In this document: positions 1 through 64,000 of the stretch, piece after piece
How positions within the stretch are numbered: position 1 is the first letter of the stretch
Layout: every line of letters begins with the position of its first letter
Assembly: GCF_009931435.1 (NCBI RefSeq)
Contig: NZ_CP043414.1
Strand: one strand, 5' to 3'
DNA from: Escherichia coli
GTDB taxonomy: Bacteria; Pseudomonadota; Gammaproteobacteria; Enterobacterales; Enterobacteriaceae
Length of the DNA stretch: 64,000 nucleotides
Made by a program: the position numbers and the translations under genes
The notes under the pieces: generated by a model
The model's input: the letters and a program-made list of their open reading frames with translations, nothing else
What the model was told of the DNA's origin: nothing
Database searches by the model: none

Positions 1-2
1 TT

Positions 3-161
3 AAATATCGTAACAAATGGTACGTTCTGGATGTAGGCGGGAACAATCTTAGGGTTATTGCCTACATAAACTTTGTTAATAAGCGGTTCTTTGTGAAGCA
101 CATAACGAATCATGCCGAGTATGACAAACTGACACGTTACTACAGAGAGAACAGAGAATGA
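3..161 (+). CDS. HigB-family (RelE-fold) mRNA-interferase toxin, C-terminal 52 codons; 5' end lies outside the window
   Basis: Frame ending in TGA at 159-161 translates to ...NKWYVLDVGGNNLRVIAYINFVNKRFFVKHITNHAEYDKL..., matching the VGGNxLRV...H.EYD pattern I recall for E. coli HigB (YgjN). Stop overlaps the start of the downstream HTH gene by 4 nt (ATGA). Confidence 0.6.
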   Translation, partial: KYRNKWYVLDVGGNNLRVIAYINFVNKRFFVKHITNHAEYDKLTRYYRENRE

Positions 162-577
162 CTGCTAATGCTGCACGCGCTGTTAAAGCAACAAGAGAAC
201 TGGTCAATGCAGTCCCCTTTCTGGGAGGCAGTGACTCAGAAGATGATTATCGTGAAGCACTGGAACTGGTCGAATATTTGATTGAAGAAGATGACACCAA
301 TCCACTTATCGACTTTCTGGCGAGCCGCATTGCAGAGTATGAAAACAACCACGAAAAGTTTGCAGAGTTCGACAAAGCCGTTGCTGCAATGCCGGTTGGC
401 GTGGCGTTACTTCGCACGTTGATTGATCAACATAATCTGACCTATGCGGATTTGAAGAACGAAATCGGCTCTAAATCCCTGGTCAGTCAGATTTTGTCTG
501 GACAAAGATCCCTGACGATATCCCACATTAAGGCACTTTCAGCCCGATTTGGCGTTAAGCCGGAATGGTTTCTTTGA
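158..577 (+). CDS. HigA-family antitoxin (HTH-XRE DNA-binding protein)
   Basis: 139-aa ORF from the track; its C-terminal half (EIGSKSLVSQILSGQRSLTISHIKALSARFG) resembles the HTH of E. coli HigA (YgjM). Toxin-first gene order is typical of higBA. Confidence 0.7.
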   Translation: MTANAARAVKATRELVNAVPFLGGSDSEDDYREALELVEYLIEEDDTNPLIDFLASRIAEYENNHEKFAEFDKAVAAMPVGVALLRTLIDQHNLTYADLKNEIGSKSLVSQILSGQRSLTISHIKALSARFGVKPEWFL

Positions 578-599
578 TTTTGACTGATGCCAAACGCCA

Positions 600-690
600 G
601 ATTGCCCGATGCGCTGCGCTTATCGGGCCTACATGTCGCACGAACTATGTAGGCCGGATAAGGCGTTCACGCCGCATCCGGCACGTTTGC
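600..690. repeat. REP/BIME-type palindromic element
   Basis: GC-rich imperfect palindromes (gcctacatgtcgcacgaactatgtaggccggataaggcgttcacgccgcatccggc) typical of E. coli REP units, between higA-like gene and ascB. Confidence 0.55.
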
Positions 691-3581
<2,891 letters not shown>

Positions 3582-3666
3582 CGGATTTTATCCTGTTATC
3601 AGTAGGGTAGAGGTAGTTGTTATCAGTCGACGTGACGGGAAATTGCCGATGCTGAAACGGAATTAA

Positions 3667-3754
3667 GAAACCGGTTTCACAAAATCATGAATAGTTGATA
3701 CTGATTAAGCAAGAGAGTTAATTGCTCATTTTTTATATTTGTGAAACCGGTCAC
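3667..3754. promoter_or_regulatory. Divergent ascF/ascG control region with two GalR/LacI-type operator-like palindromes
   Basis: Perfect palindrome GAAACCGGTTTC at 3667-3678 and related GTGAAACCGGTCAC at 3741-3754, in the intergenic region between divergent ascF and ascG. AscG is a LacI/GalR-family repressor. Confidence 0.35.
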
Positions 3755-3837
3755 CTGAATATTTTTCCCGCTGCTTGCGCAAGGACAATCAGCCAACGGT
3801 GCAGTACACTGCGTTGATTGCGTGTAAAGGGATGAAA

Positions 3838-4851
3838 ATGATGACGACGATGCTGGAAGTGGCGAAGCGCGCCGGGGTTTCAAAAGCGACCGTTTCCCGC
3901 GTGCTTTCAGGTAATGGCTACGTCAGCCAGGAAACTAAAGATCGCGTGTTTCAGGCGGTGGAAGAGAGCGGCTACCGCCCAAATTTGCTGGCGCGCAATC
4001 TGTCAGCGAAGAGTACCCAGACGCTGGGGCTGGTAGTGACCAACACGCTTTACCACGGCATTTATTTTAGTGAATTACTGTTTCATACCGCGAGAATGGC
4101 GGAAGAGAAAGGGCGTCAGCTGCTATTGGCAGATGGCAAACATAGCGCCGAAGAAGAACGCCAGGCGATTCAGTATCTACTGGATCTGCGCTGCGACGCC
4201 ATTATGATTTACCCGCGCTTTTTAAGCGTGGATGAGATTGATGACATCATTGATGCACACAATCAGCCGATAATGGTGCTCAATCGCCGCCTGCGCAAAA
4301 ACAGTAGCCATAGCGTCTGGTGCGATCATAAACAGACCAGCTTTAACGCCGTGGCAGAGTTGATAAACGCCGGACATCAGGAGATTGCTTTCCTTACCGG
4401 TTCGATGGATTCCCCCACCAGCATTGAACGCCTTGCCGGATATAAAGACGCGCTGGCGCAGCATGGTATTGCACTCAATGAAAAACTTATCGCTAACGGT
4501 AAATGGACGCCTGCCAGCGGGGCCGAAGGGGTAGAAACGTTGCTCGAACGTGGGGCTAAATTTAGCGCGTTAGTTGCCAGTAACGACGATATGGCGATAG
4601 GTGCGATGAAAGCGTTGCATGACCGTGGTGTAGCGGTGCCGGAGCAAGTATCGGTTATTGGATTTGATGATATCGCAATTGCCCCCTACACCGTTCCGGC
4701 GCTCTCCAGCGTAAAAATTCCGGTGACTGAGATGATTCAGGAAATAATTGGGCGGCTGATATTTATGCTCGATGGTGGTGCTTACACACCGCCGAAAACC
4801 TTCAGCGGAAAACTAATCCGCCGCGACTCACTCATTGCTCTTTCGCGATAA
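3838..4851 (+). CDS. ascG: LacI/GalR-family transcriptional repressor of the asc operon
   Basis: Track ORF 3775-4851 (TTG at 3775). K-12-like N-terminus MTTMLEVAKRAGVSKATVSRVL begins at 3838/3841; AAGGG Shine-Dalgarno 7 nt upstream of 3838. HTH plus periplasmic-binding-like fold. Confidence 0.88.
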   Translation: MMTTMLEVAKRAGVSKATVSRVLSGNGYVSQETKDRVFQAVEESGYRPNLLARNLSAKSTQTLGLVVTNTLYHGIYFSELLFHTARMAEEKGRQLLLADGKHSAEEERQAIQYLLDLRCDAIMIYPRFLSVDEIDDIIDAHNQPIMVLNRRLRKNSSHSVWCDHKQTSFNAVAELINAGHQEIAFLTGSMDSPTSIERLAGYKDALAQHGIALNEKLIANGKWTPASGAEGVETLLERGAKFSALVASNDDMAIGAMKALHDRGVAVPEQVSVIGFDDIAIAPYTVPALSSVKIPVTEMIQEIIGRLIFMLDGGAYTPPKTFSGKLIRRDSLIALSR

Positions 4852-4999
4852 ACATTGTCATCACATGTCATCGTCACTAGTGTCGATGACATCGTTTTTT
4901 CTGCACTGCAGAATTTAATTTCTTTAAATAACAATCAATTAAAAGTTGGCATGATTTGTGAATGTATCGGCGCATTAACTGTCATTGCTGGAGAATTTG

Positions 5000-5527
5000 A
5001 TGAACCGTTTCATCATTGCTGACGCAAGTAAATGTATTGGTTGTCGTACCTGTGAAGTGGCGTGCGTGGTTTCTCATCAGGAGAATCAGGACTGTGCATC
5101 GCTGACCCCGGAAACTTTTTTACCGCGAATCCATGTCATTAAAGGTGTGAACATTTCCACGGCGACAGTCTGCCGTCAGTGTGAAGATGCACCGTGCGCT
5201 AATGTCTGCCCGAATGGTGCTATCAGCCGTGATAAAGGGTTTGTTCATGTCATGCAGGAACGTTGCATTGGTTGCAAAACCTGCGTTGTGGCTTGCCCGT
5301 ATGGTGCGATGGAAGTGGTAGTGCGTCCGGTGATTCGCAACAGCGGCGCAGGGCTTAACGTACGCGCTGACAAAGCCGAAGCTAATAAATGCGACCTCTG
5401 TAACCATCGTGAAGACGGCCCGGCCTGTATGGCTGCTTGCCCGACCCATGCGCTGATTTGTGTCGATCGTAATAAACTTGAACAACTGAGCGCAGAAAAA
5501 CGCCGCCGCACGGCGCTGATGTTCTAA
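5000..5527 (+). CDS. hydN: Fe-S electron-transfer protein (4Fe-4S ferredoxin-type) involved in formate hydrogenlyase maturation
   Basis: Track ORF from TTG at 4985; ATG at 5000 gives [22 protein letters not shown]..., 175 aa, with multiple CxxCxxCxxxCP motifs. GGAG SD upstream. Confidence 0.9.
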
Positions 5528-5679
5528 AAATCTTACAGAACTGTTCTGGCATCAAAGGAATTCCCGGAAATATTCGTAGAATACGGAGCAGGCGGTATCG
5601 CCAACCTGTGACTACCGGATGCGACGCGGTCGTGTCCGGCTGGGCGGGTTACGCAATTCATGATGGCGGGAATAACTCA

Positions 5680-7932
5680 ATGGCAAAAAACACATCTTGC
5701 GGTGTCCAACTGCGTATTCGTGGCAAAGTGCAGGGCGTCGGTTTTCGTCCCTTTGTCTGGCAACTGGCACAGCAATTAAATCTTCACGGCGATGTCTGTA
5801 ATGACGGCGATGGCGTAGAAGTCCGGCTGCTGGAAGACCCGGAAACGTTTCTTGTTCAATTGCATCAGGATTGTCCGCCGCTGGCGCGTATTGATAGCGT
5901 CGAATGTGAGCCGTTTATCTGGATGCAGCCGCCCACTGAGTTCATCATCCGCCAGAGTGCGGGCGGCGTCATGAATACGCAAATTGTTCCCGATGCCGCT
6001 ACTTGTCCTGCCTGTCTTGCCGAAATGAATACCCCAGGCGAACGGCGTTATCGTTATCCGTTTATCAACTGTACCCATTGCGGCCCGCGTTTCACCATTA
6101 TTCGCGCGATGCCTTACGACCGTCCATTTACCGTGATGGCGGCGTTTCCGCTATGTCCGGCCTGCGATAAAGAATATCGCGACCCGCTCGATCGTCGCTT
6201 CCACGCCCAGCCGGTGGCCTGCCCGGAGTGTGGCCCACATCTTGAATGGCTAAGTCATGGTGAACATGCGAAACAAGAGGCGGCATTACAGGCGGCTATC
6301 GCTCAGTTAAAAATGGGCAACATTGTCGCTATCAAAGGGATTGGCGGATTTCATCTCGCCTGCGATGCGCTTAACAGTAACGCGGTGGCGACACTACGGG
6401 CGCGCAAACATCGCCCGGCGAAACCGCTGGCGGTTATGTTGCCAACGGCAGAAGGTTTGCCCGACGCTGCCCGACAGTTGCTCACCACGCCCGCCGCGCC
6501 GATTGTACTGGTGGATAAAATATATGTTCCGGAACTTTGTGACGATATCGCCCCTGGCCTTAACGAAGTCGGGGTGATGTTGCCTGCGAATCCGCTCCAG
6601 CATTTGCTGTTACAGGAACTGCAATGCCCGCTGGTGATGACCTCCGGCAACCTGAGCGGTAAACCACCGGCTATCAGCAACGAACAGGCGCTGGAGGACT
6701 TGCAGGACATTGCCGACGGATTCTTGATTCATAACCGCGACATCGTGCAGCGGATGGATGATTCAGTGGTGCGCGAAAGTGGCGAAATGTTGCGCCGCTC
6801 GCGGGGGTATGTACCGGATGCGCTGGCTTTGCCTCCGGGCTTTAAAAATATTCCTCCTGTGCTGTGTCTCGGTGCGGATCTGAAAAATACCTTCTGTCTG
6901 GTGCGTGGTGAACAGGCGGTGTTGAGTCAACATTTGGGCGATTTAAGTGACGATGGCATTCAGATGCAGTGGCGCGAAGCGTTGCGTCTGATGCAAAACA
7001 TCTACGATTTTACCCCGCAATACGTTGTGCATGACGCGCATCCGGGCTATGTCTCCAGCCAGTGGGCGCGCGAAATGAATCTGCCGACGCAAACGGTGCT
7101 GCATCATCATGCTCATGCGGCGGCGTGTCTGGCAGAACATCACTGGCCGCTGGATGGCAGTGATGTCATTGCTTTGACGCTCGACGGTATTGGTATGGGC
7201 GAAAACGGCGCTTTATGGGGCGGCGAGTGCTTGCGGGTGAACTATCGCGAATGCCAGCACCTGGGTGGCTTGCCTGCGGTGGCGCTTCCGGGGGGCGATC
7301 TTGCGGCAAAGCAGCCGTGGCGAAACCTGCTGGCGCAGTGCCTGCGCTTTGTGCCGGAGTGGCAGAATTACCCTGAAGCGGCAAGTGTGCAACAGCAAAA
7401 CTGGAGCGTGCTGGCGCGGGCCATTGAGCGTGGAATTAACGCGCCGCTGGCGTCATCGTGCGGGCGTTTGTTCGATGCTGTGGCGGCGGCACTGGGCTGT
7501 GCGCCAGCCACGTTAAGTTATGAAGGTGAAGCGGCTTGCGCCCTCGAGGCGCTGGCGGCTTCATGCCAGGGAGTGACGCATCCGGTGACGATGCCGCTGG
7601 TGGACAATCAGCTGGATCTCGCCACTTTCTGGCAGCAGTGGCTGAACTGGCAGGCACCGGTTAATCAACGCGCGTGGGCATTTCATGATGCGCTGGCGCA
7701 GGGTTTTGCCGCGTTGATGCGTGAGCAGGCCACGATGCGTGGTATCACTACGCTGGTATTTAGCGGCGGGGTTATTCATAACCGTTTGCTGCGTGCACGT
7801 CTGGCGCATTATCTTGCTGATTTTACGTTGCTCTTCCCGCAGAGTTTACCTGCGGGGGATGGCGGGTTGTCTCTGGGGCAGGGGGTTATTGCTGCGGCCC
7901 GTTGGGTGGCGGGTGAAGCCCAGAACGGATAA
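5680..7932 (+). CDS. hypF: Carbamoyltransferase hydrogenase maturation factor
   Basis: Track ORF 5608-7932; ATG at 5680 gives [25 protein letters not shown]..., 750 aa. Acylphosphatase-like N-terminus, two CxxC zinc-finger pairs, YrdC and Kae1-like domains. Confidence 0.93.
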
Positions 7933-7949
7933 ACGTGTTGCATTTGGGC

Positions 7950-8040
7950 GCAGTGCCGGATGCGGCGTGAACGCCTTATCCGGCCTACACATGCGCTCCC
8001 CGTAGGTCGGATAAGACGCGCCAGCGTCGCATCCGACATT
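7950..8040. repeat. REP/BIME palindromic element between convergent hypF and norW
   Basis: gccggatgcggcgtgaacgccttatccggcctaca...gtaggtcggataagacgcgccagcgtcgcatccgac, classic REP sequence. Confidence 0.55.
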
Positions 8041-8058
8041 TTGGGCACACTAGCCTGC

Positions 8059-9192
8059 CTACATCGGCAAGGTTTTCAACAATCCAAACGCCTCTTTCAT
8101 CCGATCCTCACTGACCACAAAAGCGCGAAGCTGGTCAGCATCGTCAACGCCGCGCGCCACCATTCCCTGGCTTTCGGTACAAATCTGCCAGCGCAAATCC
8201 CGACGCTGGGTTTCCCCTGCCAGATGCAGCGGTAATTCCGGCGTTTTGATTTTTACCAGCATGGCGGGAAGTTTCAGCGGTGCGTTTCCACCGAGCAAGT
8301 TCTTCGCCAGCACCATCGCGCTAAGTTGAATCGGCTGCAGGAACGGCAATACCTGACCGTTAATTTCTGCGCAATCGCCCAGCGCGTAAATATCGGCATT
8401 ACTGGTTTGCAGATAACTATCGACGCAAACGCCGCGATTAATCGTCAGCCCTGTACGTCGTGCCAGGGCGGTTTCCGGGCGCAGTCCGGTGGCGGCAATT
8501 ACCGCATCCACTTCGATGCTGCGCTGGCGGTCCAGCGTTGCCAGAATACCAGAATTCGTTTTTTCCAGCCCCTGCAACTGAGATTTCAACAGCAGATGAA
8601 CGCCCATCTCCGTCAACCGATGCTGCAAGCGGCTGCTTACTTCCGGTGGCATTAACGACGCCAGAATACTGGCAGCGTTGTCGATTAGCGTGACCGCTTT
8701 GCCTGCCCGACAAAAATCCATCGCCAGCTCGCTACCAATCAAGCCACCGCCAACAATCAACACGCGTCGGGCATCCCGCAGTTGCGTTTCACAGGCGCGA
8801 TACTCTTGCTGACTATTTAACGTCAGCATTAACTCACGCCCAGACACTGGCGGGACAAAGGCACTGGCACCAGTTGCCAGCACCAGCTTGTCGTATTGCC
8901 ACTGATTATTCTGGCTTTTCACCACATGGGCTTCGGCATCGATATCCGTCACCCAGGTGTGCGGAAACAGGTGCAGATTAAACTGCTCGGCAAATTCACC
9001 CGCCGTCTGGCGGGTGAGGTCATCGGCACGTTGCCCCTGGCTGATAACATGGCTAAGATCAGGTTTGTTGTACTCATCCATGCTGTCGGCGGCAATCAGG
9101 GTTAATGGAATACTGGCGTCCTGTTTGCGAATATTTTTCACCAGTTGGCGGGCGGCGAAGCCCGAACCAATGATCACAATGCCGTTGCTCAT
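8059..9192 (-). CDS. norW: NADH:flavorubredoxin oxidoreductase
   Basis: 377-aa ORF with N-terminal GxGxxA FAD/NAD-binding motif ([10 protein letters not shown]); overlaps norV by 4 nt. Confidence 0.93.
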
Positions 9193-10628
9193 TTTGCCTC
9201 CGATGCCAGTTCGTCAAAGACGTCTTTGCCAAGGGAGCATTCCGGGCACAGGAAGTTATCCGGGACTTCACTCCACGGCGTTCCTGGCGCAACGTCCTGC
9301 ATTGGCTCGCCTTTTGCCGGATCGTAAATCCACTGGCAGACGCTGCACTGCATCCGTGGGCCGAGGTCAGCCGTCGTGGTGGCACAGGTTTCTTCTTTAA
9401 CCACCGTATTCACCGTGCTCTGCGGCAGCGGCGAAAGCGCCCACTGACGGGCAATTTCACGACCGTGTTCACGGCATAACTCCAGCGCATCCTGGTCCGG
9501 TCGCCATTTGGCTTTCAGGCTAAGCGACATTTCGAAACCTGCATCCTGCAGGCGTGTGGAAAGACGATCCACCGCACCGCCGCTCCAGCCGTGAGAGCCG
9601 AAAGCACTGGCGCGTTTGTTACGGAAGCGTAATCCGGTCATCTCCTCCACCAGCCCGGCGATTTTAGGCATCATCACGTTATTCATCGTCGAAGTGCCGA
9701 CCAGCACGCCTTTTGAGCGGAAGACATTGGTCAGGATTTCGTTTTTATCGCTTCGGGCGACGTTGAAAATTTTCACCGCTACGCGCGGGTCGGTTTCCGC
9801 AATCCCCTGGGCGATAGCGTCAGCCATCATGCGGGTGTTATTCGACATGGTGTCGTAGAAAATGGTGATTCTGTCTTCCTGATAATCCGCCGCCCATTTC
9901 AGGTACAGCTCGACAATTTGCGTCGGGTTATCGCGCCACACTACACCGTGAGAGGTGGCAATCATATCGACCGGCAAGTTAAAGCCCAGGATCTCGGTGA
10001 TTTTCGGCGTTACCAGGCGGCTGAACGGTGTCAGGATATTGGCGTAGTAACGCTGACACTGCTCGAAAAGCTCGGTCTGATCCACTTCATCGTTGAAGAG
10101 ATGCTCGTCGCAGTAGTGCTGACCGAAAGCATCGTTACTGAACAGCACCGCGTCGCCCGTCAGGTAAGTCATCATGCTGTCCGGCCAGTGCAGCATTGGC
10201 GTTTCGACAAAAATGAGCTGTTTGCCGTTGCCGATATCCAGCGTGTCGCCGGTTTTCACCACGTTGAAATTCCACTCTGGATGATGGTGATGACCATTTA
10301 TTGAGTCGATAGCGTTGGCAGTACAATAGATCGGCGTATCGGGAATTTGCGCCATCAGTTCGGTCAGCGCCCCGGCGTGGTCCTCTTCAGCATGGTTAAT
10401 CACGATGTAATCGATATCCGCCAGATCGATTTCATTACGCAGGTTCTGCACAAATTCGCGGCTGAATTTATGGTCGACGGTGTCGATCAGCACGTTTTTT
10501 TCTTCGCGAATGAGGTAGCTGTTGTAGCTGCTGCCGCGCAGCGTTTTATATTCTGTACCGTGAAAATCACGCACTTCCCAGTCACGTTGACCAACCCAAT
10601 GAATGTTATTTTTCACCACAATAGACAT
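9189..10628 (-). CDS. norV: Anaerobic nitric oxide reductase flavorubredoxin
   Basis: 479-aa ORF with metallo-beta-lactamase-like, flavodoxin-like and C-terminal rubredoxin (CxxC...CPxC) regions. Confidence 0.93.
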
Positions 10629-10675
10629 AGCAACCTCAATTTATTCAGTGTGTTCTAAAAAGATGTCTTGCTAAT

Positions 10676-10691
10676 TGCAGATTGCGTGCCA
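10676..10691 (-). promoter_or_regulatory. Sigma-54 (-24/-12) promoter of norVW
   Basis: Reverse complement reads TGGCACgcaatCTGCA (GG-N10-GC spacing), about 45 nt upstream of the norV ATG. norV is known to be sigma-54/NorR dependent. Confidence 0.6.
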
Positions 10692-10746
10692 GTTTTTTAT
10701 CTGATTGTTTTTACTATATAAATAAAATTATGCTCATTAATGAGTA

Positions 10747-10802
10747 GTCAAAATGACTATCAATAAAATGGTCGATATGACAATATCTATAGTCAAATTG
10801 AC
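10747..10802. promoter_or_regulatory. Three NorR enhancer-binding sites (GT-N7-AC)
   Basis: GTCAAAATGAC (10747-10757), GTCGATATGAC (10771-10781) and GTCAAATTGAC (10792-10802) in the norR-norV intergenic region; matches the established NorR site consensus. Confidence 0.6.
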
Positions 10803-10814
10803 AGTGAGGCAAAG

Positions 10815-12329
10815 ATGAGTTTTTCCGTTGATGTGCTGGCGAATATCGCCATCGAATTGCAGCGTGGGATTGGTCATCAGGATCGTTTTCAGCGCCTGAT
10901 CACCACGCTGCGTCAGGTGCTGGAGTGCGATGCGTCTGCGTTGCTACGTTACGACTCGCGGCAGTTTATTCCGCTTGCCATCGACGGACTGGCAAAGGAT
11001 GTACTCGGTAGACGCTTTGCCCTGGAAGGTCATCCACGGCTGGAAGCGATTGCCCGCGCCGGGGACGTGGTGCGCTTTCCCGCAGACAGCGAATTGCCCG
11101 ATCCCTATGACGGTTTGATTCCCGGGCAGGAGAGTCTGAAGGTTCACGCCTGCGTTGGTCTACCGCTGTTTGCTGGACAAAACCTGATTGGCGCATTGAC
11201 GCTCGACGGGATGCAGCCCGATCAGTTCGATGTTTTCAGCGACGAGGAGTTACGGCTGATTGCCGCTCTGGCGGCGGGGGCGTTAAGCAATGCGCTGCTG
11301 ATTGAACAACTGGAAAGTCAGAATATGCTGCCGGGCGATGCCGCGCCATTTGAAGCGGTGAAAGAGACGCAGATGATCGGTCTGTCGCCAGGCATGACGC
11401 AATTGAAAAAAGAGATTGAGATTGTGGCGGCGTCCGATCTCAACGTCCTAATCAGTGGTGAGACGGGAACCGGTAAGGAATTGGTGGCGAAAGCGATTCA
11501 TGAAGCCTCGCCACGGGCGGTGAATCCGTTAGTCTATCTCAACTGTGCCGCACTGCCGGAAAGTGTGGCGGAAAGTGAGTTGTTCGGGCACGTGAAAGGG
11601 GCGTTTACTGGCGCTATCAGTAACCGCAGTGGAAAGTTTGAAATGGCGGATAACGGCACGCTGTTTCTGGATGAGATCGGCGAGTTGTCGTTGGCATTGC
11701 AGGCCAAGCTGCTGCGGGTGTTGCAGTATGGCGATATTCAGCGCGTTGGCGATGACCGCAGTTTGCGGGTCGATGTGCGCGTGCTGGCGGCGACTAACCG
11801 CGACTTGCGCGAAGAGGTGCTGGCAGGGCGATTTCGTGCTGACTTGTTTCATCGCCTGAGTGTGTTTCCGCTTTCGGTGCCGCCGCTGCGTGAGCGGGGT
11901 GATGACGTCATTCTGCTGGCGGGGTATTACTGCGAACAGTGCCGCCTGCGGTTGGGGCTTTCCCGCGTGGTGTTAAGTTCCGGGGCGCGGAATTTATTGC
12001 AACATTATAGTTTCCCGGGGAACGTGCGCGAACTGGAACATGCTATTCATCGGGCGGTGGTGCTGGCGAGAGCGACCCGCAGCGGCGATGAAGTGATTCT
12101 CGAGGCGCAACATTTTGCTTTTTCTGAGGTGACGTTGCCGACGGCAGAAGTGCCGATGGTGCCCGTTGTTAAGCAAAACCTGCGTGAAGCGACAGAAGCG
12201 TTCCAGCGTGAAACTATTCGCCAGGCGCTGGCACAAAATCATCACAACTGGGCTGCCAGCGCACGGATGCTGGAAACCGACGTCGCCAACCTGCATCGGC
12301 TGGCGAAACGTCTGGGGCTGAAGGATTAA
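10815..12329 (+). CDS. norR: Sigma-54-dependent NO-responsive transcriptional activator
   Basis: 504-aa ORF: GAF domain N-terminus, AAA+ sigma-54 activator core ([14 protein letters not shown]), C-terminal HTH. Confidence 0.93.
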
Positions 12330-13291
12330 ATAATCCCGGCCTGATAGAAATCCTGCAGGTTAATTGCGCCGGTAAGTTTGCCGTTTTCATCCACCACTGG
12401 TGCGGCGGTGATTTTGCGTTTCATCAGAACTTCTTTGGCGTCGATGGCGCGGCTTTGCGCCTGTAATGTGGTGCCGCCTGTCGTCATCGCTTCATTAACT
12501 GGCGTGGTGAGTGCGCCGCCGCCAACCAGCCAGCGACGTAAATCCCCGTCGGTAAAGACGCCTTGGACCTGTTGTTGAACGTCGCACACGGCTACCAGTC
12601 CCAGACCGGTGCGACTGAGTTCCAGCATCGCATCCATCACGCTGGCGGTTAACGCCACCTGCGGGATGGCGTCATCACGGCGCATCAGATGATGCACTTT
12701 GTTCAGCAAGCGAGCGCCCAGTGCCCCAGCTGGGTGGGATCGGGCAAAATCTTCTTCATTAAATCCGCGCGCCTGCATGACCGCCATCGCCAGCGCGTCG
12801 CCCATCATCAGGGTATTCACAGTGCTGGAGGTCGGTGCAAGATGCATCGGGCAGGCTTCGCGTTCTACAGAGATATCCAGCACCGCTTTCGCCGCCAGGC
12901 CCAGCGGTGATGTCGGTTTACCGGTCATCGCCAGCAGCGCGATAGATTTGTCTTCCAGACGCGGAATAATCAGATCCAGTTCCTTTGCGCCACCGGAGTA
13001 AGAGATAAACAGCATCACATCGCGGCTTTCAATCATCCCCAGATCGCCGTGCAGTGCTTCTGCCGGATGGACAAAAAAAGCAGGCGTGCCGGTACTGGCA
13101 AGCGTTGCGGCGATTTTCTTACCAATGTGGCCCGATTTGCCAATTCCCGAAACCACCACTTTGCCTTCGCAGTGCAGGATGATATTGGCGGCGCGAACAA
13201 AATCATCGCCCAGACGTTCTGGTAAACGGCTTGCTTCCTGCAACTCCAGCATTAACGTCTGACGTCCCGCGTTCAGTAGTGCTTCACTCAT
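12326..13291 (-). CDS. gutQ: D-arabinose 5-phosphate isomerase (SIS + tandem CBS domains)
   Basis: 321-aa ORF at the end of the gut operon; SIS domain ([14 protein letters not shown]) plus CBS pair. Confidence 0.9.
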
Positions 13292-14057
13292 TGCTCTCTC
13301 CGGTTATGATCACATCGATCCCTTTCTCTTCCAGCGCCTGACGAAACGCCGGATCGATACCTGCGTCGGTAATTAGCTTATCGACGCTTTCAAGACTGCA
13401 AACTACGTTGGGGCTTTTACGGCCAAACTTTGATGAGTCCGCCATCAAAATCACTTCGCGCGCGGCATTACACATCGCTTTACTGACGGTATAGACCTCG
13501 TTGAAGGTAGTTACGCCTGCATTGAGATCGATGCCATCGGTGCCCATAAACAATTTATCGAAGCTGAAATGTTCGAAGGCGTTCTCTGCCAGCTGCCCGT
13601 GAAATGAGGCCGATTTTTTACGAAACGTTCCGCCTGGCATCAGGATAGTTTGTTCGTTATCCAGTTCGGATAGCGCATTGACGATATGCAGGCTGTTGGT
13701 CATTACTGTGATGTTATTAAAGCGCGAGAGCAGGGGGACCATCTGCAAAACTGTACTGCCAGCATCAAGAATGATCGAATCGCCATCATGGATAAAACTA
13801 ACGGCAGCTTCTGCAATCAGCTCTTTCTTGTGGGTGTTGATGAGTGTTTTATGATCGATAGGCGGATCGGATTCCTCTTTATTCAACACCACTCCGCCAT
13901 AAGTACGAATGACGGTTCCTGCATGTTCCAGAATGACCAGATCTTTGCGAATGGTTGTGCCTGTGGTGTCAAAGTATTGCGCCAATTCTTCAACCGAGCA
14001 TTTACCCTGCTTTTGCAGATACTCCAGAATGGCGGCCTGACGCTGACGAGGTTTCAT
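13284..14057 (-). CDS. srlR: DeoR-family glucitol operon repressor
   Basis: 257-aa ORF with N-terminal DeoR HTH ([29 protein letters not shown]); synteny. Confidence 0.9.
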
Positions 14058-14123
14058 GGGCGTGATTACCTGATTTAGGTTTCAAAATGATAACTTCGCA
14101 AGCAAGTAACATTCACAACGAAA

Positions 14124-14483
14124 TTATCCACGTTTCAGTTTAAGCGCCAATGATAGAGCATTCTGTGATAGTGGATCATGGGGAAAGATCACATCGGGCC
14201 GTAAATCACCAGGATACATACCCGTAATTGCGGGAATTTTTTGCGGTTTAGCGAAAACGGTCAGTCCTTTCATAAACAAGGTATCGACGATGCGCTGCTG
14301 ATCGTCCAGGGCGATGGCGACCACGACCCGCGGTTTAAAGCGTCCGCTGGAACGGCCCACGCCAACCCGCCCTTGCTGGCATAGTGTGTCGAAGGCACGG
14401 TTAAAACGAGAAATTTGCCAGCCGCCTAAGGCCAGTTGCGCACACCAGGCGATAACGGCGACGGTGATGAGTGCGGATACCAT
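14124..14483 (-). CDS. srlM: Glucitol operon activator
   Basis: 119-aa ORF immediately downstream of srlD, length and position as for GutM. Confidence 0.88.
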   Translation of the reverse strand: MVSALITVAVIAWCAQLALGGWQISRFNRAFDTLCQQGRVGVGRSSGRFKPRVVVAIALDDQQRIVDTLFMKGLTVFAKPQKIPAITGMYPGDLRPDVIFPHDPLSQNALSLALKLKRG

Positions 14484-14518
14484 AACTTTTCCTTAATGTA
14501 GTGGCGGAAGTCCTGTAT

Positions 14519-14582
14519 GCCTGATGCGCGTAGCGCATCAGGCATTCTATTAGTCTCGCGGAGATCCTTAACGGATCTCCGC
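14519..14582. other. Two strong inverted repeats in the srlD-gutM spacer
   Basis: gcctgatgcgcgtagcgcatcaggc (14519-14543) and gcggagatccttaacggatctccgc (14558-14582; perfect 10-bp stem); no adjacent T-run. Confidence 0.45.
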
Positions 14583-14588
14583 TGTTGA

Positions 14589-15743
<1,155 letters not shown>

Positions 15744-15753
15744 GTTTCAGCCT

Positions 15754-17291
<1,538 letters not shown>

Positions 17292-17528
17292 TTATTGTTT
17301 TATTACCAAACGGCAACCTAATCTAATCAGATTGAAAGATTTAAAAGTGTTATTTTGATCGCAAAATGAAAGATAAATATTTTAATTTGAAAGTTTATAT
17401 AAAAGGATAGTGAGGCGGATGAGTTGAGTTATGTAAAGTCCGTATCGGGCAGTGACTACCGCTTCCTTGTGCGGGGCGTGATGCTTTACCATACTTGCCC
17501 CTGGTTGAATCTGTTAAATGGACCCCTC

Positions 17529-18614
17529 ATGTTCAAGCGTCGTTATGTAACATTGCTTCCCCTTTTTGTGTTGCTTGCCGCCTGTAGCAGCAAGCCAAAA
17601 CCTACTGAGACTGAAACGACCACCGGAACGCCGTCTGGCGGCTTCCTGCTTGAGCCGCAGCACAATGTGATGCAGATGGGCGGCGATTTCGCTAACAACC
17701 CGAATGCCCAGCAGTTCATCGACAAAATGGTGAACAAACACGGTTTCAATCGTCAGCAGTTGCAGGAAATTCTCTCCCAGGCGAAACGTCTGGATTCGGT
17801 ATTGCGGCTGATGGATAACCAGGCACCAACCACATCGGTGAAGCCGCCATCAGGTCCGAACGGCGCATGGCTGCGTTATCGCAAAAAATTTATTACGCCG
17901 GACAACGTGCAAAACGGCGTGGTTTTCTGGAATCAGTATGAAGATGCGCTGAATCGCGCATGGCAAGTGTATGGCGTACCGCCAGAAATCATCGTCGGGA
18001 TTATCGGCGTCGAAACTCGCTGGGGACGCGTGATGGGGAAAACTCGTATCCTCGATGCGCTGGCAACGTTGTCATTTAACTACCCACGCCGCGCGGAGTA
18101 TTTCTCTGGTGAGCTGGAAACCTTCTTGCTGATGGCGCGCGATGAGCAGGACGATCCGCTCAATCTGAAAGGTTCCTTTGCCGGGGCGATGGGCTACGGA
18201 CAGTTTATGCCATCGTCTTATAAACAATATGCGGTAGATTTCAGCGGCGACGGGCATATCAACCTGTGGGATCCGGTTGATGCCATCGGTAGCGTGGCGA
18301 ACTATTTCAAAGCGCACGGCTGGGTGAAAGGTGATCAGGTTGCGGTAATGGCAAACGGTCAGGCTCCAGGCTTGCCAAATGGCTTCAAAACCAAGTACAG
18401 CATTTCGCAGCTTGCCGCGGCAGGTTTAACGCCACAGCAGCCGCTGGGCAACCATCAGCAGGCCAGCTTACTGCGCCTGGATGTTGGCACCGGTTACCAG
18501 TACTGGTACGGTTTGCCGAACTTCTACACTATCACCCGTTACAATCACAGCACCCATTACGCAATGGCCGTCTGGCAGTTAGGACAAGCCGTGGCACTGG
18601 CGCGCGTGCAGTAA
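17529..18614 (+). CDS. mltB: Membrane-bound lytic murein transglycosylase B (lipoprotein)
   Basis: Track ORF 17424-18614; ATG at 17529 gives MFKRRYVTLLPLFVLLAACSSK (lipobox LAAC), 361 aa. Confidence 0.9.
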   Translation: MFKRRYVTLLPLFVLLAACSSKPKPTETETTTGTPSGGFLLEPQHNVMQMGGDFANNPNAQQFIDKMVNKHGFNRQQLQEILSQAKRLDSVLRLMDNQAPTTSVKPPSGPNGAWLRYRKKFITPDNVQNGVVFWNQYEDALNRAWQVYGVPPEIIVGIIGVETRWGRVMGKTRILDALATLSFNYPRRAEYFSGELETFLLMARDEQDDPLNLKGSFAGAMGYGQFMPSSYKQYAVDFSGDGHINLWDPVDAIGSVANYFKAHGWVKGDQVAVMANGQAPGLPNGFKTKYSISQLAAAGLTPQQPLGNHQQASLLRLDVGTGYQYWYGLPNFYTITRYNHSTHYAMAVWQLGQAVALARVQ

Positions 18615-18623
18615 CTCTTTGCA

Positions 18624-18652
18624 AGAGGGAGGTTAAACTTCCCTCTGTTTTC
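18624..18652 (+). terminator. Rho-independent terminator after mltB
   Basis: Perfect 7-bp stem agaggga/tccctct with 9-nt loop followed by GTTTT, 10 nt after the mltB stop. Confidence 0.5.
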
Positions 18653-18892
18653 TTACTGTTTATTCGAATGACGTAATTGCTTGATTTTTTTCGACAGCGA
18701 TATCGCATATCCCAGGCAGACAACGCCTAACGCAGCCTGACCGAAGTCGAAAGGTTCAAGGTAGCCAGAAGATAAAATTTTACATATCACTGAAACCAGT
18801 GCGCCGATGCCACCAATGATGACCCAAATACGCATTTGCGTGGTTTGTTTAAGCACGTTTTGTGGCGTGTTATCCGTTTTCTTTGTTGCCAT
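18653..18892 (-). CDS. Hypothetical small membrane protein (79 aa)
   Basis: Internal ATG of track ORF 18653-19150 preceded by GGGAGA SD 8 nt upstream; product MATKKTDNTPQNVLKQTTQMRIWVIIGGIGALVSVICKILSSGYLEPFDFGQAALGVVCLGYAISLSKKIKQLRHSNKQ has two hydrophobic segments and a basic tail. Not recognised as any named gene. Confidence 0.35.
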   Translation of the reverse strand: MATKKTDNTPQNVLKQTTQMRIWVIIGGIGALVSVICKILSSGYLEPFDFGQAALGVVCLGYAISLSKKIKQLRHSNKQ

Positions 18893-19074
18893 TGCTATTC
18901 TCTCCCTGTGAATACATATCAATGTGAACGCGGCATGGTAGCGCTTTTTCTTTACCGACTGGTCGCAACAGTCTTTTTCCGGAACGCAACTCGTAAAATG
19001 AATCGCTCGTCCCCATCTTCTGCGGGAAAGTGCTATCTTGTCCGGCATATATTTTTTGACTGACTGAGGTTGTG

Positions 19075-19572
19075 ATGATTGACAGTGAACTGATGCAGTT
19101 AAGCGAACAGGTAGGGCAGGCGCTGAAAGCCCGTGGCGCAACCGTAACAACTGCCGAGTCTTGTACCGGCGGTTGGGTAGCGAAAGTGATTACCGATATT
19201 GCCGGTAGTTCCGCCTGGTTTGAACGCGGATTTGTCACCTACAGTAACGAAGCCAAAGCGCAGATGATCGGCGTACGCGAAGAGACGCTGGCGCAGCACG
19301 GCGCGGTGAGCGAACCCGTCGTGGTGGAAATGGCGATAGGCGCACTGAAAGCGGCTCGTGCTGATTATGCCGTGTCTATTAGTGGTATCGCCGGGCCGGA
19401 TGGCGGCAGTGAAGAGAAGCCTGTTGGCACCGTCTGGTTTGCTTTTGCCACTGCCCGTGGAGAAGGCATTACCCGGCGGGAATGCTTCAGCGGTGACCGT
19501 GATGCGGTGCGTCGTCAGGCTACTGCGTATGCATTGCAGACCTTGTGGCAACAATTTCTACAAAACACTTGA
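19075..19572 (+). CDS. pncC: NMN amidohydrolase (CinA-like C-terminal domain protein)
   Basis: ATG at 19075 (GAGG SD upstream) gives MIDSELMQLSEQVGQALKARGAT..., 165 aa; immediately upstream of recA. Confidence 0.9.
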   Translation: MIDSELMQLSEQVGQALKARGATVTTAESCTGGWVAKVITDIAGSSAWFERGFVTYSNEAKAQMIGVREETLAQHGAVSEPVVVEMAIGALKAARADYAVSISGIAGPDGGSEEKPVGTVWFAFATARGEGITRRECFSGDRDAVRRQATAYALQTLWQQFLQNT

Positions 19573-20713
<1,141 letters not shown>

Positions 20714-20733
20714 TCGTCTTGTTTGATACACAA

Positions 20734-20762
20734 GGGTCGCATCTGCGGCCCTTTTGCTTTTT
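20734..20762 (+). terminator. Hairpin plus T-tract after recA (partial terminator before recX)
   Basis: gggtcgcatctgcggccc followed by ttttgctttttt, 20 nt after recA stop. Confidence 0.5.
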
Positions 20763-20781
20763 TAAGTTGTAAGGATATGCC

Positions 20782-21282
20782 ATGACAGAATCAACGTCCC
20801 GTCGCCCGGCATATGCTCGCCTGTTGGATCGTGCGGTACGCATTCTGGCGGTGCGCGATCACAGTGAGCAAGAACTGCGACGTAAACTCGCGGCACCGAT
20901 TATGGGCAAAAATGGCCCGGAAGAGATTGATGCCACGGCAGAAGATTACGAGCGCGTTATCGCCTGGTGCCATGAACATGGCTATCTCGATGACAGCCGA
21001 TTTGTGGCGCGCTTTATCGCCAGCCGGAGCCGCAAAGGTTACGGTCCGGCGCGTATCCGTCAGGAACTGAATCAGAAAGGTCTTTCCCGCGAGGCGACAG
21101 AAAAAGCGATGCGTGAATGTGACATCGACTGGTGTGCACTGGCGCGCGATCAGGCGACGCGAAAATATGGCGAACCTTTGCCAACTGTCTTTTCAGAAAA
21201 AGTTAAGATCCAGCGTTTTCTGCTCTATCGCGGCTATCTGATGGAGGATATCCAGGATATTTGGCGAAATTTTGCCGACTGA
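20782..21282 (+). CDS. recX: RecA regulator RecX
   Basis: 166-aa ORF directly downstream of recA. Confidence 0.92.
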
Positions 21283-21409
21283 ACGCATACGGTATTTTAC
21301 TTCCCAGTCAAGAAAACTTATCTTATTCCCACTTTTCAGTTACCAGCCCGGCGGTTAAGACACGCTGTCGCTGGTGGCGATATTTCGTTAGCTTGATTTC
21401 AGGATAATT

Positions 21410-24040
21410 ATGAGCAAGAGCACCGCTGAGATCCGTCAGGCGTTTCTCGACTTTTTCCATAGTAAGGGACATCAGGTAGTTGCCAGCAGCTCCCTGGTAC
21501 CCCATAACGACCCAACTTTGTTGTTTACCAACGCCGGGATGAACCAGTTCAAGGATGTGTTCCTTGGGCTCGACAAGCGTAATTATTCCCGCGCTACCAC
21601 TTCCCAACGCTGCGTGCGTGCGGGTGGTAAACACAACGACCTGGAAAACGTCGGTTACACCGCGCGTCACCATACCTTCTTCGAAATGCTGGGCAACTTC
21701 AGCTTCGGCGACTATTTCAAACACGATGCTATTCAGTTTGCATGGGAACTGCTGACCAGCGAAAAATGGTTTGCCCTGCCGAAAGAGCGTCTGTGGGTTA
21801 CCGTCTATGAAAGCGACGACGAAGCCTACGAAATCTGGGAAAAAGAAGTAGGGATCCCGCGCGAACGTATTATTCGCATCGGCGATAACAAAGGTGCGCC
21901 ATACGCATCTGACAACTTCTGGCAGATGGGTGACACTGGTCCGTGTGGCCCGTGCACCGAAATCTTCTACGATCACGGCGACCACATTTGGGGTGGCCCT
22001 CCGGGAAGTCCGGAAGAAGACGGCGATCGCTACATTGAGATCTGGAACATCGTCTTCATGCAGTTCAACCGCCAGGCAGATGGTACGATGGAACCGCTGC
22101 CGAAGCCGTCTGTGGATACCGGTATGGGGCTGGAACGTATTGCTGCGGTGCTGCAACACGTTAACTCTAACTATGACATCGACCTGTTCCGCACGCTGAT
22201 CCAGGAGGTAGCGAAAGTCACTGGCGCGACCGATCTGAGCAATAAATCGCTGCGCGTAATCGCTGACCACATTCGTTCTTGTGCGTTCCTGATCGCGGAT
22301 GGCGTAATGCCGTCCAACGAAAACCGTGGTTATGTACTGCGTCGTATCATTCGTCGCGCAGTGCGTCACGGCAATATGCTGGGCGCGAAAGAAACTTTCT
22401 TCTACAAACTGGTTGGTCCGCTGATCGACGTTATGGGCTCTGCGGGTGAAGACCTGAAACGCCAGCAGGCACAGGTTGAGCAGGTGCTGAAGACTGAAGA
22501 AGAACAGTTTGCCCGCACTCTGGAGCGCGGTCTGGCGCTGCTGGACGAAGAGCTGGCGAAACTTTCTGGCGATACGCTGGATGGCGAAACTGCTTTCCGT
22601 CTGTACGACACCTACGGTTTCCCAGTTGACCTGACGGCTGATGTTTGTCGTGAACGCAACATCAAAGTTGACGAAGCTGGTTTTGAAGCAGCAATGGAAG
22701 AGCAGCGTCGTCGTGCGCGCGAAGCCAGCGGCTTTGGTGCCGATTACAACGCAATGATCCGTGTTGACAGTGCATCTGAATTTAAAGGCTATGACCATCT
22801 GGAAGTGAACGGCAAAGTGACTGCGCTGTTTGTTGATGGTAAAGCGGTTGATGCCATCAATGCAGGCCAGGAAGCGGTAGTCGTGCTGGATCAAACGCCA
22901 TTCTATGCGGAATCTGGCGGTCAGGTTGGCGATAAAGGCGAACTGAAAGGCGTTAACTTCTCCTTTGCGGTGGAAGATACGCAGAAATACGGCCAGGCGA
23001 TTGGTCACATCGGTAAACTTGCTGCGGGTTCTCTGAAAGTGGGCGACGCGGTGCAGGCTGATGTTGATGAGGCTCGTCGCGCTCGTATTCGTCTGAATCA
23101 CTCCGCAACGCACCTGATGCACGCTGCGCTGCGCCAGGTTTTGGGTACTCATGTATCGCAGAAAGGTTCACTGGTTAACGACAAAGTGCTGCGCTTCGAC
23201 TTCTCACACAACGAAGCGATGAAACCAGAAGAGATTCGTGCGGTTGAAGACCTGGTGAACGCGCAGATTCGCCGTAACTTGCCGATCGAAACCAACATCA
23301 TGGATCTCGAAGCGGCGAAAGCGAAAGGTGCGATGGCTCTGTTTGGCGAGAAGTATGATGAGCGCGTACGCGTGCTGAGCATGGGCGATTTCTCCACCGA
23401 GCTGTGTGGCGGTACTCACGCCAGCCGCACCGGTGATATTGGTCTGTTCCGCATCATCTCTGAATCGGGTACTGCTGCAGGTGTTCGTCGTATCGAAGCG
23501 GTAACCGGAGAAGGCGCTATCGCCACCGTTCATGCAGACAGCGATCGCTTAAGCGAAGTCGCACATCTGCTGAAAGGCGATAGCAATAATGTGGCTGATA
23601 AAGTGCGTTCAGTACTGGAACGTACGCGTCAGCTGGAAAAAGAGTTACAACAGCTTAAAGAACAAGCAGCCGCACAGGAGAGCGCAAATCTTTCCATTAA
23701 GGCAATTGATGTTAATGGTGTTAAGCTGTTGGTTAGCGAGCTTAGCGGTGTTGAGCCGAAAATGTTGCGTACCATGGTTGACGATTTAAAAAATCAGCTG
23801 GGGTCGACAATTATCGTGCTGGCAACGGTAGCCGAAGGTAAGGTTTCTCTGATTGCAGGCGTATCTAAGGACGTCACAGATCGTGTGAAAGCAGGGGAAC
23901 TGATTGGTATGGTCGCTCAGCAGGTGGGCGGCAAGGGTGGTGGACGTCCTGACATGGCGCAAGCCGGTGGTACGGATGCTGCGGCCTTACCTGCAGCGTT
24001 AGCCAGTGTGAAAGGCTGGGTCAGCGCGAAATTGCAATAA
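21410..24040 (+). CDS. alaS: Alanine--tRNA ligase
   Basis: 876-aa [27 protein letters not shown]..., class II aaRS motifs. Confidence 0.97.
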
Positions 24041-24274
24041 TATAAGCGCCAGGCAATGCCGTGGACTCGCTTCACGGCATTCGCATTAACGCTATCGACA
24101 ACGATAAAGTCAGGTTGAAGTTGTGTATATCGGCTAAACTTAGGTTTAACAGAATGTAATGCCATGACTGCTTACATGTAATGTGTTTGTCATTGCTTAC
24201 TTTTTGGCGTTATATGATGGATAATGCCGGGATACAGAGAGACCCGACTCTTTTAATCTTTCAAGGAGCAAAGA

Positions 24275-24460
24275 ATGCTGATTCTGACTCGTCGAGTTGG
24301 TGAGACCCTCATGATTGGGGATGAGGTCACCGTGACAGTTTTAGGGGTAAAGGGCAACCAGGTACGTATTGGCGTAAATGCCCCGAAGGAAGTTTCTGTT
24401 CACCGTGAAGAGATCTACCAGCGTATCCAGGCTGAAAAATCCCAGCAGTCCAGTTACTAA
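24275..24460 (+). CDS. csrA: Carbon storage regulator (RNA-binding global regulator)
   Basis: 61-aa [64 protein letters not shown], full-length match to CsrA. Confidence 0.97.
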
Positions 24461-24774
24461 TCTTTCCGCGTCTCATCTTTATCGGTGAGACGCACCCTCA
24501 AAATTCCTCCTTCACTCCATTGTTTTTTCGCTTTACTCCCGTTCATTCAACTTTAGTCTCCATTTTTTGCATTACTGCTATCTGTCAGACCTCCGTTTTT
24601 CTGTTGATAAAACACTCTTTTTGACGTTTTTACAGACTAATTGAGTGTGAATTGTGCAAACGATAAAAGTGTGGGAAAAATTGTTTGACTTATAAGTCTC
24701 AGAAAGTAATATGTGCGCCACGCAGCGACGATGAGCGATAAACAAGTTCTTCGAAGCACTCGTAAGAGGCGTGT

Positions 24775-24867
24775 GGTGAGGTGGCCGAGAGGCTGAAGGC
24801 GCTCCCCTGCTAAGGGAGTATGCGGTCAAAAGCTGCATCCGGGGTTCGAATCCCCGCCTCACCGCCA
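24775..24867 (+). tRNA. serV: tRNA-Ser (anticodon GCU)
   Basis: 93-nt sequence GGTGAGGTGGCCGAGAGGCUGAAGG...CCGCCUCACCGCCA with long variable arm and anticodon loop CCUGCUAAG. Confidence 0.93.
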
Positions 24868-24870
24868 TTT

Positions 24871-24947
24871 GCATCCGTAGCTCAGCTGGATAGAGTACTC
24901 GGCTACGAACCGAGCGGTCGGAGGTTCGAATCCTCCCGGATGCACCA
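24871..24947 (+). tRNA. argV: tRNA-Arg (anticodon ACG)
   Basis: GCATCCGTAGCTCAGCTGGATAGAGTACTCGGCTACGAACCGAGCGGTCGGAGGTTCGAATCCTCCCGGATGCACCA; 3 nt after serV. Confidence 0.93.
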
Positions 24948-25082
24948 TATTCTACGAAATCTTCAGCAATGAAGGTGTCGAAGAGGTGGCGGTACTAACC
25001 GCAAGCACCAGGGAGGATAACGTTGCTTTAGCAACGGCCCGAAGGGCGAGCCGTAAGGCGAGTAATCCTCCCGGATGCACCA
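24948..25082 (+). repeat. Spacer repeat unit ending in a tRNA-Arg 3'-terminal fragment (aatcctcccggatgcacca)
   Basis: About 135-nt unit after argV; its last 19 nt duplicate the T-arm/acceptor 3' end plus CCA of tRNA-Arg without the rest of the tRNA. Confidence 0.6.
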
Positions 25083-25146
25083 TCTCTTACTTGATACGGC
25101 TTTAGTAGCGGTATCAAAAAATCTGCAGTAAAGTAAGTTTCCCGAT

Positions 25147-25223
25147 GCATCCGTAGCTCAGCTGGATAGAGTACTCGGCTACGAACCGAGCGGTCGGAGG
25201 TTCGAATCCTCCCGGATGCACCA
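25147..25223 (+). tRNA. argY: tRNA-Arg (anticodon ACG)
   Basis: Identical 77-nt tRNA-Arg copy; spacing to neighbours (276 and 140 nt) matches the argVYZQ arrangement as I recall it. Confidence 0.9.
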
Positions 25224-25286
25224 TCTCTTACTTGATATGGCTTTAGTAGCGATATCAATATCAGCAGTAAAGTAAGTTCTCCCGAT

Positions 25287-25363
25287 GCATCCGTAGCTCA
25301 GCTGGATAGAGTACTCGGCTACGAACCGAGCGGTCGGAGGTTCGAATCCTCCCGGATGCACCA
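25287..25363 (+). tRNA. argZ: tRNA-Arg (anticodon ACG)
   Basis: Identical 77-nt tRNA-Arg copy. Confidence 0.9.
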
Positions 25364-25498
25364 TATTCTCCGAAATCTTCAGCAATGAAGATATCGAAGA
25401 GGTAGCGGAATTAACCGCAGGCACCAGGAAGGATAACGTTGCTTTAGCAACGGCCCGAAGGGCGAGCCGCAAGGCGAGTAATCCTCCCGGATGCACCA
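25364..25498 (+). repeat. Spacer repeat unit ending in a tRNA-Arg 3'-terminal fragment
   Basis: Near-identical copy of the 24948-25082 unit after argZ. Confidence 0.6.
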
Positions 25499-25561
25499 TC
25501 TCTTATTTGATATGGCTTTAGTAGCGGTATCAATATCAGCAGTAAAGTAATTTCTCCCGAT

Positions 25562-25638
25562 GCATCCGTAGCTCAGCTGGATAGAGTACTCGGCTACGAA
25601 CCGAGCGGTCGGAGGTTCGAATCCTCCCGGATGCACCA
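25562..25638 (+). tRNA. argQ: tRNA-Arg (anticodon ACG)
   Basis: Identical 77-nt tRNA-Arg copy; last gene of the operon. Confidence 0.9.
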
Positions 25639-25771
25639 TATTCTCCGTAATCTTCAGCGATGATGGTATGGAAGAGGCGATGGTAATCACCGTCTGCTCC
25701 AGGGAGGATAACGTTGCGGCAGCAACGGCCCGAAGGGCGAACGCCAGTGAGTCATCCTCCCGGATGCACCA
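25639..25771 (+). repeat. Spacer repeat unit ending in a tRNA-Arg 3'-terminal fragment (diverged copy)
   Basis: Third, more diverged copy after argQ, ending tcatcctcccggatgcacca. Confidence 0.55.
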
Positions 25772-25918
25772 TCTTCTGCAAAAAATCCCCTTCAAAAATA
25801 TTTCATTTCTAAATAACTATTTTATCCATTTCCTGAATATTCTTCTCCTTCGCCATCAGCGACAAAATCAAGCAATTACGCTAAAGTAGCGTCATATTTT
25901 TCGACTTGCGAGAAGACC

Positions 25919-26485
25919 ATGTACGAGCGTTATGCAGGTTTAATTTTTGATATGGATGGCACAATCCTGGATACGGAGCCTACGCACCGTAAAGCGTGGC
26001 GCGAAGTATTAGGGCACTACGGTCTTCAGTACGATGTTCAGGCGATGATTGCGCTTAATGGCTCGCCCACGTGGCGCATTGCTCAGGCGATTATTGAACT
26101 GAATCAGGCCGATCTCGACCCGCATGCGCTGGCGCGTGAAAAAACAGAAGCAGTCAGAAGCATGTTACTCGATAGCGTCGAACCACTCCCCCTTGTTGAA
26201 GTGGTGAAAAGCTGGCACGGACGTCGACCAATGGCTGTAGGAACGGGGAGTGAAAGCGCCATCGCTGAGGCACTGCTAACGCACCTGGGATTACGCCGTT
26301 ATTTTGACGCCGTCGTTGCTGCCGATCACGTCAAACATCATAAACCTGCGCCAGACACATTTTTATTGTGCGCGCAGCGTATGGGCGTGCAACCAACGCA
26401 GTGTGTGGTCTTTGAAGATGCCGATTTCGGTATTCAGGCGGCCCGTGCTGCAGGCATGGACGCTGTGGATGTTCGCTTGCTGTGA
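25919..26485 (+). CDS. yqaB: HAD-superfamily sugar phosphatase (fructose-1-phosphatase)
   Basis: 188-aa ORF with HAD motif I FDMDGTILDTEP. Confidence 0.9.
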   Translation: MYERYAGLIFDMDGTILDTEPTHRKAWREVLGHYGLQYDVQAMIALNGSPTWRIAQAIIELNQADLDPHALAREKTEAVRSMLLDSVEPLPLVEVVKSWHGRRPMAVGTGSESAIAEALLTHLGLRRYFDAVVAADHVKHHKPAPDTFLLCAQRMGVQPTQCVVFEDADFGIQAARAAGMDAVDVRLL

Positions 26486-26910
26486 GTGAAGCTTTATCGC
26501 TTTTCTCGTTGTTTGCCAGTAGTTTCCTCAGCGCTACACTATTACCCGGTAATTCCGAAGTCGTGCTGGTTGCAATGTTGCTTTCCGGGGTAAGTCATCC
26601 CTGGGTTTTAGTTTTAACAGCAACAATGGGTAATAGCCTTGGAGGGTTAACTAACGTTATCCTTGGGCGTTTCTTTCCATTGCGTAAAACATCGCGCTGG
26701 CAAGAGAAAGCTACCGGCTGGCTGAAACGCTATGGTGCAGTCACGCTATTATTAAGCTGGATGCCCGTGGTTGGCGATTTACTGTGTCTGTTAGCGGGAT
26801 GGATGCGCATCTCCTGGGGGCCAGTAATCTTTTTTTTGTGCCTTGGTAAAGCGTTACGCTATGTTGCAGTTGCAGCAGCGACCGTTCAGGGCATGATGTG
26901 GTGGCACTAA
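26482..26910 (+). CDS. yqaA: DedA/SNARE-associated inner membrane protein
   Basis: 142-aa hydrophobic ORF, 4-nt overlap with yqaB. Confidence 0.88.
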   Translation: MSEALSLFSLFASSFLSATLLPGNSEVVLVAMLLSGVSHPWVLVLTATMGNSLGGLTNVILGRFFPLRKTSRWQEKATGWLKRYGAVTLLLSWMPVVGDLLCLLAGWMRISWGPVIFFLCLGKALRYVAVAAATVQGMMWWH

Positions 26911-26955
26911 TTGTAGGCCTGCACACATGGTCACCATTACAGTTATGCTAATTAA

Positions 26956-28539
<1,584 letters not shown>

Positions 28540-28547
28540 CAGAAAAG

Positions 28548-28620
28548 AAAAAGGCCACTCGTGAGTGGCCAAAATTTCATCTCTGAATTCAGGGATGATG
28601 ATAACAAATGCGCGTCTTTC
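28548..28620 (-). ncRNA. micA: MicA (SraD) small regulatory RNA
   Basis: Minus strand reads GAAAGACGCGCATTTGTTATCATCATCCCTGAATTCAGAGATGAAATTTTGGCCACTCACGAGTGGCCTTTTT, the MicA sequence as I recall it, with its terminator hairpin GGCCACTCACGAGTGGCC and T-run; located between gshA and luxS. Confidence 0.85.
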
Positions 28621-28688
28621 ATATACTCAGACTCGCCTGGGAAGAAAGAGTTCAGAAAATTTTTAAAAAAATTACCGGAGGTGGCTAA

Positions 28689-29204
28689 ATGCCGTTGTTA
28701 GATAGCTTCACAGTCGATCATACCCGGATGGAAGCGCCTGCAGTTCGGGTGGCGAAAACAATGAACACCCCGCATGGCGACGCAATCACCGTGTTCGATC
28801 TGCGCTTCTGCGTGCCGAACAAAGAAGTGATGCCAGAAAGAGGGATCCATACCCTGGAGCACCTGTTTGCTGGTTTTATGCGTAACCATCTTAACGGTAA
28901 TGGCGTTGAGATTATCGATATCTCGCCAATGGGCTGCCGCACCGGTTTTTATATGAGTCTGATTGGTACGCCAGATGAGCAGCGTGTTGCTGATGCCTGG
29001 AAAGCGGCAATGGAAGACGTGCTGAAAGTGCAGGATCAGAATCAGATCCCGGAACTGAACGTCTACCAGTGTGGTACTTATCAGATGCATTCGTTGCAGG
29101 AAGCGCAGGATATTGCGCGTAATATCCTGGAACGTGACGTACGCATCAACAGCAACGAAGAGTTGGCGCTGCCGAAAGAAAAGTTGCAGGAATTGCACAT
29201 CTAG
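28689..29204 (+). CDS. luxS: S-ribosylhomocysteine lyase (AI-2 synthase)
   Basis: 171-aa [34 protein letters not shown]..., HxxEH metal motif (HTLEHL). Confidence 0.96.
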
Positions 29205-29217
29205 TCAATTGAAGAGG

Positions 29218-29247
29218 CCGGGCAGGTGATATCACCGCCCGGTTTTT
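29218..29247 (+). terminator. Rho-independent terminator of luxS
   Basis: ccgggcaggtgat/atcaccgcccgg hairpin followed by TTTTT, 14 nt after the luxS stop; abuts the stop codon of the convergent 370-aa ORF. Confidence 0.6.
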
Positions 29248-29248
29248 A

Positions 29249-30361
29249 TTACCTGTCAGTCACCCGATATTCCACGCTATGTGCTTCATCAGGTTGAGGA
29301 ACTTCCAGCCTTGAGGCCATCCGCATCACGACCGCTTCAGGAACGGCATACTCGCGCCTGGCATTTTGCTGCTTCCATTGCGCCCACGGTACTTCCAGAT
29401 AAACGATTTTTACTCGTGCACCGTAAGCCGTAAACAGACTGATGAGCTGGCTACGCAACTGGCGGGTAATGTTCGTTGCATTCCAGATGAACGGCTTCTT
29501 CTGGCGTAAAAAAACGCGCGCTTCTTCTTTTGCCTGTTGCACAATACGCCCGGTGGCGGTTTTGTCGTCCGGACTGGCATTGATTCGCCGCCGCATATCA
29601 TCAAGGCTGATAACGTTCACTCTCTGGCACTGTTCACTGATAAAGCGATCTTTGCCCATACCCGGTAAACCACACAGCAAAATAACCTCAAAAGATTCAG
29701 CCTCCCAGGGAACAAAATCAGGAGAACTTTGTTCATGGGTCAGGTAATGCCAGCGTGCGGAATCCGAAGCGAATGAACGCACTTTTCCCCAGCATTGTTG
29801 CTCCTGGCAAAATAGCTTGAACAGATCGATGCGTTCCAGCATTGATTGCTGATCATGACAATGGCGACCAAGCAGATCGGCACGAGCAAGCAAAGCGAGC
29901 AGACGCGTGTCGATACGCATTGCAGCCGTGAGCAGCAAACGCTCCGGTTCCGGACGTTCCAGTAACCATAGCGGTAACCCATGCAGACGCACCAGTGCAA
30001 CAATTTGCTCGCGTAGCACGAACGGTGTCGGGATATCGCGCCATAAAATTTGTCGGGCCGTCAATTCACCCCGACGAGCATGACCAGGGGACTGAATACG
30101 TCCGTTTTCCTGCACGGTAGTACTGCGCTTTTCAACGTCATGCAATAACGCCGCCGCCCATAAAATTTCCTGCTGCTGAGCGGGGAGTTGCTGAAACTCA
30201 GCCATCGCAACGAGTGCGTTCAGCACCATTTCAGTATGCACACCAACGTCGCCTTCACCATGATGCTCCGGGTCTTGCGGCGTGTTATGCATATCCTCAA
30301 CCCAGCTAAAACGCTGGCGTAGCGTCGACCAGCGTTTGTCGTCGGTAAGTTGCCAAATCAT
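29249..30361 (-). CDS. HD-domain phosphoesterase fused to P-loop NTPase (polynucleotide-kinase-like); predicted RNA/DNA end-healing enzyme
   Basis: 370-aa ORF. N-terminal HD signature: [16 protein letters not shown] (res 31-46), AALLHDVEK (res 70-78), ARADLLGR (res 159-166). C-terminal Walker A GLPGMGKD (res 231-238) and Walker B-like NVISLDD (res 249-255). Start overlaps the stop of the upstream ligase-like ORF by 4 nt. Confidence 0.65.
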
Positions 30362-31065
30362 GACTGTTCTCCATAAGCGAACTCATGGGCCATCCGCGCC
30401 CGTCGCCAGTGGCGTTTCCAGTGCTCGGTGGTTTTGACATGATTTTTGCGTACATACTTGAAGACGTTATGCGAAAAGTCAGCGACGGAAAACGCATCAC
30501 TATTCCGGCTGACAATGCCTTCCAGCGTACAGGGTTGCCCGGTTTGCGTATCCCAGGGATCGAACGCGCCGCGCGCATTGGTCAGCGCCAGAAAATCACG
30601 TTGCCAGCTTTTTTCATCATTCCCCGGCTGCGGGCCGGAGATTTCGGGAACGCAGGGGAAATCAAACAGAGCGGCGTAAAACTGCACCTCTTCCCAGCTC
30701 AGCCACATATCCTGGCAGCGAACGGCAAACAGATAAAAATCCTGCTCCAGGGCGCGATATTCAATCGAATGAACGGCATAAAGATTTTCACCAAACAACT
30801 CCAGATCGCCGAGATCGTTTTTCAGCGATTGCCAGCGTTGGCGAATTTTATAGGTCCATGCCGATTCCGTTGGCGCGGCATGGGAACGGGCAAACACGCC
30901 GAAGCGATTAAGACAGTTATTTTCGCCGTCGAGTTTTTCAGTATGTACCAACTGCGAAATTGCCTGCATATCTTGCCAGTAACTGGCGTTAATGCGGTCA
31001 TCGCTGGTGGTGCCAGGGGAGAAGGGATAATGCCAGGTTCTCCCGTATTTACGTTGGATAATCAT
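30358..31065 (-). CDS. Rnl2-like ATP-dependent RNA ligase (nucleotidyltransferase domain only)
   Basis: 235-aa ORF with candidate covalent-nucleotidyltransferase motifs in canonical order and spacing: I KLDG (K44), III LFGE (90-93), IV EGIV (182-185), V KYVRK (203-207). First gene of a 2-gene operon. Confidence 0.6.
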
Positions 31066-31291
31066 AATAATCCATTATTTTGTGTGTAATAAATGTACGC
31101 CCGCGTGGGTGCGAGTTATGGGGTTAAAAGAAAAATGTGAGTATCACCCGCGAAAGCGAGGGCGAAGAAAAAAGAGAGTTAACAACCTGAGCGAATGCTC
31201 AGAACCGATTAATGGTGAATGGAAGAGTTTGGGGCGGCGAAAAGATACACCGTTTGAGATGATAAAACAACCGTTTACAGAATGAGCAAAT

Positions 31292-31312
31292 AAAAAGGGA
31301 GCCGCAGCTCCC
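31292..31312 (-). terminator. Rho-independent terminator of emrB
   Basis: gggagc-cgca-gctccc hairpin; on the minus strand it is followed by TTTTT, about 10 nt after the emrB stop. Confidence 0.55.
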
Positions 31313-31322
31313 TTTGACAACC

Positions 31323-32861
31323 TTAGTGCGCACCGCCTCCGCCGCCACCTGCGCCAAATGGCGGTTTAGCAAACCACACCAGCCCCAGCAGGACGAGGAA
31401 TATCCCGGCTGACATCCAGAAGATCTCATTGGCGGAAATAATCAGCCCCTGATTAGTGATCTGCTGGGCAATCCAGCCTGATGCCTGTTGTTGCGTCATC
31501 CCCAGCCCTTCCAGTTGGCTGTACATCGCCTGAGCGTTCGGGTTAAACGGGTTTACCGACTCGGTTAACTGTGCGTGGTGCATCGACTCGCGGTTGGTCC
31601 ACATAGTCGTCGTAATGGACGTGCCGATAGATCCCGCCAGCGTTCGCGTAAAGTTGGAGAGACTCGATGCCGCCGCCAGTCGTTCCGGTGGCAAACCGGA
31701 CAGCGTAATGGTGGTCAGCGGCATAAAGAAGCAGGCCACCGCGAAGCCCTGGATAAACTGCGGCCAGGCCGACGCACCAAAATCCATACCCGGTTCAAAG
31801 GTATAGGCACGCCAGTAGAAGCAGACGGCATACATAATAAAGCTGAAGGTTACCAGCCGCCGCATATCCAGTTTATGCGCGAAGCGGCCGATAATCGGCG
31901 ACAGGATCACCGGAATAATCCCTACCGGCGCAGAGGCAAGCCCCGCCCAGGTTGCTGTATAGCCGTAGACTTCTTGCAATAACTGCGGCAGCAGAACAAT
32001 CGCGCCGAAGTAGAGCATATACGCGAGGCTGATACACAAGCAGCCGATGGTGAAGTTGCGCGACTTAAACAACGACAGATCGACTATAGGGTTATCGTCG
32101 GTCAGCTCCCAGACAATCAGGAAGCTGATAGCCACCACCGCCACCACGGTGAGGATGATAATTTCCTGTGATGAAAACCAGTCCAGCTCTTTACCCCGGT
32201 CGAGCATAATCTGCAGGCTGCCGATACCAATCACCAGCAGTGCCAGCCCCACGGCATCAATCCGCCGCCGTTCGGTGCGGGTTTCGCGTCCGCGCAGGGT
32301 TTGCAGTGTCATCAACACCACCGCCACGCCAATCGGCACGTTGATGAAGAATATCCAGCCCCAGTGGTAATTATCGCTGATATAACCGCCGAGGATCGGG
32401 CCGCAAATTGGCGCGACAATCACCGTCATCGACCACAACGCCAGCGCGATCGAGCGTTTGGCTGGCGGGTAGTTATTCAGCAATAGACTTTGCGAAAGCG
32501 GGATCAACGGCCCGGCGACAATTCCCTGAATCACGCGGAAGAAGATCAGCATATTCAGGCTGCTGGAGACACCACATGCCCACGATGCAATAGCGAAGGC
32601 GATGGTCGACCAGAGGAACAGCTTCACTTCCCCAACACGTTTTGCCAGCCAGCCGGTAAGCGGGATCGAGATGGCATTCGCCACCCCGAAAGAAGTGATT
32701 ACCCACGTTCCCTGGCTGAGCGATGAGCCCAGGTTTCCGGCGATAGTGGGGATCGCTACGTTAGCAATGGTGGAGTCCAGCACCTGCATGAATGTCGCCA
32801 GTGACAGCGCAATTGTCATAATGACCAGTTGCGCGCCTTCCAGCGGTTTTTGCTGTTGCAT
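31323..32861 (-). CDS. emrB: Multidrug efflux MFS transporter, permease subunit
   Basis: Track ORF 31323-32870; ATG at 32861 gives MQQQKPLEGAQLVIMTIALSLATFMQVLD..., 512 aa, 14-TM MFS. Confidence 0.93.
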   Translation of the reverse strand: MQQQKPLEGAQLVIMTIALSLATFMQVLDSTIANVAIPTIAGNLGSSLSQGTWVITSFGVANAISIPLTGWLAKRVGEVKLFLWSTIAFAIASWACGVSSSLNMLIFFRVIQGIVAGPLIPLSQSLLLNNYPPAKRSIALALWSMTVIVAPICGPILGGYISDNYHWGWIFFINVPIGVAVVLMTLQTLRGRETRTERRRIDAVGLALLVIGIGSLQIMLDRGKELDWFSSQEIIILTVVAVVAISFLIVWELTDDNPIVDLSLFKSRNFTIGCLCISLAYMLYFGAIVLLPQLLQEVYGYTATWAGLASAPVGIIPVILSPIIGRFAHKLDMRRLVTFSFIMYAVCFYWRAYTFEPGMDFGASAWPQFIQGFAVACFFMPLTTITLSGLPPERLAAASSLSNFTRTLAGSIGTSITTTMWTNRESMHHAQLTESVNPFNPNAQAMYSQLEGLGMTQQQASGWIAQQITNQGLIISANEIFWMSAGIFLVLLGLVWFAKPPFGAGGGGGGAH

Positions 32862-32877
32862 CACACGCACCTCTGGA

Positions 32878-34050
32878 TTAGCCAGCGTTAGCTTTTACGA
32901 TATCGTCGATCAGTTTATTGACAGGTGCCAGGCTGATTTCACGCGCGGTACTTACCGCAACCGGTGTGGAACGTACTTTATTTGCCAGTACCTGACCGTC
33001 ACGGTTAGTGGTATTGACGCTCACCAGCGTGGATAAACCGATACGCAGCGGGTATTGCTCCAGCTGTTTCTGGTCCAGTTCAATACGAACAGGCAGACGC
33101 TGAACGACTTTGATCCAGTTACCGGTAGCATTTTGCGCCGGAAGCAGTGAGAACGCGCTACCTGTGCCCATATCCAGACCAACCACTTTACCGGTGTATT
33201 TCACATCATCGCCGTAAATATCGGTGGTGATAGTGACCGGCTGACCGATACGCATATTGGCAATCTGCGTCTCTTTAAAGTTGGCATCCACCCACATATT
33301 GGTGGCTGGAACGACCGCCATCAGCGGCGTCGTTGGGCTAATTTGTGCCCCAGGCTGTACCGCGCGGCGGGAGACATAACCGGTCATCGGACTGACAATA
33401 CGGGTACGCTCCAGCGCCAGCCAGGCGTTACGTACTTCGGTGGCAGCCTGTTGCACGGCAGGCTGATCTTCCAGTTTAGTCCCCAGAATCATCGCCTGAT
33501 TGGCATTGTATTGTTGAATAGCGACGTCCAGTTGCGCCTGGGCACTGGTGACGGCGTCGCGGGCGTGTTGCAGCTCTTCGCGACCAATCAGGTTGGCATT
33601 GCCCAGCGGCACACGGCGGTTGTAGTCGCTTTGTGCTTTCGCGAGGGCGATTTTCTGCACCTCAATATTCGCCTGCAACTGCTTGCTGTTAATCATCAGC
33701 TGGTGGGTTTGGCGAACGCTGGAAGCCAGTGCCGTTTTGGCTTTTTCAAACGCCTGGCGAGCATCTGTCGGGTCGAGAGTGACCAGAACATCGCCTTCTT
33801 TTACAAAATCGGTGTTATCGGCCCAGACTTTCGTCACGCTGCCAGACACCTGAGACATAATTTGAATCTGATTCCCTGCCACGTATGCGTCATCGGTTTC
33901 TTCGAAATGACGCAGTACCAAAAACCAATAAATCCCTATCGCTACGGCAATAATTATAAAGAGCAAGGTGAGAAGGAGGAGCAGACGCTTACGTTTGCCG
34001 CTCTTCTTTACCGGTTGCTGCGGGGTTTGAGTCTCCGCATTTGCGCTCAT
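32878..34050 (-). CDS. emrA: Multidrug efflux periplasmic adaptor (membrane fusion protein)
   Basis: Track ORF from GTG at 34062; ATG at 34050 gives MSANAETQTPQQPVKKSGKRKR..., 390 aa. Confidence 0.93.
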   Translation of the reverse strand: MSANAETQTPQQPVKKSGKRKRLLLLLTLLFIIIAVAIGIYWFLVLRHFEETDDAYVAGNQIQIMSQVSGSVTKVWADNTDFVKEGDVLVTLDPTDARQAFEKAKTALASSVRQTHQLMINSKQLQANIEVQKIALAKAQSDYNRRVPLGNANLIGREELQHARDAVTSAQAQLDVAIQQYNANQAMILGTKLEDQPAVQQAATEVRNAWLALERTRIVSPMTGYVSRRAVQPGAQISPTTPLMAVVPATNMWVDANFKETQIANMRIGQPVTITTDIYGDDVKYTGKVVGLDMGTGSAFSLLPAQNATGNWIKVVQRLPVRIELDQKQLEQYPLRIGLSTLVSVNTTNRDGQVLANKVRSTPVAVSTAREISLAPVNKLIDDIVKANAG

Positions 34051-34176
34051 ATTGTTCTCCACGATCTTCTTAACTCATCGGCTGAGCCGACCTGCTTGCC
34101 AAAAAGGCCAGCATGTTGCGATGCTGGCCAGTCATTTTTTCTTTTATAAATCTGGATTTTTGAGCGAGATGACGCG

Positions 34177-34707
34177 TTAGCTCATCGCTTCGAGAACCAC
34201 ACCGTCTTGTTCCATCTGGTCGAGACGGGAGAGCAATTTGCGGGTGATTTGCTCGAGCTGATCTTTTTCTGTTGTGCTGAGCGCGGACCAGAGTTGATGC
34301 AGGCAATTATGCTGCGGTGGTAAAACCTCGCGCAAAAACTCGTGACCTTTTTCCGTTAATTGCAGATGCAGGCAGCGGCGATCGTTATCGCTTTCACGAC
34401 GTTCGATCCAACCGCGTTTTTCCAGTTCATCGGCAATACGCGTCGCGTTGGTACGGGATGATCCAAGAGCACAACTCAATTCAGAAGGCTGAATACTGTG
34501 GTTTTCCTGAGACTCCAGCGTAATCAACGCCATAAACAACGTCTCGTTAATCCCCTGAGCCTTCAGCATTTTATTGCGGTTCTCCAGCAGCTTGCTTTGC
34601 ATATGCATGCAAAGACGGGTCAGAAGGATCTCCTGATAAGGAAAATCTTCGTGGCGGCTGGCGCGAAATTTTAGCATTTGTTCAATGGGCGTAAACGAAC
34701 TATCCAT
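34177..34707 (-). CDS. mprA: MarR-family transcriptional repressor of emrAB
   Basis: 176-aa ORF with winged-HTH, directly upstream of emrA. Confidence 0.92.
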
Positions 34708-34797
34708 TTGGGTATGACCTCATTAATTTCAGCCGATATAGTAACGACAGTGACAAATAAAGTAAATGTATTGTTTTAGAAAAATGATTCTTGTGGG

Positions 34798-35133
34798 TTA
34801 TATAATCGCCATCACTTTCCAGGCGAGCCCATAGGCCAGCGCACTAAGCAGTGTTGGGATGATAATGCTGCGTGTTTTATAGAAACTGGCACCCAGTACC
34901 GCGAAGCCGACCAGAGTGGGCACGAAACGGCGTGTATCGTGCATCACTTCTGGTGCGGTAGAGACAACCAGCAGAGCGCATATCGAGGCGATGCCAATGG
35001 TGTCGAGCAAAATACCTACCGCGCCACGTTTGGTTGGGCGGGCATTACCCACACGCAGGCGCAGCGGCAAATAGCGGAAGCAATAATTCGCCGCGCCAAC
35101 CAGTAACCCAAGCAGCAGAACCTCATAGCTCAT
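34798..35133 (-). CDS. ygaH: AzlD-like small membrane subunit of L-valine exporter
   Basis: 111-aa hydrophobic ORF overlapping ygaZ stop; synteny. Confidence 0.88.
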
Positions 35134-35860
35134 CGGGCGCTCCTTGCCAGAATGCCTGGATTAACGCAGTGAGGCAGCCACAGACAATGCCTGCCAGAAT
35201 GGCGACGGGAATAGAAAATAGCGTTATGCCTGCAAGGGCACCAACTAACGCTGCGGTAACGCAAAGAGATTGTTTGCGCTGGAAAGAGGCGAGCAGGAAA
35301 CTCATAAAGAGTGCCGGAAGCATAAAACCTAATGCTGCTTCAACGGCGGGATATCCTTGCAGCAAGCCGCTGCCGGAGAATGCCCCTATTACCGTACCAA
35401 ATACCCACGATGACCATGAACTGAAGGCAATGCCGATCATCCAGTTCTCGCTCCAGCGGCGATTATTGCGTACCAGTTTTGCGGTTGCGGCGGCAAAAAC
35501 CTCATCCGTCAGGCCAAACGCCCACAGGGCAGTTTTCGATTTTTGCAGACGCTGAATAATACGGCTACGCAGTGACGGGCCATACAAAACATGGCGAACA
35601 TCCATTGCCATGACGGTCAGTGCAGCAACCCACAAACTACTCCCGGCTGCCAGCATCGCGGTAATGACGAACTGGCTCGCGCCTGCATAAATGATGCAGG
35701 AGAAAAAAACGCTTTCGAGAGGAGAGAATCCCAGACGGGTCGCATTCAGACCGAACGCAAAGGCCACCGGAATATAACTAATAACAATCGGTAAACTGTC
35801 TTTGCATCCTTCCATGAAGGTCGCCGAACCAGGAGCAGGCTGTGGAGTAGGGCTTTCCAT
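35123..35860 (-). CDS. ygaZ: AzlC-family membrane subunit of L-valine exporter
   Basis: 245-aa polytopic ORF; synteny with ygaH and mprA. Confidence 0.88.
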
Positions 35861-35983
35861 AGAGTGTACGCTTAACGATTGTTAATATTATAAATAGACT
35901 GAATGAATATCTTAACCTTATCAGACTGATGGGCTTCTTAACACCCTTATAAGTGTAAAGCCACGAAAACGGTTGCTGATTGC

Positions 35984-37168
35984 TTAAATTGCGGCTTCCT
36001 GACGATGAAAACCTCGCCACCAGACCAGTAAGTTAACCAGGGCAATCGTCGCGCCAGCCAGACAAACGCCAGCCCAACCGCCATGTTGCCAGGCTGAGGC
36101 TGAAATTAGCGAACCGGCGGCACCGCCAATAAAGTAGCTGGTCATGTAACCTGCAGTCAGGCGATTACGCGCATCAGGGTGTATTCGATAAATTACCGTC
36201 TGGTTAGTGATATGCACGCCCTGCACGGTGAGATCCAGCACCAGGATGCCGATAATCAAGGCCAGTACGGAAGTGTGACCAAACCAGATCGCCAGCCATG
36301 AAAGTAACAGCAGCAGCAGACCGAAAGTTGTGGTGTGGTGCGATTTGCCCTTATCGGCAAAACCGCCCGCCGGACGAGCGCCCAACGCTCCGGCAGCTCC
36401 CGCGAGTCCAAACAGACCAATTACGCCATCGCTGTAATTAAAAGGCGGAGCGGCGAGCAAAAAGGCCATTGAGGTCCAGAGAATGCTGAAGTTGGCAAAG
36501 GTCAGGCAGCCCAGCAACGCGCGGGTGCGCAGAATTTTATCGCTGATAAACATGCTGAAAACGGAACCAAGCAACTGTGGGTAGTTGAGGTGGGTTTCTG
36601 ATTTCATTTGTGGCAGACCACGCCATAATGCCAGCGCCATCAGTGCCATTAACACCGAGGCAACCCAAAAGACGGTGCGCCAGCCGCCGAGGTTTGCCAG
36701 CAACCCGGCAACGGTTCGTGCCAGCAAGATCCCCAACAGCAGCCCGCTCATAATGGTGCCGACCACTTTGCCGCGTTTGTCCGGTGAAGCCAGCGTCGCT
36801 GCCAGCGGAACCAGAATTTGTGCCACGACCGAGAATAAACCGGTTAATGCCGTACCGAGGATCATCATCGCCAGCGACTGACTGCTGGCGGTAATCAACA
36901 TACCGCCCGCTGCCAGTAAGGTCATCGAGACAATCAGGCGGCGGCGTTCAAACACATCACCGAGGGGAACAAGAAACAGCAGACCTGCGGCATAGCCCAA
37001 CTGCGCGGCGGTAACAATAAAGCCCGCCGAACTGGCGGAAAGGGAAAAGTTACGCGCGATGGTGTCGAGTAATGGCTGGGCGTAATAGTTACTGGCTACC
37101 GCCAGACCGGTGGCGATAGACATCAGCACGATCAGTGCCGGGCTAAGCTCATGATTAGGTTTAGTCAT
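35984..37168 (-). CDS. ygaY: MFS transporter (intact; recalled as a pseudogene in K-12)
   Basis: 394-aa uninterrupted 12-TM-like ORF between ygaZ and proX. Confidence 0.8.
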   Translation of the reverse strand: MTKPNHELSPALIVLMSIATGLAVASNYYAQPLLDTIARNFSLSASSAGFIVTAAQLGYAAGLLFLVPLGDVFERRRLIVSMTLLAAGGMLITASSQSLAMMILGTALTGLFSVVAQILVPLAATLASPDKRGKVVGTIMSGLLLGILLARTVAGLLANLGGWRTVFWVASVLMALMALALWRGLPQMKSETHLNYPQLLGSVFSMFISDKILRTRALLGCLTFANFSILWTSMAFLLAAPPFNYSDGVIGLFGLAGAAGALGARPAGGFADKGKSHHTTTFGLLLLLLSWLAIWFGHTSVLALIIGILVLDLTVQGVHITNQTVIYRIHPDARNRLTAGYMTSYFIGGAAGSLISASAWQHGGWAGVCLAGATIALVNLLVWWRGFHRQEAAI

Positions 37169-37267
37169 TATTTTTGTTCATCAGGTGATGATTAAGCTGG
37201 AAATCAATAATAGCGGATGTTGATGAATATGGGATGAAAGATAGATTGTTGAAATGTGCGGTGTGGT

Positions 37268-37350
37268 TTGTAGGCATGATAAGACGCGGCCGCATCGCAT
37301 CAGGCATTGTGTACAGAGTGGCGGATGAGGCAAAAGCGCCTTATCCGCCC
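37268..37350. repeat. REP-like palindromic element between ygaY and proX
   Basis: gtaggcatgataagacgcggccgcatcgcatcaggc ... gcggatgaggcaaaagcgccttatccgc. Confidence 0.45.
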
Positions 37351-37359
37351 GAATAAAAA

Positions 37360-38352
37360 TTACTTCTGCGCTGCCAGCGCCTCATTCACCCAGCCATCGA
37401 ACTGCTGCTGGTGGGCTTTGATCCAGCCATCAACGTGTCCCTGAATATCGCCTTCTGAGGCTTTGCCGTCATGCATGATGGCGTTCTGGGCGTTAATGTC
37501 TGCCACCGGCAACTGCATAATGGCAAACAGTTTCGCTGCTGCCGGGTTTTTCTCGGCCCAGGCTTTGTTGGCAACGATATGCATGGTACTGACCGGGAAG
37601 CCGTAATTCGCGCCATTCGGCAGTTTGGTATCGGCATTTTTATCGCCCGGCAGTGCGGAGAACGGCACCTGCAACCAGACCACATCTTTCCCCGGTTTCA
37701 GTTCGTTACTCACCCAGTACGGCGTCCAGGTGTAGTAAAACACCGGCTTACCCTCTTTGTAACGACTGATGGTGTCAGCCATCATCGCTGCGTAGTTCCC
37801 CTGATTATGGGTTACGGTATTGGTCAGTCCATACGCGGCAAGCTGGTGGTTGATCGCACCTTCGCAGCCCCAGCCTGGGTTACAGCCGGTTAAATCCGCT
37901 TTACCGTCGCCGTTGGTATCGAACAGTTTGGCGATCTTCGGATCTTTCAGTTGCGCGATGTTGGTGATTTTGTACTGGTCGGCGGTTTTCTTATCGATCA
38001 GGTAACCCTGTGCCGCGCCGTTAACGAATACCCCTTCACGATAAAATTTCTTATCGCCACCGGCAGCTTCGTACATGTTGTCATGCAGCGGCGTCCAGTT
38101 CACGGCGGTGAAGGTTGCATCGCCGGAAGCAAGTGAGGTGTAGCCAACGTTGTAATCCACTTCGCTGGGTTTATTGACGGTATAACCTAATTTCTCCAGT
38201 GCACGACTGACCAGCAGCGTCTGGAAGGTTTCTTCAGTGATGGTGCTCTGAACTGGATTAACAGTAATACCTTTGCCCGGCAGATCGGCAGCAAAAGTTT
38301 GTGTAGAGATAAGCGTGGCAAACGCTGTCGCAAAAAGTACGCTATGTCGCAT
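37360..38352 (-). CDS. proX: Glycine betaine/proline ABC transporter periplasmic binding protein
   Basis: Track ORF to 38394; ATG at 38352 gives [31 protein letters not shown]... (signal peptide), 330 aa. Confidence 0.93.
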
Positions 38353-38409
38353 TGTTATTCCTTTTTTTGGCAGGGTGAAAATGCCCGGCGTCACCGGGCA
38401 AGTGCAGAG

Positions 38410-39474
38410 TTACTTAATGAATGGGCGGGTCAGCAGACCGACAGGGCCAGTGGTGTACCAGCGACGGTTGCCGCGACTGCGTGAGTCGCGCCCAACGGCC
38501 TGCGTCAGGCGGTCGAGGATAATGGCGAGGATCACAATCCCGACGCCGCCAACGGTGGCAAGCCCCATATCCAGACGACCGATACCGCGAAGTACCATCT
38601 GACCCAGCCCGCCGACGGCAATCATCGAGGCGATGACCACCATAGAAAGGGCCAGCATCAGCGTCTGGTTAACGCCCGCCATTATGGTCGGCATCGCCAG
38701 CGGTAACTGAACTTTGAACAGCATTTGACGCGGGCTGGCACCGAATGAGCGCGAGGCTTCAATTAAATCCGCCGGAACCTGATTAATACCAAGAATCGTC
38801 AGACGGATAATCGGCGGCAGAGCAAAGATTATAGTCACCACTACGCCCGGCACGTTGCCGATACCAAACAGCATGACGATTGGCACCAGATAAACAAACG
38901 CTGGCGTGGTCTGCATGGCATCAAGCAGTGGACGAATAATTTTCGCCGCTCGCGGACTTCTCGCCAGCCAGATCCCCAACGGCAAACCTATGACGATACA
39001 GAACAGCAGGGCGGTTAACACCAGCGCCAGGGTAACCATGGCCTGCGACCAGGCACCGATTGCGCCGATGGCAATCAGCGAAACCAGAGTCGCCACGCCC
39101 ATTCCGACCCCGGAAATCTGCCAGGCGATGAGAGCGAAAACGATAATCGCCACCGGCGCGGGCATACCCAGCAGCAATTGCTGGAAACCGTTGAGGATGT
39201 AATCAACCGGAACGCGCACGCCCTGAAAGACGGGACGAAAATGGGTAACGACCCAGTCGATCCCTTCAGTGACCCAACTGTCGAGCGGGATTAGCGTTTT
39301 ATGGAACGGATCGAGAATATTAAAATGCTCGACGTTTGGCGCAGGCGTACTGGTCAGCCAGTCAGCGCCACCGCCGTCAGTCGGTGCAGTCGCCGGTGTA
39401 CCCCAGGCGTCTGCAGATTGTGCAGCACTGTCCGCCGCTGGCGTGGTATCCCACGGATTATTTTGATCAGCCAT
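38410..39474 (-). CDS. proW: Glycine betaine/proline ABC transporter permease
   Basis: 354-aa ORF, 8-nt overlap with proV. Confidence 0.93.
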
Positions 39475-40669
39475 TATTTACCCCCTCACGATCTAAAGCG
39501 CGCAGCAGCATTCCTTTCGAAATGATGCCGACATACTGTTGGTCCTCGTCGACCACGGGCACCGCACAGGGCGCTTGTCCGACATGAGAGAGCAACTCGC
39601 TAAGAGGCGTTTGCGCATCGACTGCTAATGGCGCATCAATCAGCGCCGCATCAAGACCTTGCTGCTGCGTTAACGCGGTTTTAAGCGAATCGATAGACAC
39701 AGCGCCGACAAACTTATTACCGCGTTCGATAACGTAGCCATATTCGCGGTCTTCATCCTGCAATAATTTCAATGCCGAACGTGGGCCGAAGCCAGGGGTT
39801 TTACGAATTAAGCCATTCGGTGTCCGACGGGCAATATCTTTCGCACTGAATACCTGACTAATATCAACGCCACGGAAGAAGGTACGGACATAATCATTCG
39901 CCGGATTATTGAGAATTTCATCCGGTGTGCCAACCTGCACCACTTCACCATTTTGCATAATGGCAATTCGGTCGCCAATACGCATCGCTTCGTCGAGATC
40001 GTGAGAAATAAAGACAATGGTACGTTGATGTTTCGCCTGTAATTTTACCAGCTCATCCTGCATCTCAGTGCGAATTAATGGATCAAGCGCCGAGAAGGCT
40101 TCGTCCATTAATAATATATCCGGATTAATTGCTAATGCGCGGGCTAATCCGACGCGTTGACGCATCCCACCAGAGAGTTCGTCCGGGTAGCTATGGGCAT
40201 AATTTTCCAGCCCGACCTGACGCAGTGCATCAAGGGCTTTTTCCCGGCGTTCTTCGGCATTAATTCCGGCCAATTCCATACCGAATGCAGTATTGTCCAG
40301 CACGGTCATATGCGGCATTAAGGCAAAGGACTGGAAGACCATCGCAATCTTTTTTCTGCGCACCTCACGGAGTTCGGCGTCGGATATTTTGGCAATATCC
40401 ACACCATCAATCAGCACTTGCCCGCGGGTGGGTTCAATCAGGCGATTGAGAAGGCGTACCATTGTGGATTTACCCGAACCGGATAATCCCATGATGACAA
40501 ATATCTCGCCTTCTTCAATGGCCAGACTGGCGTCTTTTACGCCAAGCGATAGCCCGGTTTTTTCCAGAATTTGTTCTTTTGAAAGTCCTTGTTCGATATA
40601 TTTGAACGCTCGCTGAGGATGCTCGCCAAATATTTTATAGAGATTTTTAATTTCTAATTTAATTGCCAT
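39467..40669 (-). CDS. proV: Glycine betaine/proline ABC transporter ATPase (with C-terminal CBS domains)
   Basis: 400-aa ORF with Walker [10 protein letters not shown] and ABC signature LSGGMRQR. Confidence 0.95.
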
Positions 40670-41023
40670 GCAATAGAAAGATTCCTGTTATTTGTTTATG
40701 TCGATACATTACCCAATGGAAATAGTCACTTTTTTCTACCCTAACATACTGAGAATCTGAGGCAACCCCTGATGGCAAATGTGGCATGAATATTGATGCG
40801 AGCAAATCGCCGGAATTTCCCATGATATAAGGGCTGAGAGCAAATCGAGAAAGTTGATATTTTTTGTCATAGATAGCGAAAAAACGCCTGAATATTGTGG
40901 TTTCAGGCGAATAATGCAACAGAGTATCAGTGTAGATCACCACAAAATATTTGCGTGATAAAAAGCTATTTGGCAGGAATTATTTCCCTACTGTGGTTGG
41001 TGATATTTTTGAAAATAACACAC

Positions 41024-41992
<969 letters not shown>

Positions 41993-44137
41993 TTAAAGTG
42001 CACAGGAGACGCAGCCTTCAATTTCAGTGCCTTCCAGCGCCATCTGACGCAGGCGGATGTAGTAGAGCGTTTTGATACCTTTGCGCCAGGCGTAAATCTG
42101 CGCTTTGTTGATATCGCGAGTGGTGGCGGTATCGGGGAAAAACAGTGTCAGCGACAGCCCCTGATCGACATGGCGAGTCGCTTCGGCGTAGGTGTCGATG
42201 ATCTTTTCTGCGCCGATTTCGTAAGCGTCCTGATACAGCGCCAGATTCTCGTTAGTCATAAATGGGGCAGGGTAGTAAACGCGTCCTGTTTTGCCTTCTT
42301 TGCGTATCTCTACTTTCGCCACAATCGGATGAATACTCGACGTGGCATGGTTGATATAAGAGATGGAGCCGGTTGGCGGCACTGCCTGGAGATTCTGGTT
42401 GTAAATGCCATAGCGCATCACGTCGTCGCGCAGTTGCGCCCACATTTCGCGGGTAGGTAACGTGATGCTGCTACGAGCAAACAACTCGCCAACTTTCGCC
42501 GTTTTCGGTTGCCAGTTACCTTGCAGATATTGGCTAAAATATTCACCGCTGGCATAGCGTGACTGTTTGAACCCGGCGAAGGTTTCACCGCGTTCGCGCG
42601 CCAGCAACATTGAGGTACGCAGCGCGTGCCAGGTGATGGTGTAGAAATAGAGATTGGTGAAATCCAGTGCTTCCGGCGAACCATAGGCGATGCCTTCTCG
42701 CGCCAGATAACCGTGTAAATTCATCTGCCCCAGACCGATAGCGTGTGAGGCGGCATTTCCGGCTTCGATGGACGGCACGCTGCGAATATGACTCATATCT
42801 GACACCGCAGTTAAACCGCGTACGGCGATCTCTACCGTGCGGGCAAAATCGGGGGAATCCATGGTGTGGGCAATATTCAACGAACCTAAATTGCAGGAAA
42901 TATCATGGCCTGTGCGGGCATAGTCGAGATTCTCGTCATACTCTGAGGCGCTGTTAACCTGCAAAATTTCTGAGCAGAGATTGCTCATATTTATACGCCC
43001 GGCAATAGGGTTAGCACGGTTAACCGTGTCTTCATACATGATGTAGGGATAGCCGGACTCAAACTGGATCTCCGCCAGTCGCTGGAAGAAATCACGGGCG
43101 TTGATGTATTTTTTGCGGATTCGCTCATCGGCAACCAGTTCGTCATAGTGTTCACTGATGGCGATATCGGCAAACGGCTTGCCATAAACACGCTCAACGT
43201 CATAGGGCGAAAACAGTGCCATCTGCGCATTCTCTTTTGCCAGATGGAAGGTGATATCCGGGATAACCACGCCCAGCGACAGTGTTTTAATGCGGATTTT
43301 CTCGTCGGCATTTTCCCGCTTTGTATCGAGAAAACGCAGTATATCGGGATGATGGGCATGTAAATAGACTGCGCCAGCACCCTGACGCGCGCCGAGCTGG
43401 TTGGCATAGGAAAATGCGTCTTCCAGCATTTTCATCACCGGAATCACGCCAGAAGATTGATTTTCAATACGTTTAATTGGCGCGCCCGCTTCCCGCAGAT
43501 TCGACAGCAAAAATGCCACGCCGCCGCCGCGTTTCGACAGTTGTAGTGCGGAATTTACCGCCCGGCCAATCGACTCCATATTGTCTTCAATACGCAGCAA
43601 AAAACAGGAAACCAGTTCGCCGCGCTGCTGCTTACCACAGTTGAGGAATGTCGGTGTTGCAGGCTGAAAGCGTCCTGACAGCATCTCATCGGTCAGTTGC
43701 GTCGCCAGTGTTTTATCGCCTTGTGCCAGCGTCAGCGCCACCATCGTGACTCGATCGGCAAAATCTTCCAGATAACGCTTACCGTCGAATGTCTTCAACG
43801 TATAGCTGGTGTAAAACTTCCATGCTCCGAGGAATGTCTGAAAACGAAAACCGCTGGCGTGTGCGTGGGCAAATAGCGTAATGACAAATTCGCGAGAGTA
43901 ACGGTTGAGGACGCTTTCATCATAGTAACCCTCGTTGACCAGCCAGTTCAGGCGCTGCTGTTGGCTGCTGAAGGTCACGCTATTCGGGCGTACATGCGTC
44001 GCCAAAAATGCATCTACTGCCTGGCGGTCTTTATCGAACTGAATGCGACCCGCGTTATCGTAAATATTAAGCATCGCATTCAGAGCGTGGTAATCCATCG
44101 TTTCCTGCGTCAGGCGTTCTGCGGTTGTCGTTGCCAA
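41993..44137 (-). CDS. nrdE: Class Ib ribonucleotide reductase alpha subunit
   Basis: 714-aa ORF ending ...EGCVSCAL. Confidence 0.95.
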
Positions 44138-44520
44138 AATTCGGTTACTCCTTTACGAACGTTTTCGATATCGCTTTGCGTACCCATGAGTTCAAAGCGG
44201 TACAGCCACGGCACGCCGCATTTCCGGGCAATCACATCTCCGGCGCGGCCATACGCCTCACCAAAGTTGCGATTACCCGAAGCAATAACGCCGCGAAGCA
44301 ACGCCCGGTTGTGCTCGTCGTTTAAAAAGCGAATGACCTGCCGTGGCACCGCGCCAGCCGTACCGCCGCCGCCGTAAGAGGGCACGATCAGGATGTAAGG
44401 CTCGTCTACCTGAATCCGTTCCCGCTCATTGAGCGGGATGCGCACCGCGGGCAGTCCTAAACGTTCGATAAAACGCTGCGTATTTTCGGAGCTGCTGGAA
44501 AAGTAGACGAGTTGGCTCAT
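44110..44520 (-). CDS. nrdI: Flavodoxin-like NrdI (class Ib RNR activation)
   Basis: 136-aa [24 protein letters not shown]... Confidence 0.93.
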
Positions 44521-44762
44521 GCACTGGCCGCGTGTGGCGCTGGATGCAGACGATTGATCATGTCCGGGCGGAAACCAGACCAGCTAAGATCTCCTGCAAT
44601 CACTACCGGCAACTGACGAAAGCCCTGAGCACGTAACGCTTCCGCCGCTTCAGGAACGCGATCGACATTAATCATTTCAAAATCAAAGCCCCGGTTTTCC
44701 ATCGCCCGTTTGGTGGCGTGGCACTGAACGCAATCGTTACGAGTGTAAATAGTAATGCGCAT
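44517..44762 (-). CDS. nrdH: Glutaredoxin-like protein NrdH
   Basis: 81-aa ORF with CVQC redox motif. Confidence 0.93.
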
Positions 44763-44970
44763 GATTCGTATTTCCGTTTAAAATGAAGATACGGCGCGAT
44801 GATACGCGTCGGGTTGTCTCTCTGTTGATACAGAGATACTAGATGTAGTTGAAAAAAGATTCAACCATACAAGATATGGGAATTTTAGATTGATTACACC
44901 ACCGATGAATGGCTCAACGGGGTAGGGGATTTTGTGTTTTTTTGCCGGGCGATTGCCCGGCATCAGGAAG

Positions 44971-45402
44971 TTACATCCGCATGGAAACGGCCAGGCGGTT
45001 AAAGCAATTCATCAGCCCGATGGCAAATGTTAAGTCGCTGATTTCTGCTGCGCTGAAATGCTCAAGCAAAGGCTGATAAACGTCGTCTTCCGCATGGGTT
45101 CGGGCAATATCGGTCACCGATTCCGCCCATGCCAGCGCCGCCCGCTCGCGATCGTCAAAATGATGGCTTACGCGCCAGCCTGCCAGGGCATCCAGCTTAT
45201 GCTGCGGCACACCGGATTTGCGTAATGCTTTGCTGTGCATCTCCAGACAAAATGCGCAACCATTGATTTGCGAGACGCGCAAATAAACTAACTCCATCAG
45301 CGTAGTTTCCAGCGTGCTATTTTCCAGCGCCGTTTTGGCCTGCACCAGCGCGTTATATACCGTTGGGCTAAGTTCGTAGTAAGGCTGACGTAATGTAGTC
45401 AT
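44971..45402 (-). CDS. AhpD-like / carboxymuconolactone decarboxylase family protein
   Basis: 143-aa ORF with CxxCxxxH signature (NGCAFCLEMH); strong AGGAG SD; divergent from a MocR-type regulator. I do not recall a gene here in K-12. Confidence 0.7.
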   Translation of the reverse strand: MTTLRQPYYELSPTVYNALVQAKTALENSTLETTLMELVYLRVSQINGCAFCLEMHSKALRKSGVPQHKLDALAGWRVSHHFDDRERAALAWAESVTDIARTHAEDDVYQPLLEHFSAAEISDLTFAIGLMNCFNRLAVSMRM

Positions 45403-45489
45403 ACAGTTTCTCCTCTTATTAACGCCCGCAATGTAGCACTATAATGGACTGCTAAAGAGAGCCATAAATTACCTAAAAAAGCAGACCAT

Positions 45490-46824
45490 ATGCCGCGCTA
45501 TCAGGATATCGCCCGTCAGTTAAAAACGGCTATTGAGCAAGGGGAACTGAAACCCGGCGCAAGGCTACCTTCAAGTCGTACCTGGTCGCAGGAACTGGGG
45601 GTGTCTCGATCCACTGTCGAAAATGCGTATGCTGAGCTGGTGGCGCAAGGATGGCTGATCAGGCGGGGACAGGCTGGCACATTTGTCAGTGAGCAGATAT
45701 ATCCGCAACAATCTACTGTACAAGTTGTGTCTTTTGCCGGTGAAAGTCAGCAACCGTTGCCATTTCAAATGGGATTACCCGCACTCGATCTCTTTCCGCG
45801 AGAGCTGTGGGCGCGGGTGATGGGGCGTCGCCTTCGTACCCAGACGCGCTTTGATTTGGCGTTAGGCGATGTCTGCGGTGAGGCGGCGTTGCGTGAGGCA
45901 ATAGTTGATTACTTACGCGTTTCACGTGGGATTGATTGTCAGCCAGAGCAGGTCTTTATCACTCACGGTTATGCGGCCTCAATGGCTTTAATTCTGCACG
46001 CGCTGGCGAAACCGGGAAACGGGATGTGGATGGAAGATCCCGGCTTTCCACTGATTCGCCCGATTGTCACTCGCCACGGTGTGGAAATTTTGCCTGTGCC
46101 GGTTGATGACAACGGACTGGATATCACAAGCGGAATACAAAATTATCCTGATGCGTGTTTTGCCCTGATAACACCAGCACACCAAAGCCCGCTGGGTGTG
46201 GCGCTCTCTTTAGCGCGCAGGCATCAGATACTGGAATGGGCAGAGCGTAGTCAGGCATGGATTATTGAAGATGATTATGACAGTGAGTTTCGCTATCACG
46301 GTAAGCCGTTACCGGCGTTAAAAAGTCTCGATGCACCGCAGCGGGTAATTTATGCCGGAACATTCAGCAAAGCACTATTTCCTGCATTGCGCTGTGCGTG
46401 GCTGGTGGTGCCGGTGAAGCAAATTGCACAATTCCGCCACCAGGCGTCACTGGCTCCATGTGCGGTACCTGTTCTATGGCAGAACACACTGGCAGACTTT
46501 CTTCGCGAGGGGCATTTCTGGCGGCATCTGAAGAAAATGCGTCAGCATTATGCTCAACGTCGGCAATGGATTGAGCAAGCGTTGACGCAGCAGGGATTTC
46601 AGGTTGTGCCGCAGAAAGGTGGTATCCAGATGGTGATCAGAATGATGGGCGATGATATTGCCCATGCGCGTAAAGCCAATGCTGCAGGCCTTGCGGTGCA
46701 GGCACTTAGCGACTGGCGTATCCGCTCAAGTGGGGAAGGTGGATTACTTCTCTCGTTTACCAATATCGTTAACGAAGGTATGGCGCGACAGGTAGCACAA
46801 CAATTACGTAAAGCCTTAAGCTAA
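45490..46824 (+). CDS. MocR/GabR-type regulator (GntR wHTH fused to PLP-dependent aminotransferase-like domain)
   Basis: 444-aa ORF; N-terminal GntR HTH (YQDIARQLKTAIEQGELKPGARLPSSRTWSQELGVSRSTVENAYAELVAQGWL), C-terminal class-I aminotransferase-like region with candidate PLP lysine (FSKALFP). Confidence 0.75.
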   Translation: MPRYQDIARQLKTAIEQGELKPGARLPSSRTWSQELGVSRSTVENAYAELVAQGWLIRRGQAGTFVSEQIYPQQSTVQVVSFAGESQQPLPFQMGLPALDLFPRELWARVMGRRLRTQTRFDLALGDVCGEAALREAIVDYLRVSRGIDCQPEQVFITHGYAASMALILHALAKPGNGMWMEDPGFPLIRPIVTRHGVEILPVPVDDNGLDITSGIQNYPDACFALITPAHQSPLGVALSLARRHQILEWAERSQAWIIEDDYDSEFRYHGKPLPALKSLDAPQRVIYAGTFSKALFPALRCAWLVVPVKQIAQFRHQASLAPCAVPVLWQNTLADFLREGHFWRHLKKMRQHYAQRRQWIEQALTQQGFQVVPQKGGIQMVIRMMGDDIAHARKANAAGLAVQALSDWRIRSSGEGGLLLSFTNIVNEGMARQVAQQLRKALS

Positions 46825-46879
46825 AAAACCCCGAAATCAGGTTCCGGGGTCAAGACGCGTATTTATTATCATTGTTGCA

Positions 46880-47209
46880 CTACGATTTGCGCATGCTTAA
46901 CAGTGCGCCGATAAAAATACCAACCGCAGCTGCTGTACCCACGCTACACCAGGGTCTTTCACGAACAAAAGAATCCGCGCAGCCAACGGCATCGCGCGCG
47001 GCTTGCTGAACGCGAGTACGACCATGCATTCGCGCTCTGGTTTCTTTCAGTAGAGCCTGCGCTTTACTACGAGCGGCTTCGGCTTCCCCTTTGGCGTCGC
47101 TGCCCCAGGACTTCAATACAGATTCGAGGCTGTCAGCTAATTGATTGACATCATTCTGGATATCCTGCACGCCATCATCAACGTCGTTGCGGTTCGGTCG
47201 GTTAAACAT
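46880..47209 (-). CDS. ygaM: ElaB/YqjD/DUF883 family ribosome-associated membrane-anchored protein
   Basis: Track ORF to 47221; ATG at 47209 gives MFNRPNRNDVDDGVQDIQNDVNQLADSLE..., 109 aa, C-terminal TM. Confidence 0.85.
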   Translation of the reverse strand: MFNRPNRNDVDDGVQDIQNDVNQLADSLESVLKSWGSDAKGEAEAARSKAQALLKETRARMHGRTRVQQAARDAVGCADSFVRERPWCSVGTAAAVGIFIGALLSMRKS

Positions 47210-47360
47210 ATGATCCCCCATTAGAATTCGATGTAATTTTCAGTGTAGACCATAATTTTCTTAACTGAGGTTCATCGCGGCTTTATGGACTTTTCTGAAA
47301 GCGTTGTGAATGCGCAATCAGGTAAGGTAGGCCCGCGGTTGATAATAACGAGGATCAAAT

Positions 47361-47705
47361 ATGTATTTACGACCAGACGAGGTGGCGCGCGTACTTGAAA
47401 AAGTCGGTTTTACTGTCGATGTGGTAACTCAGAAAGCGTATGGTTACCGCCGTGGGGAAAATTATGTCTATGTTAATCGCGAAGCGCGAATGGGACGTAC
47501 CGCTCTGGTAATTCATCCAACATTAAAAGAACGCAGTTCAACACTGGCTGAACCCGCTTCCGATATTAAAACGTGCGACCATTACCAGCAATTTCCGCTC
47601 TATTTAGCGGGTGAACGTCATGAGCATTACGGTATCCCACATGGCTTTAGTTCGCGTGTTGCGCTTGAACGTTATTTGAATGGTTTATTTGGCGAAGCCA
47701 GTTAA
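47361..47705 (+). CDS. ygaC: DUF2002 family protein
   Basis: 114-aa [25 protein letters not shown]...; synteny. Confidence 0.85.
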
Positions 47706-47741
47706 AGACGCGACTGGCGATGCCAGTCGCGAAAAGAAGGG

Positions 47742-48191
47742 TCAGGCTTTTACCTGCTGGTAACGGCTGACTTTAAACAGTCGGCGGCAATAATCGAGGA
47801 AGTAGCCATAAACCGCCCCCATCAACATCGAAACAACGATGTTTGAACTGACCGCAGCCATAATCTGATGCCAGTCTGCGCCCACCACTAACAAGATCGC
47901 CACATACACCGGTGACTGGAACGTCACATACGCCAGGATATCCGCCAGATTTTTTACCCAGCCCGACGGACTAACTTTGCGTGCCGCGCGCATAAACAGA
48001 TCGCGGTACATACCGTATGGCCATGCAATTAAGATGTTCACCGGAATCGCTACCAATCTGGAATAAAGAGACTGTTCGAAGCTCATTCCGGAGAGGAAAA
48101 CTTCAATACACATGTTCACGACAGAACAGTAAACAACCATCGCGAACGTATCTGCAACTGCATGACGCAAGCGTGACTGCGGTGAGAACAT
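47742..48191 (-). CDS. alaE: L-alanine exporter
   Basis: 149-aa membrane ORF adjacent to stpA. Confidence 0.88.
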
Positions 48192-48857
48192 GCTAATGCT
48201 CCTTAATAAAAGCGTAATGGGACGTTAATAGAGATGAAAGCAGTGGATCTCATTGCCATCTGCATTTTCGCATAGCGTATATCGCTGGCTATGACTAATC
48301 AATTAGTGAAAAATTTTTATTTAATCTGTTTTTGTAGATAAAATATTCCGTAGCGGCGCGTTTTTTGTACATTGTGGATTTTTACATGCTGATATGATTT
48401 ATTTTTAATTAAATCAATTAGATATGGGCGTATCTTTATTTTCACTAATGAAAGTTTGGGGGTGAGGTAACGCTATAAGCGTAGAGAATTCGGTGTATGC
48501 AGTGACTGGGTCATTTTCAGCATTTTTTATGCCAGACAATGTACATTAACAGCAGAAAGCACCAGTGAGTGATGTTTATTTTTATTCGTATATATTGCAT
48601 TTTTATTCGATTTGGTTTTATCAGGCTTGCGGAATTAGCGAGCAGAGAGCGCCGCTCTGTTCACCAATAACCGAAATTACTCATCAAATTGGCTAATATA
48701 TAATCTTGAAATTATTCTGAGAGTTTCAGAAAATAACAGCTGAAATAATCTCGTGCAGGACTGTAAATAGATTAAATTTTGTGGAAATATAATAAGTGAT
48801 CGCTTACACTACGCGACGAAATACTTTTTGTTTTGGCGTTAAAAGGTTTCCTTTATT

Positions 48858-49262
48858 ATGTCCGTAATGTTACAAAGTCTAAATAACATTCGCACTCTCC
48901 GTGCGATGGCTCGCGAATTCTCCATTGACGTTCTTGAAGAAATGCTCGAAAAATTCAGGGTTGTCACTAAAGAAAGACGTGAAGAAGAAGAACAGCAGCA
49001 GCGTGAACTGGCAGAGCGCCAGGAAAAAATTAGTACCTGGCTGGAGCTGATGAAAGCTGACGGAATTAACCCGGAAGAGTTATTGGGTAATAGCTCTGCT
49101 GCCGCACCACGCGCTGGTAAAAAACGCCAGCCGCGTCCGGCAAAATATAAATTCACCGATGTTAACGGTGAAACTAAAACCTGGACCGGTCAGGGCCGTA
49201 CACCGAAGCCAATCGCTCAGGCGCTGGCAGAAGGTAAATCTCTCGACGATTTCCTGATCTAA
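48858..49262 (+). CDS. stpA: H-NS paralogue, DNA-binding/RNA chaperone
   Basis: 134-aa [39 protein letters not shown]... with C-terminal TWTGQGRTP motif. Confidence 0.95.
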
Positions 49263-49308
49263 TTACTGAGGCCGGATGTCGCTGCTATGGCGCGTCCGGC
49301 GTCGCTTC

Positions 49309-49833
49309 TCAAGCTTGTTGGTTCCACGGCATCTTATCTAACAACCTTGCCATCCCACAAAAACCGCTAATTCCTGCAAACAGTAACCCGGCACCAACAA
49401 AGCCGCTTAATAAGAAGAAACCGCTATTTACGGTATAACCCAGTACAACACCGATTAATATTAAACCACCCGCGGCGATCTGCACCTGGCGCATTAACGG
49501 CAAGGGTTGAGATTTATTTACCGCTACTGGCAATCCTGCTTTTTTCCAGCCATCAATCCCATCTTCGAGTAAAAAGATTTCTGCGGGTGCGGCAATCGCT
49601 GCTAATTTATCGGCGTTATTACTGGTGCGTTTACCTGCCTGGCAGTGGAAGATAATTTGCTCACGACGTAATTTAGCCGGAAGACCTGACTGTTCGAGCA
49701 CAGATAATGGAGCCAGATCTGCTTCAGGAATATGTTCACGAAGATATTCATCAGCATCACGAATATCGATTAACTTTGCGCCGCGTGCGATTAATTCTTG
49801 TGCATCATGCGGCGAAATGGTTGTCAAAGCCAT
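49309..49833 (-). CDS. ygaP: Rhodanese-domain inner membrane thiosulfate sulfurtransferase
   Basis: 174-aa ORF with rhodanese active-site Cys ([10 protein letters not shown]) and C-terminal TM helices. Confidence 0.88.
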
Positions 49834-49842
49834 AGTGACTCC

Positions 49843-50142
49843 TTACGGACAATAGACATTTTTCAGGGTGGCGATAATGGCATTTACCGCCTCATTTTTA
49901 ATGGAATATAGAATGCGTTGGGCATCCCGTTGGCTGTCGATAAGCCCTTCGTCTCGCATACGCGCGAGATGCTGTGATGTCGCAGAGGCACTCAATCCGG
50001 TAATGCGCGTCAGCTCTCCCGCGCTGGTACCGGGGGAACCGCTAAGCATGCACAGAATCAGCAACCGTTTGGGGTGGCTCATTGCTTTCAATAAGGCTGC
50101 TGCCTGTTCGGCACTGGCCTGTAATTGCGCGAGTTCAGTCAT
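49843..50142 (-). CDS. ygaV: ArsR/SmtB-family transcriptional repressor
   Basis: 99-aa ORF with wHTH; upstream of and co-oriented with ygaP. Confidence 0.88.
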   Translation of the reverse strand: MTELAQLQASAEQAAALLKAMSHPKRLLILCMLSGSPGTSAGELTRITGLSASATSQHLARMRDEGLIDSQRDAQRILYSIKNEAVNAIIATLKNVYCP

Positions 50143-50324
50143 AGTTATTTAAGTATTTTCTAAATTAAGTAAACTCTAAACTAAAAATACAACATATGCC
50201 AGCATCAGCAGCGTAAATGAGAGTAAAAGCGTAAGCTGAAACTGGCAGGCTCCGCTAAAATTACTACGCTTAAGAGATAAAATCTCTTTTTAAACAATGA
50301 GTAATTTTCTTATAGGGAGTACAT

Positions 50325-50483
50325 ATGGGTTTCTGGAGAATCGTCATCACCATCATTCTGCCGCCGCTCGGCGTGCTGCTCGGTAAAGGGTTCGGTTGGG
50401 CGTTCATTATTAATATTCTGCTGACACTGCTTGGGTATATCCCCGGTTTGATTCACGCGTTCTGGGTGCAAACCCGCGATTAA
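50325..50483 (+). CDS. yqaE: Pmp3/UPF0057 family small membrane protein (52 aa)
   Basis: Not in the ORF track (under 60 aa). ATG at 50325 to TAA at 50481-50483 translates to MGFWRIVITIILPPLGVLLGKGFGWAFIINILLTLLGYIPGLIHAFWVQTRD; GGGAG SD upstream. Confidence 0.8.
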   Translation: MGFWRIVITIILPPLGVLLGKGFGWAFIINILLTLLGYIPGLIHAFWVQTRD

Positions 50484-50566
50484 ACCTGTCCTCACCCCCG
50501 CGGCGTTAACGCGCCGCGTTCCTCTGCTACACTTTCTGAGTGTTTCCGTTAACGAATGAGGTAGCT

Positions 50567-51016
50567 ATGGGTCTGTTCAATTTTGTGAAAGATGCTGGAG
50601 AAAAACTCTGGGACGCGGTTACAGGTCAGCACGATAAAGACGATCAGGCGAAGAAGGTGCAGGAGCATTTGAACAAAACCGGTATACCTGATGCCGATAA
50701 AGTGAATATTCAAATTGCCGACGGCAAAGCGACGGTCACTGGTGACGGCTTAAGTCAGGAGGCGAAGGAGAAAATCCTTGTTGCGGTGGGGAATATTTCC
50801 GGTATTGCCAGTGTCGATGATCAGGTGAAAACGGCGACACCAGCCACTGCCAGCCAGTTTTATACCGTTAAGTCTGGCGACACTCTGAGTGCCATTTCCA
50901 AACAGGTCTACGGTAATGCCAATCTGTACAATAAAATCTTCGAAGCGAATAAACCGATGCTAAAAAGCCCGGATAAAATTTACCCGGGGCAAGTGTTGCG
51001 TATTCCTGAAGAGTAG
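50567..51016 (+). CDS. kbp: K+-binding protein with BON and LysM domains
   Basis: Track ORF from 50540; ATG at 50567 gives [18 protein letters not shown]..., 149 aa; C-terminal LysM ([31 protein letters not shown]). Confidence 0.88.
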
Positions 51017-51679
51017 TTAATTGCCAGCCATTGCTTGCTGGATAATGGGAATTGGCGTCAGTAAATGCTGGCGCATTAACTCACTGGCGCGCGCGGTATC
51101 TCGCGCCAGTACCGCCGCAGTCAGGGTCTGGTGCTGATCGCGTTTATCCTCCAGCATTTCCACCGAAAGCACTGTTCGCCGCAGCCAGATAAATCGATAG
51201 CGCGCCGCCAGATCAAACAACCGTTCACGCATTTGCAGCAAATAGTGAGAACCACAGCCCGCCACAATTGCCGTATGAAACGCCTGATGACGCAGATCCC
51301 ACTCATCAAGCATTTTCTCACTGGCGTCACAGGCCTCCAGCTTACTCAGCAGATGCGCTTTTGCGAGAACGTCTGCCTCCCATTCATCGCCACCGCGGGC
51401 AATCGCCAGACTGACCAGCATCGCTTCCATATTGGCGCGGGCGTCGAAAATATCGAGCAGCTCCTGCTCTGACATAGACGCCACCCGATACCCTTTTTGA
51501 TTCACCACCGTGACCAGTCGTTCTGCTACCAGTTGCGAAAGCGCTTCCCGCAACGGCCCAACGCCAAGTGCATAACGCGATGTCAGCAAACTCATCCGTA
51601 ATTTTTCATCCGGTTGAAAATTACCGCGAATAATATCGTTCTTCAGCCAGCGATAGCCATCCAGAGACGTAATGGTCAT
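51017..51679 (-). CDS. csiR: GntR/FadR-family repressor of csiD-gab operon
   Basis: Track ORF to 51697; ATG at 51679 gives MTITSLDGYRWLKNDIIRGNF..., 220 aa. Confidence 0.88.
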   Translation of the reverse strand: MTITSLDGYRWLKNDIIRGNFQPDEKLRMSLLTSRYALGVGPLREALSQLVAERLVTVVNQKGYRVASMSEQELLDIFDARANMEAMLVSLAIARGGDEWEADVLAKAHLLSKLEACDASEKMLDEWDLRHQAFHTAIVAGCGSHYLLQMRERLFDLAARYRFIWLRRTVLSVEMLEDKRDQHQTLTAAVLARDTARASELMRQHLLTPIPIIQQAMAGN

Positions 51680-51699
51680 GGTGTGACTCCTGATCATTA

Positions 51700-53100
51700 T
51701 TAGCGCGTATTATGAACGGGTGTTTTTTGCCACAATACCAGTTTTTTCCAGCGCGCCATAATCGGCACGGTACAGATTATCCCTATCGCTAATAAACCGG
51801 TGGAGATCACTTCTAACTGTTGCGCCGGGCGGAATAGCATCACTACCAACACAAAGGTAATAAAGCCGATTACCAGCCAGGTGAGCCACGGGTAAAGCCA
51901 CATTCGCAGGCGAATTTCGCTTCCTTCTGCTCGCAGGATTTTGCGCATTCGTAATTGCGAAACGGCGATGACTAAATAAACCAGCAGGGCGATAGCGCCG
52001 GAGCTGTCGATCAGAAATTTAAACACTTTCGCCGGTGCGTAATAGTTAACCACCACCGTTAAAAACGCCGCGCCGGTGGAGAGTAACACCGCCACGTACG
52101 GGGTTTTACTGCGGTTAATTTTGCCCATTACCGCGGGTGCATCACCGCGACGGCTTAAGGAGTAGAGCATCCTTGACGCGGTATACAGCGCCGAGTTCAG
52201 GCAACTGGTTACGGAAAGTAATATCACGCAGTCCATGATTAATTTCGCATGAGGAATATTGAGCAATTCCAGAACCGAGCGATAAGATCCAACGGCTTTC
52301 AGTCCCGGCATATTCCACGGTATTAATGCCACGACGACAAAAATAGAGCACAAATAGAAGATAGAAATACGCCAGATAACCGAGTTGGTGGCGCGGACAA
52401 TATGTTTTCCCGGCGTGTCGGATTCCGCGGCGGCAATGGTGACAATTTCTGCGCCCATAAACGAGAACATGGTGATCAACATCGCGCTTAATACCGCACC
52501 GAAGCCATTGGGCATAAAGCCGCCGCTATCCCACAATCTTGAGATCCCGCTCACTTCGGCATACGGGTAAAAACCGCTAATTGCGACTGCACCAAGGAAT
52601 ATAAATGCCAGAATGGCAATGACTTTGCACAGCGCCAGCCAGAACTCAAATTCGCCGTAGTTTTTAACGCTTAATAAATTACTGCCAGTTAAGGCGAGGG
52701 TAATGACGAGGGAAAACAACCAGATAGGAATGCCTGGAACCCACGAGTGCAGGATCATGGCGGCGATATTGGCTTCCAGCGGGATAACCAGTACCCAAAA
52801 CCACCAGTACAGCCAGCCGATGGTATAACCCGCCCAACGACCAATAGCTTTATCGGCATAGGTGGAAAACGAACCCGTGTCGGGCGTGGCAACCGCCATT
52901 TCCGCCAGCATTCGCATAATCATAACCACCAGTAATCCGGCGAACAGATAGGCCAGTAATACCGCTGGACCCGCTTCGGCGATGGCGACGCTGGAACCGA
53001 CAAACAGACTTGCGCCGATAACACCGGCAATAGACAACATGGTGACGTGGCGTGACTTCAGCCCGCCGCCTAACTCATGTGGTTGCGATGATTGCCCCAT
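51700..53100 (-). CDS. gabP: GABA permease (APC family)
   Basis: Track ORF to 53163; ATG at 53100 gives MGQSSQPHELGGGLKSRHVTMLSIAGVIG..., 466 aa. Confidence 0.92.
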   Translation of the reverse strand: MGQSSQPHELGGGLKSRHVTMLSIAGVIGASLFVGSSVAIAEAGPAVLLAYLFAGLLVVMIMRMLAEMAVATPDTGSFSTYADKAIGRWAGYTIGWLYWWFWVLVIPLEANIAAMILHSWVPGIPIWLFSLVITLALTGSNLLSVKNYGEFEFWLALCKVIAILAFIFLGAVAISGFYPYAEVSGISRLWDSGGFMPNGFGAVLSAMLITMFSFMGAEIVTIAAAESDTPGKHIVRATNSVIWRISIFYLCSIFVVVALIPWNMPGLKAVGSYRSVLELLNIPHAKLIMDCVILLSVTSCLNSALYTASRMLYSLSRRGDAPAVMGKINRSKTPYVAVLLSTGAAFLTVVVNYYAPAKVFKFLIDSSGAIALLVYLVIAVSQLRMRKILRAEGSEIRLRMWLYPWLTWLVIGFITFVLVVMLFRPAQQLEVISTGLLAIGIICTVPIMARWKKLVLWQKTPVHNTR

Positions 53101-53194
53101 CCTGAATCCTCTCGAAAGTGTGTCACTTGGGAGAGCGCCCCGACATTTCCCGCGTCGGGTCACGCGTGTAATTGTTATTGGTTCTTTTTGCCGG

Positions 53195-53420
53195 AGAGCG
53201 GCTCCGCCTTATCCGGCCGACATAGATTTATTCCTGTTCACGTACAGATTGTCGGATGCGGCGTAAACGCCTTATCCGACTTGGATTCTCGTAGGCCGGA
53301 CAAGACGCGAAGCGTCGCCTCCGGCATGGTGCGCCGAATGTCGGATGCGGCGTAAACGCCTTATCCGACCTACATTTCCGTAGGCCGGACAAGACGCAAA
53401 GCGTCGCCTCCGGCATGGGT
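53195..53420. repeat. Cluster of REP/BIME elements including two tandem ~80-bp units
   Basis: gtcggatgcggcgtaaacgccttatccgac...gtaggccggacaagacgc(g/a)aagcgtcgcctccggcatgg occurs twice (about 53251-53328 and 53340-53417), preceded by a third partial copy. Confidence 0.6.
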
Positions 53421-53426
53421 GCGGTG

Positions 53427-54707
53427 CTACTGCTTCGCCTCATCAAAACACTGGCTGATGATCTCCAGACCCTGACGGATCTGAGCATCTTCAATAGTGA
53501 GCGGGACAAGGATGCGCAGCACGTTGTAATACGGGCCGCAGGAGAGAAGAATCAGGCCTTTATCGCGGGCGCGCGCCACGATGTCGGCGGTGAGTTTGGC
53601 GTCCGGTTTACTGTGATCGCCACCTTCAAACAGCTCGATAGCAATCATCGCCCCCAGCCCGCGAACGTCGCCTACCTCAGTGTGTTTTTCGGCGATCGCC
53701 AGCAATCCGTCTTTCAGCTTTTGCCCCAGATCGTTGGCTTTTTGCAGCAGATTTTCCTGTTCAAACACCTTCAACACTTCCAGCGCCGCGACGCAGGCAA
53801 TCGGGTTACCCGCATAAGTGCCGCCTAAGCCGCCCGGAGCGACAGCGTCCATCACTTCGGCGCGCCCGGTGACGCCCGCCAGCGGGAAACCGCCTGCGAT
53901 CGATTTCGCAAAGGTGGTGAGATCAGGTGCCACGCCCATTTGTTCCATCGCAAACAGCGTGCCGGTACGCCCCGCGCCGCTTTGCACTTCATCGGCAATC
54001 AACATGATCCCGTGCTCGTCACACAGCGCACGTAAACGCTGCATAAAGGCTGGCGTCGCGGCGTAGAAACCGCCTTCGCCCTGAACCGGCTCAATCACGA
54101 TGGCGGCGATATCTTCCGGCGCCGCGTCATTTTTAAAAATTCGGTGAATACTTGCGATAGCGTCATCTTCACTGATCCCGTGGAGCGGGCAAGGATAAAG
54201 CGCGCGATAAACATGGCCCGGCATCAGGCCCATCCCAGCAGAGTACGGATTCACCTTGCCAGTCAGCGCCAGCGTATAGTGCGTGCGCCCGTGATACGCG
54301 CCGCTAAAGGCGATGGTGCCGCTACGTTTGGTGGCGGCGCGGGCGATTTTCACCGCGTTTTCCACCGCTTCGGAACCAGTCGTCACCAGCAGCGTTTTTT
54401 TGGCAAAATCGCCTGGCACCTTCTGATTCATAATCTCGCACAGCTCCAGATACGGCTCGTAGGCCAGCACCTGGAAGCAGGTGTGCGACAGTTTTTTCAA
54501 CTGCGCTTCCACCGCCGCAACCACTTTCGGATGCAGGTGCCCGGTATTGAGCACCGCAATCCCGCCCGCGAAATCAAGATACTCACGGCCTTCAACGTCC
54601 CACACCCGGCAGTTTTCCGCGCGGTCAGCGAAAATCGGGTGAATTTGCCCAACGCCACGGGGAATCGCCTGACTGCGGCGTTGCATTAACTCTTTATTGC
54701 TGCTCAT
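53427..54707 (-). CDS. gabT: 4-aminobutyrate aminotransferase (PLP-dependent)
   Basis: 426-aa ORF MSSNKELMQRRSQAIPRGVG... Confidence 0.95.
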   Translation of the reverse strand: MSSNKELMQRRSQAIPRGVGQIHPIFADRAENCRVWDVEGREYLDFAGGIAVLNTGHLHPKVVAAVEAQLKKLSHTCFQVLAYEPYLELCEIMNQKVPGDFAKKTLLVTTGSEAVENAVKIARAATKRSGTIAFSGAYHGRTHYTLALTGKVNPYSAGMGLMPGHVYRALYPCPLHGISEDDAIASIHRIFKNDAAPEDIAAIVIEPVQGEGGFYAATPAFMQRLRALCDEHGIMLIADEVQSGAGRTGTLFAMEQMGVAPDLTTFAKSIAGGFPLAGVTGRAEVMDAVAPGGLGGTYAGNPIACVAALEVLKVFEQENLLQKANDLGQKLKDGLLAIAEKHTEVGDVRGLGAMIAIELFEGGDHSKPDAKLTADIVARARDKGLILLSCGPYYNVLRILVPLTIEDAQIRQGLEIISQCFDEAKQ

Positions 54708-54720
54708 TCGCGTTCTCCAG

Positions 54721-56169
54721 TTAAAGACCGATGCACATGTATTTGATTTCTAAATAATCTTCGATGCCATACTTCGAACCTTCACGACCCAGCCCCGAGG
54801 CTTTTATGCCGCCGAACGGGGCCACTTCATTGGAAATAATGCCGGTATTGATACCGACGATGCCGTATTCCAGCGCCTCGCCCACGCGGAAGACGCGGCT
54901 TAAATCACGGGCGTAAAAATAGGCGGCAAGGCCAAACTCGGTGTCATTGGCCTGCGCAATCACATCGGTTTCATCTTTAAAGCGGAACAGCGGGGCGAGG
55001 GGGCCGAACGTCTCTTCTTTCGACACTTTGGCGTTGGCCGGAACATCCACCAGAATGGTCGGCTGGAAGAAGTTGCCGCCGCGTTCATGCGCTTTGCCTC
55101 CGCAAACCACGCGCGCGCCTTTCTCCAGCGCATCGGCGATATGCTCTTCCACTTTTGCTACCGCTTTTTCATCGATCAGTGGCCCAATGGTGACGCCTTT
55201 TTCCAGCCCATCACCGATGTGCAGTTTGCTCACCGCCTGCTGCAATTTTTCGGCAAAGCGGTCATACACGCCGTCCTGCACATACAGGCGGTTGGCGCAG
55301 ACGCAGGTTTGCCCGGCGTTACGGAATTTCGAGGCCAGCGCGCCTTCCACGGCTTTATCGAGATCGGCATCGTCAAAGACAATAAACGGTGCGTTGCCGC
55401 CCAGCTCCAGCGACACTTTTTTGATGTCTTTCGCGCACTGTTCCATTAACTGACGGCCAATTTCGGTCGAGCCGGTAAACGACAGCTTGCGCACCAGCGG
55501 ATTGCTGGTCAGTTCGTTACCGACCGCGCCCGCCGAACCGGTGACCACGTTAAATACGCCAGCCGGAATGCCCGCGCGAATCGCCAGCTCTGCCAGCGCC
55601 AGCGCAGAGAACGGCGTCTGACTGGCGGGCTTCAGCACCATCGTGCAGCCTGCCGCCAACGCCGGACCGGCTTTACGGGTAATCATCGCCGCCGGGAAGT
55701 TCCACGGCGTGATAGCGGCGGTAACGCCAATCGGCTGCTTGATAACAATCAGGCGTTTATCGGCCTGATGACCGGGAATGGTGTCGCCATAAATACGCTT
55801 GCCTTCTTCGGCAAACCACTCAATAAAGGAGGCGGCGTAGCTGATTTCGCCTTTCGCTTCAGCCAGCGGTTTACCCTGTTCGAGGGTCATCAGGCGCGCT
55901 AAATCGTCCTGGTGCTCCATCATCAAATTGAACCAGTTACGCAGAATGTTGGCGCGCTCTTTGGCGGTAAGGGCACGCCAGGCGGGCAGGGCGCGGTTGG
56001 CGGCGTCGATAGCGGCGCGGGTTTCATCTGCGCCCATTTTGGGTACGCTACCCAGCTTGTCGCCGTTTGCCGGATTAGTGACCTCGATGACTTCGCCATT
56101 GTTGGCGTCCAGCCACTCCCCGTTAATTAACGCCTGCTGGCGGAATAAGTTACTGTCGTTCAGTTTCAT
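54721..56169 (-). CDS. gabD: Succinate-semialdehyde dehydrogenase [NADP+]
   Basis: 482-aa aldehyde dehydrogenase ORF. Confidence 0.95.
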   Translation of the reverse strand: MKLNDSNLFRQQALINGEWLDANNGEVIEVTNPANGDKLGSVPKMGADETRAAIDAANRALPAWRALTAKERANILRNWFNLMMEHQDDLARLMTLEQGKPLAEAKGEISYAASFIEWFAEEGKRIYGDTIPGHQADKRLIVIKQPIGVTAAITPWNFPAAMITRKAGPALAAGCTMVLKPASQTPFSALALAELAIRAGIPAGVFNVVTGSAGAVGNELTSNPLVRKLSFTGSTEIGRQLMEQCAKDIKKVSLELGGNAPFIVFDDADLDKAVEGALASKFRNAGQTCVCANRLYVQDGVYDRFAEKLQQAVSKLHIGDGLEKGVTIGPLIDEKAVAKVEEHIADALEKGARVVCGGKAHERGGNFFQPTILVDVPANAKVSKEETFGPLAPLFRFKDETDVIAQANDTEFGLAAYFYARDLSRVFRVGEALEYGIVGINTGIISNEVAPFGGIKASGLGREGSKYGIEDYLEIKYMCIGL

Positions 56170-56191
56170 CGCTACATCCTGTTTTCAAAGG

Positions 56192-57460
56192 TTATTGATT
56201 AAAGGCGGCGTGTAAGGCATCCACACTACGTGCCGCTCGCAGCGTGCGTCCGGGGTTACTCTGGCTTGCCAACAGCGTTTGTACCTTGCTGACAATATGC
56301 GCACCAATAGGAATTGCTGATGTCGCTGCCGGGGAGGGCGCATTGCAGGTGTGGATCGTGCGCGGGGTAGTGACAAACAGAAAATCGTCAATCAGCTTAC
56401 CGTCCGGCGATACTGCCTGCGCACGCACACCGGCGGGCCAGGGCTGGAGATCGCTTAACGAAAGCCCGGGACAATACTTTTGCACCAGCCGCAGATAGCC
56501 GCTTTTGCACAGCGAGTTTTTCATCTCGCCCAGTCCTGAGCGTAGATGGTTTTGCAGCACCCGGCGAATCCCCGACGAGCCCAAAATCTCCAGCGTGTCG
56601 CTAAATGAGAAGTCGCGCTTGCGATAGCCTTCGCGTTTGAACGCCAGCACCGCGTTTGGCCCGACGGTCACGCTGCCGTCGATCATACGAGTGAGATGAA
56701 CGCCCAAAAATGGCATTGTCGGGTCGGGTATGGGGTAAATCAGGTGGTTAACAATCTGGTTATGCTCCGGCGCAAGGCGGAAATATTCGCCACGGAACGG
56801 GCAAATGATAAAGCCCGGCTTGAGGCCGAGCATTTTCACCAGCCGGTCAGCCATCAGCCCGGAACAGCTAATCAGCGTCGATGCTTCATATTCGCCGCCC
56901 TGACGGGTCCGTATTACCACGCCCTTTTTATGCTCATTGAGAGCGCTGACTTCGGCGTTATAAATAATCTCGCCGCCTCTGGCCTGGAAGATTTTTGCCA
57001 TCGCCGCTGTCACTTCGCGGTAGCTGACAATACCGCTGGACGGCACAAAAATGCCGCCCAGTCCGGTGATATTCGGTTCGTGCTCGCGTAGCTCCTCGGC
57101 GTTTAACCACTCGCGCTCGATCCCGTTCGCCGCCGTGCGTTCCCATAAGCCGCGCATCCGTTCCATTTCGAGTTCAGACGTGGCGACCAGCATCTTGCCG
57201 CAGTTGTCGTAGCGAATGCCGTTTTGCTCGCAAAAGGCTTTGGTGGCGCGGTTTCCCGCCAGGCAAAACTGCGCCTTCAGGCTGCCGGGTGTGTAATAGA
57301 CCCCGGCATGGATCACGCCGCTGTTGTGGCCCGTCTGGTGACAGGCCGGGCCGGACTCTTTTTCCAGCAACGCAATGCGGGCATCCGGATAGACATCAAT
57401 CAGTTGCATGGCGGTCGACATGCCAATGATGCCGCCGCCAATAATCACAAAATCATACAT
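56192..57460 (-). CDS. lhgO: L-2-hydroxyglutarate oxidase/dehydrogenase (FAD)
   Basis: 422-aa ORF with N-terminal FAD motif VIIGGGIIG. Confidence 0.93.
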   Translation of the reverse strand: MYDFVIIGGGIIGMSTAMQLIDVYPDARIALLEKESGPACHQTGHNSGVIHAGVYYTPGSLKAQFCLAGNRATKAFCEQNGIRYDNCGKMLVATSELEMERMRGLWERTAANGIEREWLNAEELREHEPNITGLGGIFVPSSGIVSYREVTAAMAKIFQARGGEIIYNAEVSALNEHKKGVVIRTRQGGEYEASTLISCSGLMADRLVKMLGLKPGFIICPFRGEYFRLAPEHNQIVNHLIYPIPDPTMPFLGVHLTRMIDGSVTVGPNAVLAFKREGYRKRDFSFSDTLEILGSSGIRRVLQNHLRSGLGEMKNSLCKSGYLRLVQKYCPGLSLSDLQPWPAGVRAQAVSPDGKLIDDFLFVTTPRTIHTCNAPSPAATSAIPIGAHIVSKVQTLLASQSNPGRTLRAARSVDALHAAFNQ

Positions 57461-57479
57461 CCGCTCGATTCCTTTGCGC

Positions 57480-58571
<1,092 letters not shown>

Positions 58572-58791
58572 TTATTGTGATCAAAAGCAACAAATTAGTA
58601 ACATTTAATGTAGGGTATTAAGGCAAAGGAGACAGGAAATGAATAACTAAAGCAACAGGTTAGGGAGAGCTACCATCAGAGAACAGATTATCTGGTCGAT
58701 AAAAAACAGTAAATGGCTTCACTGCAAAATGACCGTTAGTAAACTAAACATATCATCTGCCCCGTTTTAGCGGGGCAGATATAACATTAAA

Positions 58792-61044
58792 TTACAAATA
58801 GAAATAGTTCGGCGGTTCTCCTGTTTTCCCTAAAAGAAGAGCGCTGCGCCCAGGAATATTGATATTTAGAGCTCCGCCTCTAAGCGTAAATACTTTACCA
58901 GGGGGAATACTTTTGCGTGTATTATTATTATTAATGGTAATGCTATTACTCCCCATGTTTTTATATATTCCTGGTTGCAATTTGTTAGGCCAGGTACCTT
59001 CAACTTCTTCGTTTCCTTTATTTATTATAACTAGTCCATCATGAGGAGAGTGATTAATGTTCACAGAATCCCCACGACTAAAGGCCAGAACATTTTTAGT
59101 TGCAAATACACCCTCAAATGCGCTCCATATTCCTTCTTTATCTATATATAATGCGTGGAATTCATTGTAGAGCTGCTGATAGGTAGAGCAACCTTTATTA
59201 AGCCACGCCTCACCGCCGACACGAGTGGACCCATCATCATTTTTAATCTCAGTCGTTGATTTTAATACCTGACCATCCCAGTAAACTAAAGGCCTGCTGA
59301 ACGGGAGAGCGGCCATATATGCCATTGCTAATTGTTCATCTTGCTGATGGTTAAATAAAAAGTCATTGAAAAGATTACCATTGTTAGGGAAATCGTGGTT
59401 GATGTTAATCAATATCCGTCTTTCTGATGGGATGCTTGAGATTGCGGAACCCGGTTTTGATGCAAGGGTTTGGAGATCTCCACCGAATGAAAAGGCTTTT
59501 ATCGTCTTCATGAGCAATGAAAAATCAATGGCGCTTAAATCATCTCTTTCATAAAGCAGCGATGACATTTGTTGTTCATCTAACGGACAAGTTACCAGGT
59601 ATTCCATGTAATTCATAACAGCTTTTTTTTGATATTTTGGATTAAATAAATTTGTATTGTGCAACCGCTCATTATAATTTTTAAGCGGTGGGGTTATCGA
59701 CCTCTCTATTTGTTCATGTTTTGAGTGTTTTGCTGCATCATAACGTAAACCTCGTACGCCATATTTTCGCATTTCACGAACGTATTGATTTTGCAACATA
59801 ATAACCTGGTCACTTTTGGGTGTTGTTTTAGGCATTCCATTTAAACGCTTTTCTTTTAATGCATGGAGGTTTTCCCATTCATCCTTAGAAATATTATCTT
59901 TACTTGCTTCGAAGTCTTTTGCAGTGAGATGTATATCTTCTGGATGGATTTGGTCACGTTCTTTTGTTACTGGATCTATAATAAAGGGAATCAAGACCTG
60001 ACCTTGCCAATAGCCAGGGATACCACTTTCTATATCTTTACTAATCTTCGCTCGTATATCGGCAGAGGGATAATCCAGATCATTTTTACCACTTCCTCCG
60101 ATCCCCATAAAGTTAAATGTATAATCAGGAATGATATCGATGCCAAATTTTTTGGCATCTTTAACCAATGCGATAAAATCCTGCAAATCTCCCATTGGAT
60201 TATGAATGGTACAAAGATCTTCGGGTTGATAAGCGTGATACCAGTAACCTTTTTCTTCTTCAGGTGTTTCTGGTCCGTCGGCGCGGAAAGTTGTTACGGG
60301 AGGGATTTGTATATAACCATAATGGCAACGTGCAAACTCCGCCATATTTTTCCTGATTTGCTGGTAGGTGGCATTAAAAGCATGAAGAATCGCCTCGCCA
60401 GGTTTTTTGGGTGTGATGATTTCACATTGTGATTTCTGATCAGCAGTAAGAGATTTACGCTCAAGTGTTTGCCGTAGATGTTCTGGATTGATTAATATTT
60501 TAAATGTTTCTTGCTGGCCGGAAGGTGACGTTACGTTAATATTATATACATCAGCTGCCAGTTCATAGTCAGGAATGTTAATAGCATATGCAACATACTT
60601 ATCTTTTGGAGACGGTTTGTCAGATATAATGTGAGTGAAATGTTCAGCTGGACCATACTGATGAACACCGCTGTTATCACCTCTTTCAATCATTGTATCT
60701 CGTTGATAAACCCATGTTTTTCCTTCTCCTATCCTGTCTGGCGCTGTAATGCTACGCTGTGCTGCTTTATTCAACTCTCGGTAAGTTGTATCTGGAAAAA
60801 GGGAAATTTTATAATCGTTTTTTAACAGATCATTAATGACTTTTTCTGCGTGAAAAGTTGATATAATTTCTCTGTCTTTTAAATCCTGAGGATAAACTCC
60901 ACAAGAATTAATAATATTTGTTATACAGTTTAGATATTCTAATGTATTTAATTTGGAATTTAGATTCCCGTCAGTAATGTTCCATGATAACAATGTGGGG
61001 TTGTCGATAGGTAAATTTCTTGGTCCTGGTTTTATAGAAAACAT
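58792..61044 (-). CDS. ygaQ: GH13 alpha-amylase-family protein (intact; recalled as fragmented pseudogene in K-12)
   Basis: 750-aa uninterrupted ORF in an AT-rich region; contains alpha-amylase region-II-like motif GVRGLRYDAAKH. Confidence 0.75.
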   Translation of the reverse strand: MFSIKPGPRNLPIDNPTLLSWNITDGNLNSKLNTLEYLNCITNIINSCGVYPQDLKDREIISTFHAEKVINDLLKNDYKISLFPDTTYRELNKAAQRSITAPDRIGEGKTWVYQRDTMIERGDNSGVHQYGPAEHFTHIISDKPSPKDKYVAYAINIPDYELAADVYNINVTSPSGQQETFKILINPEHLRQTLERKSLTADQKSQCEIITPKKPGEAILHAFNATYQQIRKNMAEFARCHYGYIQIPPVTTFRADGPETPEEEKGYWYHAYQPEDLCTIHNPMGDLQDFIALVKDAKKFGIDIIPDYTFNFMGIGGSGKNDLDYPSADIRAKISKDIESGIPGYWQGQVLIPFIIDPVTKERDQIHPEDIHLTAKDFEASKDNISKDEWENLHALKEKRLNGMPKTTPKSDQVIMLQNQYVREMRKYGVRGLRYDAAKHSKHEQIERSITPPLKNYNERLHNTNLFNPKYQKKAVMNYMEYLVTCPLDEQQMSSLLYERDDLSAIDFSLLMKTIKAFSFGGDLQTLASKPGSAISSIPSERRILININHDFPNNGNLFNDFLFNHQQDEQLAMAYMAALPFSRPLVYWDGQVLKSTTEIKNDDGSTRVGGEAWLNKGCSTYQQLYNEFHALYIDKEGIWSAFEGVFATKNVLAFSRGDSVNINHSPHDGLVIINKGNEEVEGTWPNKLQPGIYKNMGSNSITINNNNTRKSIPPGKVFTLRGGALNINIPGRSALLLGKTGEPPNYFYL

Positions 61045-61604
61045 AATAAAGTTCCTCTAATGGTAGAGTAATATGGTGTATACGGAAACATAAAAATGTT
61101 TAATTGTTGTGAAAGTAATTGCAAACAGATGTCCTACTTTTATCCAATATTTATATGGAAAAGGATAATGCTTAAATCTGTTTTTTTAATTATCGATGTG
61201 GTCTGGAGAGGCAACTGTCAAAAATCGCTCATACGAAACTAATGATTAGCAGAATAAGATCTATGAAAGAATATATTGCTATATGAAGTTTATTTTTATG
61301 GGGTGAAAAGTAACAGATATCATAATGATGCGAAAACTCTTCAGTTAATGTAATAAACTTATATTATTAGATACAAAATCATTACAAAGTATCATTGAAT
61401 CGATGATAACTATAGATTGTGCTAATTATTAACATTTGCTTGTTGACTGCGAGTATCGACTTTGCGAATGGAGGTGGTGTCGGGTTTTATGTCGCATGTA
61501 TTGACGACCCAGGATGGATGAGAACGCATAAAAAATCTGTTATTTACATCATAAGATCATCATGTTTATTGCGTGGTTTATAAGTATTGTTATTGCATAC
61601 TCAA

Positions 61605-61680
61605 GGCCCTTTAGCTCAGTGGTTAGAGCAGACGACTCATAATCGCCTGGTCGCTGGTTCAAGTCCAGCAAGGGCCACCA
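61605..61680 (+). tRNA. ileY: tRNA-Ile2 (anticodon CAU, lysidine-modified type)
   Basis: GGCCCTTTAGCTCAGTGGTTAGAGCAGACGACTCATAATCGCCTGGTCGCTGGTTCAAGTCCAGCAAGGGCCACCA; cloverleaf with anticodon loop CTCATAA; adjacent to ygaQ as in K-12. Confidence 0.9.
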
Positions 61681-62431
61681 AATCAGCATTCTTGTATCAG
61701 GAAGAGTTAAGGGTACAAGGGGTACTCGATGGCGGTCTATATTTCACGACTAACGCCATTTCAAGGAAGAAGTGTGGTGGGTGGTTTCGAATGAGGGCTG
61801 GTGTTTTGGTACGTGGCACGCCACTGCAATGTATTTATCCATCAGTACTCATTCAAAAGTACCTGGAAAAAATGCCCGCTATGCCAAGCGGGCAAATTGC
61901 TTACATGTGGAATTAAGTAATTAACGATAAAGCCAGAGTATTATCATTTATTATACCCCTTCATTTAATCAGGTTAATTACTCAAATCACTGAACTATTC
62001 TCTGTTCGCTCACTTATGCTGAGTGAGTACCACGACCAATGTATGTAGAACAATGCCGTAGAGTAAGGATGAAATGTCTCTGCCACGCCTTAAACATCTA
62101 CTACTGACTAGAACCGCCGTCGCATGCAGAAGAGTCTTGTGAGCGTTACAGGAGTCTGGCTTTGCTCATTAATCAACGCTATTTAGATATAAATTTCTAA
62201 TACTCGAAAAACGATTTTCACAAATAAATTATAACGGATGGTTTTTATCATACAGCGAAATAACCTTTTGTTTATTAAATTTAACATTCCTGTGCTAAAT
62301 TAATTAAAAGTACCATGTATAGCATATGAATCTGTTAATGCCAGCAATTGTCTCAAATGAGCGATTTTTTATAGTGACTAACAATAATAACATTAAAAAT
62401 AGTCATGTAGACATTAACTGAGGAAAAGACA

Positions 62432-63886
62432 ATGTTAGTTAGTAAAAGCAACGAAATTAACACTAGCACATTTATAAATAGTGGAAATTGTAATGAAAGA
62501 AAATCTTCTAAATCCATGGAGTTACTAGCTTATAGTATTATAAAATTAATTTGTAAAGAAGCTGCCTCAGGGACGTATAACGGTGCTCTTGAAATTTTAC
62601 AAAAAATGATGTCTGAATGTAAATATCATGAAGGCAATGCTTTTGTCATTATGGGAGCCGGAGAACAATTAAAACGTATTAAATATGATGCTAATGAAAA
62701 TAAATTAAAAGTATACAACGTACACTTTGATAATAATCAAGAGTTAGTTGCTGATGGTGAGCCTGACGTAGTATTTTTAAAAAAAACGGTGTGGGAAGAC
62801 CTTCTCGTTAAACTAAATCTGGAGAACAAAGAAAATGCGGTTTCTGAAATTAACCTGTCATCTAATAAAAATAATGTTGATCAGTTTATTGAATGCGCTA
62901 AGAGAAATGAACAGACCCTATTCGACAATATAAGAAAAAGTGATTTTCATGTTGCTTCACTTCAGCCAGGTAGAACGCGTAGTGTTATTTCAGAAACGCC
63001 GCCAAATGACTGTATGGAATCACCTAATTTATATGAAAACCACACAGATAAGGTTTCAACTGTAACTAAAAATTCTCAGCAAGTTAAAGGTCACTATGGA
63101 GATAAGTTGAAAGAAATGCAGTTGTTCCTCAACCAGATGAGCAATGCACTTCAACAGGATTCATCTTTGTTAGAGTCAAAGGAACACACCATAGATATTC
63201 AAGAAAAAACGAATAAGTTTGTGCAGCATTTTCAGCGGGTATTATTTGATAAAAATGGAAGGTCATCAGAGTTTCTACTTAATTTTTATGAGTGTTGCTA
63301 TAAGTTTTTACCAAGAGCGCAGCCTCAAGATAAAATCGATAGCTATAATTCAGCACTGCAAGCTTTTTCCATCTTTTGTTCATCTACGTTCACACATAAT
63401 AATGTAGGGTTTAATTTCAAATTATTTCCAGAAGTCAAACTGTCTGGAGGAGATCTTGAAACGGTATTCAAATACAAAAATGGCAATTTTGTCTGGGAGA
63501 TAGCCAGAATTAAAATTACTCTCCCAAAAGAAGAGGGTGGTTTATATAATTTAGGTGGATTGGACTTTAAGGGGTGCTTCTTTTCTGGACAGAACTTCAG
63601 TAACTATGATATTAAATATGTGAACTGGGGGACGTCATTGTTTGATGTTGATACTCCGTGTATTTTTAATACGCCTGCTAACAATGAGAGTTATGAAAAA
63701 TCATTAAAGCCTGTGAGCGAAAACGGTTTAAATGGAGTCTTATCTGATCGTAATAAAAAAATAAAAATGATCACGGGCGTGGCACCATTCGATGGTATTT
63801 CATCTATGGATGATGACTTTGATGATAGTTCCTCTGAGGATGAGCCCGTTGAGAATAGTCCTGTTGTGACTAGGCCCCTTGTATAA
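62432..63886 (+). CDS. Hypothetical protein, AT-rich (about 30% GC by eye), probable horizontally acquired island gene
   Basis: 484-aa ORF 750 bp downstream of the tRNA-Ile 3' end. Contains about six tandem 5-residue repeats with hydrophobic centre (GLDFK GCFFS GQNFS NYDIK YVNWG TSLFD) and an acidic Ser/Asp/Glu-rich C-terminal tail. Confidence 0.55.
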   Translation: MLVSKSNEINTSTFINSGNCNERKSSKSMELLAYSIIKLICKEAASGTYNGALEILQKMMSECKYHEGNAFVIMGAGEQLKRIKYDANENKLKVYNVHFDNNQELVADGEPDVVFLKKTVWEDLLVKLNLENKENAVSEINLSSNKNNVDQFIECAKRNEQTLFDNIRKSDFHVASLQPGRTRSVISETPPNDCMESPNLYENHTDKVSTVTKNSQQVKGHYGDKLKEMQLFLNQMSNALQQDSSLLESKEHTIDIQEKTNKFVQHFQRVLFDKNGRSSEFLLNFYECCYKFLPRAQPQDKIDSYNSALQAFSIFCSSTFTHNNVGFNFKLFPEVKLSGGDLETVFKYKNGNFVWEIARIKITLPKEEGGLYNLGGLDFKGCFFSGQNFSNYDIKYVNWGTSLFDVDTPCIFNTPANNESYEKSLKPVSENGLNGVLSDRNKKIKMITGVAPFDGISSMDDDFDDSSSEDEPVENSPVVTRPLV

Positions 63887-64000
63887 AGTTCTAAAAGCAG
63901 TTTTCAATGATAAATAAATGGCGATTTTTACAAAGAGATAATAACGTAGATTGAAATAATATGTATTATTGATTGAGTAAACGGGATTATTCTTCACACT

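Follow-up and report, generated by a model that had tools for sequence, protein, structure and literature searches.

The 64,000-nucleotide stretch of Escherichia coli DNA analysed here (the window) contains a spacer of 666 bp (48192-48857, assigned to neither strand; GC content 0.342) between two divergently transcribed genes. On its left lies alaE (47742-48191, minus strand), the gene for the L-alanine exporter, which we recognized from a 149-aa ORF matching the Pfam family AlaE (PF06610, E = 2.4e-67) and from the RefSeq annotation of matching genomes. On its right lies stpA (48858-49262, plus strand), which encodes a paralogue of H-NS and was recognized from a 134-aa ORF carrying the Pfam domains Histone_HNS_N and Histone_HNS. 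The StpA protein of the window is 100% identical to that of K-12. Both in K-12 MG1655 and in the genome closest to the window, RefSeq contains alaE and stpA with no annotation between them.

A previous description of this region, made without database searches (the sequence-only reading), had called it an unusually long, AT-rich spacer with multiple A/T tracts. Its coordinates are correct, and its length of 665 bp becomes 666 bp when both end positions are counted. The remainder of that description agrees with our measurements. The 41-kb neighbourhood contains 25 spacers of 30 bp or more, of which this one ranks second in length, the sole longer one adjoining a tRNA-Ile gene. Its GC content lies below both the 0.51 of coding sequence nearby and the 0.391 of the neighbouring spacers taken together. 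Since other long spacers nearby are comparably AT-rich (GC 0.31-0.375), the alaE-stpA spacer is as AT-rich as long E. coli spacers typically are, and not extreme. Its A/T tracts occur at about twice the level expected from composition, with 20 runs of at least 4 (10.5 +/- 2.8 in shuffled sequences, P ~0.0025) and 10 runs of at least 5 (3.6 +/- 1.8, P ~0.0015). The spacer thus combines the two properties expected of DNA bound by H-NS and StpA, AT-richness relative to the genome and A/T tracts. Phasing of AA/TT dinucleotides at 10-11 bp was not significant over the spacer as a whole (P 0.27). In two patches (48276-48401 and 48507-48632) such phasing ranks among the top 1% of the 64-kb window; each has a local-shuffle P of ~0.017, uncorrected for the 30 windows scanned, and provides weak evidence for predicted local bends. 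Several repeats that we considered as candidate elements proved compatible with chance in dinucleotide shuffles, namely a direct repeat, AATCAATTAG, with two copies 115 bp apart (P 0.42), an 11-nt perfect inverted repeat (48302-48312 / 48439-48449; P 0.09) and a 13-nt inverted repeat upstream of both -35 boxes (P 0.23).

Of the 5426 complete E. coli genomes, 5416 carry a single copy of the spacer stretch, and an 851-bp query spanning it is ~96% identical to most of them. Identity of at least 99% over the spacer stretch was found in just 6 of 5419 matching genomes, and the window comes from an uncommon E. coli lineage. Compared with K-12, the window is 97.4% identical across the flanks, and the spacers of the two (668 bp in K-12, 666 bp in the window) are ~96% identical. 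The substitutions that distinguish them cluster at 48425-48445, 48505-48510 and 48575-48625, in what we show below to be a variable middle, and the T-run in the stpA leader differs by 2 bp. The two spacers agree in all promoter hexamers and conserved boxes, bar a few substitutions. To place the spacer in a wider context, we collected 80 loci of other species with AlaE as the probe. In 57 of these, stpA lies divergently upstream of alaE, across a spacer of 475-789 bp with a GC content of 0.31-0.43. As 57 other enterobacterial species share this arrangement, the long AT-rich alaE-stpA spacer is an old, stable and ancestral trait in the Enterobacteriaceae. In a family-wide alignment, conservation is strong in blocks beside alaE, moderate beside stpA, and poor and indel-rich in between, which divides the spacer into three parts: ~235 bp on the alaE side, ~80-120 bp on the stpA side and a middle of ~340 bp.

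The alaE side (48192 to ~48425) shows strong block conservation over the ~235 bp adjoining the gene in 38 enterobacterial species (alignment A2). It contains a predicted alaE core promoter (48274-48302, minus strand) composed of a -35 element TTGATT (48302-48297), a 17-bp spacer and a -10 element TACGCT (48279-48274). The TTG of the -35 element (48302-48300) and the T, A, C and T of the -10 pattern TAnnCT are invariant in 38 of 38 species, with the 17-bp spacing fixed. From this conserved promoter, alaE transcription is predicted to start near 48267, on an A at 48267 or 48268, giving a putative leader of ~76 nt (48192-48267, minus strand). Its Shine-Dalgarno sequence AAGGAG occupies 48204-48199, and a C(A/G)CT motif is conserved near 48246-48243.

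Upstream of the predicted alaE promoter, a conserved region (48303-48425, minus strand) carries a series of boxes that extends to ~-160. The box nearest the promoter, AAATAAAAAT (48322-48313), is nearly invariant to invariant across the 38 species, and an Lrp-like box at 48350-48330, with the family consensus CAGAGnATTTTATCGACAAAA, is nearly invariant in the same set. More distal boxes read ACAAAAAAC (48368-48360), GTAAAAATCC (48385-48376) and ATTGATTT (48418-48411). By our own count from alignment A2, the family-consensus box CAGAGTATTTTATCG fits the Lrp consensus at 12 of 15 positions. One of the two AA/TT-phased patches, 48276-48401, overlaps this upstream region. The alaE-side module is also kept in genera that lack stpA, and it therefore belongs to alaE. 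In work by Ihara in 2017, Lrp reportedly bound ~-161 to -83 upstream of alaE, an interval that would lie within the conserved block with either the ATG or the predicted start as the reference point. We infer that Lrp may act at these particular boxes.

On the stpA side (~48740-48857), the ~80 bp adjoining the gene contain a conserved stpA core promoter (48782-48816, plus strand), with a -35 element TGGAAA (48782-48787), a 17-bp spacer, a -10 element TACACT (48805-48810) and a predicted start near 48816-48817. Across 30 species (alignment A3), four positions never vary (T48782, T48805, A48806 and T48810) and three hardly do (G48783, G48784 and A48787), such that the conserved elements read cTGGAAAt and TAcAcT. 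Both the alaE and the stpA promoter thus possess sigma-70-type hexamers, at a spacing within the range of 16-18 bp, that are kept among relatives. Differential RNA-seq in Salmonella SL1344 mapped two stpA starts, a primary one 42 nt ahead of the ATG and a secondary one at -99 (PMC3963941 supplement), and the -42 start maps to window position 48816, the start predicted here. Two other promoter-like sequences were examined and rejected: a TATAAT at 48788-48793, considered as the stpA -10 element, falls between the two hexamers of the conserved promoter and lacks conservation beyond Escherichia, and a TTGAAA-17-GAAAAT at 48706-48734 is located in an Escherichia-specific insertion.

The stpA 5' UTR also contains a match, GCGTTAAAAG (48836-48845, plus strand), to the site of the small RNA SdsR. 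In Salmonella, SdsR represses stpA by pairing in the leader, and structure probing showed that it protects positions -22 to -13 of the stpA mRNA (PMC5137417). The match occupies these same positions relative to the ATG in the window, where it sits just upstream of, and overlaps, the stpA Shine-Dalgarno sequence AAGG (48843-48846). All 10 nt of GCGTTAAAAG are identical, and at an equal offset, in S. enterica subsp. arizonae and diarizonae (alignment A3).

Between these modules lies an AT-rich, fast-evolving middle (~48426-48740, assigned to neither strand; GC content 0.35 in the slice 48431-48780), which occurs as a single copy in E. coli genomes. Most of it cannot be aligned between genera, and the length differences between species arise there. 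Within Escherichia, E. coli is ~46-57% identical over the middle to E. albertii and three other species, as against 80-98% for both flanking modules in the same comparison. What the middle keeps is its AT-richness and its A/T tracts, not its sequence. It most likely offers a non-specific substrate for nucleoid proteins or represents tolerated filler.

The best-surviving alternative, which we nevertheless consider unlikely, goes further and holds that these 340 bp are functionless DNA that drifts neutrally, is AT-rich through mutation bias and is tolerated under H-NS silencing, so that just the two promoter modules matter. An identity of about 50% even between Escherichia species speaks for this reading. 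The length range of 475-789 bp, in which the shortest spacers leave ~100 bp beyond the conserved modules, the chance frequency of short repeats and the lack of enrichment of Lrp and H-NS motifs are all in keeping with it. However, none of the 57 species is entirely without extra DNA between the modules, A/T tracts are more frequent than composition would predict, and the phased patch at 48507-48632 falls in the middle. Short islands (AAGCGTAGAGAAT, TTCAGCATTTTTTATG and TGGCTAATATATAAT) are also kept there within Escherichia, and the contacts described for Lrp and H-NS are extended and of low specificity (PMC10127797).

Another alternative is that the middle harbours an independent sRNA gene, perhaps lineage-specific and silenced by H-NS, which would run for example from the promoter-like TTTACA-17-TTTAAT (48381-48409) through a predicted pair of hairpins at 48385-48474 (plus strand, stpA-sense). 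This sequence has been assigned computationally as an stpA-side promoter in the spacer (PMC3946193), the sequence is found in the window, and promoter-like sites are numerous in AT-rich DNA. The hairpins were suggested by sliding-window folding, in which 48375-48474 on the plus strand reached z-scores of -3.7 to -4.0. This was, however, just 1 of 50 window/strand tests to stand out, and in TTTAAT the A that is key at position 2 of a -10 element is missing. The z-score of the hairpin segment declines to between -2.65 and -2.9 in K-12 and to -1.8 in Escherichia sp. MOD1-EC7003 (L004), and the signal vanishes (z ~0) in E. albertii and in three further Escherichia species. The predicted hairpins are seen in E. 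coli alone, depend on G-U-rich pairing and are doubtful as a feature. The control-region model does not explain the fold signal, which is probably due to chance.

Other expected marks of an sRNA gene were likewise sought. No Rfam model matched between 47000 and 50000 even at E <= 10, and none matched the spacer at gathering thresholds; elsewhere in the window, Rfam matches include MicA, naRNA4 and tRNAs. We found no intrinsic terminator, defined as a hairpin followed by a T-run, on either strand of 48192-48857. The K-12 Term-seq supplementary tables (LB at two densities, and M63) list consecutive 3' ends at 2798048 and 2798243, in stpA, and then at 2800533, and hold no coordinate within 2798500-2799099; this look-up, like that of the Ribo-RET table below, covered all of the K-12 spacer except 2798496-2798499 and the ~64 bp at 2799100-2799163, in few growth conditions. 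The pairing of a promoter with a terminator or 3' end, and membership in an RNA family or a conserved structure, by which an sRNA gene would be recognized, was not found in the spacer by these searches. The gshA-luxS spacer of the same window provides a useful comparison: like the alaE-stpA spacer, it is non-coding DNA between two protein genes, but the MicA gene within it scores 83.9 bits against its Rfam model, whereas the alaE-stpA spacer has no Rfam match, terminator or Term-seq 3'-end coordinate (2798500-2799099). We consider an independent sRNA gene very improbable, and give equally little credence to the related idea that the middle and its E. coli-only hairpins yield a lineage-specific transcript (an sRNA or a long alternative stpA leader) that is silenced by H-NS and invisible in the conditions profiled.

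Still less probable is that the spacer encodes a small protein or leader peptide. There are 18 ORFs of at least 10 codons in the spacer, the two candidates of note being a 20-codon ORF ahead of alaE (48265-48203, minus strand) and a 43-codon ORF (48565-48696, plus strand). In the window, K-12, Escherichia sp. MOD1-EC7003 (L004) and E. albertii, the 20-codon ORF is unbroken; it terminates inside the ribosome-binding site of alaE, its stop codon overlapping the Shine-Dalgarno sequence. Nevertheless, it is not preserved in the three further Escherichia species examined, has no equivalent reading frame in other genera, lacks a Shine-Dalgarno sequence of its own and would begin 2 nt from the transcript's predicted 5' end, and the 43-codon ORF is already broken in K-12. 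Overall, none of the 18 ORFs is intact across all seven Escherichia sequences, as a conserved small protein would require, and the Ribo-RET table of novel E. coli small ORFs, which covers limited conditions, contains no coordinate within 2798500-2799099. A hidden sRNA and a hidden small ORF are both unlikely, and to about the same degree. Among other resources on this locus, PIRT-Seq lists its gene names and nothing more, and PMC12266141 does not discuss it.

The least probable alternative is that the alaE-proximal block is a transcribed leader RNA, such as an alanine riboswitch or attenuator, and not a set of DNA-level protein sites: the ~235 bp upstream of alaE are unusually conserved for non-coding DNA and contain an inverted repeat, AGCG-TATAT-CGCT, that changes on both arms between genera (e.g. 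to AGAG-ATATA-CTCT), but the invariant TTG-17-TAnnCT is a promoter pattern and, when read as such, places the inverted repeat over the -10 element and thus outside the transcript. The downstream region has no conserved structure or covarying pairs in 29 species (RNAalifold, -0.06 kcal/mol, 4 trivial pairs, 0 compensatory changes), so that the alaE leader does not display the conserved, covarying 5' UTR structure that defines riboswitches and attenuators. Minus-strand fold z-scores across 48192-48430 are mostly between -1.5 and +0.4, with a minimum of -2.0 at 48375-48474, no Rfam cis-regulatory model matches, and the published regulation operates via Lrp (PMC10127797; PMC6801825).

The reading that we favour, and hold with considerable confidence, is that the spacer is a shared control region of the divergent alaE and stpA genes and contains no further gene. 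The orthologous stpA-alaE (ygaW) region of K-12, which has the same divergent gene order, has been the subject of studies of Lrp bridging and of H-NS and RNA polymerase SELEX in another lineage than that of the window (Ziegler and Freddolino, mBio 2023, PMC10127797; Shimada et al. 2014, PMC3946193). In K-12, Lrp ChIP-seq gives strong double peaks over the stpA-alaE region, and bridging of this DNA by Lrp to a position within ygaP is seen both in vivo and under atomic force microscopy (AFM), where leucine abolishes it (PMC10127797). Deletion of the ygaP peak reduces Lrp activation of stpA more than 5-fold, and reporter and qRT-PCR assays at the K-12 locus document effects of Lrp. In minimal medium Lrp slightly represses alaE, and in the presence of leucine, isoleucine and valine it activates alaE strongly (PMC10127797). 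alaE is also described as activated by Lrp with L-alanine or L-leucine in the account that PMC6801825 gives of Ihara 2017. Binding of H-NS to the stpA/alaE spacer is recorded as 'HNS' in the genomic SELEX table (PMC3946193), and stpA is summarized as silenced by H-NS, Lrp-dependent in minimal medium and induced by osmotic and temperature shifts (PMC4668568). All of these Lrp and H-NS occupancy data come from K-12, whose spacer is ~96% identical to that of the lineage studied here.

Motif scans of the window were less informative. The Lrp SELEX consensus YAGHAWATTWTDCTR has two weak matches in the spacer, each with 3 mismatches (48273-48287 and 48705-48719), and over the whole window it has 103 matches against 82 +/- 11 expected, which is not significant. 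The high-affinity H-NS motif TCGATAAATT, at up to 2 mismatches, occurs once in the spacer against 1.7 expected, a density equal to that in the rest of the window. By themselves, these motifs do not demonstrate binding by Lrp or H-NS. The sequence-only reading had considered the spacer consistent with H-NS/Lrp nucleation, and the published K-12 ChIP, SELEX and bridging data agree with this even though motifs YAGHAWATTWTDCTR and TCGATAAATT are not enriched. It had also regarded a hidden small ORF or sRNA as conceivable yet unsupported, an assessment borne out by the uniformly negative results from Rfam, terminator, ORF, structure, Term-seq and Ribo-RET analyses.

Several known systems share parts of this organization. 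Regulatory regions in which Lrp binds several sites and loops or bridges DNA include those of dadAX and oppA (both in PMC10127797) and of ilvIH. With the spacer they would share AT-rich upstream DNA, multiple degenerate Lrp contacts extending over more than 100 bp, a response to leucine or alanine, and a weak core promoter that needs activation. The alaE-stpA spacer differs from dadAX, oppA and ilvIH in that it serves two divergent genes with different logic, alaE being activated when amino acids are present and stpA in minimal medium, and in that one bridging partner is located inside a neighbouring coding sequence, ygaP. H-NS-silenced promoters in extended AT-rich DNA include those of proU, bgl and hns itself; proV is located in the same 64-kb window as the alaE-stpA spacer. 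Promoters of this type resemble the spacer in having DNA rich in A/T tracts around a sigma-70 promoter, repression by H-NS and cross-regulation by StpA. In contrast to them, the spacer is not enriched for the high-affinity H-NS motif, and its silencing is countered by Lrp.

Within the window and its relatives, the shared control region is marked by the gene identities, the composition, the excess of tracts, the pattern of conservation, the promoter hexamers and the missing RNA and small-ORF signals. Lrp and H-NS occupancy and their effects, the stpA start and SdsR pairing would apply to the window by analogy with the K-12 and Salmonella literature. On this basis, the weak sigma-70 promoter of alaE would fire poorly alone, and the conserved AT-rich array extending to ~-160 would recruit Lrp and switch alaE on when L-alanine or L-leucine is abundant. 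H-NS, and also StpA, would polymerise or spread on the AT-rich DNA and silence the stpA promoter. In minimal medium, Lrp would bridge the spacer to the ygaP site more than 1 kb away, thereby countering the silencing and activating stpA. The resulting stpA mRNA would carry a 5' UTR of ~42 nt with a ribosome-binding site and an SdsR-type site, through which SdsR may act post-transcriptionally. The middle of ~340 bp would offer a low-specificity AT-rich substrate for these proteins, or be tolerated filler.

This control region and its regulators (Lrp, H-NS/StpA and SdsR) have already been published for K-12 and Salmonella, and as a textbook-style divergent control region the spacer has small discovery value. 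It does, however, drop off the candidate lists for hidden genes. What our analysis adds is a comparative map of the spacer, comprising a ~235 bp alaE part that contains a predicted alaE promoter invariant in 38 species, a ~80 bp core of the stpA promoter and an AT-rich remainder of ~340 bp. This map can guide the dissection of Lrp bridging and H-NS silencing at the locus.

The 851-bp query covering the alaE-stpA spacer (48192-48857) shares about 96% identity with most E. coli genomes; for the 4 kb around it, identity to K-12 is 97.4%. Since identity over the query reaches at least 99% in only 6 of the 5419 matching genomes, the window represents an uncommon lineage. Its AlaE protein is 99% identical to those of both E. 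albertii and Escherichia sp. MOD1-EC7003, in contrast to its StpA, which is identical to that of K-12.

Within the spacer, a pair of hairpins is predicted on the plus strand at 48385-48474, with folding far better than that of shuffled sequences (z of -3.7 to -4.0). This fold signal is less pronounced in K-12 and is gone in the other Escherichia species compared. In the second hairpin, six substitutions clustered within 20 bp of the left arm (48427-48446) separate the window lineage from K-12, and no change matching these six is found in the right arm.

On the alaE side, the 5' UTRs of Enterobacter, Salmonella and a number of further genera have a high C and A content (e.g. CACGTCAAACAAACCAACCTAAAGCAC), examples being positions 2922-3000 and 2925-3000 of the related enterobacterial loci L027 and L032, respectively. 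These leaders may resemble the C- and A-rich targets of GcvB, an sRNA acting in amino acid transport; the E. coli alaE leader is far less C/A-rich. A literature search for a link between GcvB and alaE found no such paper. On the stpA side, published K-12 Term-seq data place an RNA 3' end within the stpA coding sequence, 252 nt into the ORF at position 2798243 (corresponding to about position 49110 of the window, plus strand), as well as a further stpA 3' end after the gene.

MicA (28549-28620, minus strand; Rfam, 83.9 bits), located in the gshA-luxS spacer, served as a positive control for the appearance of an sRNA-bearing spacer in the window. Judged from the offset between the related locus L083 and the window, another Rfam match, to nucleoid-associated ncRNA 4 (naRNA4, CssrE; 53294-53370, minus strand; 71.1 bits), seems to be situated between gabP and gabT. 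The tRNA genes comprise a five-gene cluster (24775-25635, plus strand), four members of which have identical scores, and a single isolated gene (61605-61677, plus strand). The latter is the counterpart of a tRNA-Ile that, in a related genome, adjoins long spacers of 559 bp and 751 bp as well as island-like genes encoding a DUF5507 protein, a recombinase fragment and an AIDA-repeat protein.

Compared with K-12, the window has about 1.9 kb of additional DNA between nrdH and ygaM (44878-46822), where a carboxymuconolactone decarboxylase family gene (44971-45402, minus strand) is divergent from a MocR-type regulator of GntR/aminotransferase fold (45490-46824, plus strand). Two overlapping genes between luxS and emrB (29249-31065, minus strand) are, we presume, also absent from K-12. 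Neither matched a PADLOC defence model. One encodes a 370-aa protein with an AAA_33 kinase-like domain and a weak, sub-cutoff match to an HD domain, and the other a 235-aa RNA ligase (PF09414); the pair looks like an RNA repair cassette.

Follow-up and report, generated by a model that had tools for sequence, protein, structure and literature searches.

Introduction

Newbury and colleagues are said to have identified, in 1987, the intercistronic REP sequence between malE and malF as a stabilizer of the upstream mRNA (cited in PMC12306157). REP sequences combine into composite elements of which two families bear on the present locus. In BIME-1, which is found singly, a z1 and a y REP are joined by a long, conserved L linker, often with an IHF site in it. 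In BIME-2, a short S linker joins z2 and y REPs of inverse orientation, and the units are repeated in tandem, in numbers that differ from strain to strain at a given locus (Ton-Hoang et al. 2012, PMC3333891). In vitro, TnpA-REP (RAYT) cleaves and recombines BIMEs, making the assembly of extra REP units possible (Ton-Hoang et al. 2012, PMC3333891). The Y-l-Z2 modules of REP325, the archetypal BIME-2 between tandem genes, are the basis of naRNA4 and its Rfam family RF02564 (Qian et al. 2015, PMC4550694). REP325 stabilizes the upstream mRNA and attenuates downstream transcription, partly in a Rho-dependent manner, and tandem gene pairs that contain REPs have an elevated ratio of upstream to downstream expression genome-wide; the variance from locus to locus is large, and terminal REPs have no general effect on half-life (Harris et al. 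2026, bioRxiv 10.64898/2026.03.23.713779).

Here we analyze a stretch of 64,000 nucleotides of Escherichia coli DNA (the window). An earlier note on this DNA had described two REP/BIME units in tandem, with a third partial copy, in the spacer between gabP and gabT, had ascribed gyrase and IHF binding and a possible effect on mRNA stability between gabT and gabP to such arrays, and had proposed a comparison of copy number between strains.

Results

The gab locus of the window

The lineage of the window belongs to the E. coli/Shigella group and is without a close relative among 5,426 complete E. coli genomes: for the 12 kb from 40000 to 52000 the top identity to these genomes is 98.9%, and none reaches 99%. 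NCBIfam equivalog models identify gabT and gabP on either side of the spacer (Table 1), which confirms the location given before, and together with their neighbors these genes form the distal part of the csiD-lhgO-gabDTP-csiR region of an E. coli/Shigella-group chromosome. The spacer extends over 326 bp from the gabT stop codon TAG (53429-53427) to the gabP ATG (53100-53098), and the REP array and a solitary REP beside it are wholly extragenic, lying between that stop and that start. The K-12 RefSeq annotation carries no repeat feature at the gabT-gabP spacer. Three open reading frames, at 53092-53355 (+), 52982-53266 (+) and 53228-53509 (-), were set aside as spurious; they cross the REP palindromes or overlap gabT or gabP; across the stretch that they occupy (52982-53509), naRNA4 was the sole Rfam match in a scan by E-value.

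The window holds other RNA genes as well. The MicA sRNA gene, which is expected in this part of the chromosome, lies at 28549-28620 (-), where Rfam RF00078 scores 83.9 bits (gathering score 41). A five-tRNA cluster at 24775-25635 (+), which resembles the serV-argVYZQ cluster, consists of one 90-nt tRNA followed by four that score alike (67.1 bits) and lie ~140-275 bp apart, and a single further tRNA gene is found at 61605-61677 (+).

Anatomy of the array

Tandem Repeats Finder reports one array, at 53250-53423 (period 89, 1.9 copies, 91% matches, score 299), and a repeat search recovers two 83-nt copies, 53247-53329 and 53336-53418, offset by 89 nt and with 92% identity. Two near-identical tandem palindromic units are therefore present, as had been noticed, each REP being an imperfect palindrome; the units are 89 bp long and span 53250-53426, and the interval 53195-53420 first assigned to the repeats is accurate to within a few bases. 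Read along the mRNA (minus) strand, the gabT stop codon TAG is followed by 12 nt, z2, 6 nt, y, the head-to-head linker, z2, 6 nt, y, 27 nt, the solitary REP and the 90-nt gabP leader. In all, five hairpins are found in the spacer. They are 35-36 nt long and every one is interrupted by a bulge or mismatch, in keeping with the description of a REP as an imperfect palindrome of 30-40 nt with internal mismatches.

Table 1. The gab genes and the elements of the gabT-gabP spacer, in order along the minus strand (positions are those of the window)
Feature	Position	Strand	Basis or remark
lhgO	56192-57460	-	NCBIfam equivalog
gabD	54721-56169	-	NCBIfam equivalog
gabT	53427-54707	-	NCBIfam GabT equivalog model covers 1-426/426
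gabT stop codon TAG	53427-53429	-	ORF and NCBIfam match
Short gap past gabT stop	53416-53426	-	with unpaired T 53415, 12 nt to the first paired base
z2-type REP, unit b; on the mRNA strand TGCCGGAGGCGACGCTTTGCGTCTTGTCCGGC+CTAC	53380-53415	-	hairpin -20.3 kcal/mol; z-like census, 0 mismatches
S-type tail-to-tail linker, unit b; 6 nt (GGAAAT) between CTAC and GTAG	53374-53379	-	sequence
y-type REP, unit b; GTAG intact, GTAG+GTCGGATAAGGCGTTTACGCCGCATCCGAC	53339-53373	-	hairpin -18.8 kcal/mol; y-like census, 0 mismatches
Head-to-head linker, unit b to unit a, with adjacent bases ATTCGGCGCACCAT	53327-53338	-	comparison with one-unit flanks
z2-type REP, unit a	53291-53326	-	hairpin -20.3 kcal/mol; census match
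Tail-to-tail linker, unit a; 6 nt (GAGAAT)	53285-53290	-	sequence
y-type REP, unit a; GTAG decayed to CCAA	53250-53284	-	hairpin -18.9 kcal/mol; census match
naRNA4-like module: y of unit b, head-to-head linker, z2 of unit a	53294-53370	-	RF02564; sense to gab mRNA
Non-REP spacer, 27 nt, array to solitary REP	53223-53249	-	sequence
Solitary degenerate y-like REP	53188-53222	-	hairpin -16.3 kcal/mol; D2 repeat family CGCCTTATCCGGCCGAC
gabP leader and start codon (ATG 53100-53098)	53098-53187	-	sequence; GabP equivalog
gabP	51700-53100	-	NCBIfam GabP equivalog covers 1-466/466 with translation start at 53100
csiR	51017-51697	-	NCBIfam equivalog

What had been called a third partial copy is real, and amounts to half a unit; it is not a truncated unit, being a complete degenerate hairpin, GCCGGAGAGCGG-CTC-CGCCTTATCCGGC, oriented like the y REPs of the array. 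Where those read GTCGGA..TCCGAC, it reads GCCGGA..TCCGGC, so that both sides of one stem pair have changed and pairing is kept. The conserved REP tetranucleotide GTAG/CTAC stands at the stem foot of both z2 REPs and of the y REP of unit b, and the solitary REP has TGTC at this place; where the y REP of unit a has CCAA in the window, other strains have CCAG.

Downstream, the gabP leader carries at 53140-53160 a hairpin of the form CCCGAC-N9-GTCGGG, which precedes the gabP ATG by some 40-60 nt. Roughly 75 nt ahead of this ATG are retained in all alleles examined, the REP-free one included, and the hairpin region could be a gabP-specific leader element.

The array lies far beyond chance, as shuffled sequences give no matches: 0.00 matches to the strict REP consensus are expected in the shuffled window, and a looser census of y and z types counts 9 REP-like hairpins in the 64 kb and 0 in each of 20 shuffles. 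By this census the gabT-gabP array is the sole multi-unit REP array of the window. Other REPs are a single canonical y REP at 653-682, a tail-to-tail pair of y and z at 7955-8037 and a more degenerate pair at 37274-37349. As is characteristic of a dispersed, multicopy sequence, a search with the spacer and its flanks matches at a median of 5 places in an E. coli genome.

The array is a BIME-2

The gabT-gabP element is a BIME-2, consisting of two tandem 89-bp units of a y and an inverted z2 REP, plus the one solitary degenerate REP, and the REP/BIME identity proposed in the earlier note is thereby correct. On the mRNA strand the REPs alternate as z2-y-z2-y; the S linker is short, with 6 nt between CTAC and GTAG (or the decayed CCAA) in both units; and the tandem copies vary between strains, 1, 2 or 3 units being found at the same site. 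The assignment to z2 is supported by the match of the y-linker-z2 segment, above threshold, to the naRNA4 model, so that the choice of z2 over z1 reflects similarity to a REP325-based Rfam model and not the original z1/z2 consensus figures; an 'atypical BIME' would be the alternative label.

That match, to RF02564, has a score of 71.1 bits, above the gathering score of 59.5, and covers model positions 1-77/77. The number of such matches is zero for the one-unit K-12 allele, one for the window, with its two units, and two for the three-unit allele. A match therefore indicates sequence class, not function, the family being in effect a profile of the BIME-2 head-to-head module, and an Rfam naRNA4 match at this locus marks a BIME-2 junction and not a demonstrated sRNA gene.

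IHF binding is a property of BIME-1, and the attribution of it to this array is not supported. The array has tandem units and tail-to-tail linkers of 6 nt, and the IHF consensus WATCAANNNNTTR is absent from both strands of the spacer even at one mismatch. With both this site and the L linker missing, IHF binding is rejected and the IHF label is unfit for the gabT-gabP element.

Unit number varies among E. coli strains

We searched 5,426 complete E. coli genomes with the spacer and its flanks, with the three-unit allele and with the alternative allele, and then dissected representative loci. The comparison that the earlier note had proposed shows that copy number does vary, with alleles of 1, 2 and 3 units and a REP-free allele. 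One unit, in a spacer of 236-237 bp, is the state of ~4,025 genomes (~74%), K-12 MG1655, O157:H7 and E2348/69 among them. Two units occur in at least 3 genomes, RMDEC465 and N96 (326 bp, near-identical to the window) and OZ197100.1 (331 bp); this count is a lower bound, because one-unit genomes reach 100% BLAST query coverage by using their one unit twice. The two-unit state of the window is thus real, though rare. Three units, in a spacer of 417-418 bp, are found in 26 genomes (e.g. DSM 103246 and strain 100181), and no allele with more than three units was present among the top-ranked matches. A further 1,305 of the ~5,425 genomes (~24%), including BAP1, strain C, O111 and others, have an unrelated 310-bp spacer that is REP-free, and ~66 genomes fall outside the one-, two- and three-unit and REP-free classes.

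In E. coli BAP1 the REP-free spacer (NZ_CM196089.1, 302-611) stands in place of ~53176-53426 of the window, that is, of the whole REP-bearing part. It carries a G+C-rich inverted repeat, GAGAGGGCCAGGGGAGGGTT ... AACCCTCTCCCCAGAGGGGCGAGGGG, which resembles the 'BoxC' class of E. coli dispersed repeats, and a core of ~39 nt is found elsewhere in genomes and on a plasmid. Neither an Rfam match nor the generic REP pattern was found in this 310-bp spacer.

Origin of the second unit

The head-to-head linker between units reads A[A/T]TCGGCGCACCAT in all multi-unit alleles. Its start corresponds to the AATC.. (AATCTG...) that follows the y REP in one-unit alleles (the right flank), and its end to the ..CGCACCAT that precedes the gabT-adjacent z2 REP in the same alleles (the left flank). 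Because the linker from unit to unit is a fusion of the two flanks of a single unit, the extra unit most likely arose by in-place tandem amplification of 89 bp, a few bases of the flanks among them. A flank-fusion linker is not what an insertion from elsewhere would leave. Compared with the linker of REP325, that of gabT-gabP matches at ~7 of 13 positions. The mechanism could be unequal recombination, slippage between REPs, or amplification by TnpA-REP (RAYT) as modelled by Ton-Hoang et al.

The units are not fresh copies, as the tail-to-tail linkers of the two differ (GGAAAT+GTAG in one, GAGAAT+CCAA in the other), and since the same linker variants stand at different positions in other alleles, the units have also been shuffled by recombination. 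The flanks carry a further record. Over 53101-53250 the window has SNPs of the K-12/E2348 type (GTGTCAC and GCGCCCC), whereas RMDEC465 and N96 share different ones (GTGACAC and GCGGCCC), so that the two-unit array is present on more than one haplotype. Its presence on the haplotypes of the window and of RMDEC465/N96 suggests that the array has moved by recombination or arisen more than once through recurrent amplification.

Predicted folding and transcription of the spacer

The folding energy predicted for the mRNA strand of the spacer is -165.4 kcal/mol (z = -7.45 relative to dinucleotide shuffles), and single REPs fold at -16.3 to -20.3 kcal/mol each. Across alleles, the predicted stability of the spacer is -100 kcal/mol with one unit, -154 with two and -194.5 with three. 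As predicted stability grows with unit number, the two-unit allele would be expected, under this folding model, to strengthen whatever effect the hairpins have. The stability of the hairpins is equal on the two strands (-94.6 and -92.3 kcal/mol), and folding thus cannot rank a role at the RNA level against one at the DNA level.

We found no sigma-70-like promoter in the gabT-gabP spacer, no promoter-like site in the gabP leader, and no intrinsic terminator on the minus strand within 53101-53426, the sole minus-strand match to the terminator search lying inside gabP. Both a gabP-specific sigma-70 promoter and an intrinsic terminator on the relevant strand of the spacer were therefore set aside. 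Lacking both, gabP appears to depend on read-through from upstream promoters, and a transcript that reads through into gabP carries all five hairpins.

RNA-seq of K-12 gives baseMeans of 86 for glaH, 277 for lhgD, 648 for gabD, 795 for gabT and 90 for gabP (Harris et al. 2026, bioRxiv 10.64898/2026.03.23.713779). From this table we obtain a drop of ~10-fold in RNA per kb from gabT to gabP, across a spacer that has one unit in K-12; the figures are averages over all samples of one study of the one-unit allele, and they combine attenuation with differential decay. A drop of this size at the spacer is what a stabilizer-attenuator model predicts. The effect on mRNA stability suggested in the earlier note agrees with this drop and with the literature on intercistronic REPs, and for the two-unit allele it is plausible, as is gyrase binding.

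Discussion

We consider it probable that the gabT-gabP element is a BIME-2 that arose in place and acts as an intercistronic RNA hairpin block, by which gabD-gabT would be stabilized and gabP attenuated, and that it is probably a gyrase site as well. This reading draws on analogy with described arrays. In the gabDTP mRNA, the upstream gabD-gabT message would be protected, the five stable hairpins (each of about -16 to -20 kcal/mol) acting as barriers to 3'-to-5' exonucleases. The same hairpins may hold back part of the transcription that would enter gabP, possibly with the aid of Rho, as at REP325, and the outcome would be more mRNA for the enzymes than for the permease. A slight reduction of GabT translation may also follow from the first stem, which begins 12 nt past the gabT stop codon. 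At the level of double-stranded DNA, the array probably serves as a gyrase cleavage site too, as published for BIME-2, and not as an IHF site. Our literature searches found no paper on Rho-dependent termination at gabT-gabP and nothing relevant on REPs in the E. coli gabT-gabP intergenic region. That REPs are absent at this site from ~24% of E. coli genomes speaks against strong selection for a function.

That same absence, with the variation between 1, 2 and 3 units, is what would be expected if the array were selfish or neutral, a by-product either of TnpA-REP (RAYT) proliferation or of unequal recombination or slippage, and if the unit numbers were neutral length variants. We regard this as a plausible account, falling a little short of probable. 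The flank-fusion linker is typical of simple tandem duplication, the in vitro activities of TnpA-REP on BIMEs extend to the assembly of extra units (PMC3333891), and the GTAG needed for TnpA-REP binding has decayed both in the y REP of unit a and in the solitary REP. However, the two-sided stem change of the solitary REP preserves pairing, the one-unit form is kept in ~74% of genomes and in lineages as distant as K-12, O157:H7 and E2348/69, and a neutral origin is compatible with an effect in cis once the array is transcribed. It is also possible, to a somewhat lesser degree, that the array acts mainly as DNA, as a strong, transcription-independent gyrase site with cruciform-prone y REPs that adjusts local supercoiling downstream of the gab genes, any effect on mRNA being secondary. 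BIME-2 elements are enriched in gyrase cleavage sites, which favor y REPs and increase when transcription is blocked, but only a subset of BIME-2 loci have them, and neither gabT nor gabP is named in two supplementary text files of the Topo-seq study (PMC6379681). Equal hairpin stability on both strands is as expected for a DNA palindrome, yet a role as DNA leaves the sharp gabT-to-gabP RNA drop in K-12 unexplained. The DNA-level role and the RNA hairpin block that we favor are compatible and do not exclude each other.

Two narrower readings concern parts of the array. The main effect might be translational, with terminating ribosomes stalled by the first REP stem, followed by mRNA cleavage, tmRNA tagging and less GabT. 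A REP stem fewer than 16 nt after a stop codon stalls terminating ribosomes and lowers translation of the upstream gene, according to the summary in PMC12306157 of Liang, Rudd and Deutscher 2015, and by that summarized limit gabT qualifies, the distance from the stop to the first paired base being 11-12 nt in all REP-bearing alleles examined. As the main effect we nevertheless think this unlikely, for it would be independent of the second unit and so leave the duplication unexplained, and in K-12 no gene of the operon has more RNA than gabT. The other reading takes the unit junction to be an naRNA4-like ncRNA, processed from the gab transcript, that with HU bridges cruciform DNA and condenses the chromosome, following the nucleoid model proposed for REP325 (Qian et al. 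2015, PMC4550694). The match to RF02564 does exceed its threshold over the full model length, in the sense of the gab mRNA and only in alleles of at least two units. Still, a family that is in effect a BIME-2 head-to-head profile speaks to class, not function, and the linker agrees with the model consensus at only ~6-7 of 11-13 positions. For REP325/naRNA4 itself, a study that includes the original senior author observed no measurable compaction of the nucleoid, no stable ternary complex of HU, cruciform DNA and naRNA4, and no HU-dependent long-range contacts between REPs (Harris et al. 2026, bioRxiv 10.64898/2026.03.23.713779). We hold this last reading to be very improbable.

The series of alleles with 0, 1, 2 and 3 units invites one further speculation, that it forms a heritable dial on the ratio of the GABA-catabolic enzymes GabD and GabT to the GABA permease GabP. 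Each added unit brings two hairpins, ~40-54 kcal/mol of predicted structure and one naRNA4-class module. We doubt that such a dial operates. Were it to, lineages would differ in the uptake of GABA relative to its catabolism while promoter and coding sequence stayed unchanged. The natural series, in a well-studied operon, is a possible test bed for the proposal that REPs serve as tunable 3'UTR dials. Beyond correct annotation, the significance of the locus is small: the two-unit allele is already present in public genomes, and the element class, its functions (gyrase cleavage, mRNA stabilization and attenuation) and its copy-number polymorphism are established, published knowledge.

Comparison with known systems

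The closest family is BIME-2 (Gilson/Bachellier nomenclature, PMC3333891), with which the gabT-gabP array shares alternating y and z2 REPs, a short tail-to-tail linker, tandem units, an extragenic position between co-directional genes, and a copy number that varies between strains at the same locus. Unlike a typical BIME-2, it has only two units, its tail-to-tail linkers differ from each other (GGAAAT and GAGAAT), and in one y REP the GTAG has become CCAA; its head-to-head linker was not matched to the named s, l or r types. BIME-1 (RIP/RIB) likewise pairs a y REP with an inverted z-type REP, but it is single-copy, contains z1 and carries its IHF site in a long, conserved L linker, whereas the gabT-gabP linkers are 6 nt long and without the IHF consensus.

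Two individual loci offer the nearest functional parallels. Like the REP325/naRNA4 array between yjdM and yjdN, the gabT-gabP array contains a y-linker-z2 segment above the RF02564 threshold, is located between tandem genes of an operon and shares their direction of transcription, and by this analogy stabilizer and attenuator behavior would be expected of it; unlike REP325, it has two units instead of six and a linker only about half identical. As between malE and malF, REP hairpins separate a more highly expressed upstream gene from a downstream gene for a membrane transporter, and protection of the upstream mRNA from 3' exonucleases would by analogy be expected, although gabT-gabP is a different locus with a different BIME composition.

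Follow-up and report, generated by a model that had tools for sequence, protein, structure and literature searches.

The window, that is, the whole 64,000-nt stretch of Escherichia coli DNA analysed here, ends in an AT-rich region containing an alpha-amylase-family gene, the tRNA gene ileY and ypjCB. The features of this region are as follows, with positions given in window coordinates.

58656–64000, no strand assigned: visible part of an AT-rich accessory block, delimited by a fall in GC content and by the end of homology with strain NC101 at 58655
58792–61044, minus strand: alpha-amylase-family gene (ygaQ/ygaR type), 750 aa, intact, 37.8% GC
61605–61680, plus strand: tRNA-Ile2 gene ileY, anticodon CAU (ARAGORN; Rfam, 67.4 bits; orthologous loci in RefSeq)
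61635–61683, plus strand: 49-bp core of the attachment site at the 3' end of the tRNA gene, where P2-like prophages have integrated in other strains
61864–61977, minus strand: best-conserved part of the spacer between the tRNA gene and ypjCB, with a terminator-like hairpin and a promoter-like site; candidate RNA of about 80 nt (61866–61943)
62348–62375, plus strand: promoter-like site of ypjCB
62432–63886, plus strand: ypjCB coding sequence, 484 aa, intact; NCBIfam NF050179, Pfam DUF5507 and DUF5508
62432–62515, plus strand: N-terminal tail (aa 1–28), Ser/Asn/Thr-rich, basic and hypervariable
63057–63161, plus strand: 35-codon segment (CDS nt 626–730, approximately aa 209–243), deleted in frame in the common K-12/O157-type alleles
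63545–63649, plus strand: pentapeptide-like block (aa 372–406), seven pentads, nearly invariant in 26 alleles
63803–63847, plus strand: acidic serine-rich tail SMDDDFDDSSSEDEP (aa 458–472), in the predicted disordered C-terminus

Database matches identify the open reading frame at 62432–63886 as ypjCB, a gene that is catalogued, uncharacterised and already known. Its product scored 962.3 bits against NCBIfam family NF050179, above the curated cut-off of 650 bits and with residues 1–484 covered, and contained the Pfam domains DUF5507 (aa 1–160, 6e-75) and DUF5508 (aa 234–484, 7e-142). At the DNA level the gene was 99.6% identical to the copy in strain N96. A match to phrog_30093, a PHROG family of unknown function, turned out to be the same ypjCB family and was uninformative. 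In K-12 the gene is split by a stop codon and its parts are named ypjC and ypjB (b2650/b2649), while the locus tag in O157 Sakai is ECs_3517. The gene itself is not new, having a curated family at NCBI, two DUFs in Pfam and a name in K-12. The preliminary description of this DNA had reported a frame of 484 aa with 114 bp of the window left behind it, and this is confirmed. The gene order ileY, ypjCB, recombinase (pin') fragment, ypjA was the same in every locus fetched, the upstream side being read in the window and the downstream side in N96 and 10 other loci.

The ypjCB start lies 751 bp downstream of ileY. It is preceded by an AGGA Shine-Dalgarno motif about 9 nt before the ATG and, about 57 nt upstream, by a promoter-like site (TTGTCT-16-TATAGT) found in a consensus scan that as a whole was at chance level. 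Nucleotide diversity in the spacer stretch 61864–61977 was 0.015–0.026 versus 0.05–0.16 around it. On the minus strand, the same scan placed a promoter-like site at 61977–61950, and a terminator-like hairpin with a T-run was present at 61894–61873. The candidate minus-strand RNA had a fold z-score of −2.06, and an Rfam search of 58400–64000 returned the tRNA only, with no match for the candidate.

The AT-rich block between glaH and ssrA

The GC profile drops from approximately 53% to approximately 38% at 58400–58800, and low GC begins at about 58656, 3 kb ahead of the tRNA gene. A sharp fall from about 50% had been described at the outset and stands (positions 1–58600 have 52.1% GC), while the level of roughly 30% given for the AT-rich part was slightly too low, 61681–64000 having 35.0%. 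The fall had also been placed beyond the tRNA gene; in fact it precedes this gene, since 58600–61604 already has only 36.4% GC.

In the B2-like strain NC101, a block of approximately 10.8 kb comprising the amylase gene, ileY, ypjCB, the recombinase and ATPase fragments, and ypjA is missing, and ssrA, the tmRNA gene at the distal edge of the block, directly follows glaH. The homology with NC101 ends at position 58655 and restarts only past ypjA. The block was likewise absent in every genome that matched the window only up to 58655. In related strains, it extends for about 5.5 kb beyond the end of the window, through fragments of recombinase and ATPase genes and then ypjA, an autotransporter gene, and is followed by ssrA. 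As the compared loci show, ypjCB sits at a fixed place in a variable AT-rich glaH-ssrA block of about 10.8 kb that contains ileY, and the data support its being an accessory gene that looks horizontally acquired. K-12 and O157 carry the amylase gene as a pseudogene, independently of the status of ypjCB; the amylase gene shares the block with ypjCB, with no functional coupling.

ARAGORN labels 61605–61680 as tRNA-Met with anticodon CAT, and all homologous loci that were retrieved carry the RefSeq annotation tRNA-Ile (ileY). The 3' end of ileY does serve for integration, as the preliminary description had rightly assumed: in strains MSB1_8G and PRO_A-1374, P2-like prophages are inserted at exactly this point. 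In one of the related loci, a P2-like prophage lies between ileY and ypjCB, and only the 49 bp of 61635–61683 are duplicated beside ypjCB, adjoining a phage integrase. In another, homology stops at 61683 and P2-like late genes follow. The further proposal of an island inserted at the tRNA did not hold, since the block begins at about 58656, ahead of the tRNA gene, and NC101 lacks ileY along with ypjCB. The search to the right of the gene that had been suggested was run on the loci of related strains and found neither an integrase nor a repeat of the tRNA 3' end: no second copy of this end was present downstream of ypjCB in three such loci, no repeats were found at the block junctions, and in place of an integrase beside the tRNA there was only a pseudogene fragment of a Pin-like serine recombinase (147–168 nt) downstream of ypjCB. 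With the tRNA gene inside the variable block, no direct repeat and no integrase, we rejected ypjCB as the cargo of an island integrated at ileY. For annotation, the unit to be treated as variable is the entire block between glaH and ssrA, with ileY in it, and not an island inserted in that tRNA gene.

Distribution, alleles and selection

The ypjCB gene was found in 3,173 of 5,426 complete E. coli genomes and was absent from 2,253. Its coding sequence has 34.5% GC (GC3, 29.9%), so that the conserved core gene of normal composition that had been considered in advance did not materialise. A phmmer search of 1.84 billion representative proteins recovered one full-length YpjCB cluster at 50% identity, the rest being fragments of the same family, and among the best matches listed all 120 with a source name came from E. 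coli or Shigella. No match was found in phages. A plasmid origin was rejected, as the matches were mislabelled chromosome-sized records and, on an IncHI2 plasmid, a K-12 fragment of 358 bp. The search of 100,044 species genomes gave a single match, a Planococcaceae MAG contig, and the presence of ypjCB in other species was rejected because this contig is 100% K-12 DNA and represents contamination. The frame of ypjCB remained open across 150–160 nucleotide differences between intact alleles, for which the neutral probability of no stop is approximately 2e-4, with 5.3% of possible substitutions creating stops. The sequence evidence shows that ypjCB truly encodes a protein and is confined to Escherichia coli.

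The lineage of the window is about 4.5% diverged from typical E. coli and carries an intact ypjCB. Its allele belongs to a minority group, with 528 of 3,174 records reaching 95% DNA identity or more, and the protein shares 78%–94% amino acid identity with those of other alleles. The alleles proved to be mosaic in an alignment of 26 of them, and the intact ones each occur on hundreds of contigs. The window encodes the long form of 484 aa, while the common short form is an intact CDS of 1,350 nt encoding 449 aa. The 35 residues missing from the commonest alleles are invariant in the long form, and their loss is an odd finding, at odds with a well-constrained YpjCB. Nine of the 18 sampled carriers had a ypjCB pseudogene, with independent stops or frameshifts and first stops at different codons. 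Intact copies occur in O157:H7 and in commensal and urine isolates; the gene is dead in K-12 and disrupted in STEC17-190 and O157:H16 Santai. Within the 18 sampled carriers, intactness does not follow pathotype.

The ypjCB gene evolves fast and is weakly constrained overall, its gene-wide dN/dS having a median of 0.70, versus 0.14 for the amylase gene and 0.04 for glaH. Between deep intact alleles it was also 0.70, with a bootstrap CI of 0.48–1.05, and was not significantly below 1. Regional pN/pS among intact alleles, estimated from few sites per segment and with recombination ignored, was lowest at aa 366–411, the pentapeptide segment (0.17), followed by aa 296–330 (0.36) and the DUF5507 core (0.50), and reached 1.26 in the acidic tail, 1.9 in the beta-meander and 4.3 in the N-terminal tail (aa 1–28). 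By this measure, no part of YpjCB is more constrained than the pentapeptide-like block, which is under clear purifying selection.

One reading of these patterns is that ypjCB is a remnant of an old mobile element, functionless in E. coli and drifting to loss. Such decay would agree with the different lesions in half of the sampled carriers, with a dN/dS of 0.7 whose interval reaches 1, with the in-frame 35-codon deletion in the common allele, with the absence of the block in NC101, and with the broken Pin-like recombinase and ATPase genes directly downstream. However, the frame stayed open over about 155 differences, three segments have pN/pS values of 0.17–0.50, and intact alleles persist on hundreds of contigs each and in the diverged lineage of the window, which makes a relic an unlikely explanation.

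Layout of YpjCB and searches for related folds

YpjCB lacks both a signal peptide and any membrane segment (maximum 19-residue hydropathy, 0.87). The listing of ypjB among "membrane proteins" (PMC7414163) is unsupported by its sequence, which contains no hydrophobic segment. From the N-terminus onwards, the prediction places a hypervariable tail before a small alpha/beta domain (DUF5507), which a disordered linker separates from a helical region; a beta-meander of three strands, the short pentapeptide-like segment and a disordered, acidic tail follow. This layout is provisional because the structure predictions are of low confidence, both for the full-length AlphaFold2 model (26 alleles, pLDDT 37.5), in which short strands recur approximately every 5 residues, and for the model of aa 296–450 (16 alleles, pLDDT 57.8), in which these strands are not seen.

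The pentapeptide-like block consists of the pentads YNLGG, LDFKG, CFFSG, QNFSN, YDIKY, VNWGT and SLFDV. The third residue is L, F, F, F, I, W and F, respectively, and the second is D or N in five of the seven. A period-5 hydrophobic run of at least seven had a p value of about 0.05 in 20,000 shuffles of YpjCB; a score combining the run with the D/N positions gave about 0.0016, although it was defined post hoc, after the pattern had been seen. The run of hydrophobic-centred repeats noticed in the preliminary description is real, but it comprises seven pentads at aa 372–406 rather than six at about 375–405. The C-terminal tail noticed at the same time is also present. Residues 450–484 have a net charge of −9, and in AlphaFold2 the tail had pLDDT below 35 and no secondary structure; its MDDDFDD core is conserved among the 26 alleles.

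No pentapeptide family appeared among the Pfam matches of YpjCB at E≤10, the profile criterion for such families being tandem A[D/N]LXX, usually with at least 8 repeats; for comparison, EspX1 matched Pentapeptide_4 with E=0.15. In a comparison of a profile of aa 296–450 with PDB, the best repeat-protein match, which was also the best non-antibody match, was Qnr (E=0.76, in repeat register), and nothing else of note was found. When all PDB chain sequences were searched with phmmer, only nanobodies matched, by chance (E of about 1), and these matches were discarded. Three Foldseek searches of the models against PDB and AFDB50 returned no repeat protein; matches of the three-stranded beta-meander to actin-like ATPases and RNase H were rejected as evidence of fold (E>0.02, TM<0.3), and the remaining hits were E. 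coli YpjCB models only. The structural check suggested beforehand therefore ended with no confident beta-helix in AlphaFold2 and no support for a repeat fold from Pfam, PDB profiles or Foldseek. PADLOC-DB gave 0 families at E≤1. The early impression that the protein has no recognisable enzymatic motif was borne out, as Pfam, PADLOC and PDB searches revealed no catalytic family and no nuclease, NTPase, TIR or protease domain.

Proposed role, alternatives and comparison with known systems

Literature searches gave no record for DUF5507, DUF5508 or ypjCB, and no relevant one for ECs3517, Z39xx or b2650. Binding of Hha to the ileY/ypjC region has been described in K-12, together with a 9-fold change in ypjC transcription (PMC2408971). 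The only phenotype is that of a K-12 delta-ypjC mutant in biofilm colonisation (PMC3646849), and it may reflect a neighbouring effect because the K-12 ypjC is already a pseudogene next to ileY.

With a probability of about 45%, we propose that YpjCB is a non-enzymatic binding or adaptor protein with a constrained core, encoded by a silenced AT-rich gene that brings a conditional benefit and is repeatedly lost. This proposal is drawn from the anatomy of the protein and its substitution patterns. The pentapeptide-like segment and the preceding helices would form the constrained interaction core, while the N-terminal tail, the beta-meander and the acidic tail would be free to vary or under diversifying pressure. 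H-NS/Hha-type silencing, which acts on AT-rich DNA, would probably keep expression low. The benefit would be conditional, and the gene would therefore be repeatedly lost. The gene neatly illustrates an E. coli-only orphan that is AT-rich, probably H-NS/Hha-silenced and mosaic, with half of the sampled copies broken, and if the pentapeptide segment is a working interaction module, ypjCB would offer a tractable case for the gain, upkeep and loss of lineage-specific proteins.

Could YpjCB instead be a type III secretion substrate, a functional analogue of EspX or PipB2? Its N-terminus would then be the secretion signal, a short beta-solenoid would serve as the surface binding host proteins, and the acidic SSSEDE cluster, which might be read as a eukaryotic-type motif, would act as a host casein-kinase-2-type or acidic-cluster motif. 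The first 28 residues are 50% S, T, N and Q, basic (pI 9.2) and hypervariable, although the N/S/K richness of YpjCB is in part a by-product of 35% GC. The size and layout of the protein resemble those of EspX1, and the gene is intact in O157:H7 and dead in K-12; however, pathotype shows no pattern in the sample, and kinship to EspX is rejected by BLASTP (best E=3.0 against EspX proteins) and by hhalign of the two family alignments (probability 0.12%). No chaperone or secretion gene adjoins ypjCB, and no publication was found that names ECs3517, ypjC or ypjB as secreted. Effector function, raised as a speculation in the preliminary description, is therefore improbable. A broader version, in which YpjCB would be the founding member of a species-specific arms-race class, host-delivered or phage-facing, with a conserved beta-solenoid binding core of fewer than two coils and diversifying selection on the N-terminal tail, beta-meander and acidic tail, is a long shot; were it true, both the fold and the family, effector-like or defence-like, would be new and beyond the reach of homology searches.

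An anti-phage or anti-mobile-element sensor or immunity-like protein, engaged in an arms race in a hot spot, would suit the location of ypjCB between ileY and ssrA, integration hot spots that are both occupied by prophages in various strains, and the anti-phage dCTP deaminase gene a few kilobases away in N96. The mosaicism of the alleles, pN/pS values above 1 in some segments, and the polymorphism of presence, absence and pseudogenes point in the same direction. Still, the empty PADLOC search and the lack of an effector-type domain (nuclease, NTPase, TIR or protease) argue against it, and known single-gene defence systems spread across taxa by transfer, whereas ypjCB occupies one locus in one species; we regard this role as quite improbable.

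Mimics of DNA of the Qnr/MfpA type are dimeric and have a helix of about 8 coils. That YpjCB is such a mimic, as the preliminary description had also speculated, with a beta-helix and an acidic tail imitating DNA and binding gyrase or a restriction enzyme, is highly improbable: despite the Qnr profile match and the tail charge of −9, seven pentads make fewer than two coils, Pfam finds no pentapeptide match, neither of the low-confidence AlphaFold2 models shows a confident beta-helix, Foldseek returns no repeat protein, and the repeat segment is nearly neutral (net charge −1 over aa 326–415).

The proposed binding or adaptor protein can be compared with known systems at the level of both protein and locus. 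Like members of the Pfam PF00805 clan (Qnr, MfpA, PipB2 and the beta-helix domains of SopA/NleL), YpjCB has pentads of the x-[D/N]-[L/F/I/W]-x-x type, seven in number; unlike them, its block is too short for two full coils and gives neither a Pfam match at E≤10 nor a confident beta-helix in AlphaFold2 or Foldseek. EspX1 (ECs_0025, 473 aa) is similar to YpjCB in length and in being an AT-rich, Escherichia-restricted orphan. It lies on a small chromosomal islet, and ypjCB is likewise a chromosomal AT-rich accessory gene; both proteins carry a degenerate pentapeptide-like block in the C-terminal third, that of EspX1 being barely detected by Pfam. YpjCB differs in having fewer pentads, an acidic tail that EspX1 does not have, and no effector annotation or literature. 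As to the locus, tRNA and tmRNA islands such as CP4-57 at ssrA and the P2-like prophages at ileY differ from the ypjCB block, which is without an intact integrase or a flanking tRNA-end repeat and holds the tRNA gene inside rather than at a conserved edge. Like these islands, the block combines anomalous GC content and variable presence with a recombinase remnant, adjoins ssrA and surrounds a tRNA gene.

Identity and genomic setting of ypjCB

The analysis centered on two features:

61605-61680, + strand: ileY tRNA, anticodon CAT (ARAGORN; Rfam, 67.4 bits; RefSeq annotation of the orthologue)
62432..63886, + strand: ypjCB ORF, 484 aa, stop 114 bp short of the window end

The ORF starts 751 bp downstream of the tRNA, and its coordinates, length, and distance to the window end agree with the preliminary description. 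The encoded protein matched NCBIfam NF050179 over its full length with 962 bits (cut-off 650), and Pfam assigned aa 1-160 to DUF5507 and aa 234-484 to DUF5508. ypjCB had been catalogued before as an uncharacterised gene and does not represent a new type of system. The K-12 (DH1) gene has two historical names, ypjC and ypjB, because it contains an internal stop, and the O157 Sakai gene, ECs_3517, is annotated as "ypjB." No literature was found under DUF5507, DUF5508, or ypjCB, and none of relevance under the O157 and K-12 locus tags. ARAGORN labelled the tRNA as Met, whereas its orthologue is tRNA-Ile (ileY) in RefSeq.

The gene order, nrdH...stpA...csiR-gabPTD-lhgO-glaH, an alpha-amylase-family gene (ygaQ/ygaR type), ileY, and ypjCB, is that of the E. 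coli gab-csiD/glaH neighbourhood. In strain N96 (99.6% identical), ypjCB is followed by a 165-nt recombinase fragment, an ATPase fragment, and the autotransporter gene ypjA. The alpha-amylase-family gene (58792-61044, minus strand) is intact in the window and encodes 750 aa, with 37.8% GC, 20 ATA codons, and an N-terminus without an obvious signal peptide. The mechanical ORF of glaH/csiD (57480-58562, minus strand) comprises 360 aa, against 978 nt (325 aa, start MNALTAV) annotated in relatives; its first 35 codons are probably not translated. The serV-argV/Y/Z/Q cluster at 24775-25638 consists of one tRNA-Ser(GCT) and four tRNA-Arg(ACG) genes, and the overlapping minus-strand tRNA-Arg(TCG) that ARAGORN called within it at 24891-24962 looks spurious. 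The spacer between the tRNA and ypjCB is least variable at 61864-61977 (minus strand; diversity 0.015-0.026 versus 0.05-0.16 around). A promoter-like site at 61977-61950 (minus strand) scores 10/12, and about 55 nt 3' of it lies a strong terminator-like hairpin (61894-61873) with a T-run. This segment may encode an RNA of about 80 nt that has escaped annotation; it had no Rfam match and a fold z-score of just -2.06.

The variable block between glaH and ssrA

The GC content of the ypjCB coding sequence was 34.5% (GC3 29.9%), compared to 52.1% at positions 1-58600. The drop does not begin at the tRNA, as initially thought, but upstream of it, near 58400-58800, with 36.4% GC already over the 3 kb 5' of the tRNA.

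In some E. coli strains, P2-like prophages do use the 3' end of ileY for attachment. MSB1_8G carries a P2-like prophage with an integrase between ileY and ypjCB, the tRNA-region duplication beside ypjCB being limited to the last 49 bp (window 61635-61683), and in PRO_A-1374 homology to the window ends at 61683, with P2-like late genes next. ypjCB lies outside both prophages. Neither an integrase nor a downstream second copy of the tRNA end was found in strains without the prophage. In the B2-like strain NC101 (L007, 16156-16490), glaH is directly followed by ssrA, the block being replaced by 333 unrelated bp, and homology to the window stops at 58655 and restarts just past ypjA. Therefore, the variable unit is an AT-rich block of ~10.8 kb comprising the amylase gene, ileY, ypjCB, pin', ATPase', and ypjA. 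It adjoins the 3' side of ssrA, where CP4-57 is classically integrated in K-12. Of the proposed island at the tRNA, the use of the ileY 3' end for attachment held, but ypjCB is outside the prophages and the tRNA gene is itself part of the block.

NC101-type strains have no ileY at the glaH-ssrA locus, and E. coli W and B lost it via IS-mediated deletions (PMC3032704). Past ypjA, strain N96, to which the window is most closely related, carries a gene for an anti-phage dCTP deaminase and a P2-like prophage (L001, 23525-25282), so the glaH-ssrA interval is also a defence/prophage hot spot.

Over the 6-kb core segment norR-norV, identity was only ~95.5% to most E. coli genomes, and 99.1% to one goat isolate. 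The backbone (e.g., 8000-14000 and 56500-58655) showed ~94-95.5% identity to most complete E. coli genomes, with a glaH dS of ~0.35, and 99% to two animal isolates, N96 and R32_14_1F. The source therefore belongs to a divergent Escherichia lineage, labelled E. coli and possibly a cryptic clade. Unlike the backbone, the ypjCB allele has 96% identical counterparts in some ordinary E. coli. Relative to some ordinary strains, dS was 0.05 at ypjCB versus ~0.35 at flanking glaH, which points to allele exchange between lineages; an alignment of 26 ypjCB alleles is visibly mosaic.

Architecture and constraint of YpjCB

YpjCB (pI 5.35) has neither export signals nor known catalytic domains; membrane segments and a signal peptide were missing (maximum 19-residue hydropathy 0.87). 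The acidic C-terminal tail noted earlier is present, with the motif SMDDDFDDSSSEDEP at aa 458-472 and a net charge of -9 over the last 35 residues.

Residues 372-406 form seven consecutive pentads (YNLGG LDFKG CFFSG QNFSN YDIKY VNWGT SLFDV), with a hydrophobic third position in 7/7 and D/N at the second position in 5/7. In shuffles of YpjCB, the run alone had p ~0.05, and the run plus a D/N score, defined after the pattern was seen, p ~0.0016. Pfam pentapeptide models gave no match at E<=10. The full-length AlphaFold2 model, built on a shallow allele alignment, had a pLDDT of 37.5, with only aa 330-410 near 60. It contained helices at 23-61, a four-stranded sheet at 70-115, helices at 214-321, three long strands at 330-363, and then, up to 411, short strands about every five residues. 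These periodic strands were absent when aa 296-450 were folded alone (pLDDT 57.8). Significant Foldseek matches in PDB and AFDB50 were limited to E. coli YpjCB models; the next ones (E>0.02, TM<0.3) covered only the beta-meander and were not accepted as a fold assignment. The pentad pattern is genuine and conserved, and no other part of YpjCB is as constrained, but Pfam, AlphaFold2, and Foldseek lent no support to a pentapeptide-repeat fold. A pentapeptide beta-helix is not demonstrated by the models and, with only seven pentads, would have at most ~1.75 coils. The preliminary description was accurate in observation and only partly right in interpretation.

The median dN/dS of ypjCB was 0.70, with dN up to 0.12 (Nei-Gojobori, 12 alleles), compared to 0.04 for glaH and 0.14 for the adjacent amylase gene. 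The latter is therefore under purifying selection, yet the K-12 and O157 copies are pseudogenes. Restricting the analysis to intact alleles left the ypjCB value unchanged (window versus O157, 0.70; bootstrap CI 0.48-1.05). Among them, constraint as estimated by pN/pS is very uneven by segment.

pN/pS of YpjCB segments among intact alleles (few sites each; recombination ignored)
Pentapeptide-like segment, aa 366-411: 0.17
Segment aa 296-330: 0.36
DUF5507 core, aa 29-120: 0.50
Acidic tail, aa 450-484: 1.26
Beta-meander, aa 331-365: 1.9
N-tail, aa 1-28: 4.3

The common K-12/O157-type alleles carry an in-frame 105-nt deletion (~aa 209-243), yielding a 449-aa product. Inactivation is frequent: ypjCB was annotated as intact in 9 and as a pseudogene in the other 9 of 18 inspected carrier genomes, with frameshifts or stops at differing positions. 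The one feature worth following up by experiment is the strongly conserved pentapeptide-like core as opposed to the fast-evolving, often broken remainder.

Distribution and possible role

The ypjCB locus is present in 3173 of 5426 complete E. coli genomes (megablast with 61400-64000). Among the 120 top-ranking hits listed in a search of 5.8 billion clustered proteins, all those with a named source were from E. coli or Shigella, and an exhaustive phmmer search of 1.84 billion 50%-identity representatives recovered one full-length cluster and same-family fragments. Phage sequences contained no match (tblastn). Plasmid matches were chromosome-sized records and one 358-bp K-12 fragment; the fragment, 100% identical to K-12 ypjC, lies in an unannotated stretch of the conjugative IncHI2 plasmid NZ_MN732922.1 (L017, 7001-7360). 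A scan of 100,044 species (one genome each) used two short peptide patterns, which distant relatives would escape. Its sole match, rejected, was the 2.8-kb MAG contig DEQI01000374.1 ("Planococcaceae bacterium UBA3370"), 100% K-12 across ileY-ypjCB and almost certainly a laboratory-strain contamination. The protein, phage, plasmid, and species-genome searches therefore define ypjCB as a species-restricted orphan.

YpjCB may be a soluble, non-enzymatic binding or adaptor protein, whose constrained core would comprise the helical region and the pentapeptide-like segment, with low expression under H-NS/Hha silencing and a benefit limited to some conditions. This reading as a whole is tentative, with a probability of about 45%. 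Binding of the H-NS partner Hha to the ileY/ypjC region has been reported in K-12, together with a 9-fold change in the ypjC transcript (PMC2408971). Biofilm of a K-12 delta-ypjC mutant showed more pathogen colonisation, and a ypjC mutant was unobtainable in EAEC 55989 (PMC3646849); the former effect cannot easily be attributed to the protein, since the K-12 gene is a pseudogene adjoining ileY.

A functionless relic heading for loss is rather unlikely. Stop-creating changes account for 5.3% of possible substitutions in the AT-rich frame, yet two intact alleles with 150-160 differences are both open (neutral probability ~2e-4). ypjCB is a real gene under weak, patchy constraint, and it is often lost. 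A type III secretion substrate analogous to EspX is improbable, given the lack of similarity to EspX1, the absence of chaperone and secretion genes near ypjCB, and the intactness of the gene, which does not track pathotype among sampled carriers. A conflict protein directed against phages or mobile elements is slightly less probable still. A Qnr-like DNA mimic is very improbable; Qnr was the top PDB repeat-protein match, in repeat register, at E=0.76.

EspX1 (ECs_0025, O157 Sakai) is, like YpjCB, an AT-rich Escherichia-restricted orphan, 473 aa long, with a degenerate pentapeptide block that Pfam detects at E=0.15 only. BLASTP (E=3) and profile-profile comparison (probability 0.1%) revealed no similarity between the two, which resemble each other in style without belonging to one family.
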